A stretch of DNA of 64,000 nucleotides from Nageia nagi (GCA_050084985.1 JBITNC010000002.1:21204001-21268000), one strand, 5' to 3'. Counted from the stretch's first letter, positions 1 to 64,000 are shown. Notes: generated by a model from the sequence alone, not told the origin. Translations and numbers: made by a program.

Positions 1-489
1 TAGATATGATTGCCTAATAGATTACAGCCCATCTTGAATAGAAGATTAAAAGACTTTTAAACTCTAATTATAAAACAAAAGATTAAAAAGATAATAAAAA
101 AATTAAACGATAAGAAATGAAGGCGTTCACTCTCCTTGAAATACATTTTAAATAAGTTTGATTCTCGACATGCAAAGGAATACACTAAAATATTATGAAT
201 CACTAAACGTAAACTGGATGCAATCATTGAATTTAAAATTTTCGACTCAAGTATTAGAGTAATAATATAAGAGTTTGAGGAATGATATATCATACTAAAA
301 ACAATCTCAGGATGGACGACAAGTGCTGAGACCTACAGGAAATGGATAAAACACCATTTTGTATTTTGATGTTAATGACTCCATCATATGAAATATGCCA
401 CAACTATAAAACATGTTCTGTAATACAAGTACGTATATTACTATAGTCTTATTCAAGTACATATATTATTACAATTTTATTCACGCTAT

Positions 490-1730
490 TTAAGCAGAGG
501 CGCCGCATGTATAACAGCCATTTCCTCCAATATCAGTTTGATTGATCTGCAGTCCACAATCATATAAACCTCCTATCTTCCATGTTGAAGGAAGAACAGC
601 ACCTTTGGCCCATAACGTATCTTCGTCGTCCCCAGATATTACTACTAGTCGAAATTGCAGATCACCGTTTGGAGGGTTGCTTATGTCCCATACTGCCCCA
701 AAATTCGGTGCTAACGACTCCCAGTTCTCTTTATCAACCTGCAGATATCGATACAGACACAAACCAAATAAAATATAAAACATCGTTTATGTTTTTCCGA
801 CCTTGTCGGATTCGATATTTAAACAAGCTAATAGAAACCACTAATGTGCCACTTTACCGTAGCAACCTCGACGGCAACAATCTCTGTTTGGCCTCCTTGG
901 TACAAGAATTCCAAAGCAATGTAGTACGGATATTGACTAATTTCATGCACCTTTACTGTTAGATTGAGACCCTTGTACTCGCAGAAGATCCTGCACAAAC
1001 AATACGAAGAAAAATTGACAACTTATAATCTCGCAGATTAAGAAGTGTTTTAAAAAAATGGTTACAAGTGACAACCTTTTGTATTCGATATCGATGATAC
1101 CAGCATGTACAAGCTCAGAGCTCCTGTTTGGCAAAGCCAAGCTCTCGAATGTGTACTTGGGTGTAACAAACTCCGTCTGGTCATTTGAGGTCATGTCTGT
1201 CACCACTATTTTTGCTCCTGACTCGCTGCATAGATCGGGATCCAGGCATCTTATCTGGGTAACAAAGTTCAACAATATATTTCCGTTGTATCTAAAACTG
1301 AATGTCAAATAATCATGTGTGGTATTAATTCCTTGTTTTAGGTCATGAAGAGGTGTATGTGTGGGTGTAGTATTACCTGATAGCATATGCTGCATCCTCT
1401 TCCGCTTTTGTACATGGAGGGGCTGACAGCCGCTACATTACCGCTCTGGAAAGTTTCTGCAGATGCCCCAAAGCCACACGCCCCCACTGCAATTTCACTA
1501 GTAATCAATACTCCCTACACATAAGTAGTTTGCATATCATAATAAAAATGATTAAATCATGAATGTGTAGCGCCACCTTTTACAGCCTCATCGCTATAAT
1601 AGTAAGCGAGTTTAGAACGATGGGTGCAGCACACGGCTCCCAACACCGGGCTTAGAAATAAAATAATTGCGAATCCCATCAAATAAATTACAATTGCATG
1701 CGACCAAGAAATTACTGAATAGCTTGTCAT
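490..1730 (-). CDS. EXLA: Expansin-like A protein, 5 exons (1730-1577, 1486-1377, 1254-1076, 990-858, 738-490), ~274 aa
   Basis: All four introns are GT-AG and join in frame (825 nt). The spliced protein has a hydrophobic signal peptide, GACGFG, GRGCSICYQIRC, IVVTD..TEFV (no HFD motif), LYQGGQTEIVAVEVA, NFGAVW, LPSTWKIG and a C-terminal GCxxC extension typical of EXLA. Alternative in-frame ATGs lie at 1787 and 1679. Confidence 0.93.
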
Positions 1731-1811
1731 CGCAAAGGTCGATACTTCTTCTGCTTCAAATTTGATTTGAATTACGGGAAGTACCATATAAATAAAGCAG
1801 TAAGAGACATG

Positions 1812-1824
1812 TTTTTTTTATAGA
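1812..1824 (-). promoter_or_regulatory. Putative TATA box of the EXLA gene
   Basis: The minus strand reads CTATAAAAAAAA about 90 bp upstream of ATG 1730. An ACGT core (gacgtg) is adjacent at ~1827-1832. Confidence 0.5.
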
Positions 1825-4800
1825 GGGACGTGAAGTTTAAACTTACTGATTGAGATATTAATGGATGTGGAGCAACTAATCTTGGAAGGCACCTTACAGA
1901 GGACTGACTTCTAAGGCATCTCACTCGAGAAAACGAATTGATAGCGAGGAGAGCGTGAAAAGGTTACCTCAGGGAGGACACGTAGTGTGGGTATTTTCAC
2001 GACAAAGTTTGCATGAATGGAAGCAAGGAAAGCTATGTAATAGCAGAATGTCATAACTTGCGTATGGTTAGGAAAATAAAATGAAGATTTTACAACGTAA
2101 GCTACACACCGAAAAAAAAAAGGTGGTCACTCGCATGCCCAACTGCATTAGTGGAACGCATTTAAACAATTCAAATTCATATTCAAGTCAACCTCAAACC
2201 ATTAAAAAGAATTATTATTTCTTTTCAGGGTTTAGGGCAGAAATAAAGTATTTTTTTAATTTGTTTTTTTTTTTTAAATTAAACTAAAAAAATATATAAA
2301 ATTTAAAGACCATTATAATGAAATCATAAACCATTATACCTATAGAATAATCAAACTGTAGCTAAGAGTACAACCAAAATACTTTGCCTTTTTCATCACT
2401 CAATATACATTAATCACACCAAAAACTAGTTAGCTATTTGAAAAACGTGAATATATATCCCTCTTTACAATGAGGAAAGCACATTTACCTATTTGGAAAA
2501 TCATAACATAAATTTGAAAGAAAACAAAGTATATTAACATTTACGATAGACCAACAACAACCTATAGAACAATTATAGTGGACTAGTACATAGCATGTAT
2601 ATGTCATTGCAATCATTCCAAACACAATGGGTAAATCTGAGTCAAACATGTTAAAATAATTAGTTTGGCATTTATTATATTGGGTAGTTATACATTGTAG
2701 TTATTTTGACACTTTTGTATTTGTTGGTAGTTTCCTAATTACTAATAGTTTTGAATAACTTTTAGGGGTTTTATCAATTTAATTAAAGCCTATATAAGGT
2801 TGTATGATTTTTATGTTTCAATGCTTCACTTGTAGCCAAAAGTACATGACTCACCAAAAGTTGATGCTTATTCATCCCAATTCAATGCTTCCTAAATGGG
2901 ATTGCTGAAATTGATCGATATGCACCTAGGAGGATGAATATGGCTTGTGGTGCAAAGCTTAATCGGAACTATTGAATCCAAATAAAAATGAAATGAAATA
3001 TTATTAAAGTCTACGATGGGCCAAATATGAGCCAAGGGACTGATAATGTAAAACAGTGAATACTACAAGTAGGAATCAATGTTTGAAGTTCATAAATTAC
3101 ATATTGTAGCAACAATATTGAACATGATTTTACATTTCCTTCATTCATTTTTATGTTTACTATCTATGTTATTCTATATTTTTACTAAATTTATTTCAAG
3201 TTTTGGTTTAGTTTTGAAACCCTATGATAGCAACAACAATTAAAGATATTATCACTTGTTGTAATAAGATAAATGCTATCATTCTTAGGTGTCATTATAA
3301 TCTAGGTTTCAATGATTCATAAGTGTCATGTGTATTTGATTGAGTCTTAGTTTTAATGAGTCATATCTTAATTATTGTGGACAACTATGTTTATCTTATA
3401 ATTCATATTAATATATTTAATATAGTGTGATTATTATTGTGCTCCAATATTTATTAAAATGTTATAAAATCATGTTATGGATTAAAGAAGAAGATGGGTT
3501 GGTGAAGAAAGCTCCCAGTCTATATTATGTGAAGAAATCATTATTGTAGTTATCTTTTGTAAATAGATAGATTTAGTAATAATTTGTGTATTGTATAGAA
3601 CTTATGTTTGTGATCTATGTAAATTTCATTCGGGTCTATGGAGAGGTTGTTTGTCTCACATCTTTTGCTACTAGAGGAGGTAAAAGTTATTTATTCAAAA
3701 TTGATCTATATTAAACAATGGCATTAGAGCCAAAGGTGAAGTGCATTATTCATGTTATATCTAAGTGAGTGTGATGATTTGTTCGCTCATAGAAATCTAT
3801 CACATGATTAAAATCCCATTGTTACCAATGAGATGATTTGCTTCTAACAAAGATAAAATCTTGAGGTTTTATTAAGTGCCTATTATTTGTGTTGTCACAG
3901 TATCATGTATCACCTATTGTATATAATATGTGTGATTATTTCCATCATTTTAGCATTTGAAGCAAGTGCATCATTTGTAGTCATGCTTTATGTGCATTAC
4001 TTTTGTAATCTCTCATGCTATGAGCATATTGAACTTTTAGGTAGAACACATAGATGGTCTAGTCCATCATGTTGGTGGCTTAATGGATTTGGACATGGTA
4101 TGCAAATATGAAGCAAAGGAGGATCTGTTGCATAGTGTGAGTCAATGTTTTTCCATGGTATGCTATGGTGTGAAGTGGTGATGTCTAGTTTTAGTATATA
4201 TGTGAGGTTTGTATTTAGGTATTAGAATATATACTTTAGTTAATAGCTAGATTGGTATTTTATTATTTAAATAGTTATTGAGCATTTTATCATCAATATT
4301 TTTAGGAGTGATAAGGTGTATTTCTTAGGATTAAAATATAATTTTTTATAAAGAGTAAAGTATGTGGAGAAATTATGATGTTCATTCGATTCGAGAGATT
4401 TATTCACAAAGCTTGAATCATAAAGATAGGGAGTGAATCTCATAACTAATAATTTATTCTATGGCACTTGACAGTCGAAGAGTTGGTAATCTATGCAATC
4501 TAGTAAGAAGAGAATTTTACCATAAGGAAACTCAAAAAAAATCATGGAAGAAAGGCAAGTTCAAAAATATTTGTAAGTCTAATTTGGTTTGTGAGTCTAT
4601 CCCCTCTTGGTGGTGAGAATGTCAAAGTTGTTATCATGAAAGTTACCCTTTGTTGGTTGGATATATTTTTCCCCATCCATACTTATTAGATGTTAGTGAT
4701 TACATGTGCATGTTCCCAATCACATGGTAAATATGATTGGAAGTGTTTTTCCCTAATCATAATAATTATGAATAGATGTATTTTTTCATGTTCATAATTT

Positions 4801-7088
4801 GGATGTTTGATCATAGGTAGATGTGTGTATCCCTATCTTTTTCATTTGAAAGACTAAAATATGATGTGTTCCTTAACAAAGTAAGAGTATCACATTATGT
4901 ATATTGAAGCATAATATTGAGTATAAAAGCATTAACAACTATAATGACAAAATCTATGGATTTGTCATTAAAGGGGGATGTTAGAGATATTATCACTTAT
5001 TGTAATAAGATCAATGTTATCATTCTTAGGTGTCATGATAATCTAGGTTTCAATGATTCATAGGTGTCATGCATATCTGATTGAGTCTTAGTTGTGATGA
5101 GTCACTTCTTAGTTATCCTGGACAACTATGTTTATCTTGTACTTTCTATTTATATGTTACAATACAATATGATTACTATTATGCTCCAATATTTTTCAAT
5201 ATGTTTTCAAATTAGGTTACAGATTAAAGAAGAAGATAGGTACATGAAGAAAAACTCCCAACCCATATTATGTGAAGAAATCATTATTGTTGATCTAAAA
5301 TATGATTGTCACTTAGTAACAAAATAAGAACTTCACATCGAAGTTCTCTTCATGATGGTTCCAATGATTTGAACTGAGTACAAAAATGACTCCCAGATTT
5401 GTAATTGTGAAGGTTTGAAGATTGAGTATTCATTTGTATTATTATTATTATAAAAATTAAAAATATATATATTATTAGTTTAAAAAAGGATTTAAATATA
5501 TTGATATAGATAATATGTAAAAAAGGGTGGCACATAAAAATTTAAAATAGATTTAAATCTATAAAACCCCACTATACCACCAAAGTGGAGTGATACGCCA
5601 ACATCTTGGAGAAGCCAACATGTAGGTTGATGGTAAGGGAGAGGGGCCCCTTGTGTAAGAGCCAGACCATAGAGATAGTTGTGCACAGAAAAGGTGGTGT
5701 TGGATGTGTAAAAGGAGGAATTAAACACATAAGGGGCATGCTCATCCATTGATGTGCAAACACGTGTGCTAGAGTGGACTCTTTAGTGTGACATGAAGAT
5801 AAAATGGAGGATTCTACCTATGCTATTTTGGGAACCCTATTTAAGAGGACCTATCAGTATTATCACACAATGAATCTATGAGAGGATTCACCAATGAAGG
5901 AGATAATGAAAGTAATAATTGAAATTTATGCCTATCCGCCTATAGAACCTATTCAACTAACCGCCAACGGATGTCAACCACACATATATGTAAGGGACCC
6001 GTGAGAGGAGAACAAACTATGTGAAAGGGTAGAATTGAGGATTGCTAACACTACAAGAGTATGTGAGGGACACAGACCCATAAGACACCATTAGTTCAAA
6101 CATCAAGTGCCTATGTGGGGAAGTCTACGGTATTGTGGGGAAGGTAACAAAATATTTAGAGTGTAGAGGAAAACCATCTTGGGAGTCCACCAATGGTATG
6201 GGGATGGATGAGCTTGACTTAGAGCATACATTTGGTGTCCATTACATAACTTGTAGTGCTATACAAGTCTATCTAGTATACTACTAAGTGATCAGTGTCC
6301 ATTAATCAAGGATTGACAAGATTACCATCATTGTCACTAGCCAAAAATGCTAGTTCTCATAGGGATTGGAGCCATCCTTATTATGGATAGTTTATTTTTT
6401 ATTAATTTGGGCTTAATATGGTTGGAGATAGTTTTAAAAACATAGAGTGTTGTTTTCCCTTTAAAATAGGAAGAGATAAATACATGTTTATTTATAGTAT
6501 TTTGAAATTTACAAAAATGTCAAATTTCATTCTTTTATTTCTCTTAAAAATAGGATGGGAGGAAATATTGGTGTTTAGTGGTTACTACTAATTAGGTGGA
6601 GGAAAGGTAGGGATAGGATGAGTTGGTGGCCACAACATGGAGGATCTCTACATGTGCCAAGTCAAAAGAGTTGTAACCATAACATTTTATAGGTTAGATT
6701 TTTTAATTTTATAAAAGGAAGACTAGCTAGCTTGAATTTTTTTAGACAAATATTTTGCTAATCTTCAAGGAGAGAAAGGGGGAAGTGAAGAAATATTTCT
6801 AAGTGTTGTAATAAGGTGAGAGACCAAAAAGGATTGATTCCACTCCACATAAATAAGAGTGCTTATTTTGGGTAAAACTCTCTTGTGGCATTAATTTGTT
6901 GGGTCTTATATTATTTATGCAATTGGTTTTTTAATTCTTTTATTTTTCATGAGACAAGAAGAAAAATTTAAATAAATCCATTTTAGACAAAATAATATTA
7001 TGAATCATATATGTATTAGAGCATTTTTTATTATGGGAATTTAATAAACCTATCTTTGCAAGGCTTTGTTTGGTTGCAATTACTTTGC

Positions 7089-8100
7089 ATGAATACTAGA
7101 TCCCAAAGAAAAAGAGATGAAGGAAAGATTATTAAAGAGGATCCTAAGATTGGCTCAAGAATTTGGTTGAGGAAAAAATAGAAGCTAGAATGGTAAAAAT
7201 TAATCCAAGTACAATATAGGAATATTTTTTAAAAGGACTTAAGATGATCAAGGACACATTAAGTAACCTAGTTGATACTATTACGAATTTGCAAAATAAT
7301 CCAGATGATAGAACTAAAGGAAGAGAGAATACGATAGGAGAGAGTTATCAAATCATGAAAAGATTTCACTTGAATATGGATGTGAAATTCAAGCTCAAAT
7401 CCTTTGGAGAAGAGATGGATCTTAAAATTCTTAACAAATGGTTTAAGCTAATGGAGGCCTATTTTTGAGTCCAAAAGATTGAAATTGATTCAGATAAAAT
7501 TGAAATAACTATAGAAAAGTTAGAGGGACATGCTCTAGTTTGGTGGGAAGCCTATTTGGATTCCATCATAAGTTTTAACAAACCACTAGTGATGAGATGG
7601 AGTGCATTCAAGGAATTGCTTCAAGATCAGTTCTACCCCCTTGGCCATTGTCAAAAGCAAATCATGGAGTGGTATCATTTTAGAAAATCAAGAGGATAAG
7701 AGTTCAAGAGTACACCACTTAATTCAAGAAAAGAGCTGCCTTGCTTATTGAGTCTTTGAAATATGATGCATATTTACTAAATTATATTGGAGGCCTTCAT
7801 AGCTATCTTCATCACACCATTCTACTTTCCAAGCCTACGGATCTAGATGAAGTATGTGTCCAAGCGCAATATTTGGAGAAACATGGAAGGTATGATCAAG
7901 AGGACTATCAATCCATGTCTAAAGGAAAATATAAAGTTGTTGCATCCTCTACAAAGGGGGATAATAAGAAAAAGAAATGATATTATTCTTATTGCAACAA
8001 GGGTGGTCATGTTAAAGAAGGGTGTTGGAAGTTCTATCCAAATAAAAAACCTAGGTAGTTTGATCAAGGAAAGAAAAAGAAAAGATCAATGCTATAGTTT
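7089..8100 (+). pseudogene. Disrupted Gypsy gag (Retrotrans_gag domain plus CCHC knuckle remnant)
   Basis: ORF pieces 7244-7468 and 7741-7980. Motifs HALVWWEAY, WSAFKELLQDQFYP, YIGGLHSYL and YSYCNKGGHVKEGCW, with stops and frameshifts between them. Confidence 0.8.
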
Positions 8101-8594
8101 CAAAAGAACTTGAATAATTCCTTGAGATTAAATATTCTTCTATTATTAATTAGAATATGGCTTGTGTATGATTTAAGCTTCCAAGTGTTGTGAGTACCGA
8201 GAGAGTATCCATGCATATGCAAAATGAAGAAATGAGGTAAGAGCCATCAATCATGCAGTATGAAAAAATAGCAATGACATATCCATATCCATTTGGAAAT
8301 CATTTTTCTTATGGAGAAATTTTTGGTTTTAAGCCATGGTGCTCATGGATGTTCAATGCAATGAATTCATGGAGTCTAATTTGGCAAGGAGCCATGATGA
8401 GGAATGGGGTTCCTTGTCTTTACTATAATCTCTAAGCTTTTGGGAACCAAACTCCTTTTCAATGGGGAGGAGTAATCCAAAATCTAATTTTCACTTACCA
8501 AAAAAATAAGAACTTCACATCGAAGTTCTCTTCATAATAGTTCTATAGGTTTGAAGATTGAGTATTTATTTGTATTTTTATTATTATCAAAAGT

Positions 8595-8595
<1 letters not shown>

Positions 8596-8629
<34 letters not shown>
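8596..8629. repeat. (TA)n microsatellite within the 3' LTR
   Basis: Visible TA run, much shorter at the matching position of the 5' LTR (~5463-5472). Confidence 0.9.
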
Positions 8630-8632
<3 letters not shown>

Positions 8633-11588
8633 GGGTAAAAAAAGGACTTAAATATATTGATTTAGCCAATATGTAAAAAAGGGATAGCACATAAAAATTT
8701 AAAAAAGATTTAAATCTATAAAAGCCCATGGCCCCACTAAAGTGCAATGATATGTCAACAACTTGGAGAAGCCAACATGTAGGTAGATAGGAAAGGAGAG
8801 GAGCCCCTTGTGTAAGAGCTAGACCACAAAGATAGTTGTACATAGAAAAGGTTGTATTGGATGTGGAAAAGGAGGAATTAGACATGTAAGGGGACATGCT
8901 CATCCACTGATGTGCAAATACACATGCTATAGTGGACTCTTTAGTGTGATGTGAAGACAAAATGGAGGATGCTACCTATGTTGTTTAGGGAATCTAGGAG
9001 GTGATTCACCAGTGAAGGATATAATGAGTGGAACCATTGAAAGAGTTACTTATCCACCTATAGAACTTGTTCCACTATCTGCCAAGGGATCCTGACCACA
9101 CATACATGTCATGGACCCATAAGAGGTGAACAAACAACATGAAAAGGGGGAATTGAAGGATTTTAACACTATAAAAAGTATGTGAGGAACATGGAGCCAT
9201 AAGACATCATCATTTTAAATGTTAGGTGCCTACATGGTGAAGTCTACAGTATTATAGAGAAGATAACAAAGTTTTCAATGTGTAGAGGAAATTCATCTTG
9301 GGATTCTGTTAGTGGTATGGGGATAGATGGGCTTAACTTGGAGATACGTATGGATATTTTCCACCAACAAACCACCATAAAGAATACTTATCATGTTTAT
9401 TACATACTTTCTAGTGCTATACAAGTCTATCTAGTATGTTACCAAATGATTAGTTACCATTGATCAGGGATTGATGAGATTACCGTCATTGTCACCAACC
9501 AAAAATGCTAGTTCTTGTAGGGATTGGAGCCACCCTTATTATGGATTATTTTATTTTTATTAATTTGGGCTTAATATGGTTTGAGATAGTTTTATAAAAA
9601 TAGAGTGTTGTTTTCCCCTTAAAATAGGAAGGGAGAAATACATTTGTGGGTATGCTATTTTGAAATTCGCTAAGATGTCAAATTTCATTGTTTTATTTCT
9701 CTTAAACATAGGATGGGAAAAAATATTAGTGTTTAGTGGTTACTACTAATTTTTTGGAGACTAGGTAGGGATAGGATGAGTTGGTGGCCACAACTTGGAG
9801 GATCTCTACATGTGCCAAGTCAAAAAATTTGTAGCCATAACATTTTGTAGGTTAGTTTCCTTAATTTTATTTAAGGAAGACTAGCCAGCTTGAATTTTTT
9901 TAAGAAAAATAGTTTACTAATCTTTGAGGAGAGAAAGGGGGAAGTGAAGAAATATTTCTAAGTGTTATAACAAGGTGAAAACACAAAAGGATTAATTCTA
10001 CTCTATAGAAATAAGATTGCTTATTTTGGGTAAAACTCTCTTGTGGTATTAATGTTTTGGTTCCTATATTGTTTATGCACTTAGTTATTTAATCCTTTTA
10101 TTTCTTCATGAGACAGCAAGTAAAATTTAAGTAAATCAATTTTATAAAAAATAATATTACAGATCAATTATAGTTCTCTTTTGTAAATAAATAGATTTAG
10201 TAATAGTTTGTGTATTGTATAGTTTATTTTTTAAGAGATCTATGTAACTTTCATTCCAATATGTGGAGGGGTTGTTTGTCTCACATCATTTTCTACCAAA
10301 TAAGGTGAAAGTTATTTGTTCAAAATTAATCTCAATCTAATATTTTGAAACCTTGTTATTTTATCAAATTGGTATTAAAGCTAATGGTGAATGCTAGCAA
10401 TGATAATGTTTACCCTAAGATTCCTTTGGTTATTGAACAAATTATGATTGCTAGTGCATAAGATGAGGACAATACTTTACTCTCACTATTTATAGCATTT
10501 TATGGAGAAATATTTTGAAGAAATTACAAGTAAATTTGCTTTCAATCCTTCAATGCATTATGAGAAAATTATTATAAAAAAGAGTAAGAAAAAAATGTAA
10601 TATGCAATGGATAAAACAATCTTTCCAAAGGTTACAAAAACAACAAAGGCCAAGCAAATTTAAGAGATTATATAAAAAAATGTATCAAGTGATAAACAAA
10701 GATTTTTAAGGCTTGCAAATGATAAATGCTACATCAATTTCTAAATTTTATATCGAAGTTTTACATATTGTAAATCAAATTGGATAGCATGGTAAAATTT
10801 TAGAGGAATAAAAGGTTGTAGAAAAAATATTGCGTAGTCTTCTAAACTTGATCTAATTGTTTTGAAAATAAAAGACTGAAAATATTTATATGTATTATCA
10901 ATTTATGAACTTATACAGTCATTACACACTCATAAATGAAGGATGAACAAATATGATAGTTCTCTTGAAAATGCATTAAGGTAAGAAACAACAAAGGTGT
11001 AAGGAGTGGAAGAATAAATTATAAGGGTGAAATAGATTTTTAATAAAGAATACTTAGAAATCATAACTATGTTTGAAGATTGAAAAATACATATGAAGAT
11101 AAAAGATAAAAAAATTCAAGAAGAGAAGCATGATAATTAAGCTAATTAGCATGAATCACAAAGGTATGATAAAACTTATCTCAAATATCATTTTTCTAAC
11201 AAGTTTGAACATTTTGCAAGGAAGTGTAGGAAAATAGAGGTTTTATATAAATAAAGAGATAGAAATTTTTCCAACTAAAGTCATATTGAAAATCAAGATG
11301 ATAATGATGATAGAGAATCTATATTTATTACTTATAATAATGTAACATAAGTAATTCCAAATGGAGTGTGGCTTATGAATAGAGGTTAATGGAATTATAC
11401 AAGTGGAATGAAAGATTTGTTTAGTGATAGAGATAGTTTTATGAAATTAAATGTAAAATTGAATGATTAAAAAAAGAATTGTTGTAATTGGTAAAATAAA
11501 TATGAGCTTAAAAATTAAACAAGGAGACACAAATATAAATTGAATATTTTTTATGTTTATGAGCTTAAGCATAACTTGATGAATATCA

Positions 11589-13927
11589 TTTTTGGTATGA
11601 ATAAAAAGAAATAGATTTTAAGAGGCTCCCAAAACCTAGTGAAAAGATCACAAAGAAATTTGAAGTAAGTATACAAAGATACATAGGATGAATTTAGATT
11701 AACCATATTTTATCTTTCAAGTGCCTTTACTTAACAACCCCTATATTAAATTTTAAAAATAAACATCAAAAGCTTTAAAGCATTGGATGATCCTCACTCT
11801 ATTTGAGAGTGCTCAATAATTTATTCATAATCCTTTCAAGTATTTTCTAATGAAATACCTATTTTTGCTTAGTATGCCAAGAGGATTCTACCCCATATTT
11901 GTTGTCTTCCTAAGTACAGGGCTTGTTATTTCCAAATTTTTATCTTCTACTTTTACTTTTTCTTTTCCTCTCATTTTCTTCCATTAACATTCAAATTACT
12001 TTTGATTCATATTGCATTTTACCACTATCATTCTCTTTATGGGATTTGTCCCTCTAATTGTCATCATTTATCCATTTTAACATCAGGAAATACTTCTCTT
12101 ATTATTTACTAGCTTGGGCCTGAGATTGCAAATGATGTAGGTTGGCATATCTATTTGTTCAACTATGTGTAGAATTCTTTTGACCTTGATGACTAACATG
12201 TTTTCAACCATTCTCTTTTTCTTTATTCTCCTTTCCAACTTCTCTTTGGCCCTCTTTTGGTTCTAACTTTCACTTAAGATATTCTTTAGCATAATGATTG
12301 AATTTCTTACAAATGCAACATTTTACTGGTAAATTTTCATAGATAATTTCAAAGATCCTCCTCCTTCATGAAGGATAATATCCTTCCTAATTTTTTTGAC
12401 ATATCAATATTAATAAAAAATTTAGCTTCTATCATTAGCTTTTCTTGTTTCATTACATAATCTATTGCTACCTTATCCATAACCGATCTAGCCATAAAAA
12501 CAAGGATATTAGCATTCCAAAACTCCAAGAGTAGCCGTGGGTAGTTAATCCTTGTAGGAATTAAGTTTAGGTTTTCTATTTTAGGAAGAAAATGTGATGT
12601 TATTTTTTCAAAAGAAGGCCTTTTTTCAAGAAATAGGATTCCATTTTCAAGAAATGAAAATGAAATGAAATATTATTAATGTTTGTGGTGGGCAAAATAT
12701 GACCTGAGGGATTGAAAAAATAGAATAGTGAAAACTATAAGTAGGGGGTCCAAAAGTGCTTAGCCAAAAAAAATAAAAATAAATACAAAAGAGTGCATAA
12801 TCACACACATAGATAAGTAATATCATCCATAAGATGCATTCTCTCTTAATTTCTCCTAACATCAGATGTTGATGAAGCAATACTAAAAAAAATCATTGAC
12901 CTAGCTCCACTTATCATTAATCTAGAGTCTGAAAGATCCATGGGTACGTTGTCTAATTCCCTGCTAATGTTTAGTTTATTTGGTGCTTATAATTTTTAGC
13001 CAATATCTAGATCATACCTTGGTAAATTAGAGATGGTGAAATAGGATGTAATAAGTTGAGATTATTAAGGGTGGGAGACACCTAGATGAGAGGTTTTTGG
13101 TTGACAAAATTGGGTGGCTTCTTGATATAAAGCCCTATGAAATGTTGGTCCTCATAACAAAAAAAGGTGGATATAGAGAGAGAATCACCCCTAAAGAGCC
13201 AATGGAATCTACCTCAAATATCATATTATATTGGATAAAAAACATACATATTCATTTCTCTCTTGGAATATGAAGATCTTTTCCAACCCCTAGCTGATGG
13301 GAACATACTTGAAGTTACCCAATGGAGACCTATATGCCATGTGTCAAAGGCTACTAGAGGTATTAATGAGGCACTATCTAACTATATTGCATGTGGAGAA
13401 TTCCTTTAGAAGTGCCATACTTTTAACTTCTCTAGCCATCATCATATTTTTCTATTAGCTATCTACAAATCTCATCAAGAATTAGTTGAGCTCCTAATAA
13501 CCTCCCAATAAAGGTAAATTTCCTTTTATCTTCTTTCAAACTTAAAATTTCCTTTGGGATATAAATGTGTGCTTCACCCTCAACTATCTTTGTCTCAATC
13601 ATGAAACTTTATTTAACTCAATTGGATGCTCCCTTGTCATAACATTAATCAAATATGTTAGAGGTCTAGATGAGGTTATTTTCTTTCCTAATTCATTGTA
13701 TTGAAGCAGTCATTTGAATGTATTATTATCCAAATTCATCTTTTCTTTGCCCTAAATTCCTTGAATTTGTGAGCTCCTTATCAGGATTTATGATCTCCTA
13801 GAGGAGCTCTAAATGACCCCTCCATTACTAGCCTCCACCATCCTCTTTCAATATGAAGTTTCAGATATCCATTGGTGTTAGGCATGAGCTAACCCAAGCA
13901 TGTGTTAACCTTGACTCTAGGTTATAT
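11589..13927 (-). mobile_element. L1-type LINE derivative with ORF1 only (no ORF2), with TSD
   Basis: The minus strand gives PTRINYPRLLLEFWNANIL (~12.50-12.56 kb, the plant L1 ORF1 W..LP.LPLEFW motif) and YENLPVKCCICKKFNHYAKEY (12279-12341, zinc knuckle). A short T-run at 11589 is the likely A-tail. The element is flanked by a 13-bp duplication ttgatgaatatca (11576-11588) / ttgatgaatgttg (13928-13940) that splits the Copia protease region. Confidence 0.75.
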
Positions 13928-14200
13928 TTGATGAATGTTGAATATTTACTACAAAAAGGGTTTATAATTTATTTTGAAGATAATGCTTATGAATTAATTG
14001 ATAAAATTTAAAATTTGATTGCTCAAGTTTGAATAACATAAAATAAAATATATCCATCATGTTTACAAAATGATTTTCCTATTGCGTATAAGGTTATTCT
14101 ATACAATCATTCATGGTTAGATATGATCATTTAAATAATTTTAGTTGATTACATTTATTGTATACAAAGAATATTATAAATAGGTTAGCCTTGATTGAAA

Positions 14201-16770
14201 TGTTAAGTATGGAGCCTCACATTTAATGAGGTGATTTGATTTGATCTGGTCTAGATCTCAAGTGAAAATTCTTATTCAATAAAAATGGATGGTTTAATTT
14301 GTATGCTAGTAAATTGTAGGTTGATATCCAATGTGTTGAAAATTGTATACCAAAAACCATGATGAATTAATAGGAAGATCAAATATAGAAATATCTAAGA
14401 TCGAATGCACTAAATAAGGATTTAACTGTATCCAAGCCTCATTTGGTTATAAATTGATGGATTAGGGTATCAAAAGTAGGAGCATGGTGTGAGACCCACA
14501 TGAGAGTTAGCTAGTAGAGCAAAGAGCCTTGGTGGTTAGTGTATCAAGTGGAGGTGAAGACACCATGGTAGACGGGTGTTGCATGATGCATGCAAGGTAA
14601 ATCAAGATTTAATGATTGGGTGAGATGATCAATGGTTTTGTTAGAGGAAGGGCAACATAGTATTTGCTTTGATTGTAATACCTCACATGTATTGTATTGA
14701 TATCCTAAAAGGCAGTAATGCTTGAATGTAAAGGAAGTGTTGGAGGCTGTAATTCCAATGTGTGGTAATGCTTATGATGGCATTACAAAAGGATTTCCAT
14801 GGAAGCATTCCTATGATGTATTCCTCCAAAGAGAAGATAAGAGGAATTGCTTGTAATAATAGTAGAGTTATTATGTCATGGGTGAAGGAGAAACCATATT
14901 TGAAAAGCCTACTAAGAGATGGAGATAGGATGTTGTTGCAAGAATGTTGTTTGGTTCTTCCTTCATGTATTTTTGATTATCAAAATAATAGAATTGTACT
15001 ATGTCAATGCTTCTTTGGGGATGTATATCAATGAGATGTTGAGTGAACCTTGTTATATGATGGTGTTATTCTTATATTGCATGTTTGAGTTTATTTTTAT
15101 TATTATTACTCATGTATTCTTTCTTATGATAAGATTGTTAAGGTTTATTAAAAAATAAAAGAACCCAAAAAGTGGTATCAAAGATTAATGTTGGGTGGAT
15201 TCTAGTTTAAGTAGGAGCTGGTAGCTACAACAAAAATGGGTTGTGGGAATTGTAACCAAGATTGAGTTTATATTCAAAATTTAGAAAATATGATAAGTAG
15301 TAAGGGAGCCTGGTCACCTCTCTTGCTCTATCCCTTCCTAGGTTTTGTATACAAAAGCTTGCAAATTGAAAATTAGTTTTTCCAATGTAGTGGTCTTGAT
15401 TGCAAAAGAAGGAGAGGGGTGATTGGTATATGTAACAATTTGTTTGATTTCATATTAAATACTTGATAAATTTATATATGGAGGAAGAAAAATTGATCAC
15501 TTCTCTTTACTCTATCCCTCCTATAGTTTTCTATATAGCTTAGAATTGGAAAATGGTTTTCCAATGTATTATTCTTGATAGTGAAAAATTAGGAGATTGG
15601 TCAAGTAGTGGGAGAAATAAAAGGAAGAATGAGGTAGATTATCTTGTTGCTTATTGATCATAGGAGAAGGTGTAAGGTTGAAACTAATTAGGTGTTGTGG
15701 TTCAAAGCATGGTGAAAGAATAATATGAAGGATTTGAATATACACAATTTGGCTTGAATATGTTCTTTGGTAGATGCACCAATAATTGAGTTATTTTGAG
15801 TTAGGCTCCAAGTGGAAGATTGTTAAGTATAAAACCTAATATTTAATGAGATGGTCTATTTCAATCTAATCTATATTCTAAGTGATTATTCCTATTTAAT
15901 GAAACAAGGTGGTTTAATCTGTATGCCAATAAATTATGGGTTGATATCCAATGTGATGAAAATTGTATGCCATAAACTATGATCAATTAATAAGAAGACT
16001 AGATATAGAAATTTTTGAGATCTAATGCATTAAATGAGGAATTGGCTATATGCAGGCTTCATGTGCTTATTAATTAATGGATTGGGTTATGAACAGTAAG
16101 AGCATGGTGTGAGAGCTATATGAGAGTCAGCTAAGCTAAGAACCATGATGGCTGGTGTAGCCAGGGGAGGTGAAGACACCATGGTGGCTAGGTATTATAT
16201 GATGCATGTAAGGTCAATAAAGGTTTAGTGATTGGGTGAGATGATCAATATTTTTATGAGATGAAGGGTAGCATAGTATTTTCTCTAGTTGTAATCCCTC
16301 ACATGTATATTATTGATATCCTAAGAGATAGTAATGCCTAAGTGTAAAGGGAATTTTGGAGGATGTAATTTTAGTATGTGGTAATGCCTATGATGGCATT
16401 ATGAAAGTATTCTTATGATGTATTCCTCCAAAGAGATGATGATAGGAAGTGCTAGTAATCATGGTGGAGTGATTGTGTTGTGGGTGAAGAAGAAACCCAT
16501 GTTTGAGAAGCCTATTAGGATATGGAGAGAGGGTGTTTCTGCAAGATTGTTATTTGATTCTTCCTTCATGTATTTGTAATTGCTGGAATAATAGAATTAT
16601 TGTATTGGTGCTTCTTAGGGGATGTAGCTCAATGAGTTATTTAGTGAACATTATTATATGATGGTGTTCTTCTTTTCTTGAAAATTTGAGTTTACTTCTA
16701 TTGTTATTGCTCATGTAATATTTCTCATGATAATAATGTTAAGGTTTATTAAAAATAAAAGAACCCAACA
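14201..16770 (+). mobile_element. Non-autonomous LTR element with ~960-bp LTRs and a 650-bp non-coding interior
   Basis: LTR1 14201-15170 and LTR2 15821-16770 (TGTTAAG...CCCAACA). PBS tggtatcaaag at 15173, purine-rich tract before 15821, TSD tgaaa/tgaag. Confidence 0.88.
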
Positions 16771-19365
16771 TGAAGAAACAATATAAAATTTGTAAAACAT
16801 GTATTCATGATAAGAAACAAAGGGAATCATTTCTTATAGGATAATCATGCATAGAAAGAGGTGAATTAGAAATTGTATATTTAGATTTATGTAGTCCTAT
16901 ACAAGTTTCTTCACTTGAGGGAATTTATATTTTCTTATTTTTATTAATCTTTACAATAAAAAAAACTAGGTAAATTTTTCCAAAATAAATATAATGAATT
17001 TGAATTTTTTTATCAGTTCAAAGCTTTAGTTGAGAAATAAAGTGGAAATTGTATAAAAGTTTTGAGAACTTATGGAAGTGGTGAATTTTTGTCTAATGAG
17101 ATTTTAGATTTTTTGTAAAATAAATGATTTTAAAAAATTACGTCAACATATACATAACAAAATGAATTGTTGAAAGAAATATCAAAATCATTATGAAGTT
17201 CAAAATTTACCACATGAATTATCCTATAATATTTCTTGTTTTTATGTTTTTTGGTCATTGCATATGCACATGTTCCTAATTAAAATATACTATTTCTTAT
17301 TTTGATATTTTTTGTGCATTGCATATGCACATGTTCCTAATGAAAATAAGTAAACATTAGAGGATAAAGGAGAAAAGTATAATTTTGTAGGACATAGTAA
17401 GAATTCCAAAGTTTACAAAATATTTAATCCCATTACAAAAAATATTGTAATCAATCAAGATGTAGAATTTCTTGAAAAGAAATAATTTATGTGATAACAA
17501 CATAATAGAACAACAATAATATGAGGTAATTTTATGAATACATTCAAAATTCACAAGGAGTATCTTTAATTATGACACCATAAATCAATTTTGATCCACA
17601 AGGAGTATATTCCTCTTTAATAAGTTCTATTGATATCTCATATTCAAATGAAACATCAAGGAAAACTCAAATCCTAAAAAAAAAAATATGATATAACTAA
17701 ACAAGCATTTTTAATTATTGTTGTGATGAGTTAAATTTAGATTTTGTATTATATTCCACTTCTAATTGTGTAAAGTGGGTTGTAATGAGATTATTAAGAA
17801 TGAAAATGAGAAAAATTCATTAATAAATTAATTAAATAAATTGAAAGAAAGAACACATGGGAATTGCTAAATCTTTTGAATAAGTAGTAAAAAGGTAGTT
17901 TCAATAACTTAGGATATATTATTGTAAAACCATTGCACAAACATAAATATTAGATGTTGCTTTTTTTTATTTTGGCAATGATAACCCATCATATGTAGAA
18001 GGTGTTTCATGTAGATGTGAAATTAGCTTTCCTAAATACAATTCTAGAAGAAGTCTATATACATTTAAACTACTATCATGATTTTAATTATATTTTACAA
18101 CATCTTGAATTCTTTATGAAATTATCATTTTTTATTTTGATATTTAATAGGGAGGTTATTAAGATAAATAAATATAAAAGATCCCTTATATACTATTATG
18201 ATACGAAAAGAGGATCAGAAATCATTTTAGATATCTCTACAACACATCAAAACTATTGGTTAGATAAGATTTACAAGTAACATACAATTATAAGTTTATT
18301 TTGAGATGAAAATGTTAACTTTAATGTCTCTACAACTCATCAAACCTCTAGATTAGATAACTGCTAACAATAAAATATAAATTTATAAACAATCAATTCA
18401 AATTTTAACCATATGCATAAAAATGTGCAAACTTAAAGAACAACTAGACCAAAAGATTGTATCTAATTATGAAAGGATTATCTGTAGATTTAAATATTTG
18501 ATATAGACTAATTACTATAAGCAAATATTATGAATTCCTATTTTTCATTTCATTTAATTATTAGTTTAAACAATTACGAAATTCTACAAGAAAAATACTT
18601 TTATCATAACATTATTATTTAAACCATTAATAATATTTGATGTACCATAGCATAAGATTACAATTACTAGTAATTAAATACTTATACATTTTATTTATTC
18701 TGAATAGTTTTCCATGTAACATTATAAACCTTTATTTAGAAAGTGGCAATGACAAATGATTAAAACACTATACATGAGAAAAGGTCACGATAATAATCCT
18801 CTTCGATACCATACCTTACATGAGCATACAGTAATAAAAATTAATATTTATAATAAATATGTTCTCTATTTTTCACTATTGTTATTTCATGTGGCATAAG
18901 AGTATGATCCATGGTATATTTCATATCCCTATTATACTTTTTATTTTAATATCTCATGATTAATGTTTCACATATATGCATGATTGCAAGCTATGTATGG
19001 ATAATTCAATATTTTCTAAAGTTTTCTATATAATAATTATTTATTTTTTATCTTATGATTTCGCTAACAGTAATAATTATCAAATATGTTATAACTTTTA
19101 TATGTTTTAGTTTTTTTCACATTGTTATTAGTTCAAAGCACATAAACTTTAAAAAAGTTAAAAGAAATTTTACTAAGAATCACACGTACACTCTCTCCTT
19201 ATTTTACTTATATCAAACTTATAATCTGCTTTAATTTTTTCAATTTTAAGATTGTTGATTTCAAAATAAAAATATAAATATTTGTATATTTTATGATTGA
19301 TTGTTGATTTCAAATTATCATTATATTTATTATAAATATAATCTTAATCATAAGACATTAATTAT

Positions 19366-20352
19366 GTGTTTGCACTTATAGGAATTGTAATCTAATAAAA
19401 TATTTTTTATATTCTTCATAAGAAAGAATATTGCATTCAATCAAATAAAAGTTAAAATAAATAATAAGATAAATGTTGAACTACACTTTTTTAGATATAT
19501 CATTAGAAAATAAAATAACAACCACATAAGAAATATTAAAATTCAAATGGAAAATGTTATATTCAATCAAATAAAAAATATTATATACAAAAAATTTCAT
19601 ATTCTAATGTAATAGCTAAAATTCATATTATTATAATAAACTTTCATTACATAAATATTTAACTATGCATTTGTTTACTATAAATTTTATATATGATTTA
19701 AAAATATATACTTACATGTAATCTCTAAAAACTAATGAATATAAATTATTCAAGATACTATAAATTATTTTTATGTATAATCTTAATAATGTACATGATA
19801 ATAAAATAAATAATAATAATTTAAAAAAAAACTAAAATAATAATAATAGTAATGTAAGCATAATAATCCAAAATTAATTATGAAAAATTATCTTGATTTG
19901 TAGAGACATTTTGAAAAAATAAAAATAAAAAAGTATATATTTATGCACATATCAATAATTTTTTACTTTCAAAAGTATTAAAGAATAATGATTTTTGTTA
20001 GGTTATAAATTAATAGTTATAATAGTAAAATAGTAAAAATATTTTATTAGACATAATAATTCTAAATTGATCAAATGATTGTGAAAATAAATATTTATTG
20101 TAAATATAATCTTCTTGTAATCATAATATGTTTGCACATATAGAAATTGTAATCTAATAAAATATTTTTTATATTACTCACAAGAAAGAATATTGTATTC
20201 AATCAAATAAAAGTTATATTAAATAATAAGATAAATGATAAACTACACTTTTTTAGATATATCATTAGAAAACAAAATAACATCCACATAAGAATTATTA
20301 AAATTCAAATGGAAAATGTTATATTCAATCATAGAAAAAATATTATATACAA
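19366..20352 (+). repeat. ~230-bp AT-rich direct duplication (copies at ~19366-19592 and ~20127-20352)
   Basis: Colinear match tgtttgcac..attgtaatctaataaaatatttttt..aactacacttttt..attcaaatggaaaatgttatattcaatca..tattatatacaa. Confidence 0.8.
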
Positions 20353-20925
20353 TAATTCCAAATGAAATTAAATTAATAATATAATACTGAAAGTATTCAA
20401 TAAAAATAAGTTATATCTATTTCAAAGTATGATATACAACTATCTTTTTTAAAAGATCATATTGTAATTAATAACACATGTTATTATGGTAAATTTATTT
20501 TAATATTATTTAATTCATTAAATATTTATTATAAAAATTTATATTAGATAAGACGTATGAACTTCCAAACTCAAAGGAAAAAACTACGACATAATTAATA
20601 ATATCTATTAATAAGTCTTATATCTTGTATCAAAAATCATGGTTATTAATGTTCTTAACATAGCTCTTTTTTACATTTCGATTGTCTAGTTTATTCTCCA
20701 AAAATATTATGGACAGCAGTTGTCCCTAACCCCACTATGCTTATTGGAAAACACCACGTTCCACATAAAGACATGCCTTTTGGTAAATAGTTACCATTTA
20801 TTGGAATTGGATTAAAACACACCTGATCTCCTCGTTAAAGTTTGGCATTGGAAGTTAGTGGTCACTTCTTTTTGTTCAACTGTAACGCAGATATAATTCT
20901 TTTAACTGAAGCTAAACAAAACCAA

Positions 20926-21600
20926 ATGGATCATCGCCCTCCACTTCGTGAAGTACTAACGGATACGATACAGCAGATCTCCTCACATCGTGAATTTCAT
21001 ATTGAAGAAATTGCCCGACTCCAACGTGCCATTGATGAGTTGCAGAGCAGCATTGATAGCTAAACAGACCAAGGCAAACACGACATATGCGATACACACG
21101 TTATCCATCTTGCCTGACCGCCATATTCAATTACTTGCCGAATTGACAGTTTCGACATTCGAATGGCACAGTTAATCGCAATATTGGCTCAGTATGATTA
21201 CTTTCAAATAGACCTAACCCATTCGGCCAGAAATTCGCTGTTTACAAGAGGATATTTTAGACGTGCTTGATGCGGAAAATATTCTTCCAAAATGTCATGG
21301 ATTGATTGAACTGCTGGACAGCTTCTTGGACTATACACAAGAAATAATGAGCTTCATAACTGAATAACAGCGCCATACAGCAAAGAGAGAACGTTGATGA
21401 TGTTCAAGCTAATTATTTCTGCACAGGCGGTGAAGAGGTCTGGATTGGGAATTTGCTATGAGAGGTTTAGAAAAAGAGAGGTGGCGAAGCAGTTGACATG
21501 CGATCCTCGCCACATATTCCACTCGCAGTGCCTTCTCCCATGGTTTCGACAGCACAACACTTGCCATTTTGTCGATGAGCCATGTAGACGGATTTAATGG
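20926..21600 (+). pseudogene. RING-H2 E3 ligase-like pseudogene with a helical/coiled-coil N-terminus
   Basis: GICYERFRKREVAKQLTCDPRHIFHSQCLLPWFRQHNTC, then tgccattttgtcga, where restoring one C gives CPFCR. The upstream part (MDHRPPLREV...EIARLQRAIDELQ) is broken by stops and frameshifts. GC/CpG content is gene-like and no introns are evident. Confidence 0.75.
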
Positions 21601-22449
21601 GTCTTTCAAGATCACCTTACTATTCAAAAGTTCCATCGTTTGCTTAGATATTCACCTTATACAAACTTCTATTAAAATTTAAGATTAGAGTCCCAAAGGT
21701 TTAGAGTTAATTAGAGTAATTTTTTTCCACTTAGATTTTCAAGTTATTTTATATGATTTAGAGTTGATATTAAATATAATTTTAAAATTAATGTCAATAT
21801 CTCATGAATTTATTTTGAGGTACGAAGAATATTTATTATCACAAGGTTCAACATTGTTAACTCTATCACAATGGTTATTTAATTTTATTTCTATGATTTA
21901 TTAGTTTTATTTATTAAATTAATGAATAATATAAATATTTATTATTTTATTTAGGAGATTTATTCATTGAAAGTAATTTATGTAAATGCATATCATTATT
22001 TTTAATCAATAAGTTAGATTCTAAGTTTTGAAGTAGTGTTTTGACACTTGAATAAAAACATACATATATCTATTTTAAATGTCTTAAAATAATTGTTAAT
22101 ATATGTTTTTTGTTTTGATATCATATATAATGTATTACCTTATTTGATCAAAATGATTATTATCTCATGTTATTTTATTCTTTTGTGGTGTAAGGATTAA
22201 GAGAGCATTAAGTGAGTTACCCTTAGGTTAAGTGGAGATATTCCTGTTTAAAGAGAAAGAGACCATATGAGATATGGATCTTGATTTTGATAGCTGACAT
22301 GCATTCTATTGATTGGTATTTCTTAGCATTACCTATTAAGACTTAAGATTTTAATTTTTCATATGAACTTTTTCATTTCCATATTTTGTTATGTATACTA
22401 GTATATGATTAATTTCAAAGTTATCATCAATTGATTGACTCATGAAAGT

Positions 22450-24500
22450 CTCTTTTCAAAAAATAATTGCATGGGTGTTAGGATGTAGCCTTTATGTCGA
22501 TGTAAGGTTCATTAAGTTGAGATCTTGCAAAGGATTTATTGATGATATACGTGACCAATTCTTGGTGTAAAATATGCTTCATAGGTAAAATGACAAGCTT
22601 GGTATTCTCATATCTTATCTTGTTATCTTATATGTGATCTCTAATAACTAAAATGTATATTTTATTTTATTTAAGTTTTTATTACTTTAATTACTACATG
22701 TTTAATACAATATGTATTATTTAAGATTTATCCATGTAACTTTTAGTATCAATATATTAGTGACACTGTGACTAGATTCCATATACCCTTCATTTTCAAA
22801 GTATTTTTTCTAAGAAAAAAACTCTAAATTTTTTTTAAGGGAGTTAAAATTTGCATCAAGTGTAATAGAGATGGATATTCTTGAATTTCTTATTAATAAA
22901 TATTGAAATACATATAATAAACACTAGTATAGTTTCACATTGATGCTAGAAGAAAAAGTATAAGCCTCTCAAATGGAGTTAAGTGAATGAAGTTTAGCTG
23001 AATATAGTATGTTTGAGAATTTACAGTAATAAATATGAAGTGTTATTTATATCATGCTAAAGTTAGGATGGCCCCAAATAAGAAGGTAATCCTCTAACTG
23101 ATGAGATCAAAAATATAATTTTACCTATAGCTTCTATTAGCTTTTGAATTAGATAATTTCAATGAATATGGGGATTCTCATTTCCACATCCATGATTTTG
23201 AATATATACCTTATAGCTATGGAGTAGTATCAATGAAAATCTAAAAGTAGTGTATTTTTTCTTAACTTAGTGGATAAGGTACAAAAATAGTTCCATACCC
23301 TAGAACCTTAAACAATTACCTCATATATTCAATTTAAAAAAGCATTTTGAAATCATTTTAGGTATAATTTCCAAAGACCTCTAGGTTTCAAAATTCTCAT
23401 TCCTTGCAAGAAACCTACTAATGAAAGAATGCAAAATTTTATTCCAAAATCTTAAAAAAATAAATCATGAAAAGCATGTTTCAAAGGAAATTCTTCAAAA
23501 TATTCTTCTTAGTTTAAATTCTTTCAGCATTCATTATAAATATGAGGCTTTTATGGGTGTTATAAGCTTATTAGAAAAATGAAATCCCTAGTTGAAGCTT
23601 TATAATTCAAATATGTTAATTCTACCAAATAAAATAGCAAAAAGTCACATCTTGGGAAGGAATACCAAAGTGAATGTTGATTATTAAAGTTCAAAATATG
23701 TTTAAATAGAATAGAAGATGGATGATATGCATATTTAACTCTTTATCAATCCAAAAAAGTATGTTTAAAGATTATCTTGAAAGAGAATTGACTTATTATA
23801 TGTTTAAGGAACGAAATATAAACATGACGAAGGGAAATATCTTGATATAGGCATAATGTATATTATAAATATCATGAAGTCAAATGCCATTATACCAATA
23901 AAAATTTATATATTGAAAATAAATTGAATGAGTTAGTGTAATGCTAGAAAGTTGGGTATGTTGATAATGAATTCTCAAATGATGATCTAAATACATTAGT
24001 AAATATGATCATCCATGAAGAAATTGATTACACTATTTCCACAAGAGGTAGAAAATAGTGTATAACAAAAACTATAAATGCTTAAAAACATGATGTACCT
24101 TCTTCCAATTAACCTTATTTTTCTAATGATACTATAGATCAATTGAAATATACAAACATAAAAAGACATGTTGTATGATTTCATAATAGTTTCTAAATAA
24201 TATAGAATAGCTCTATTTGATACCTTGAAATCTCAACAAGTTGATTTTAACCTAGAAACATGTTTATTTAAAGAAATGGTTAATTTTTTTAAGAAGATAA
24301 ATCTGATTATCAAAATCTGCCAAATTAAAATATGATAGTCAAAGTATTTCATTAGAAATTTATATTAATATGATGGAGTACTTATTAAGATAACTCTAAT
24401 AGAAACAAGATAAATAATTAATAGTTTTTCTATATATTTTTGAAAAATTTTAAAATAATAGGTTTTAAAGGGATTAAAATGATAATAGTAAAGTTACAAG
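22450..24500 (+). mobile_element. Highly decayed CACTA/En-Spm (TnpD-like) transposase remnant
   Basis: Degenerate motifs in the expected order: PLY..C.F.KL (~22490), KICIKCNRDGY (~22850), LLAFELDNFNEYGD resembling LGLATDGFNPFG (~23140), S..MILNIY (~23190), LLWV (~23550). Ends not found. Confidence 0.4.
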
Positions 24501-24573
24501 TTGTGATAATGTTGAGTATGTATGTATAATAATCATTTCCATTTAATTGAAACCTATGATTATACATTCTAAG

Positions 24574-24576
24574 AAT

Positions 24577-24611
<35 letters not shown>
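24574..24611. repeat. (TA)n microsatellite
   Basis: Interrupted TA run. Confidence 0.85.
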
Positions 24612-24899
24612 TTCCTCATAATCAAACTAGAAGATTATAGATAGAAGGAAATCATCAAGAATAGGATGGATAATTACCATTTTCTTGAAATATTTAAGAA
24701 TAAGAAATATTTAAGCTCTTAATGCCAACACTCAAAATGTTTGTAAAACTAGTACATGGAAATTAGTTCATAATCTATCTTATCTTCCTTAATAAATTAC
24801 TCTTCTTATTCACATTTATATATTTTAGAGAGATGATGTAATTCTGGATATGATTAGAGCTTATTTTTATTTTTCATATTTGATTCATAAAAGGTAAGA

Positions 24900-27800
24900 T
24901 GAAGTCTATCTTCATCCTTATGCTTGCCTTGGATTAAAAGTGAATAAGGATAAATGGATGACAAGTTCCTCATTCTTATAATAGTTCATTTAGTATTCTC
25001 ATTGTTATAAATATAGGTAGGATAATGTTTATTAGTAGGAGGAAATAATTTTTATATTTATTCTATAAGGTTAAAGTGATTGAATCTCTTGATATGGTTA
25101 AGGGCATGACCAACTTATCCTTATCTAAGTGTTGAATTGACCAAACACAGTGAAAAGATAGTAAATATTAACATTACTTCAAAATAAAAGAAAACTTTTA
25201 TCCAATGTGGAGCTTCATGAAATAAATAAGAGAAAAATAAATCTAAATTTTCCTTATCATAATTTGATGATGTATTTTCTTGGTTTTATGACAATGTGCA
25301 TGGTCTTGATCTTGATTTTGTAATGTATAACATGGCAAAATATCATGATGTTCAAACTATTCATTAAGAATTGAGAAAGATACACTCTAATATTAAGATA
25401 TTAGTCAAAAAATTACTTTACAATATCTTGATGTAGGGTGTATCAAAACTAATAATTATTTTCCTTGATTCAAAAATCTTATCCCAAAGCTTAATATAGA
25501 GGATACATATTGTACAAGAATTAGAGACATCAAAGTATCATATCTTATATACAAATTCCCTCATCAGGGTAGATATAATTATTTTTTTAATAGTTATGCA
25601 TGATATTCTTTCTTTCATATATCACTTTTCAAGATATTTAATCAAATCATAATCAATCCTAAATATGCACATAAAAAAATCTTTATAACTTCTTGGGGAA
25701 TGTTATGTGTGGTAACCTCTATAAAAAGAACTAGAATTTATTTTTAGATTAATATTTTCAAGAGAAAATAATACATCTCCAAATTAGATTATTCCAATAT
25801 TTTCATTAACTAATAATTGACATCCTTCCTTATGCTATAGAAGGATTATACCTATGGTTGGAAATCTAAGTCCAACCATTAATCACAAATGATACACCAA
25901 AAGTTCCTAAAAATTAGATTAAGTATTTAGAAAATCATTTATTAAGGTTTTATATTATTCCTTAATAGATTAACCAAGGTGGGTAAATATATACATACAT
26001 AGTTAAATATATTATTAGTTTCTTTCTTAAACTTGGTATCATTCTATGGCTTATAGGAAACAAGACTATCTCTTTAATCTTATTAATATGAACTCATTAG
26101 TGATTTGTAATACAATATAAAATAATGCATAACATTTATATTGTTAGATCTCTCATATTAAACTAAAGATTAATCTACCTTACTACTAATAGTCTTCAAT
26201 AAGAAATCAAACATCAAGGATTCTTATGATTCTTTTTTTAAATATTATGCACCAGTAGAAGTTTATTAATATTTAATGTTATCACATAAGATGAAAGTAT
26301 GCCCTAATCCAATAGAATTATTATATAGTATTATTTATAATGATTTAATAATGCTTTAGTTTTACTTATTCTTCTTTCTATATTATCTTGCAAATGGTAA
26401 GTAGACATCAATAAACATATTGCTAATAAATATTTCTCACAAAAGATAAGTGTACATAAAATACCCTTATTACATTATATATATTATCATATAAAAGGTA
26501 AGCATACATCATCTCAATATTTTATTAATAGATATCTAATATACAACTTAAGTATACATCAATTAATCATTACCATATAATTTAACTAAATTATGTGTAT
26601 AATCAATTCATTATATTCAAATTATGAAATTGCATATCATAAAATATTATAGTCCTCCTAGGTTTTCATATATAAGATAAGTATGAAGTAATTCAATATT
26701 AAATTCATCATAAATTTTAAGCAAGAGTTAACTCAATCTTAATGATCATTATATTGCATCACATAAAAGGAAAGCATGCATCAAATTAATGTGAAACTAA
26801 TCATAAAAATTTAAGCATGTGTCAAATCAACTTAATGTTCATTATAATGTATTATATAAAAGCTAAGTGCACATCAATTCCATATGATTTTAATCATAAA
26901 AGATAAACATGTATTTTATAATAAATTTTATTTAGGAATGCTCCATGAGTGTATATGTTAATCATATTTCCTTACTCACCTTAAATTCTAATATTAAATA
27001 GAAATGAGTTTCATTCAAAAAATTGAAAATTAATCCATATTAATGTTTTTTATGCTTATATACAATTTTATTGAACTTATTTCGACTATGCACAAGTAAA
27101 TAATATAACATATTGTTATCATAATCATTTAGTACTTGACATGGATTCTTTTATCGGTATTCATTTTTTTTCCTTATACAAGACTCATTTTATGTACAAC
27201 CATTTAAATTGCAAGATTTTATCTCAATAAATGGTAGCTAATTATCTAAATACTTCTAAATATTTTCTACTATAGTTGGTTTTCTTGTTCACCATACATT
27301 CCAAAATTCAAGTAACACACATTATGAAAATATTAAGGAGGTTACTTATAACATAAGACACTATAAATTTCATTTTAACATAGAATTACATGCCAAGTAG
27401 TATATAACTCTTAGACACTTGTATGTAAAATGGAAATATCTATCCATCTAAATTACCAAATAAGATTTATCTTATGTTTGTCGATTAACTCTAAATATAT
27501 AAAATTAGGGTTACTTAATTTATATAACTTTAAGAAATACTAATTTACTTTAACCATATATAAGAAGATAAATACTCTAATTTTAAAATACCCCCCATAT
27601 AGTTGATCAAGCTATAAAAAGTAATAAATCTTAACACTACCATAATGATGCTACAATACTCCATACACTATTGAGAATGATGTTGGTATTACATTTGTAC
27701 CTTATTATTACTAAGTGAGCTTCATCTTAGGATTTTAATATAGTTTATTATGGTAATATATGGATCCTTTTACAATACATGTTAGATTAAATATTTCATG

Positions 27801-29400
27801 CTAAATTTTTACCACATTATTATTTGATACATGTTAATTTATAATGTAGATTCATACATGATGATTTATTTTTAGATTATATCTATTATTATTGGTTTTA
27901 TTTTATAATTAGTTCATGATTTTCTTATGATATGATTCTATAAGTATTCACTAATGAGATCTTTTGCATATGTGTATAGTTAAGCTTTGAAGAATATCAA
28001 GTTATTTAAGATAATATGGATTAAATATTTGAGATGAATATATCACAAGATGGATGTCGTAGAAAGAAGGATATATCATTCTTAAATAAACAATAATAGT
28101 GTAAGATTATTAAAGAAGAATTATTTAAATGTTATTTATTCAAAAGGTCCTCATGGGCACTATAATCACAATAACATCATATGTGATAATTAAGATTACA
28201 TGATATGTAATACAATTCCTTTTTGAAATCTAAATATTCATCCATTTGATAGCAAGTTACATATTTCATGTGAATAATTTTTATTATGTTAATCTTGGTT
28301 CTATGGAAGTATGTGAAAAGATAAGGTAAGTGGTTGGACTAGTTTTTTTCAAGGTAAAAGGAACCCAATATTAGGGGTTATAATTATATTATCTCTTGTT
28401 GATGCCTCAAAAAAACTACTTCTGATTAGATGGTTTTGCTTATGGCTATATATGGATGGGGATATGTTGCAATCCTCTAACTTCATCATGTTGGTGTAAA
28501 ATATGACTATTGATACATGAGCATCATTCTTAAATTCTCTAATCCTTTATATATACAAAAGGAAGGGTATTTACAATCATTTCAAATTTATCTTCTTAAT
28601 CAAATTGATCCTCTAAAATAATCCTTAAAAACAATGTAGACATGAAAACCTCCACTAAAACTAAAATCTAAGATTCTATTGAATTTAGAAAACTATCCTA
28701 ATATTTGTACACCATCAACATAAGATTTTGTGAATTAAAAATTCTCAATATCCATTTCAATGGCTTCATGTGAGGCTCTTGGAATTTTTTAAATAATATA
28801 ACATGGATCAATCTTAGAACTTGGTGATTATAATTAGTTTATATCACATATATTGGGTCTTTCTCATTTCCATCCTTTCCATTTAAAAATAGTGAATTAT
28901 TATTATACAAAGGATTGAGTGGGAGGTGACAAGTAAACAATATTTCCATAAAATAGTTCATCAATAAATGAAGGTAAATTAAAGGATTCTAATATAGAAA
29001 GTTGGACCCCACATAAATACGTAATGAATGATTAGGTAGATAACCAAATCATACTATATAATTTATGACCCATTTTAGAGGAATGAGAATGACCTAGCTT
29101 AGACAAAAAAGAGATTTAAAATATGAAATAATTTACCTCATATTCCCCTAATATAAAGCTATAAAATTATTTTTGAATAGGGTAGATATTAGAGGACTCA
29201 TCTTCCTATTCAACATGATAGATGATGGACTTATGTTTAGAGGTAGAGAGTGAGTTAAATGATAAGATGGGGCACCAAGAAATGGATAATACTATTGGGC
29301 TGTTGCTTCTCAAAATCATTTTTCATCCATAGTATATTGAATAATTGGTAACATGAATGATATATGGGTAGTAATGGTCGTAAAATTGATGAAATAGAAG
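24900..29400 (-). mobile_element. Possible very old Gypsy gag-pol remnant
   Basis: Weak minus-strand traces only, e.g. ..FSKY integrase-like at ~25930 and an RT N-terminus-like stretch at ~27650. No LTRs identified. Confidence 0.25.
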
Positions 29401-31039
29401 ATGAGAAATATGTGCAAAGAAAAGATTTGATGATTAGTTATCTTTGTAAATAAGCGTAATGATATAGGGTAAAATAATATAAAGACTTATAAGCCCATCA
29501 TCCACCTAATGAGATATAGATTGAGAGTATAAAGATTGTGTTCTAGAGTAATGAGGGGATGATTATAGATAGGATAATAGGTTATGAAGTAGGATAAAAT
29601 CTTATAGGGTCACTCTAGGAGGATGATAGAATAAATCTAGAAAACACTTGAATATTTGAAGTGGGATAATGGTTCATCATAAATAGGAATGTAATCAATT
29701 AGGTACTCATGAGAATACCTAAAATAGCCATAAAGTGTTGAAATTACATATTGTATTTCTTGTATTCATATTCTCACAAAAATTATGTTAAACTAAAAAT
29801 CCAAATCTAAAATATGATAAAGTCATGTATCATATTATTGATGATTGTGATAGGTAAAATGATTATTCTCATCATGCATATCAATAAAATATTATAACTA
29901 CAAGGTTGGTGCAAATAAGTGTGAATATGGAAGCTTTAAATTTCTTAATGGAGTTAAAGAGATGATATTGTTATAAGTAAAATAATAATTATTAGGGTTA
30001 TTTATAGAATAATTAAATTTAGAATTAAATATAAATAATAAGAAATCGATGACATGAAAAATGAAAATGACTTAAGTGATCTTGACCTATCAAAACTAAA
30101 TTTACAAAAGATAAAAACTTGTACTTTACTTTGATGATGGAAGCAGGAAAAATTTAATCAAATGGGGATAAAAAATGAGCTTCCTCATAATATGAAGCCA
30201 CCAATCCAACCTCAACCGATGGTAATGCTAGAAACCCAATGATAGTGCCTGATTACCATTCTAAAATGCCTCGCCCATTCACTTGATCTCATCTTCCCAC
30301 CTTTGATCCATTGAATTTGCTTGCAAATGAATGAAATATTGCAAGAATATAAAGCTAACAAAATTTAGAGATGATAGGTGACGTTAAGAAACACTAGTGA
30401 AGATTGACAAAAATATATTGCCACCTATCAAGGATTTGAGATTATATCATGTTATATCATATCTTTGATCATGCACAACCCTCCATCTTTATAAGAAATA
30501 GGTCTAGTGCTAAGGATCCTCCTTAGGCTTATTATGATGTCGAATTGACCTATTACCACAAAATATAAAGGTAGTTGAGAGTGCATATGGAAAAGAGCAT
30601 TTATTTAATAAATTAAATAAATTATTTCAAATACCTAAAAGGGTATTTTAATTAAATTAAAATTCATTTTTGGATATTATAGATACCATACATTGAGTAT
30701 GTTTTGATGATTTTAGGATAACAAAAAAATCAAAGCATGAATTTGAAGTAAATCAAAAAAAGCAGGAAAGTACTCCCTAAAAAGTTACAACATGGTAGCA
30801 GCTTTGGATGCCCTAGGTTTTTCTTATGTTATGCCCCTTTTTTGACTTTGTTGTGACATGATGGACCTATCATCATGGGAGGAATCCAAGGCAAAGAAAA
30901 AGGAACCTAAAAAGAGCTTAGACAAGAAATGGTTTTGCAAAATATATCTCAAATGTAAACATGATATAGAATGTATGATAAGAGAAGCAAACTTGTCCAT
31001 GGTGACTTACCCAACAAGATGTAATGAAGTTGGTAACCA

Positions 31040-31325
31040 ATTTAGATTGATTAGATTGGTTTTCCAAGCCACCATATATTTTTATATGAATGACCCTTCT
31101 TTAGAAATTTTCAAATGATAAGATTGACTCTTCCTTATAAAGGCATCAAAGGATAAGAATGATCAACTTGGTTTCCCAAGCCACCATGTTTTCATAGATT
31201 TTCTGATAAGAGTACTCCTTTCTTACAAAGGAGGCTAATAATATGAGTGATTAACTTAGTTTTACAAGCCACCATATTTTTATGGATTTGCTAATAAGAG
31301 TGCCCTATTTCTAAAAAAGTAGGTA
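31040..31325. repeat. Three degenerate ~90-110-bp tandem units in the 3' UTR of the Tat element
   Basis: Recurrent ggtttyyCAAGCCACCAT..GATAAGA at ~31058, ~31170 and ~31258. Confidence 0.7.
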
Positions 31326-31773
31326 AACTATATAAATAAAAATGAAATACCATATTGATATGTTTTGATAAGCATTATGGATATTCAAATTTTTATGGAA
31401 ATGATATAAAATGAAAGGAATGAAATATTTTTTTATTGATTTACCATGATAAGGAATATACGATCAATTTTTAGACTTTTTTTTTATCAATTGAATTCAA
31501 CAATATCTCCAAGAATGTAGCGGTATCACTAGATTATGGCCTTATTTTCCTAAAATGTTAGTATGAAAAGATGAAAAAATGCACATATTTATGAAAAATA
31601 TTATGCATAGAACTTTTTTAGATGCATGAAGTTCATTTGATTATGTTCTTCTTTACCTTCAATTATCGATAGTTTATATCCACCTTTTCCATAGTTTGCA
31701 ATGACAATGTAAATACCTATCCAATTATGTTCCAACTTAGCCTTCTTTTCATTTTCTAGAGCTTTAGTGTTGG

Positions 31774-32394
31774 TGTAGACCCAAAATAGTGCATATAATT
31801 ATTTATGGAGGTTAATTAATGCACTATTGGTCTACTTGTTTCTTATTATTACATATATCTAAAATATGGTAATAACAAATGACCAAAATATACTTGTGTT
31901 TAATTAGATCACATATTCATTCTATTAGAAAAAACATACATGAAAGATGAGCATACATTCATTTAATTCCACTTTGTTGGAAACCTTAAAGAGGTACACT
32001 ACTCATGGCCTAAAATAAGCAATATAATAGATGCAATCAAGAATGTAGCGATGAGAGAATAAAAGAATTATTAGAGAGCAAAAATAATATATAACTTATG
32101 AATAATATTTGCACATAATAGAGTGATGTAACATGTGCTAGAATCTCTCTAGATTCCTCTTCATATTCATTTTCCTATAAGGTTGAAGTTCATCAATTGA
32201 TGCCTTTATATATGATACAAGTTTACATGACTTTCATCTTTTTGACCCCTTGTACATGCGACAAGGGTCCACTAGACATATTACATAGCTTTGATATGAC
32301 TTTGGGTAATATTTAACTCATTTTCACATAATACATCATTGAGGCTCTAAAATGAATTATTTATAAAATAATAATTCATTTTTAGGTGTCTACA
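31774..32394. mobile_element. Solo LTR (621 bp)
   Basis: Starts TGTAGAC and ends GTCTACA (7-bp terminal inverted repeat), with a perfect 5-bp TSD gttgg/gttgg. Confidence 0.9.
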
Positions 32395-35300
32395 GTTGGC
32401 AAGGTTTTCTTTTAGGACTAAGTTGCCAACTTTGAACTATTTAGATTTGATCTTTTTGCTATAGGATTTTTGGATTATAGAATTGTAGACACGTAGGTGT
32501 TTTAGAGCATTAAATTATTTTTCATATAGAACATTTAGTTGGGATAATATATCTTTCCTTCTATCCTCATCTAGAATGAAGCCATCTAGTGACATACAAA
32601 GAGATTCGATTTCTAGCTCAAGGGGAACTACGACTTTATCACCATACATCAATGAGAAAGGAGTTTTCCCTATGGAATTTATTATACTTTTCCTATAGGC
32701 CCATAAAGTATAAGGGAGTTGTTCATGCCAATATTTGACATATTTTATAATAGTTTTGGATAGGATACTCTTAATGACCTTATTAGAAGCTTCATCTTAA
32801 CCAATACCTTAAGCGTATAATGGGTACATAAATTTTATTCAATACAACATTTAGCACAAAATTTCTTAACTTTATTACCTTTAAAGCTAGTAGCATTATC
32901 CATGAACAATTTAGAAGGCACACAATATATAGAAATGATAAACTCAACAATAAATTCAACAAGCTTACCTCCTTTTACAAATTTCATTAGTATAGCCTCA
33001 ACCCATTTTGTGAAGTATTTAGTATTTGTAATGATAAAATTAAGGACATCTCTTGAAATAGGATAAATTTTACCAATAAAAGCAAGTGCCTAAATAGAAA
33101 AATGCAAATGAGATACAATATAATGCAAATCATAAGAAGGAGAAGGTTGAAGACTAGAATTTTTTTGATATTATTCATACTTTTTAATATGCAATTCATA
33201 ATCTTCAAGCATAGTGGGCTAATAATATCCTAGTTTAATCAATTTTTGATAAAAAAATCTAGCACTAAAGAGTTTACCACATTCACCATCATGACCTTGG
33301 TGAAGGGCCATGATGTCTACTTCATGCATCATTAAACATCTAAGAAGAGCACCATTAAAATATGTTTTACACAATAAATCACCTATGATGACATAGTTAG
33401 CTACTAGTTTTTAATTCTAATTCTAGGATTACAATCAAAGATAATAATTATGGCATCATCTTTAATATGATTGAAAATATCTTGATACCATTCATACACA
33501 TTGATATAAGTAGCAGAAAATCAATGATCCTCAATGAAATCTTAACAACAAATTCATTAGAAGGCTATCCTATGTTTTTTATTATGAAAATAGTCTCTTT
33601 GTATTCTATAGAAATACGGGCAAGGGAAGTGGCACTAGCCATTGCATTAGCATACCTATTATTTTCTATTAGAATATTTCAATTTCATACTAATTGAAGT
33701 ATATGAGGAGATTCTACACCATTTTCTTTTATGGTTGTAACTTGGGATCTTTGGTGTTATAGGTGTTGGATACTTGCATCATAATGAGTTGAGAATCACC
33801 AAAGACTTTGATCTTTTTTACTTGCAAAGTATTACACCCTTTAGACCTAAAATTAGAGCCTCATAGTCTACCATGTTGTTAGTGCCATTAAAACTTAAAT
33901 GATTAGATATAGGGATAACATCATAATGCATGCCCTTGCTCTGTGAATACACTTAAAACCATAGAAGAATAGGGTCCACTCATTATTTTTTATGAAACCA
34001 ATTAAAATTTTGAGAATTCAAGTTTAGGAATAGATCATGAATGTAGGGATGTAGTGGTAGTGCTTGATTCAACGATTTTTGGTTTTCCACTTCCTTTAAA
34101 ACTTATTCTTACATACTGGACACTTTATTTCCTAGGTGATTCAAAATGAAAGATATACTATAGTCTATCCCTTTATAGACTTCTAACCAATAAATATCAA
34201 ATCAAATTCTTGAAGCAACATTACCCATTTTTCAGCCCTTTTGTATAGGTAGGACTTAGACATGAGATATTTGAGAGGATCAACCTAAGCTATGACATAA
34301 GTTGTATTTCCAAGTGTGTAATATTTAACTTTATAGTTCATAAGACTATAGAAAAATACATCTTTTCAATTGGAGTATACCTTATCTCATAATCAAGTAA
34401 AGTCTTATTGATATAGTAGATTGCTCTTTCTTTATTATTGACATCCTTTTGAGCTAGCATTACCCCTAATACACATAATGTTGATGAAACATAAAGTAAC
34501 AAAATATGTTTAGAATTGTAAGGGTTTAAAATTGGAGCATTAGTAAGATACCTTTTGATGTTTTCCAAATCCTTTTGACACTTTTCATCCCAAATAAACT
34601 TCTCACCTTTCTTTAGTAAATGAGAAAATGAGTAGGTCATATTTTCTAGCTGAGAAATGAACCTTTTAATAGCTTGGAATTTTCCTTAAATAATTCTCAA
34701 CTTATTCAAGTTATGAAGAGGAAGAAAATCAATAATGGCTAAAACTTTCTTAGGATACATTGTTGAACTTCATGTGACATTAAGAGGGGGGGTGATTCAG
34801 TGTGTCTAAAAACTAAATGTAAATTTTTCACTTTTGAAATCAAAGTGATGCAAAACTAAAATCAAATGAGTAAGCACATCAAAAATAACACACAACACAA
34901 GATGTAACAAGGTTCACTAGGTTGGCTACATCCTCAAAAATTACTACTTGGACTCCAATTTAAATCCACTTCAAGGAATAGCATCAACTACCCTATCATT
35001 TTGTAGCAAAAAATGTAAGGAGCATCAAATCCTCTTATGAAGCACCCACTTGATGAACTGAAATAAAGAAGATAAAGGATTTATTACCATTCACACAAGA
35101 TCTTGAATGATATAGGTCAAAAACACTTCCTCTACTCACTCTTATATTTGCTCACTTTGTCTCATCAATACTCCACACACAATCACAATTATTTCTACAT
35201 ACACACTTCTCACACTTGTCTAAAAAAATATGAAATGAATTTGTAACACCTAGAATATTAAACACCTCCTCTACTAATAAGATTCTCTTAACTCATTGCA

Positions 35301-38300
35301 TATGTTGCTCTATAAAGATGAGACCTAATACTATGCACACAAGTAAACCAACTACCAAACTATGCATATTAAAAAAAAAATTCAATTATTGATAAGATTA
35401 TGAATATCAAGAGACTAGATTAGTTACTTATTCAATTTGAAACATCTTCTTTCCAAAAGCTCTTCCACCAAATCAGTAGCTTCAACTATTCAATTCATAC
35501 TAACCTACTTTGCACACTTGTTAATTAAAAATACCACAAAATGAACCAAGAAATTGTTGCTAAAATACTAGGGGGAATATACTTCATACACTACCATTAC
35601 CCAAACCTAAGAAACTCAAAATATTATCGAACTGGTTCATGAAAATACATTGATTGGATCCAAAATGTGTGTTCCAAGTCCATATGGCACAAAATGGTAT
35701 TACATTTTTTGTATAAGTATAAAATGACCTCTAATAACTTGTACTTATTTTAGATATTCTCAATAGGAAATAGTTTTCAAAAGAGACACCATATCATAAA
35801 AACTCTCCAATCTAAAAATGGGAGTCTATTTCTTTTGATAAGAAATAAAACATATTCTCAAAAACTTCTTCACTCAATAATCAAACTTAGTCCAAAAGTA
35901 TTGAGTCGCATGTCACTTGGAGAGAGAAAATAATTACACACAACGAAGATGCCTCAAAGAATCTGTTAAACGTCATAACTAGACTAGATGCATTTCATCA
36001 AACATTTCATAAATTTCCTCAAAAACCATAGCAAGCATTTCATCAAACACATACCAAGCATCCTTGTTCATTGAATTCTAAACCTTAGATTCACATGAAC
36101 AAAAAATTAAATTTGTGAGATTTTTCATATTGATTACAAATACACAACCAAAAATCAAAGATCTTAACTAAAACTCATGGAATTCCTCTTTTTCTTTGCT
36201 ATCCCAAAAAGTGCACCAAACTACAAAAAGTTACTAAGTGGCATTTTGTAACTTGTACCATTTCTACCTCAGTTTCCACCTTCATCCAAAATTTGGTCCA
36301 CATATTTTGGTATATAGTACTATATATGTTCTAAATTTTAACTTCTAACTCATCATTATTTGCTTGCAATTTGACTTGCATGAAGCTAATTTCACCCAGA
36401 TTTTTGACATGTCCAAAATCCACAAGAATGCCCAAAAATAAACCAACATGAAATTTGACCATTCCAACTCTACACATAAGTTTGTTATCAACCCAAAAAA
36501 TAGTCCAAACTATATCTAGTTGTCTGCCACCTTCCATTTGCATTTTGGCCCTCTTGGCAGCTTTTGGTAACTCATGACAACTTTTGGTCCCTTTGTCATT
36601 TTTGCATTTGATAACTTTACAAATCTTGTCAATGTCATTCCTATGACATTTGTAACCATGGAAACCTTATGCACATAGATCTCATCATGTTTACAACAAT
36701 GATAATATCATTGCATCATACTCAACAATCTCCCCCTTTAGAATTATTAGCAACACATGCAAAAACTTATTACTCTTCTCCCTATTTGATAAAAAATACA
36801 AAGGTGTACCTTGGACTCCTCCTGAGTCCATACACATAATACTCAGGTGTAAATCAATATATAAGAGAACATGATTATACCAAGAGTAAAAAGATAAGAA
36901 AGTACAAAATTACTCCCATTGAGATTGTGCATCCAAAAGCTAGTCAATGTTTAGGCAATGTCACCACTTCCAATTTCTTTCATAGGTACTCAAAAATTTC
37001 CTTAGGTAATGGTTTAGTAAAGATATATACTACTTTCTCTAATGTGGGAACAAATTTTAACTTTAACTCTCCTTCTACAACCTTTTCCTTTAAGAAATGG
37101 TACCGAATGTTAAAGTATTTTATTCTTGAATGCATGAACAAATTCTTGGAAATATTGATTGTACTTATGTTATCACACATAACTGAGATGGGATCAATGA
37201 TATTAATACCTAGATTCTTCATCATTTATTTCATCTATAAAACCTATGTACAACATGATGTTGTTGTTATGTACTCTACTTCCCATTGTGGACAATGATA
37301 TTGATTCCTATTTCTTTTTATGCCAACCAATAAGATTATTTCCCAAGTAAAATGTACTGCCATTGGTGCTCTTCCTATCATTTGCACACCCTATGCAATT
37401 TGCATCTAAGAAAGCAATGAGTGTGAAATCCTTCCCCTTGGGATACCATAGGCTATATTCCATTGTACCTTTGAGGTATCAAAAAATTTGCTTTATTGTT
37501 ATCACATGTATCTCCTTTGGATTCATTTGAAATCATGCAACCATGCATATGACTTGAAGTATGTTAGGTTTGGTAGCTATCATATACAATAGGCTTCCAA
37601 TCATTGACTTGTACATAGTTTGATCCACTGATGGGGACTTATCATCTTTGCTAAGCTTGTAATCTATCATAATAGGAATACTCATAGGCTTGCAATCCTC
37701 CATAGTGAACTTTTTCAACATCTTCTTTACATACTTGATATACAAAAGAAAAATACCATTCTTTAATTGATTAACTTTTAAACAAAGGAAATATGAAAGT
37801 TCATCTATCATTGACATCTCAAAGTCTATTTGCATCTAGTTAGCAAAGTCTTTGTATATTTCATCCTTGCTACCTCTAAAAATAATATCATCAACATAAA
37901 CCATAATGATAAATTGATAATTATTTTTAGATTTATTGTAGAGATTACTATCCACCATACCTTTTTTGAAACCTTGATGATGAAGATATGCATCAAGCCT
38001 AGAGTACCATGCTCAAGGTGCCTATTTTAAACTATAAAGTGCCTTTTTTAGTTTGCATACATATTTAGGTTCTCACTTACCTAAAATCCATTCATCTCCT
38101 CAATATAGACTTCCTCCTTAAGCTTTCCATTCAAAAATGTTGATTTTACATCAATCTAATAAACCTTGAAGTTCTTGTACATAGCCAAAGTAAGAAACAT
38201 GCGAATAGCCTCTAATCTAGCCATAGGAGAAATGGTTTCTTCAAAATCAATACCTTCAACCTGAGCATACCCTTTTCAAACCAAACTTGCTTCATTTCTT

Positions 38301-41300
38301 ATGATTTTATCATCTTCATTAAGCTTGTTATGAAAAAACCACTTGGTGCTAATCACATTTTTGTTCTTGGTCCTTGGTACCAACTCCCAAGTCTAATTCT
38401 TTTTAATCTGGTCTAACTCCTCATCCATTGCCTTGATCCAACTCTCATCCTAACTTGCCTCTATACCATTATTTAGTTCTATACTTGAAAAAAGGGAATA
38501 TGTTCTTATTGTTCTTCTCCTTTTTTGAACTCTAATATCTGGATCTCCAATTATTTGTTCACTTAGATGTTCTTTTTGTCATTTACTTGTTTTATGTTTT
38601 TGGTTTCCCTCCATTTCTAAATCATTGTGTGAGTCATCAAAGCCACTCTTTGGTTATTTTTATAGTTGTTTCTCTATATCATCTACCTTGATGTATTCTT
38701 TATAAACTAAAAAAATTTCATCATTTCCTTTTGGAGGTATTTGCATCTCATCAATCTTAACATTCGCACTCCCAACAATTTTCCTGAGTGTTTTGGTGTA
38801 ACACTTGTAAGCCTTGCTTTTTATTTAGTAACCAAGGAATATACCTTCATCCACTCTATCATCAAACATGCTAAGGTTTTATTCCATCCTCTTGATGTAG
38901 CACTTACTCCCAAAGACTTTGAAGTATCTTGTTGATGCCTTTTTACTAAACCATAACTCATAAGATGTCTTATTCTTGTGGGGCCTCAACTTACACCTAT
39001 TCTAAATATAAATCATTATGTGGACTACTTCTTTCCAAAACATATCAGCTATGTTGCTTTCTTTCAACAATGTTCATACCATTTCTTGAACTGACCTGTT
39101 GTTTCTTTCTATCGCAACATTTTATTGATGTGTCCTTATTGCAAAAAGTTATCTCCTAATACCATACTTGTGATAAAACTCATTGCAATTATCTGAAATA
39201 AAATCATCTCTTTTGTCTAATTTGATTCTCCTCCCAACCTAATTTTTTGCTTGATTCTTGAAGGTCTCAAATTTTCCAAGTGCTTCTAACTTGTGTTTCA
39301 TAAATAATATCCATCTCATCCTAGAATAATCATATATGCATAACATGAAGTAGTTATTCCTTTTATATTTTGCATCCTCATAGGACCACATAAATCAATA
39401 TGAACAAGCTCTTAGGGTTTGCTAGAATAATACTCCTTTGTCTTAAAAGTGAATCTAGTGAGCTTACCCTTTTGACACAAAGAACAAATACTATTTGGTG
39501 GTCTCTTGATGCTTGGAATATCTTGAATTACCCCCTTTGAACTAATTTTGACTAAGTTATCAAAGTTGATGTGTCCAAGCCTCTTATTCCAAAGCCAATC
39601 TCATCCTCCTTTCTAAGTAAGTATGATCCCTCTAAAGTCTCTGTCAATGTATACAAATTTTCAAAATTCCTTATGCCAATTACTACCAATTTACCATTAT
39701 TTGCTCATTTGATCTTGTACCTTCACTTCTTAAAAATCACATCATGACCTCTATCACAAATCTAACTTACACTCAACAAGTTATGTTTTAGACCAATCAT
39801 AAATAAAATCTCTTTTGATCTAATTTTACCATCACTTATCTTCATTGTGCCTTTACTGACTATCTTTGCTCCATTATTGTTCCCAAATATGATCGAACCT
39901 CCTTCATATTGTTGCAACTTTTTAAATTCTTGTTTATCACCTATCATATGACTTGAGCATCCACTATCTAGTATCTATGGAGCTGGTTTATCCTATGCTT
40001 TAAGAGTTATTTGTACTATTAAGGATTCTTTTACTTCTTTTGACTTTTCCTTCTCTTTTCATTCCTTCTTGATACCTATCTTGGTTTCCTATATTGTCTC
40101 TTCCTATTTGGTTTGTTGTACCTATCTCTCTAGAATCTTTCTATTTTGTCTCATGCCCTATAACTAAAAAATATCTTCATTGAAATTAATTTCAAGAGAA
40201 TGTACTCTTGAAATTTCTTACAATGTGACCATAGTTGTGACAATTATAACATTCTATAGCATAATTTATCAATGGTGCAAATGTATTTCTACTTGAGAAG
40301 TTTCTTGGACTTATATCATATTTGCACTTAGATATTTTATGTCCATACCCATTGCACTTAAAATAATAACCTGAAAAGGATTGAGTGAACCTAGGTTGTG
40401 GGCTTTTCCACATTGTAGTAGGTACCAGGAATCTTCTTCTCCTTTGATGTGCTACATGTGTGAATCCATCATTTTCCATATTCTTATCATTTCTAGTAGT
40501 ATTATTTTGCCTTGCATAAGATGGTTTTGCTTGATTGACCAATTTCTTTTTTTCCTCAATTTCTAATTTTTTATTTGTATCTTTAGAGGTCTTTCCTTCT
40601 TCAAAACCCATATAAAATTTAATATTTGGTGATCTTTGGCTCTTTATCATTTCATCTAACTTTAAGGATCCTCTCTTGATTTTATGATGCCCACTAACCT
40701 TATGACTCATCTCTTTCAATTGAAGACTCAACCTTGTAATCTTTGATTCCAATTTGTTGTAGTACACAACTTTGGTAGTGAGCTATTCTTCAATATTCTC
40801 TATTGTTTTTTGCATTTTTTCTAGTTGCACTTTTAAGCTTATGATGATTTCATTTGCATCATCACATTTTTAATAAGTTTTTCTATGCTTTTTCTTTTTT
40901 ATCTCTAATTCTTCTAGAGCTGTAATTAGTTCTCCTTCCAAATTAACTTCTGCTTCAATTTCTTCTTCCTTGATTTTCTTCTAATTTTTATTTTATTTCT
41001 AGTTTTTTATCTTCAAATGTATGAAGAGAGCTTTATCAAACTCTTTTTCTAAATCTTCATTTGAGCTAGATTTTTATGAACTAGTGTTCTTGGAAATAAA
41101 TCTTTTCTTCTTGAAATTACCTTTTTCTAAAATTTGATTTTGTCTTCTAGCTACTTTTCTCTCTGTACAAACTTTAATCATCTTGGTTCTTTTCTTTTCT
41201 TGGATATTTTGCTACAAAATGCCCTATGCCTCCATAATCAAAACATTAAAAAAGAAATTTTCCTTTGTATTTTTCTTTTCCCTTTTTCATCTTTCTAACA

Positions 41301-41928
41301 AAGTGCATTTCTAATTCATTTAAAGATTCTTCTAAATGTGATCCTTATTTTTCTTTTATATTTTTATTTGCTTTAAAAGTAGCTTCCCTATCTATGGATT
41401 TGGACTTACCTATTCTCATTTCATAGGCTATTAGTGAACCATGTATTTCATCCATACTAAAAGCATTTAAATATTTTGCTTCTGAGAGAACTATAATGTT
41501 CTATTTTACTCATCAAAATGAGTTACATATATAGGCTTTGTGAAAGCCATTACAAGACAAGCTAAATGGTTGAGATGCAATATTCTCACACCATAACAAA
41601 TATCACAAATAGCACACCTACGTGAACTACAAGACAATAAGTGATGCCTATCCTAACAAATAGGCTAAGCATGGAATATGGTCAACATAGACCAAGTATT
41701 CCTCACAAGCTAATAAATGGAAATACTCTTAATCCTAATTAATTAATCTATTAACTTAGGACTTAGGGATATGTAGGGTATAATTCCAACATTCTCCCCT
41801 TTAATGCTAAGTAACTCATGCAAGAGTTCTTAAGCATTACAAAGTTGAAAGAAACATAACCTTTTTCATTTCCTCCAATCATACAAAAGAAAATCAAAAT
41901 TTTCAAGAAATAAGTGTTGGCACTCCTT

Positions 41929-43869
41929 TCACGTGTTGTATGGAGTTTTCTTCATTGTTGTTGATGTTGCTCCTTCATTGAGTGCCTCCTTTTGTTGAGT
42001 AGCTCCCCCTTCAACAAAAGTCTCTATGGTCTTCAACAACCATATTCTCTCTTCTTCATGATCCTCAAACCATTCTTGTAGTGACATTCCATCAATGCTA
42101 TAAGTATTGGTTTTCAAGAACCAATCTCTCTCACAATGGTGTTTGAACCATTCTTTCATCTCTCTCTCATTTTTTATATGGTGTTTAAACCATGTTTGCA
42201 AGTAGTCATTTGCTCTTGCATTCATTACATCATAGCATACTCCACATGAGTATGTTCTCATCATTTCACAATAGTCATTATACCACACTACTCTCTCACA
42301 AATGTTTACACACACTTTGAGACAATACATAGCCACACATTGGCTAATTACATATGCAACCAAATGTTGCTCCTCACACAAAGTTTCACTCAAAAAATCA
42401 CACTTTACTAAGATTTTACAATCTTCATTTGAATCCATATGATCCAAGTTTTTCATCAATGTCTTCTCCCAAGGAAGACTCTTCAATGTTGTCTCCATGA
42501 TGCAATCTTCAAGCAATGCCTTGATAAGACATTCTCCTCCATTCTCCATAGCCTTCAAGCTATCCTTCACACATCTAATCAGCAAACATTCATTAGTAGC
42601 ATTAGCAAATAAGCTAAAAAATAAGAAATCATCTCCTCTAATGATGTTTTGGTGAGTAGATATCCACATTAATCTTTCCTTTGATGTTGCTTTTAAAGCA
42701 ATCATTTCTTCATTTATGATAAGGAATTCCCATGATTCCTCTTTGCATATTGTTGCCTTTATAAGACAACTCTCAAGATCTTTTGATGCCTCCATTTCAC
42801 CATGAAGTCCATCAATGGCTATCTCATTATCTTCTATCTCCTCCTTGAGATAGTCATCTTCATTCTCCACTCTTGATAAGTGGTCTTCTCCATTGAGGAT
42901 GAAGTTAATAGCCTTCATCTCATCTTTATCAATGATCTCTCTTGGATCATTATCCCATATTGTCTCCATAAGACAATCATCATGTTGTGCTTCCTCCATG
43001 AAGCATTCCTCATCTTCTCCTCTCTTCTCAACAAGAAGAAGATTCTCACATACACTCTCCTCCTTGAGAGTTTCTTCTTGGTGATCTTCACATTGGGTGT
43101 CTTCACCATCAACTTGAGCAATGGAATCATCATCCCATATGATTTGAGCCTTGTCTTCATTCACTCCATGTGAGTGAGTTTCAGCCATGGAACACTCCTC
43201 CTCAAGGGTGTCTTCATCTTGTTCTTTATCAAAAAAGAACTCTTGCCAACATTGGGTTGACTCCTCCTCATTCTCCATCATAAGAATGGGTTCACAATAT
43301 GCCTCTTCCACAAAGCATTCATCATCATATGGCTGAGATGGTGTCTTCAATGAACACTCTTCATGACATGCCTCCTCCATGAGACATTCTTCATAACAAG
43401 GCCAATCTAATTCCTCTCCAAGGAATTCTCCTTCATAGTTTTCATCATATGTGTCTTCATCATAAGACTCCTCTAAAAAACTTTCAAAGAAGCAAGGCTC
43501 CTCCTTGCTTACACAATCTCCATGATTGTCATCTTTGGCTTTATGGGAGTCCTCCTCACATCCATAAGCATATTCTAATGCTTTCCAAGCAATTTGGGCT
43601 ATTTTACATTTTGCAATGAGAGGTAAAATATTTGGTTTCATTCCTCTCCTAATATCTATAAGAGCTAAGCAATTTTCATATTGCTTCTCTTTCTTCTCTC
43701 TTTTCTCCTCTCCTTCAAGAGACTTCCAAGATGGAGGTTCATCATACCCATCTTCTATAATGCTCTAAAGGTCCTTAGCTTTGAGCAAAGTCTTCATTAT
43801 TATGCTCCACCAAGCATAATTTTCTCCATCAAACTTGGGCACCTCCAAGTGTTCATACATGGTGTCCAT
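41929..43869 (-). CDS. Copia Gag N-terminus fused to a long acidic Cys/His-repeat domain of unknown function (570-aa ORF 41929-43641; in-frame extension to ATG 43869 across one TAG)
   Basis: The same frame upstream reads MDTMYEHLEVPKFDGENYAWWSIIMKTLLKAKDL*SIIEDGY (Copia gag DUF4219-type motif; the TAG at 43765-43767 replaces the conserved W). It continues ILPLIAKCKIAQIAWKALEYAY (UBN2-type gag start) and then ~540 aa rich in E/D/C. Confidence 0.8.
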
Positions 43870-45060
43870 TTCTTCAAAAAACTTTCATTACTGTACAGAC
43901 CTTCGATGGGACAGTCATTAAATGGATGGCTTAAACTTATCCAAATTGGCTGAAATTTTTACAAGATGTTCTACACACCTATATCTATCTTCAGTCCAAA
44001 TTTCACCTGAAAATGAGCAATATATCAAAAGATATATGTGTTGCAAGTTGACTATTTTTTCCAGGCCTGTACACGTTTTTCTGATGACAATCTAATCTCC
44101 ACGTTAGGCTCTCCTCACAACTTCCTTGAGGTTTTGCTGGAAATGCTTCTATGTGGAATTTCACCTTTATATAGGCTATGAATGTATTTACAGTCTTGTC
44201 CACTAGATCTGCACCTATACTCTTCTCCTATTTAACAGGGTTGGATGCATGAAAAAATACAATATCTCTGTCCTCACACAAACTCCTCAACACACCCCTA
44301 GATATCAATAAGATATTATAAACAATGCTGGCAGAGAAGCAATACCAAGAGGATCTTACTGTTGAACATGTTGGCTGACCTACACTATCATGCTACACTC
44401 TACACAATGCGCAGGCCCTTTTTAATTGATCATACAGCAAGATGAAGTCACTCCAATACAGCTTTGTCTATCCCCAAGTGCATCAGCAGATCAAAGAGTT
44501 TAAGAGCAGCTTGTTGCAGCCTCCATGCTACCTACAAGCCTCTAACTTTGTCTAACATTAGCCTCATAGCCCCTCACAATCCTTAGCTACATGTCTCACC
44601 ATTTCATATCACGCAGCAACCTCTACATAAGACTGCACAACATTTTTCAAACACATAGCATCCCTTTTAATGGAACACACATCGCCTCTTTCAAGATATA
44701 CTCCATCCAACATTCGAGTTTATACTTCAACAAGGTATTTTATCAAATGACAGCAACTTGTAAAGGACAGCAACACTTCACGCCTCCTCCAGCTCCTTCA
44801 GCGCATGCACTACAGAGAGGGATCGGTTCGTATCCCTTCTCCTCATGCAAGCTTCACGCAAACTTCACGCACCATAGCATGCGAATGTTTCCTTCACGTG
44901 AACGTTTCCTTCACCATGTAGACCATATCAGTTCATACCTCCTCTGCGAGCAATGCACCTCCGCGAGCAACGCTACACTGCTTCTCCTCCGCGCGAGCTC
45001 CTTCACGCAAATGAAAGACTCCTTGTCCTCCTCCGCGCTATCTTCTGACCAGCCTCGTTC

Positions 45061-45207
45061 AGCAAAACGACTCCTTAGCAACATAGCACGATAATGTTTG
45101 TCTAGGGACATCTGCCTTTCTGATGAAGTTGGAGTACTCTCCCCTTCGTGATGGCCATCAGCAGGAGGCAGCTTTGAAAGAGCATTCTCTTCATCCAATC
45201 CGCTCAC
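45061..45207 (-). pseudogene. Captured fragment of a GTE (BET-family bromodomain/ET, GTE8/9/10/11-like) gene C-terminal region
   Basis: SGLDEE...EGESTPTSSERQMSLDKHYRAMLLRSRFA matches the conserved plant GTE motif EGESAP.ERQ.SPDKLYRAALL(R/K)xRFAD, recognised from memory. It is truncated right after RFA. Confidence 0.75.
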
Positions 45208-48200
45208 AACCCCTTGGCTCCTTCACAACCCCTTGGCTCCTTCAAGCACGTCTCCTTCGAGTCACAGCGAGCACGACTCCTCCGAGTGATTCGTTGTTCC
45301 TTCAACTCCTCCTCTGCGCAAGCTTCTGACCAAATGGTTTTCTCCTCCTCGCACATCACGTGAACATCTTCTCCTCACGTGAAAATGTTCTCATTCACGG
45401 ACTCAGGCAGAACGGACCCGACCCAGGACTCCTCTCATGACAGTAGTCCAAACAAATTAATTCACCTCCTCCAGCAACGTATTCCTCTTTGACCTCCGCC
45501 GCTTCTCAACGCATGCTCTCCTTTCTGCTGTGCATGGGTTTCCTTCAAACCTCATGCAACTATCTTTTCTCCAAGCAAATGTTTAGTCTATTTCAGATTC
45601 TCTTTCAATCTTTAAAATAGCAAACACTACTTCAGCTAACTCATGTAGCTTCTTTTCAGAGGCTTTGGATCTCACACTTGCAAGAATTTGATAAATTCTT
45701 TGCAATGCATCCACAAGCTCAATTGATGACAGTCCTTAGAGGAGCTTGATAAGATCCTTCAAGACTTCACCCACTCTAACCCAATAATCAAATCAGCTCT
45801 GATACCAATTGAGAGAACTATAATGTTCTATTTTACTCATCAAAATGAGTTACATATATAGGCTTTGTGAAAGCCATTACAAGACAAGCTAAATGGTTGA
45901 GATGCAATATTCTCACACCATAACAAATATCACAAATAGCACACCTACGTGAACTACAAGACAATAAGTGATGCCTATCCTAACAAATAGGCTAAGCATG
46001 GAATATGGTCAACATAGACCAAGTATTCCTCACAAGCTAATAAATGGAAATACTCTTAATCCTAATTAATTAATCTATTAACTTAGGACTTAGGGATATG
46101 TAGGGTATAATTCCAACAGCTTCTTCTATAGCAAAAGCTTTTGAATTAAATCTTTAAGGAAGTGAATGTAATACCTTTTTCATAGTGATTGAGTCTTCAA
46201 TATTTTCTTCAAGGCTACTAATTGCATTGATTACTTCATTGACCATGTATTCTTCTATGTTTTCATCTTCATTCATATTTAAACTCTCAAACTATGCTCG
46301 ATGAGTTTGAAGCTTAGCCTCCTTTATTTTTACATCTCCCTCATGAATATTTTTAGTTTATCCCATATGTTTTTTACCAACTCATAGTTCATCACTTTTA
46401 CCAACTCACTATCCACCATTCTATACATGATGGCATTCTTGGCCTTTAAGTTATTTTTATATACCTTCTTATCCACTGCATCTATAATAGGTATGGAAGG
46501 TCTGGTATAGCCATTTTTTGTGTCCTCTTAAATCTCATATCCCATGGCACTAAGATAAGCTTGCATCCTGAATCTCCAAAAAGCATAGTTAGTATCATTA
46601 AATAATGAAGCTTTATTTGAAGAGATCCCTTCAGTTGAATCCATTGTGTCATGTCCAAGATCTCCCTATTGGATTAATCTAAAATACAAATTTTCTCTAA
46701 TACCAATTATTGAACTTCATATGACACTGAGAGGAGGGATGAATCAATGTATCTAAAAACTAAATGCAAATTTTTCACCTTTGAAATTAAGATAATGCAA
46801 AATTGAAATCAAATGAGCAAGCACATCAAAAACAACACACAACACAAGATGTAGCAAGGTTCACCAGTTTGGATACATCCTCAAAAATGACTACTTGGAC
46901 TCCAATCCAAATCCAACCATAAAATGTTATAATGTTTTACAACACCCATTGAAAATAATGGCATTAACTACCCTATCATTATGTAACACCAACTACAAGG
47001 AACATCGAATTCTCTCACTAATTACCCACTTAATGAACTTAAATAAAGAAGATGAAGGATTGATTATCATTCATGCAAGATCCTAAATGATCTAGCTCAA
47101 AAACACTACCTCTACTCACTCTTCTATTTGCTCACTTTGTCTCATCAATACTCCACACATACTCTCAATTATTTCTACACACACACTTCTCACACTTGTC
47201 TAAAAAAATATGAAATGGATCTATAACACCTAGAATATTAAACATTGCCTTGTCATAAAGAAAAATTGAATCCCATTACTTATAAGATGCTCTTGACTCA
47301 TTGCATATGCTACTTTATGAAGATGAGACCCAATACCATGCACATAAGTAAACCAACTGTCAAAATGTGCATATTAAAAAACAATTCAAGCATTGACATG
47401 ATTATGAATATCAAGAGACTAGATCAGTTACTTCTTCAATTTGAAATATCTTCTTTCCAAAGGCTCTACCACCAAATCTATAGCTTCAATTATTCAATTC
47501 ATACTAAACAACTCTACACACATGTTAGCTAAAAATGCTTCAAAATGGACCTAGAAAATTTTGCTAAATTACTTGAGGGAATATACTTCACACACTGCCA
47601 ACACACAAACCTAGGAAACTCAAAATATTATTGAACTGGTTCATGAAAATACATCAATTGGATCCAAAATGCATTTTCCAATTCCATATGGCATGAAATG
47701 GTATTATGATATTTGCATAAGTATTGAATGATCATAAATAACCCATATTTGTTTTAGATATTCTCAAAAGGAAATAGTTTTCAAAAAAAACACCATATCA
47801 TAAAAATTCTCCAATCTAAAAATGGAAGGGCTATTTCATTTAACAAGAAATAAAACATATTCTCAAAAACTTCTTCACCCAACAGTCAAACTTGGTCCAA
47901 AAGTATTCAGCAACATGTCACTTAGAGAGAGAAAATAACTATACACAACAAGGATGCCTCAAAGAATCTACCATGTATCATAACTAGACTAGATGCATTT
48001 TGTTTAATGTTTCACAAGTTTCCTCAAAAACCATAGCAAGCATTTCATCAAACACATACCAAGCAACCTTGTTCACTGACTTCTAGACCTCAGATTAAGA
48101 TGAACCAAAAACCAAAGTTGTGAGATTTTTTATGTTGCGTACAAATATACAACTAGAAATCAAAGATCTCAACTCAAACTCATGGAATTTCTCTTTTTCT

Positions 48201-50055
48201 TTATTATCCCAAAAAGTGCACCAAATTGCAAAAAGTTATTAAGTGGCATTTTGTAACTTGAACCATTTCTTCCTTAGTTTTTTTCCTTGATCTAAAATAT
48301 GGATCAAATATTATTGGTATATAGTATTATATATGTTCTAAATTTTAGCCTTTGACTCATCATATTTTGCTTATAATTTGACTTGCAAGAAGCTAATTTC
48401 ACCTAAATTTTTGACTTCTCCAAAATCCACAAGAATGCCCAAAAATGAACCAACATGAAATTTGATCATTCCAATGTTGCACACAAGTTTCTTATCAATC
48501 CAAAAATTGATCAAAACCATATCTAGTTATTCATCATCTTCCATTTATGGTTTGGCCCCCTTGAGAGCTTTTGGTAACTCATAACAACTTTTGGTCCCTT
48601 TGTCGTTTTTGCATCTGAAAACTTTGCAAATCTTGTCAACATCATTCTTGTGACATGTGTAACCATGGATACCTTATGCACATTAATCTCTTTATGTTGA
48701 CAACAATGACAACACTATTGCACCATACTCAACATACACCTCTTATAGAAAAATGAACCCAAGCAATTTACTTGATTAGACTACAAATGCACCCTTCTAA
48801 GGTTTCAATTTCAACTTGTACTCTCTTATTATTTGAAAATATTTATCAAATATAAAATGTGATCATCTTTGGTTTTGGATTTTGCTATGATGTTGTCAAC
48901 ATATACCTCAACATTGTCATGGATCATATTGTGGAACATACTTATCATGGCTCTTTGATAACTTACACTTGTAATCTTTAGACCAAAAGGTATGACTACC
49001 CAACAAAATGTACCCAAATGAGTAATAAAAGTTATCTTATGTTGGTCATCCTTATTGATCCTAATTTTATTATATCTTAAAACTCTATCCATGAATGATA
49101 AAACCTCATGGCTTACTGTTGAATCTATAGTCATGTCAATGTTAGGCAAAGGAAAGGTATCTTTAGGACATGCCTTATTGATATCCCTAAAATCTATACA
49201 ACATCTTATTTCACCATTAGGCTTAGATATTTATACAATGTTAGAAATCCATGGAGAAAAATCAATGCAAACTATGAAACCAACAACAAGATACTTCTCA
49301 ATTTCCTTTTTAATAGCAAAGGCTATCCTAGGATGCATCTTTATAGGCTTTTGTTTAATTGGTTTGATATTTTCATTAACAACTAGTCTATGTGACAAAA
49401 TTAGGAGCAAGCATAGGCATATAAAAATGAGACCAATAAAAAATGTAAAAAACTCTTTTAATAGTAGGTGATACCTTACTCATTCTTCCAAGGTTAACAA
49501 AGCTCATATTTTGATCAATCATAGGTCCTCTTGGGTACTGATGTTTACTTTTACTATTTCTTCACTAACTTAGGATATTTTTTCATTGAGTTTGGGAGGC
49601 ATAGGTAATTCTCCCAATCCTACATCCAAAATTAGCCATAAGATATTGGAATAATAGAGCGATAGTGCTAGGAACCCAATGCCATCACCCCATTAAGGGA
49701 TAGGAAGATTGACTATGGAGTTCAAAGTACCTATACCTAGGACTAACTCAAGGAAACACAAAAAAAATTAATGAAAGATGAACAAAAATGAAAATAAGGG
49801 TGATGCTCTAACATGTAATGTTTGCATCATTTATGCAAACCTTCGTACCAAAATATGCTTGATATCATATGAAACATGCTACGAGCCTCTTTTCATTGGA
49901 CTTGGAGAACTCACTCAGTGCCCTCAAATTCTCAATGATGCATCATCATTTTTGAATATATCCACACAAACCAAAGTTGTTTGAGTTAAGAATGGGTCTA
50001 CATAATAAGCTTGTAACTCTTCTAATAGACCATGCTTCATTATATAATGCAACCA

Positions 50056-50135
50056 ATATATATATATATATATATATAATGTATGTATGTATGTTATGTA
50101 TGTATGTATGTATGTATGTATGTATGTATGTATAT
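50056..50135. repeat. Compound (TA)n(TATG)n microsatellite
   Basis: Directly visible. Confidence 0.95.
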
Positions 50136-50504
50136 CAAGTGCATAGCTGATCACTATTATCCATATGTTGAATCCTTGGAATTGATGAAGATAGGCTAGG
50201 TGTAGAATCATCAAAGCCATCATCAATTATTCTCTTATGCTAACCTTCATTTGGAATGGGCTCTATGATTCCCTTCTCATTGTCACCTAATTCTTTTACA
50301 TAATATTGAAATTTATACATATATTCAATAGCAAAAGTAGAGTCAATGTTATTGAAATGTATACTTACTTAACATATCATCTTTTACAAAATAAGAGTTG
50401 TATCTTCATTATCAAATGTACTTTTTTCTTCATGTTCTTGATAGAGGATGTTGATCTCTTTAACAAGATCATTGTTCTTCTCAAGAGTTGATTAATAAAC
50501 CATA

Positions 50505-51200
50505 TTTCTTTTTGAATTCACTTTTGAATATTCATATATTATACATTTTAGTGCTTGCAAAAATCAAAATCAATCACACAAAAATATTAACATAGTTTTT
50601 ATCCTAGTTTTATCGATGTGGTCTACATCCAACAAGTAAAATTCCATTAATGTTGGTACCCTTTCATAAAGTCCTTCAAATTATTCTTCTTTCTCCATTA
50701 TTTTGTTATCAAAGCTGAATCATAAGATCCTTGTAGGGTACTACTAGATCTCTTGTGGAAGATGACTCTCTTTTCAATGAAAGTCCTTCAACATGATTCA
50801 ACGTCTTTTACCTCAAGTTGACATATTTGAAATCACTCTTGGTCTCATTTTTTCTTGCACCATGGTGATTATTTCATTCACTTCTTTTCTTCTTTTTTTA
50901 CATAACATTTTCACATTCACCCTTTTTGGGAGCCTTCTCCCCGAATGGAATTCACTCTTTTTTTATTCTCCAAGTACCCTTTTATAAAATAAGGGTTACA
51001 TTTTTGGAGGTTATGGTTTCAACAAGAAAAACCCAAACTTACAATATTTCCTTTTTTAACAATATTTTCTCTCAACATCTAAACAATAATCCCCCTTCAT
51101 TCATAGCCAATCTTCTTATTTTTAGGGCTATATTTGATTTTAGGTATTTAGTTTTAGATTTGACATTATCAATAATAAATTTCATTTACTATTGAAAACA
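50505..51200. mobile_element. Possible solo LTR in the Tat protease-RT spacer
   Basis: Flanked by ccata/ccata, ends in AAAACA, and has LTR-like internal motifs (tttttatcctag..ctacatcca; ttttataa). The left TG is not preserved. Confidence 0.35.
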
Positions 51201-54200
51201 CCATAAAAACTATTTTGAGACCAAATAATTAACCTCCTTGTAAAATAAACCAATGCCAATAATATTCCAATGATTTGTTATAGTAGGTGGCTTTTTTGGA
51301 ATGAATCCACTTGGCACCATTATTTCCATTGAATAGGGAGTCAAGTTCTCCTCTGAATGGTGCCTCCTCTCCAATTTGTGGTGGCTAAAATAGGCCAAAT
51401 TCTTTTCCCAACATTGTATACTATTTAATTTGTGATTAGATTTATCTTTTATGCACATCTAATGCTTAGTGATCTCTCCATTTTAAAGACTAGAGACAAT
51501 TGTATAACATCCTCTTCCAATATTACCATCGATCTCTAGATCTTCATACCATATTGGGCTCCTCCATTATGGTGGTTTCCCTATCCATTTCATCTCCACA
51601 TCATTGTTGATCCTTTCTACGATTTGATTTCATGACCATTTCAATCTTGTTCTTCATTGGTGCCTTATTTCTTATGGTATCCTCCTCCATGTACAACCTC
51701 CTCATGTGCTATCGACTCTAATCCTTTACATGTTAGCTATCTCTTCCTCTTTGTATGTCTAATTTTAACAAGTGCAACAAAGATTTCATTGCTTTTGGGT
51801 AGTGAATGGTGGGTTCTCATTTGTGTGGGATCTAACAGACTATAGTTGGGTTACCTATGCTAACTTCCATATGTTGGTAGATTTCACAAGTTATTGTGCT
51901 CCACATACAAGTCTTCCATCATGCATGACTTCTTAGGTTTCCTTTAAATTCATTGACCTCTATAATTCTCTCTTTTGATGTTTTATTTTGAAACCATTGA
52001 AGGCATTAGAAAGCTAATTGAGGGCTTCTCAATCTTGAATATATTATTCATAAATTTTAGAACTTTTTTTATTTTTTTCACTTTGGGAATTCCATTTTAG
52101 ATCAGGAATAGAGTAACAATCAAATATGGTCTCCTCCAAGTTGAAAATTTGAGTTTTTCAAGACTACAAGGGGTCATTTGAGCTCTCTAAAATTCTTCCA
52201 AATATCTATATCTGAGATTTTGTATGCTCCAATGCTTACCTCTTATGGGGTGATAGTTGTAATAGATGTTGGTGCATCTTCCTCATATTCAACCAAATCA
52301 TAAGGAATCTAAACCCTCTCAACTAATTGACACACATGTATTGGATTATCCTCTACATTAATAATAACTTGCTTACCTTTATGCATAAATTTAATCAACC
52401 GATGCAATGTGGAAGTAATAGTCCTAATCTTATGGATCCATGGTCTACCAAAAAATAAGTTGTATGGTAATTTCACTTGAAAAGCATAAAAAAATTTATG
52501 ATCCATTTTACCACCTATTTTAATAGGTATAGATACATATCTAATACATTCCTTTTTAGTGTTATCAAACCCTTTAATGCTAATAGTGGTTCTTTTCATT
52601 TTTACATATATGAAAGGAAAGTATTTTTGCAATAATTCAATTGAGCATGTAATGATATTTGAACGAATATCAATCAAAGCTTTTTTTAATAGGAACACCA
52701 TCAATGTTAACATAGATATACAGCCCTAAGTATTTCTAAATAACATCCTCACTAGGAAATTCACTTTCTTGAAAGGAAAGCATGTTACAAACTAAATCAA
52801 TCTCAATATTTCATACCAATTCAACAATTTTAGTAATAGGGATATTTGCATCAACTTCAATTTTCTTAAGTGTATCAAATAGAGCACATTTATGATCGAT
52901 TAAAAATTATAAAAATTCAAAAATAATTATCTTAACATGTGTTACATTTAATTGTTCAAGGAGTTATTATATACTACGATTACAAGGTACCTCTGTTCAT
53001 TCTACTATAGCCGGATTAATACTCCCTCTATGTCTTCCTATCCTAATAGAATTGCATAGTTCTTGGTTGAAGATGTCATTTGTTATGAGTGGTTTCACAT
53101 CTTCTAAATTAGCTACATGGATCTCATACTATATCTTCCTATCATCTAATAATTTTTGTAATTATTTTTCTCAAATTCATACATTTATTTGTTTTGTAAC
53201 CTTTTATCTTGTGATACTTACAAAATTCTACTTTATTATATTAACTAAGTTTATCATCATGAGGACCTAGCTCTTGTTTAATAATAGGTTTGATTAGTCC
53301 TTTTTGTAAATAGTCCTTAAACATAACTACAAGAGCCAAAGGTAACCTATTGTTCTTCCTAAACTTTTGTTTTGCTTGACTATTTTGTTTCTTTGTGGAT
53401 GAGGGTTTTTATATTGTATAGACCTCTTTATCCTTTTTTTTTATGTCTACCTCCCCTAGTTTTCTTGTTAGAATTTCCATATTTCAAGTCACCCATATCA
53501 ATCAAGCACTTCTCTTCTTGGGTAAGCCTATGCATAATCTCGGTAAAGAGTAAGGTCATGTAGACTAGGGATAATGAATTTTAAATAGGATGGATGTTAT
53601 GTACATGGATCTAACATGATAATTTGATAAGTGTTAAGGAATTATGCTCCATATATTTTAAAATCTTTGGGAAAATTTATTAAATCACTCATTTGGACCT
53701 TCGATAATATTGATTAAATCTGAAACTATCATTTATCAAGGAGCATGATATTTGAAATGGATACAAAATTCTAAGATAAGTTGTACATAGCAAAGAATTA
53801 ACTTATTAGAGTGCATCATCTCAAAATTTAGTAGGAAAGTATGTAGCCATTAAGTTATCATTTATCCCAATTTCAACTTGAACTTCATTTTGAAAGCCTT
53901 GATATGATCCATAGGAGCTTCCTCACCATTGTATGTATCAAAATAAGTTTCACTTCTAGATTGGGTACCCTATTATTGTGAATCTCATCACACAATGGAT
54001 TCAAATCCCTAGTCATGGGTGGAGCACCTCCAAAGGATCGATTATTTCCCCCAATGTTAGAGGTTTCACTTTGCTCTTCATTTCTATATAGTATCTTCCT
54101 TAAATTAGTTTTAGTGACCTCATCAAATTTATTGACCATAGTAAGAAATTGAGCAGGTTCAATTTCTAAAATACATCAAATACAAGATTTGTTCTATGTA

Positions 54201-54252
54201 AAACCTTGGGGTTTTGGCATAACTAATGAAGGATAACATGATGTATCAAAAA

Positions 54253-54268
54253 GAAGTCAGGTTCATCA
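54253..54268 (-). other. Degenerate primer-binding site, probably tRNA-Trp
   Basis: The minus strand next to the 5' LTR reads tgatgaacctgac, versus tggtgaacccgac (complement of the plant tRNA-Trp 3' end). The two differences are transitions. Confidence 0.55.
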
Positions 54269-54812
54269 ATTGTTATAACCTAAAAAATAATTGTTAGGGT
54301 TATTTACAAAATAATTAAATTTGCCAATTAACTATTAAATAACATGAAATCAATGACATAAAAGATGACAATGAGTTAATTAACATTGACCTATCAAAAC
54401 TAGGTTTACAAAAGATACAAATATGCACTTTACCTATGACAAAGGATGGAGGTAAAATTAGATTGAAAGAGGATGAAGGACAAGCTTACCTAAAATATGA
54501 AGCCACCATTATGACCTAAACCTAGTAATAGTACTAGAAAATCAACAACAATGTCTAGTTACCATTCTACAATGTCTCACCCTTTCGCTCAATGTCATCA
54601 TCCCATCTTCAATCCATTGAATCTCGCTCATGAATGGATGAAATATTGTAGGAATACTAAGATCAAAGCATAACAAAATACAAATATGATAGGTGGTGTT
54701 AAAAAACACTGATCAACATACACAAGTATATTATCACCTATCAAGGATTCAAGATTATATCATATCATATCCTATCATATCATTGATCATGTAAAACTCT
54801 TCCACCTTTATA

Positions 54813-55559
54813 GTAGGGAAAATGATCATAGCTAACCCATAGCCAAATGGATAAAATTTGAGATTTTAGATTTTAGATTTGGCTATTAAGGTGGGTTTTT
54901 CTTTCAACATGTTTGCCTCAATTTTATTTATTTTTCTATTTTTATGGAAATGTACACCTACATTTAGAACAATTTTAGTGTATTATACACCTTCAAATTA
55001 TAAATAAAAATAACATTAACATAGTGATTCTTAAAAAGAATAAAAATCCTCATTCATAAGTTGAGAATTAAGCACATTGCAGGCTCAATTAACTAAAAAA
55101 TATTTAAGAGGTTTTCTTACAAAGGATTTGTAATGATAACAAGTATGCCCATCAAATGATTTCATAACACATTAAATCTAAATAAGGAAAAGGTTAGAAT
55201 AAGTTACCCCCCTTAAAAACTAAACCAAGTAAAACATAAAGGATTAAAAAGATATAAGAATAAAAATTATACATTTAAGAAAAAAAAGGAAGAGAACAAT
55301 TGCATCGTTATTGTGAAGTAATTTAAATTTTCACATTATAATTTAAATATTAACATTAAAATTTATTGATACAAGAAAAGAAAATATATCAATTAAGTAT
55401 TTGAATGATTATTTACCTTATATTTTTATATTTTTCCCTTTTTAAAAAAAAGCATATCATGTTTTCAAATTGATTGCCTCATTTTCAAACAAGTTTCAAG
55501 ATTGATCGCCCACGTATTAAAATTTATTTTTAGGAAGGGGATCTTAAAATTTTTCCTAC
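54813..55559. mobile_element. MITE-like insertion in the Tat 5' LTR
   Basis: Absent from the partner LTR, whose empty site is ctttataag at ~30489. TIRs gtagggaaaat / atttttcctac, flanked by tttata on both sides. Confidence 0.8.
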
Positions 55560-56045
55560 TTTATAAGCAATATGTCTAGTGTCAAGGCTCCTCCTTAGGC
55601 TTATTATGATGCTGATTCAACCTATTACAACAAAATAGAAAGGTAGATGAGAGTGCATATGGAAAAAAGCATTTATTTAATAAATTAAATAAATTATTTC
55701 AAATACCTAAATGAGTATTTTAATTAAATCAAAATTTCTTTTTATGTGTTAATAGATATTAACTAAAGACCCATTGTCAATGGACATTCTCTTGAAAGGA
55801 TTCTTATATATATTAGAAATAATATGTAATGGAGGATCTAAACATTGAGGTCCTCAATATTCTTTAATATTATAATGAAAGAATGATAATATGCATTGAT
55901 TAGGAATTTCTTACATTATAAAGAAATATAAGAAAAATATTTTAGTAGTGAAGGTATAAGTCTAATTTATGTGGCTTAGATTTCTTCAATATCTCAAGGA
56001 GAAATACTCTCATTGGTACTATAACTAATTACTTTAAATATAAAT

Positions 56046-57061
56046 GGGTGAAAGACAAAAGTTGAGTCCACTTAAAGGGGAAGTGGGGGGAAATTGTGAA
56101 GTTAAAATTAAATGTTAGAAAAATCAAGATCCTAATTTTAATAAATTATAATTAGGATCTCAATATTTATCAAAATATTGATACATTGGGATCCCAATAT
56201 TTGAATCTTCGATGCTATTTTAGTTTTAGGATCAAAACAGATTTGGTGAGAAAACACTTAGCATTGGACCTGCAAGTATGTGTTCATGGCAATGTTAATA
56301 GAAAATCTCAACTTTAGGCATATGTTTGATGGTATTTTTGGTAGAATATTTTCATGAAATTAAAATCCATTATAGATTAAAGAGTCTAGATTTCAAATAT
56401 GCATTTTTTATAATTGAATAAATTTTATATTTTTCAATTAGTTTTTAGTAAAAGTGGTCCATATACTTGAAATATGATGGTATCTTATTTTCTTAATAAC
56501 TTTTTATTTTTTAGAATTTATAAAAGATTATATAGGGATAAGATTAAAAGAATTCTTTATAATATAATAAAAAATATTTCAAAAAATATTAAGTTTAAGT
56601 CAAATTATGTGTGATAAACACAAGCACTTTTCGAAACAACAAACATGATCAATCAAATAATAATAAAAATAAATAAAATTATGAAAAAATATGGAAAAAA
56701 TATCTAAGAAAAGCTTCAATGTCTTAGGTATATATGCCTAAAATAATTTTAAAAAATACATTGATTTTGATAAAATTATGCATGATGGACACGTGCATGG
56801 TATGGTCCTAAAATAATATATTTGAAAAAAGTGATATTTGTTCATCCCAATAAAAATTTAATTTATATCATTTGAGTATTAGAATAAATTATATATTTAA
56901 AAATTATATTATGAGCATTATATTTTCATCTTAGTGATATTTTTTATGATTCCATATTTAAGTGCTTCAAATTTTGGGATCAATCATGTCCAAACTTGAA
57001 AATCAATGAAAATACTTCCACTTTTTACCCTTAAAGTGGACCCAACTTCTTGCATCCATCC
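56046..57061. mobile_element. Non-autonomous TIR DNA transposon (~1 kb)
   Basis: Imperfect ~35-40-bp TIRs gggtg..aagttgagtccactt / aagtggacccaactt..catcc, flanked by aaat/aaat, with subterminal GGGATCCC-type palindromes. Related pieces occur at ~58280-58425 (inverted) and 58432. Confidence 0.7.
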
Positions 57062-58391
57062 AAATCACTTAAACTCTTGTTATTTGAGGATATTGGATAT
57101 TTGGAGTAGTACTAGTCCTTATCTAATTGGGTTTTTCTAAATCATTGTATTTCACTTGATAAGTTGATGATAGATGACAACCATAACATATTTATCATCT
57201 ATTCACAATATAAACCATTCCAACAAGTGGTTGTTTGAAAATTTTATTATAATTATTTGATTATAAGTAAACATAGTAGATATATTTCTTATATTCTCTT
57301 ATAATGTATGCCTTAAAATAATATTTTGATATATTCCTAGATTCTAACTTGGAATAACCAAGGGATCTTCCACATTTAACTTATTAAAATCAAGTTGTTG
57401 TCATGGAATCCTTGATGATGTTAATCACAATATTCAATTTTCTTGTATAATATTCCTTATATGAAAGTAATTGTAATATTAATTAATTTTATATGATTCT
57501 AATTAAAATATTGACATATCAACATATATTATTATCATGGTATATTTACCAATGGTCATTACAACATTCATTTTCCTTATAGGATCATGATTTTTAACCT
57601 TTAAAGTTTTTTACTTATAATATAATATTTTGAATACATTAGATAAAATTTAATTTAATGGTGTAAACTATTAAGGAGGATCACATTATCTTTGATTATT
57701 TAATTGTTGATATTTAATATGAACATAATTAGATAGAGGAGACAAAAAACCTTGTTGTATAAGAGTTTGTGCATGGGATGAGGATACCTTTAGAGGAGTA
57801 TTGGTCATTGAGACTTTATTATATTTTTTATTTATTAAAATAACCCTTTGATTGTTATTATTCTACTTTTGAAAGGGTTCCTTCTTTTTTTAATTTAATC
57901 TTCCCATACTACATCTTAAATTTCTTGATATGAGCTTTGTATTGGGTAACCTAATCAAAATTATTGTATTGATGTATCAAAATGCATACTTGTAATTGGT
58001 TAAATACCTCTTTATTTAGTCATTTGCATTAAGTTTTTTATTTGAAGAGTATAAATCATATTATAAAGAACCACTCTCCAATAAGACACAAAATATGCAA
58101 TAGAATCATCTTCAAACTTATATAATCATATAAGGTATGTAATTGATCATTTATATATGTAAGCACCTGAAAAGGACATGATGATAATGAAAATGTGTAT
58201 GAGATAATGAAGGGTACATGCAAGAATATGGATTCACTTTATGATGAAAAATTGGATGCTTTTCCTTTAATTTTGTGTTTAGATATAATTGATCTCAAAA
58301 TTTGAAGCACATAGAGATGGAATCTTGAAAAGGTATCTTCAATAAAAATGTAATGCTTCAAGTCTAATGTTCAAATATGTAATTTATTCCA

Positions 58392-61300
58392 ATACCCATA
58401 TGATAGAAATTCAATTTTTATAGGAATCTATGGGTGGAAGTAAGAAGTTGATTCCACTTAAGAGTAAGTATGAGGAAAAAATTCAAAGTCAAAAAAATCA
58501 ACATCCCGATATTAAATAAATTGGGATCCTAAATTTTGAGATGCTGATACTAATCCCAAAATATCAAAAGCTTGATATAGGTTCAGGTCATGAGCCTATA
58601 TTGGGATCTCGATATGTACTAGTATCAACAACTCAAAATTTGGGATCCTAATTTATTTAATATTAGGATGTCAATTTTTTTGACTGATCCCAAAATATCA
58701 AGATCCTCATCTATGAAACTTAAATACCATGATGCAAGCTATGGAACTCACTCTATATCTCCATGGTGTAAAACTTCCAAATAGTCCTAGATGTAATGAA
58801 AAATTTCAAGATCCTAGTTTTAGTGCTCCTCATGTCCCTATATTTCTTCATAAACCTTTGTCCATGTAAGCTTGAGTAACCATCACCATTGTTTTGGGTT
58901 TTTTGTAATAAAATATCAAGTTTTTGTGGAATTTTTCATATTGTATAAACCTAATTATGACCTTTATGTGAATAAGAATGATCTTTTGTGATTTTTTTTG
59001 GAATTTTATTTTTGTGATCTTTAGACTCATACTGTAGAAACCTAAGTAGCATGATAAGAATGATCTTTAGGTGAATGGTAATGGCTATGAGTAATGAATT
59101 TTGATAGTAAACATACCTCCTAATACCTACCTTAAGGAACCACAAAGCAAATAAATGTAATAAAGAGGATAATAATCACTTTTTAGATATATACCTCCAT
59201 TAAGTAAACTTCTATTTATAGAAAGTTTTTACTATTATCTAATTTAAATGAGGCTCAAAATGTGAAATATTAATGAATTGAAAGAAAAACCTTACTAGCC
59301 ATGATATTAGACCTATAATATTTTAATAATTGCTTAGAATAAATGTTGTTGTGTAAGTCTTGGTTATGTCATCTAAATACCATAAAGGATGAAAATGATT
59401 TTATCTTTTTATCGCCTACTCTACAAAATCATTAGAAAAACCTAAAAATATATCTATAATTATAAAATCATTATACAATCCTTATCAACACTAATATCAA
59501 TTTTTAACTTACTAAAAAATTAGATTAGGCTACAAATAAAGTAAACCTAAATTTTGTTAGGAAACCTCTTTAAAAATGCTAGAAGATGTAATCTCATATG
59601 ATAACTTTGATCTTATACCCATATGATAGAAATTCAATTTTTATAGGAATCTATGGGTGGAAGTAAGAAGTTGATTCCACTTAAGAGTAAGTATGAGGAA
59701 AAAATTCAAAGTCAAAAAAATCAACATCCCGATATTAAATAAATTGGGATCCTAAATTTTGAGATGCTGATACTAATCCCAAAATATCAAAAGCTTGATA
59801 TAGGTTCAGGTCATGAGCCTATATTGGGATCTCGATATGTACTAGTATCAACAACTCAAAATTTGGGATCCTAATTTATTTAATATTAGGATGTCAATTT
59901 TTTTGACTGATCCCAAAATATCAAGATCCTCATCTATGAAACTTAAATACCATGATGCAAGCTATGGAACTCACTCTATATCTCCATGGTGTAAAACTTC
60001 CAAATAGTCCTAGATGTAATGAAAAATTTCAAGATCCTAGTTTTAGTGCTCCTCATGTCCCTATATTCTTCATAAACCTTTGTCCATGTAAGCTTGAGTA
60101 ACCATCACCATTGTTTTGGGTTTTTTGTAATAAAATATCAAGTTTTTGTGGAATTTTTCATATTGTATAAACCTAATTATGACCTTTATGTGAATAAGAA
60201 TGATCTTTTGTGATTTTTTTTGGAATTTTATTTTTGTGATCTTTAGACTCATACTGTAGAAACCTAAGTAGCATGATAAGAATGATCTTTAGGTGAATGG
60301 TAATGGCTATGAGTAATGAATTTTGATAGTAAACATACTCCTAATACCTACCTTAAGGAACCACAAAGCAAATAAATGTAATAAAGAGGATAATAATCAC
60401 TTTTTAGATATATACCTCCATTAAGTAAACTTCTATTTATAGAAAGTTTTTACTATTATCTAATTTAAATGAGGCTCAAAATGTGAAATATTAATGAATT
60501 GAAAGAAAAACCTTACTAGCCATGATATTAGACCTATAATATTTTAATAATTGCTTAGAATAAATGTTGTTGTGTAAGTCTTGGTTATGTCATCTAAATA
60601 CCATAAAGGATGAAAATGATTTTATCTTTTTATCGCCTACTCTACAAAATCATTAGAAAAACCTAAAAATATATCTATAATTATAAAATCATTATACAAT
60701 CCTTATCAACACTAATATCAATTTTTAACTTACTAAAAAATTAGATTAGGCTACAAATAAAGTAAACCTAAATTTTGTTAGGAAACCTCTTTAAAAATGC
60801 TAGAAGATGTAATCTCATATGATAACTTTGATCTTATACCCATATGATAGAAATTCAATTTTTATAGGAATCTATGGGTGGAAGTAAGAAGTTGATTCCA
60901 CTTAAGAGTAAGTATGAGGAAAAAAATTCAAAGTCAAAAAAATCAACATCCCGATATTAAATAAATTGGGATCCTAAATTTTGAGATGCTGATACTAATC
61001 CCAAAATATCAAAAGCTTGATATAGGTTCAGGTCATGAGCCTATATTGGGATCTCGATATGTACTAGTATCAACAACTCAAAATTTGGGATCCTAATTTA
61101 TTTAATATTAGGATGTCAATTTTTTTGACTGATCCCAAAATATCAAGATCCTCATCTATGAAACTTAAATACCATGATGCAAGCTATGGAACTCACTCTA
61201 TATCTCCATGGTGTAAAACTTCCAAATAGTCCTAGATGTAATGAAAAATTTCAAGATCCTAGTTTTAGTGCTCCTCATGTCCCTATATTTCTTCATAAAC

Positions 61301-62062
61301 CTTTGTCCATGTAAGCTTGAGTAACCATCACCATTGTTTTGGGTTTTTTGTAATAAAATATCAAGTTTTTGTGGAATTTTTCATATTGTATAAACCTAAT
61401 TATGACCTTTATGTGAATAAGAATGATCTTTTGTGATTTTTTTTGGAATTTTATTTTTGTGATCTTTAGACTCATACTGTAGAAACCTAAGTAGCATGAT
61501 AAGAATGATCTTTAGGTGAATGGTAATGGCTATGAGTAATGAATTTTGATAGTAAACATACCTCCTAATACCTACCTTAAGGAACCACAAAGCAAATAAA
61601 TGTAATAAAGAGGATAATAATCACTTTTTAGATATATACCTCCATTAAGTAAACTTCTATTTATAGAAAGTTTTTACTATTATCTAATTTAAATGAGGCT
61701 CAAAATGTGAAATATTAATGAATTGAAAGAAAAACCTTACTAGCCATGATATTAGACCTATAATATTTTAATAATTGCTTAGAATAAATGTTGTTGTGTA
61801 AGTCTTGGTTATGTCATCTAAATACCATAAAGGATGAAAATGATTTTATCTTTTTATCGCCTACTCTACAAAATCATTAGAAAAACCTAAAAATATATCT
61901 ATAATTATAAAATCATTATACAATCCTTATCAACACTAATATCAATTTTTAACTTACTAAAAAATTAGATTAGGCTACAAATAAAGTAAACCTAAATTTT
62001 GTTAGGAAACCTCTTTAAAAATGCTAGAAGATGTAATCTCATATGATAACTTTGATCTTATA
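58392..62062 (+). repeat. Near-identical tandem triplication, units 58392-59614, 59615-60835, 60836-62059 (~1.22 kb)
   Basis: Units are colinear and the only differences I saw are 1-bp indels. The identical spurious ORF recurs at 58848, 60070 and 61293. Confidence 0.97.
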
Positions 62063-62212
62063 AAAAATCCAAAAAAAATTGAGTTATAAATTATTAATAT
62101 TTTAGATCATTTCTTTCCTTAAGCATTTTGGTCCATTAAAAAATTTTAATAATTCAAAATTACAATCGAGGAGAAAAGCAAACAAAATTCAAGAGTTATA
62201 TGTAGATCACAT

Positions 62213-62800
62213 CAACACTCAACTATTCAAAGTTTTTAAAAAATCAAAAGTTGTAGAGAGAGAGCAAGAATGAGCTAAGGAGTTATCAAGAGCATGAGAT
62301 TAAGCTAGGGATCAAAAATCTAACCCTCCTACAAAGTGAAGATGTAAATAATATAATCTTGAGAGCTTAAATTGGCACCAAAAGATTAAGGTCCCAAAAA
62401 TAGAAATCCTATCAAACAATCAAAATATGTGAAAGTTAAAACTTTGAGATATCCAAGTCAACATAGTATTTTAGGAATTCTAAAGATCCATCAAAGCTAA
62501 CAACATAAATTGAAAAACTAGAATTACTTAATTTATTTTCAACTTAAATGAATGTAATTTATAACTTTCATGGCATCCATGTTATCATATTGAAAATGAA
62601 GTGGAATGAAAGTGAATGGGAAGGGGAAGGGTAGACATGGGTAGCTAAAGTTGTTAGGAGAAAAAAAAAAAAAAAAACATAAACACTCAACTATCCAATT
62701 TTATTGAACAATCAAAAGTCTTAGTGAGAGAGCAAGAAAAAATAATATAGGGATAAAAATCTAAGTTTCCTACAAGTGAAGATGTAAATTATATAAATTC
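62213..62800 (+). repeat. ~120-150-bp diverged direct repeat (~62213-62357 and ~62682-62797)
   Basis: Shared aacactcaactat..aatcaaaagt..gagagagcaagaa..gggat.aaaaatctaa..cctacaa.gtgaagatgtaaat. Confidence 0.7.
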
Positions 62801-64000
62801 AATATGAGTAAACTTCTAGTTTAGTAATGTAAATTTGGTATTGTATTTATATTCAAATTAAATGAATGTAATCTATATGATAGAATTTTCATAAATATTT
62901 TTACTTAAATAAATAATCATTAGGATTATATGCTTCTAAATCCTAGATTTTTACTTTTCACTTTAGTGTAATAGCTGTCTTAGGATCCAATTATAGTCTT
63001 TTAGATTGGATATGTAGCATACGTCTTCTTAAACAACATGATATATGATGCTAGTTCATTATGTGATATATGATAGTTGTCTAGTTATCTATTTCTATCC
63101 AATTTAACATTAATGCAATGTGTTCTATATTAATCCAATTTATTGAGTTTATTTCTATTTCTATGTAATTGGTAATGTTTGCATGTGCTTTTTTGTTATC
63201 ATGTATTAGTAATCTAATGACTTTTATCCTAGTATATATGAGACATTAGATGATATGGACCAAGACATCCCATAAAATTCACCCACTCCACATGTCAAAC
63301 CTCCATCCCACAAAATTCACCCACTCCACAAAATTCAATTACTTGTCCTTCACACCATCCTTAAACAATAATTATAGTTATCATTCATGCATCAATTTAT
63401 AGTTCATCAATTCATATGAATATAATCTTAAGCTCTTATTAATGACTAAGATAATCACCTAACATTCAACTCATCAATAAAATATCATGAATATCATTCA
63501 TATATCATAAGAAAATTTCATACATGTCTCCAACTTCATATGGTATATATATAAATGATGCATCATCATCCTCATTGTCTACTAATATATAGCATTACAA
63601 GGTCATATAAACCATCTCTATTATTACACTAACACACATCTCAATTTGTGTATCCTTTGTTAAATATGAAGTAACAACCTTGATATTTTGGTCAAGCACT
63701 AATCCCTTTGAAGAATGAGCTAACCTTCCTTAGACACAGTAGCTCATGGTGGTTATTACGTTATGAAAACTTTTACTTATTATGCATCTACTCATGCAAA
63801 TAATCTCAAAGATACCTGGAATGATGCATCAATTCTAATTTAAATCAAATTACTTAGAAAACATATTTTTCCCTAAGGAAAAACATTAATTCATATGTAA
63901 ATTCATTTCACAAATAAATAATAATAATTTTCTTCTTTCTTTTCATCAATCTCATTAATGACCCAAGACTATATAATTTAAAGTTTACTTCCTTTCATTA

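Follow-up and report, generated by a model that had tools for sequence, protein, structure and literature searches.

An LTR retrotransposon of 4,636 bp lies, with both ends intact, on the minus strand at positions 41483-46118 of the 64-kb stretch of DNA analysed here (the window; Table 1). Its LTRs are direct repeats without a single difference (0 mismatches, 309/309) that read TGTTGG...TCTCTCA in element sense, and no inverted terminal repeats occur at the element ends. The direct TG...CA LTRs, 5-bp TSD, PBS and PPT are features by which an LTR retrotransposon is recognised. The PBS, of the type that pairs with the 3' terminus of initiator tRNA-Met in plants, is the sole match to TGGTATCAGAGC within the window, where 0.10 would be expected by chance. 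A first-pass annotation of this DNA had already reported the identical LTRs, perfect TSD, Met PBS and PPT, on which LTR alignment and reading of the sequence agree, as well as the divergence of all other LTR pairs in the window, for which we measure 78-92% identity among the remaining LTR-like repeat pairs; its account needed correction as to orientation, both ORF and element being on the minus strand. Its description of the element as recently mobilised holds within the resolution of 309-bp LTRs only, whose 0 differences place the insertion at less than ~0.37 Myr (95%).

The insertion sits in the interior of a decayed Copia-type element, which has LTRs of its own at ~34759-36606 and ~46706-48613 with 86-88% identity and retains, on the minus strand, a remnant of RVT_2 (37533-37835). 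The only further near-identical repeat within the window is a tandem array at 58392-62062. No tRNA, rRNA or host genes were found within the 64 kb; a snoRNA-like Rfam match at 42630-42726, which with 32.9 bits falls short of the 50-bit cut-off, is taken as chance.

Table 1. Features of the young LTR retrotransposon and its surroundings (window coordinates; LTRs named in element sense).
Feature	Position	Strand	Remarks
Decayed old Copia-type host element (context)	34759-48613	-	Young element sits in its interior
TSD GCTTC, left copy	41478-41482		Directly outside 3' LTR
3' LTR	41483-41791	-	309 bp, TG...CA; 100% match to 45810-46118; high-copy in DNA contigs
PPT AAAGGGGAGAA	41792-41802	-	Adjoins 3' LTR; read from sequence
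570-aa ORF	41929-43641	-	Gag-like part runs out after the first ~27 residues; rest orphan, acidic, Cys-rich
Gag N-terminus, DUF4219 / copia-gag type	43642-43869	-	76 codons, in frame with 570-aa ORF
Family-typical sequence just 5' of gag start	43870-43994	-	Approximate border; depth 695 in bin 43810-43983, next bin 46
Low-copy leader block, ~1.5 kb	43995-45519	-	Borders approximate, about +/-30 bp
174-bp repeated piece inside block	44332-44505		DNA depth 370/193; putative RNA contigs 26/77
Host mRNA fragment, sense	45062-45242	-	181 bp; within 3,583-nt RNA contig
High-copy leader	45520-45795	-	PBS-proximal 143 nt at 45653-45795; candidate cis (packaging) segment
PBS TGGTATCAGAGC, initiator tRNA-Met type	45796-45807	-	2 nt past 5' LTR
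5' LTR	45810-46118	-	309 bp; candidate TATA CTATATATG at LTR position ~259
TSD GCTTC, right copy	46119-46123		Directly outside 5' LTR; 5 bp same on both sides

The interior (4,018 bp) is fully accounted for and too short for pol. As the first-pass annotation had stated, it lacks protease, integrase, RT and RNase H: a Pfam search of interior ORFs of at least 40 aa yielded no pol-type domain, and the element, its pol domains being absent, is not an autonomous Copia. It belongs, as had also been proposed, to a repeated family. Matching family contigs number 1,036 in DNA run X1 and 561 in DNA run X3, and the LTR, conserved leader and ORF are high-copy (depth 300-3000) in DNA contigs of two organisms. 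The same parts occur in putative RNA contigs, and a proposed check for RNA of the element finds the ORF spanned there at ~95% identity, the 'RNA' status of the runs concerned (X11 and X12) being our guess and their contigs revealing neither level nor strand. An LTR-PBS pattern search of public collections returned one contig, L001, and viral contigs searched for more copies returned none.

The autonomous Copia partner that had been proposed as a further check was found neither in the window nor elsewhere. Specifically, a Gag-N search for an autonomous relative, under a length filter that leaves out full polyproteins, returned only the family protein P0001, and a tblastn search with P0001 of all other parts of the window gave no second gag of its type. 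The surrounding old Copia was rejected as helper on the latter ground.

The interior carries a reading frame of about 646 codons (43869 to 41929) that is real coding sequence: it contains 2 stops, whereas the other two frames of that strand contain 45 and 85. Its 570-aa downstream portion is the sole ORF of at least 200 aa anywhere within the window, and an ORF of such length has a chance of about 1e-21 at the same composition. What had been described as one long Gag-derived ORF is a long and real frame of which only the first ~104 codons are Copia Gag, spanning DUF4219 and positions 1-75 of the 172 in Retrotran_gag_2, with ~540 residues of orphan sequence following. Most of the Gag part, moreover, lies upstream of the 570-aa ORF; codon 35 of the frame (43765-43767) is a stop that separates the two, and the 570-aa remainder of the present copy retains only ~27 Gag-like residues. 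The window's Gag piece scores slightly below the cut-off of 27 against DUF4219 (26.3 bits, E 5.8e-6), its relative P0001 scores above the same value against Retrotran_gag_2 (29.8 bits), and the piece is 74% identical to P0001 residues 1-99, which identifies it as Copia-type Gag. The zinc knuckle CX2CX4HX4C (CCHC) is absent from both the window ORF and P0001.

P0001 (641 aa) spans 100% of the query without an internal stop and comprises the Gag N-terminus plus the acidic region; the fragments P0009 and P0014 likewise join the end of the Gag N-terminus to an acidic, Cys-rich start. Both stops of the present copy are private, corresponding to sense codons in other copies; the one that ends the ORF (41929-41931) is confined to the present copy or to its sublineage. 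As codon 35 is a stop here and open in other copies, the present copy does not encode the family protein, while a frame that stays open in diverged copies argues for selection at the level of the family, although the 25 differences listed for the ORF (9 synonymous, 16 non-synonymous) give only a weak sign of such selection. Judged from these comparisons, the protein appears to be maintained at the family level only; the earlier notion that the element has 'its own maintained protein' thus survives for the family, as P0001 is open, and fails for the copy at hand.

The acidic region (24.5% D+E, net about -90 and 33 Cys in the orphan part of the 570-aa ORF) appears to be a lineage-restricted orphan with relatives only within the element family. 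A word-based homologue search with the ORF matched P0001 only, HMMER, run exhaustively over 1.84 billion representatives, produced just 19 matches, all short fragments, cluster look-ups supplied neither a name nor an accession, a scan of metagenome proteins added no further family copies, and Pfam, NCBIfam, PDB sequences and the Atlas contained no relatives. The N-half of the region is predicted to be disordered and the C-half to be helical, with one hydrophobic helix that is conserved; the AlphaFold2 model of the ORF (23 sequences) is poor, and at a mean pLDDT of 50 it supports no specific activity for the acidic domain. The region might be a true graft, a captured host gene, instead of having evolved in place from the remaining gag, as the Gag profile similarity breaks off abruptly at position 75/172 of Retrotran_gag_2 and the C-terminal half is about 88% conserved against P0001 across ~210 residues. 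However, the matches among the 1.84 billion representatives are element-derived fragments only, the Atlas is blank as well, and the N-half is indel-rich with internal repeats (EECxMEE x2, WFxxH x3), consistent with in-place expansion; we regard a graft as improbable.

The leader (1.94 kb, with 41 ATGs upstream of gag) consists of parts with different histories. Next to the PBS, a 143-nt segment is more conserved in contig L001 than is the LTR: L001 matches the LTR at 84%, has the PBS in common, matches the 143 nt at >90% and begins to diverge at ~45655, the same point at which RNA contigs and an X1 joint break. Downstream of this segment the leader appears to be modular; the fold of the leader is not remarkable (z-score -1.67). 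Most of the remainder is a low-copy block, with a summed contig depth of 0-46 over 43984-45375 against 300-3000 over LTR, leader and ORF, and with a GC content of up to 53% against 30-40% elsewhere. The block is a mosaic with short degenerate repeats, and its 174-bp repeated piece (44332-44505) has no long open frame and no Rfam match.

The 'mosaic leader with gene-like fragments' noted at first pass does hold at least one fragment (181 bp) of an expressed host gene, situated ~1.2 kb upstream of gag and out of frame with the ORF. A 3,583-nt RNA contig (depth 139) matches the element only over 45062-45207, with 8 differences in 146 nt, and is unlike the element at both ends. Its loose end translates to DTILKAQEK right after ...LLRSRFA, and we presume from a plant GTE motif that the fragment is GTE/BET-like; Pfam, Atlas and homologue searches and a text search for the motif were blank as to its identity. 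The fragment includes a perfect 19-bp tandem duplication (45204-45241) and differs from the host transcript at ~5.5% of positions, in the main through changes of the C>T/G>A type that fall to the element. Set against identical LTRs, this divergence suggests that the capture is older than the insertion, provided that the window comes from organism A and that the fragment was taken from the gene of the matched transcript and not from a paralogue.

The first-pass annotation had gone further and seen an active 'Pack'-type retro-vector family, which would systematically pick up and shuttle host gene fragments in reliance on its own Gag-fusion protein. Such activity would fit a young insertion of a repeated family whose ORF is open in P0001, whose leader past ~45655 differs among the present copy, L001 and the RNA contigs, and which contains one host mRNA fragment. 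Yet the frame is broken at codon 35 in a copy that nonetheless inserted recently, so that the protein is not needed in cis, and the host mRNA amounts to a single 181-bp fragment in one copy, old as judged by its divergence and placed in the leader, outside the ORF, with no second cargo-bearing copy seen. One such fragment does not make systematic shuttling, and we think this reading quite unlikely. The term itself belongs elsewhere, as the definition of 'Pack' elements refers to TIR DNA transposons (PMC13317346); the TIRs that enclose host fragments in Pack-MULE and Pack-CACTA elements are absent here, where the termini are direct LTRs.

Alternatively, the 1.5-kb block may have entered after integration at the DNA level, as filler at a break or as a nested insertion, and never have been retrotransposed. 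Its absence from most family copies, its different base composition and the short duplications near the host fragment are all compatible with late entry, but the absence of any difference between the 309-bp LTRs leaves little time for a complex insertion of several pieces, the divergence of the host fragment would be hard to gain after so young an insertion, and the approximate block borders show neither a TSD nor terminal repeats; we consider late entry very unlikely. That the LTR identity is an assembly artefact, from collapse or mis-join of two copies of a high-copy family, which would likewise yield perfect LTRs, is scarcely credible given a perfect 5-bp TSD at both sides, a contig from a separate run that links both flanks exactly at the TSD and an interior that reads as one coherent element. 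This contig (run X3) joins 41477 to 46119 with 6 letters common to both sides of the joint, skipping 4,641 bp, that is, the element plus one TSD copy; as both flanks are themselves repeats, its source may be another, paralogous member of the repeat family of the host element, and it demonstrates insertion, not presence/absence polymorphism.

We therefore consider it probable that the young insertion at this locus belongs to a pol-less, non-autonomous family of Ty1/copia origin, present in high copy number and with a half-Gag fusion frame, and that the present copy carries old host cargo passively. The copy appears to have kept all cis signals, namely the LTRs, the iMet-type PBS, the conserved ~140-nt leader segment and the PPT. 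Since protease, integrase and RT/RNase H are all missing from it, helper products are needed in trans: reverse transcription and integration would be performed by the pol products of an autonomous Copia, and packaging by the nucleic-acid-binding Gag of that helper. Our best guess is that the Gag N-terminus lets the family protein join or modulate particle assembly of the helper. The present copy, however, is coding-defective, with its codon-35 stop and long, ATG-rich leader, and has most likely been moved entirely in trans. The host fragment would have been carried through retrotransposition as passive cargo, acquired most plausibly when RT switched template onto a co-packaged mRNA.

More speculatively, the Gag-N/acidic fusion could represent a type of accessory protein that has so far gone unrecognised and that, as decoy or adaptor, enters or disturbs helper Copia assembly via its Gag N-terminus while the helical C-half, with its hydrophobic helix, adds a new activity; the family, its leader being modular, might in addition acquire foreign RNA with unusual ease. 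We think this possible but unlikely. If the family protein is functional, the family would be a parasite of a parasite with a tool of its own, a half-Gag plus a lineage-specific domain, that exploits or modulates an autonomous element, and it would be relevant to the success of non-autonomous LTR elements in competition with their helpers. That a broken-frame member with 1.5 kb of foreign leader could still be mobilised limits the importance of the protein in cis. Gene-fragment capture is in itself ordinary, and this locus adds a dated example in which capture is apparently older than insertion.

Among non-autonomous LTR elements moved in trans, LARDs and TRIMs are both defined by non-coding interiors; the present family resembles them in its mode of movement and differs in retaining its long frame, open in P0001. 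Ty1 p22 of yeast corresponds to the C-terminal half of Gag and is a product of the autonomous element, and by analogy the family protein, also a Gag fragment without RNA-binding parts, could act on assembly of full-length Gag. Here, in contrast, an N-terminal Gag piece is joined to a foreign-looking domain and belongs to a non-autonomous element.

Closer parallels are provided by elements that retain gag. Non-autonomous LTR elements of this kind, TR-GAG, were described in 2015 (PMC4350172), and the present family resembles them in its LTRs, PBS and PPT, in a single Copia-gag-derived ORF (UBN2 / Retrotran_gag_2 type) without pol, and in being repeated and apparently transcribed with signs of activity. 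TR-GAG1, however, has a full GAG precursor with UBN2 and zinc knuckle (PMC4350172), whereas the Gag match here covers only the first ~75 of 172 profile positions, without CCHC, ~540 residues are an orphan acidic region and the frame of the present copy is interrupted; in size, the present copy exceeds the <4 kb of TR-GAG (PMC4350172) at 4,636 bp and comes to ~3.1 kb minus the low-copy block. Sugar beet alone has 28 gag/prot-only non-autonomous families according to a survey (PMC13570524), which describes similar gag/prot-only remnants with patchy domains and modules common to several families, many of them likewise without a traceable autonomous partner. No family of the survey was matched to the window element, and in its text as searched we met neither 'captured' nor 'gene fragment' nor a conserved orphan domain (PMC13570524).

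Gene-fragment capture by LTR elements is also familiar, from Bs1, Veju and BARE-2 (reviewed in PMC13317346). Like Bs1 of maize, the present element is pol-less and holds a sense host piece between its LTRs, plausibly through RT template switching, but the Bs1 pieces belong to a translated hybrid ORF (PMC13317346), whereas the 181-bp fragment here is decaying in the leader and no expressed hybrid ORF contains it. The 'undescribed system' of the first-pass annotation therefore dissolves into two described phenomena, gag-retaining non-autonomous elements (PMC4350172, PMC13570524) and fragment capture (PMC13317346): the nearest known kinds are TR-GAG-type elements and Bs1-like gene-fragment capture, of which the present element is an unusual variant and not a new system.

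The unusual feature of this element is a conserved orphan acidic domain of ~540 residues joined to half a Gag on a non-autonomous element. The element lies on the minus strand; its limits are exactly those drawn in the first-pass annotation (41483-46118), and its termini are intact as had been claimed there: the two 309-bp LTRs (41483-41791 and 45810-46118; TGTTGG...TCTCTCA in sense orientation) differ at 0 positions in a pairwise comparison, and the TSD GCTTC directly flanks the element outside both LTRs. The PBS, TGGTATCAGAGC, lies at 45796-45807, 2 bases past the 5′ LTR, and is the sole such site in the 64-kb window (0.10 expected by chance); the PPT, AAAGGGGAGAA, occupies 41792-41802, adjoining the 3′ LTR. 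Other LTR-like repeat pairs in the window are, as also noted from the sequence at first reading, visibly diverged (78-92% identity). With the substitution rate commonly used for plants (1.3e-8 per site per year), 0 differences over 309 bp place a 95% upper limit of ~0.37 Myr on the age of the insertion, which upholds the suggestion of recent mobilisation, although finer dating is precluded because the LTR is only 309 bp long.

The element is nested within an old, decayed minus-strand Copia-type element (host Copia in the table). One DNA contig from X3 (a run from organism B) links 41477 straight to 46119, omitting 4,641 bp (the element and a single copy of the TSD); 6 letters are shared at the joint. 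This is the expected empty site, and it proves insertion with target-site duplication, though not polymorphism at the locus. As both flanks are themselves repeats (summed contig depth 70-1500), the contig may derive from a paralogue of the host Copia. Within the LTRs, matching of DNA contigs from X3 and X1 (organism A), and of L001, a metagenome contig with a related LTR, PBS and leader, ends at the U3 start, the initial 76 nt of each LTR (46043-46118 and 41716-41791), where the contigs share a common loose end, TTAATACTTTA..., at one LTR position in both LTRs. For this reason the start of U3 is specific to the sublineage of the studied element.

The window is devoid of genes and made up of nested, decayed retroelements; its overall GC is 29.7%, and no tRNA and no Rfam family at gathering score was found in the whole of it. 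Three further diverged direct-repeat pairs probably represent either small, old LTR elements or tandem duplications. The sole near-identical repeat besides the studied LTR pair is a tandem array at 58392-62062, in which a 1,222-bp unit occurs ~3 times at 99.8-100% identity (GC 27.7%). Inside each unit is an imperfect inverted repeat of ~200 bp (78%), and the array may be either a young satellite with a long repeat unit or a series of tandem small LTR elements.

Features of the window and of the metagenome contig L001
Feature	Position	Strand	Remarks
Direct-repeat pair	5519-6945 vs 8676-10103		84-87% identity, spacing 3,158
Direct-repeat pair	14201-15159 vs 15821-16760		78-84% identity, spacing ~1,610
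Direct-repeat pair	19361-19593 vs 20123-20355		92% identity, spacing 762
Host Copia LTR pair	~34759-36606 and ~46706-48613	minus	~1.85 kb each, 86-88% identical
Host Copia RVT_2 remnant	37533-37835		kept inside the old, decayed Copia
Long ORF	43641->41929	minus	570 aa; sole ORF of at least 200 aa in the window
Leader block	~43995-45519		low-copy; GC up to 53% vs 30-40% elsewhere
Repeated 174-bp piece	44332-44505		in block; DNA contig depth 370/193, putative RNA contigs 26/77
Host-mRNA fragment (putative)	45062-45242		within block; matches part of an X12 contig (3,583 nt, depth 139)
L001, shared part	L001 1935-2365		related 274-bp LTR, same PBS and conserved 143-nt leader, then unrelated interior
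L001, Copia	L001 5606-7653	opposite	RVT_2 5606-5992, gag-pre-integrase 7321-7653

The 570-aa ORF is clearly coding sequence: its frame contains 2 stops, the remaining two of that strand 45 and 85, and the probability of such an ORF by chance is ~1e-21. Its frame extends upstream to an ATG at 43869, and the 76 codons so added are a Copia Gag N-terminus: the first 34 residues match DUF4219 (E 5.8e-6) and Retrotran_gag_3 (E 4.7e-4) in a profile search, and the N-terminal piece is 74% identical to residues 1-99 of the relative protein P0001. The earlier description of one long Gag-derived ORF is therefore right as to a coding frame with a Gag N-terminus, but Gag likeness stops ~27 residues into the 570-aa ORF, and in the studied copy the joint frame is interrupted by a stop in codon 35 (43765-43767). 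P0001 matches the gag profile at positions 1-75 of 172 only, and a motif check of both proteins found no CCHC knuckle. Domain searches located no pol-type domain anywhere in the element interior, in agreement with its first description as pol-less.

The remaining ~540 residues of the ORF contain 24.5% Asp+Glu and 33 Cys, have a net charge of about -90, and include the repeats EECxMEE (two copies) and WFxxH (three copies); searches of Pfam, NCBIfam, PDB sequences and the Atlas returned nothing for them. The AlphaFold2 model of the ORF is poor (mean pLDDT 50), with residues ~38-300 predicted to be disordered and the C-half helical. A single confident helix in this model, at 423-463, includes the most conserved and most hydrophobic stretch of the family (Kyte-Doolittle 1.86 over 19 residues).

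Among 5.8 billion proteins, a word-based search returned one relative, P0001 (641 aa, 100% query coverage, BLASTP identity 50%), which is ~88% identical to the window ORF over a ~210-residue core and indel-rich in its N-half. It has a complete Gag N-terminus and a frame that is open throughout and continues through the PPT into an LTR beginning like that of the studied element, so P0001 is another copy of the same family. That this frame has stayed open through its divergence and many in-frame indels is an argument for family-level selection on the ORF; the listed differences (n=25; 9 synonymous, 16 non-synonymous) give a weak selection signal. Run exhaustively against 1.84 billion representatives, HMMER gave 19 hits only, all unnamed fragments of 43-194 aa. 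In two of these hits, P0009 and P0014, the end of Gag-N is joined to an acidic, Cys-rich start at ~46-48% identity, so the fusion is old within the family and no accident of the studied copy. The family may equal one that has already been named.

Abundance and transcripts were read from Logan contigs only, whose summed depths are not copy numbers and do not reveal strand or level. Contigs aligned to the window numbered 1,036 from X1 and 561 from X3. Their summed depth reaches 300-3000 across both LTRs, 45550-45809, the Gag part and the ORF but is 0-46 over 43984-45375 (44332-44505 excepted), which marks the family core, unlike the mid-leader, as high-copy. The ORF is also matched, at ~95% identity, by contigs from X11 and X12, two runs presumed to be RNA. 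Because the covering contigs of all runs read sense codons at codon 35 and at the ORF-end stop, both stops are private to this one copy or to the sublineage it belongs to. With LTRs still identical there was little time for later change, so the frame was most likely already broken in the RNA that was reverse-transcribed, and the studied copy was therefore most likely mobilised wholly in trans.

The leader is 1,940 nt long, and 41 ATGs precede gag. Its first 143 nt past the PBS (45795->45653) are highly conserved: in L001 this segment is >90% identical, next to an LTR 84% identical and the PBS, after which, at ~45655, all relation to L001 ends; no Gag-fusion ORF is present in that contig. Breaks at the same place (45653-45660) occur in contigs of both putative RNA runs (X11, X12) and at a DNA joint from X1. 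The family is thus built of a conserved cis module with a variable region behind it, and, since the L001 interior is unrelated, the same module is joined to different interiors. The predicted fold of the 143-nt segment is unexceptional (z = -1.67), and a role as packaging signal is conjecture.

The low-copy block of the leader holds short degenerate repeats and the fragment that bears on the earlier claim of host gene cargo. A contig like that of X12 occurs in X11, and as both run on unlike the element on either side of the fragment, it is probably a piece of an expressed host mRNA, with its coding sense the same as that of the element. The cargo claim thus stands for one such fragment in the leader, but one that lies outside any ORF. 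Just past the breakpoint the transcript's loose end translates as DTILKAQEK, following ...YRAMLLRSRFA of the element; together these form what we take to be the motif conserved at the C-terminus of plant GTE/BET bromodomain proteins, a name for which Pfam, Atlas, homologue and text motif searches gave no confirmation. Fragment and transcript differ at 8 of 146 positions; of the five differences that were listed, four show T or A on the element side against C or G in the transcript. Provided that the window comes from the species of organism A and that this transcript was the donor, the capture would be of the order of 2-4 Myr old, much older than the insertion, so that under the same assumptions the cargo would have passed through at least one retrotransposition. 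It is plausible that the fragment was acquired by RT template switching onto co-packaged mRNA, as has been proposed for Veju and BARE-2 (PMC13317346); the sense orientation fits this mechanism without proving it. A perfect 19-bp tandem duplication (45204-45241) lies at the upstream edge of the fragment, and a 26-bp imperfect direct repeat (45026-45051 / 45307-45332, 88%) flanks it; both may be scars of the capture event. The repeated 174-bp piece of the block has no ORF and no Rfam match, and another repeat or organellar DNA is a candidate source.

As to known kinds of element, the proposed 'Pack'-type label does not apply, because 'Pack' elements are TIR DNA transposons. A sugar beet survey found gag/prot-only remnants, module sharing and untraceable helpers to be common in non-autonomous LTR elements (PMC13570524). 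Capture of host fragments by LTR elements is likewise already known, the classic case being Bs1 (PMC13317346), from which the studied element differs in that its host fragment belongs to no ORF. The nearest known kind is TR-GAG (PMC4350172): two of its defining features, a complete GAG with zinc knuckle and a length of <4 kb, are absent here, but the studied element shares with it the LTRs, the PBS, the PPT, a single gag-type ORF without pol, and its repeated occurrence.
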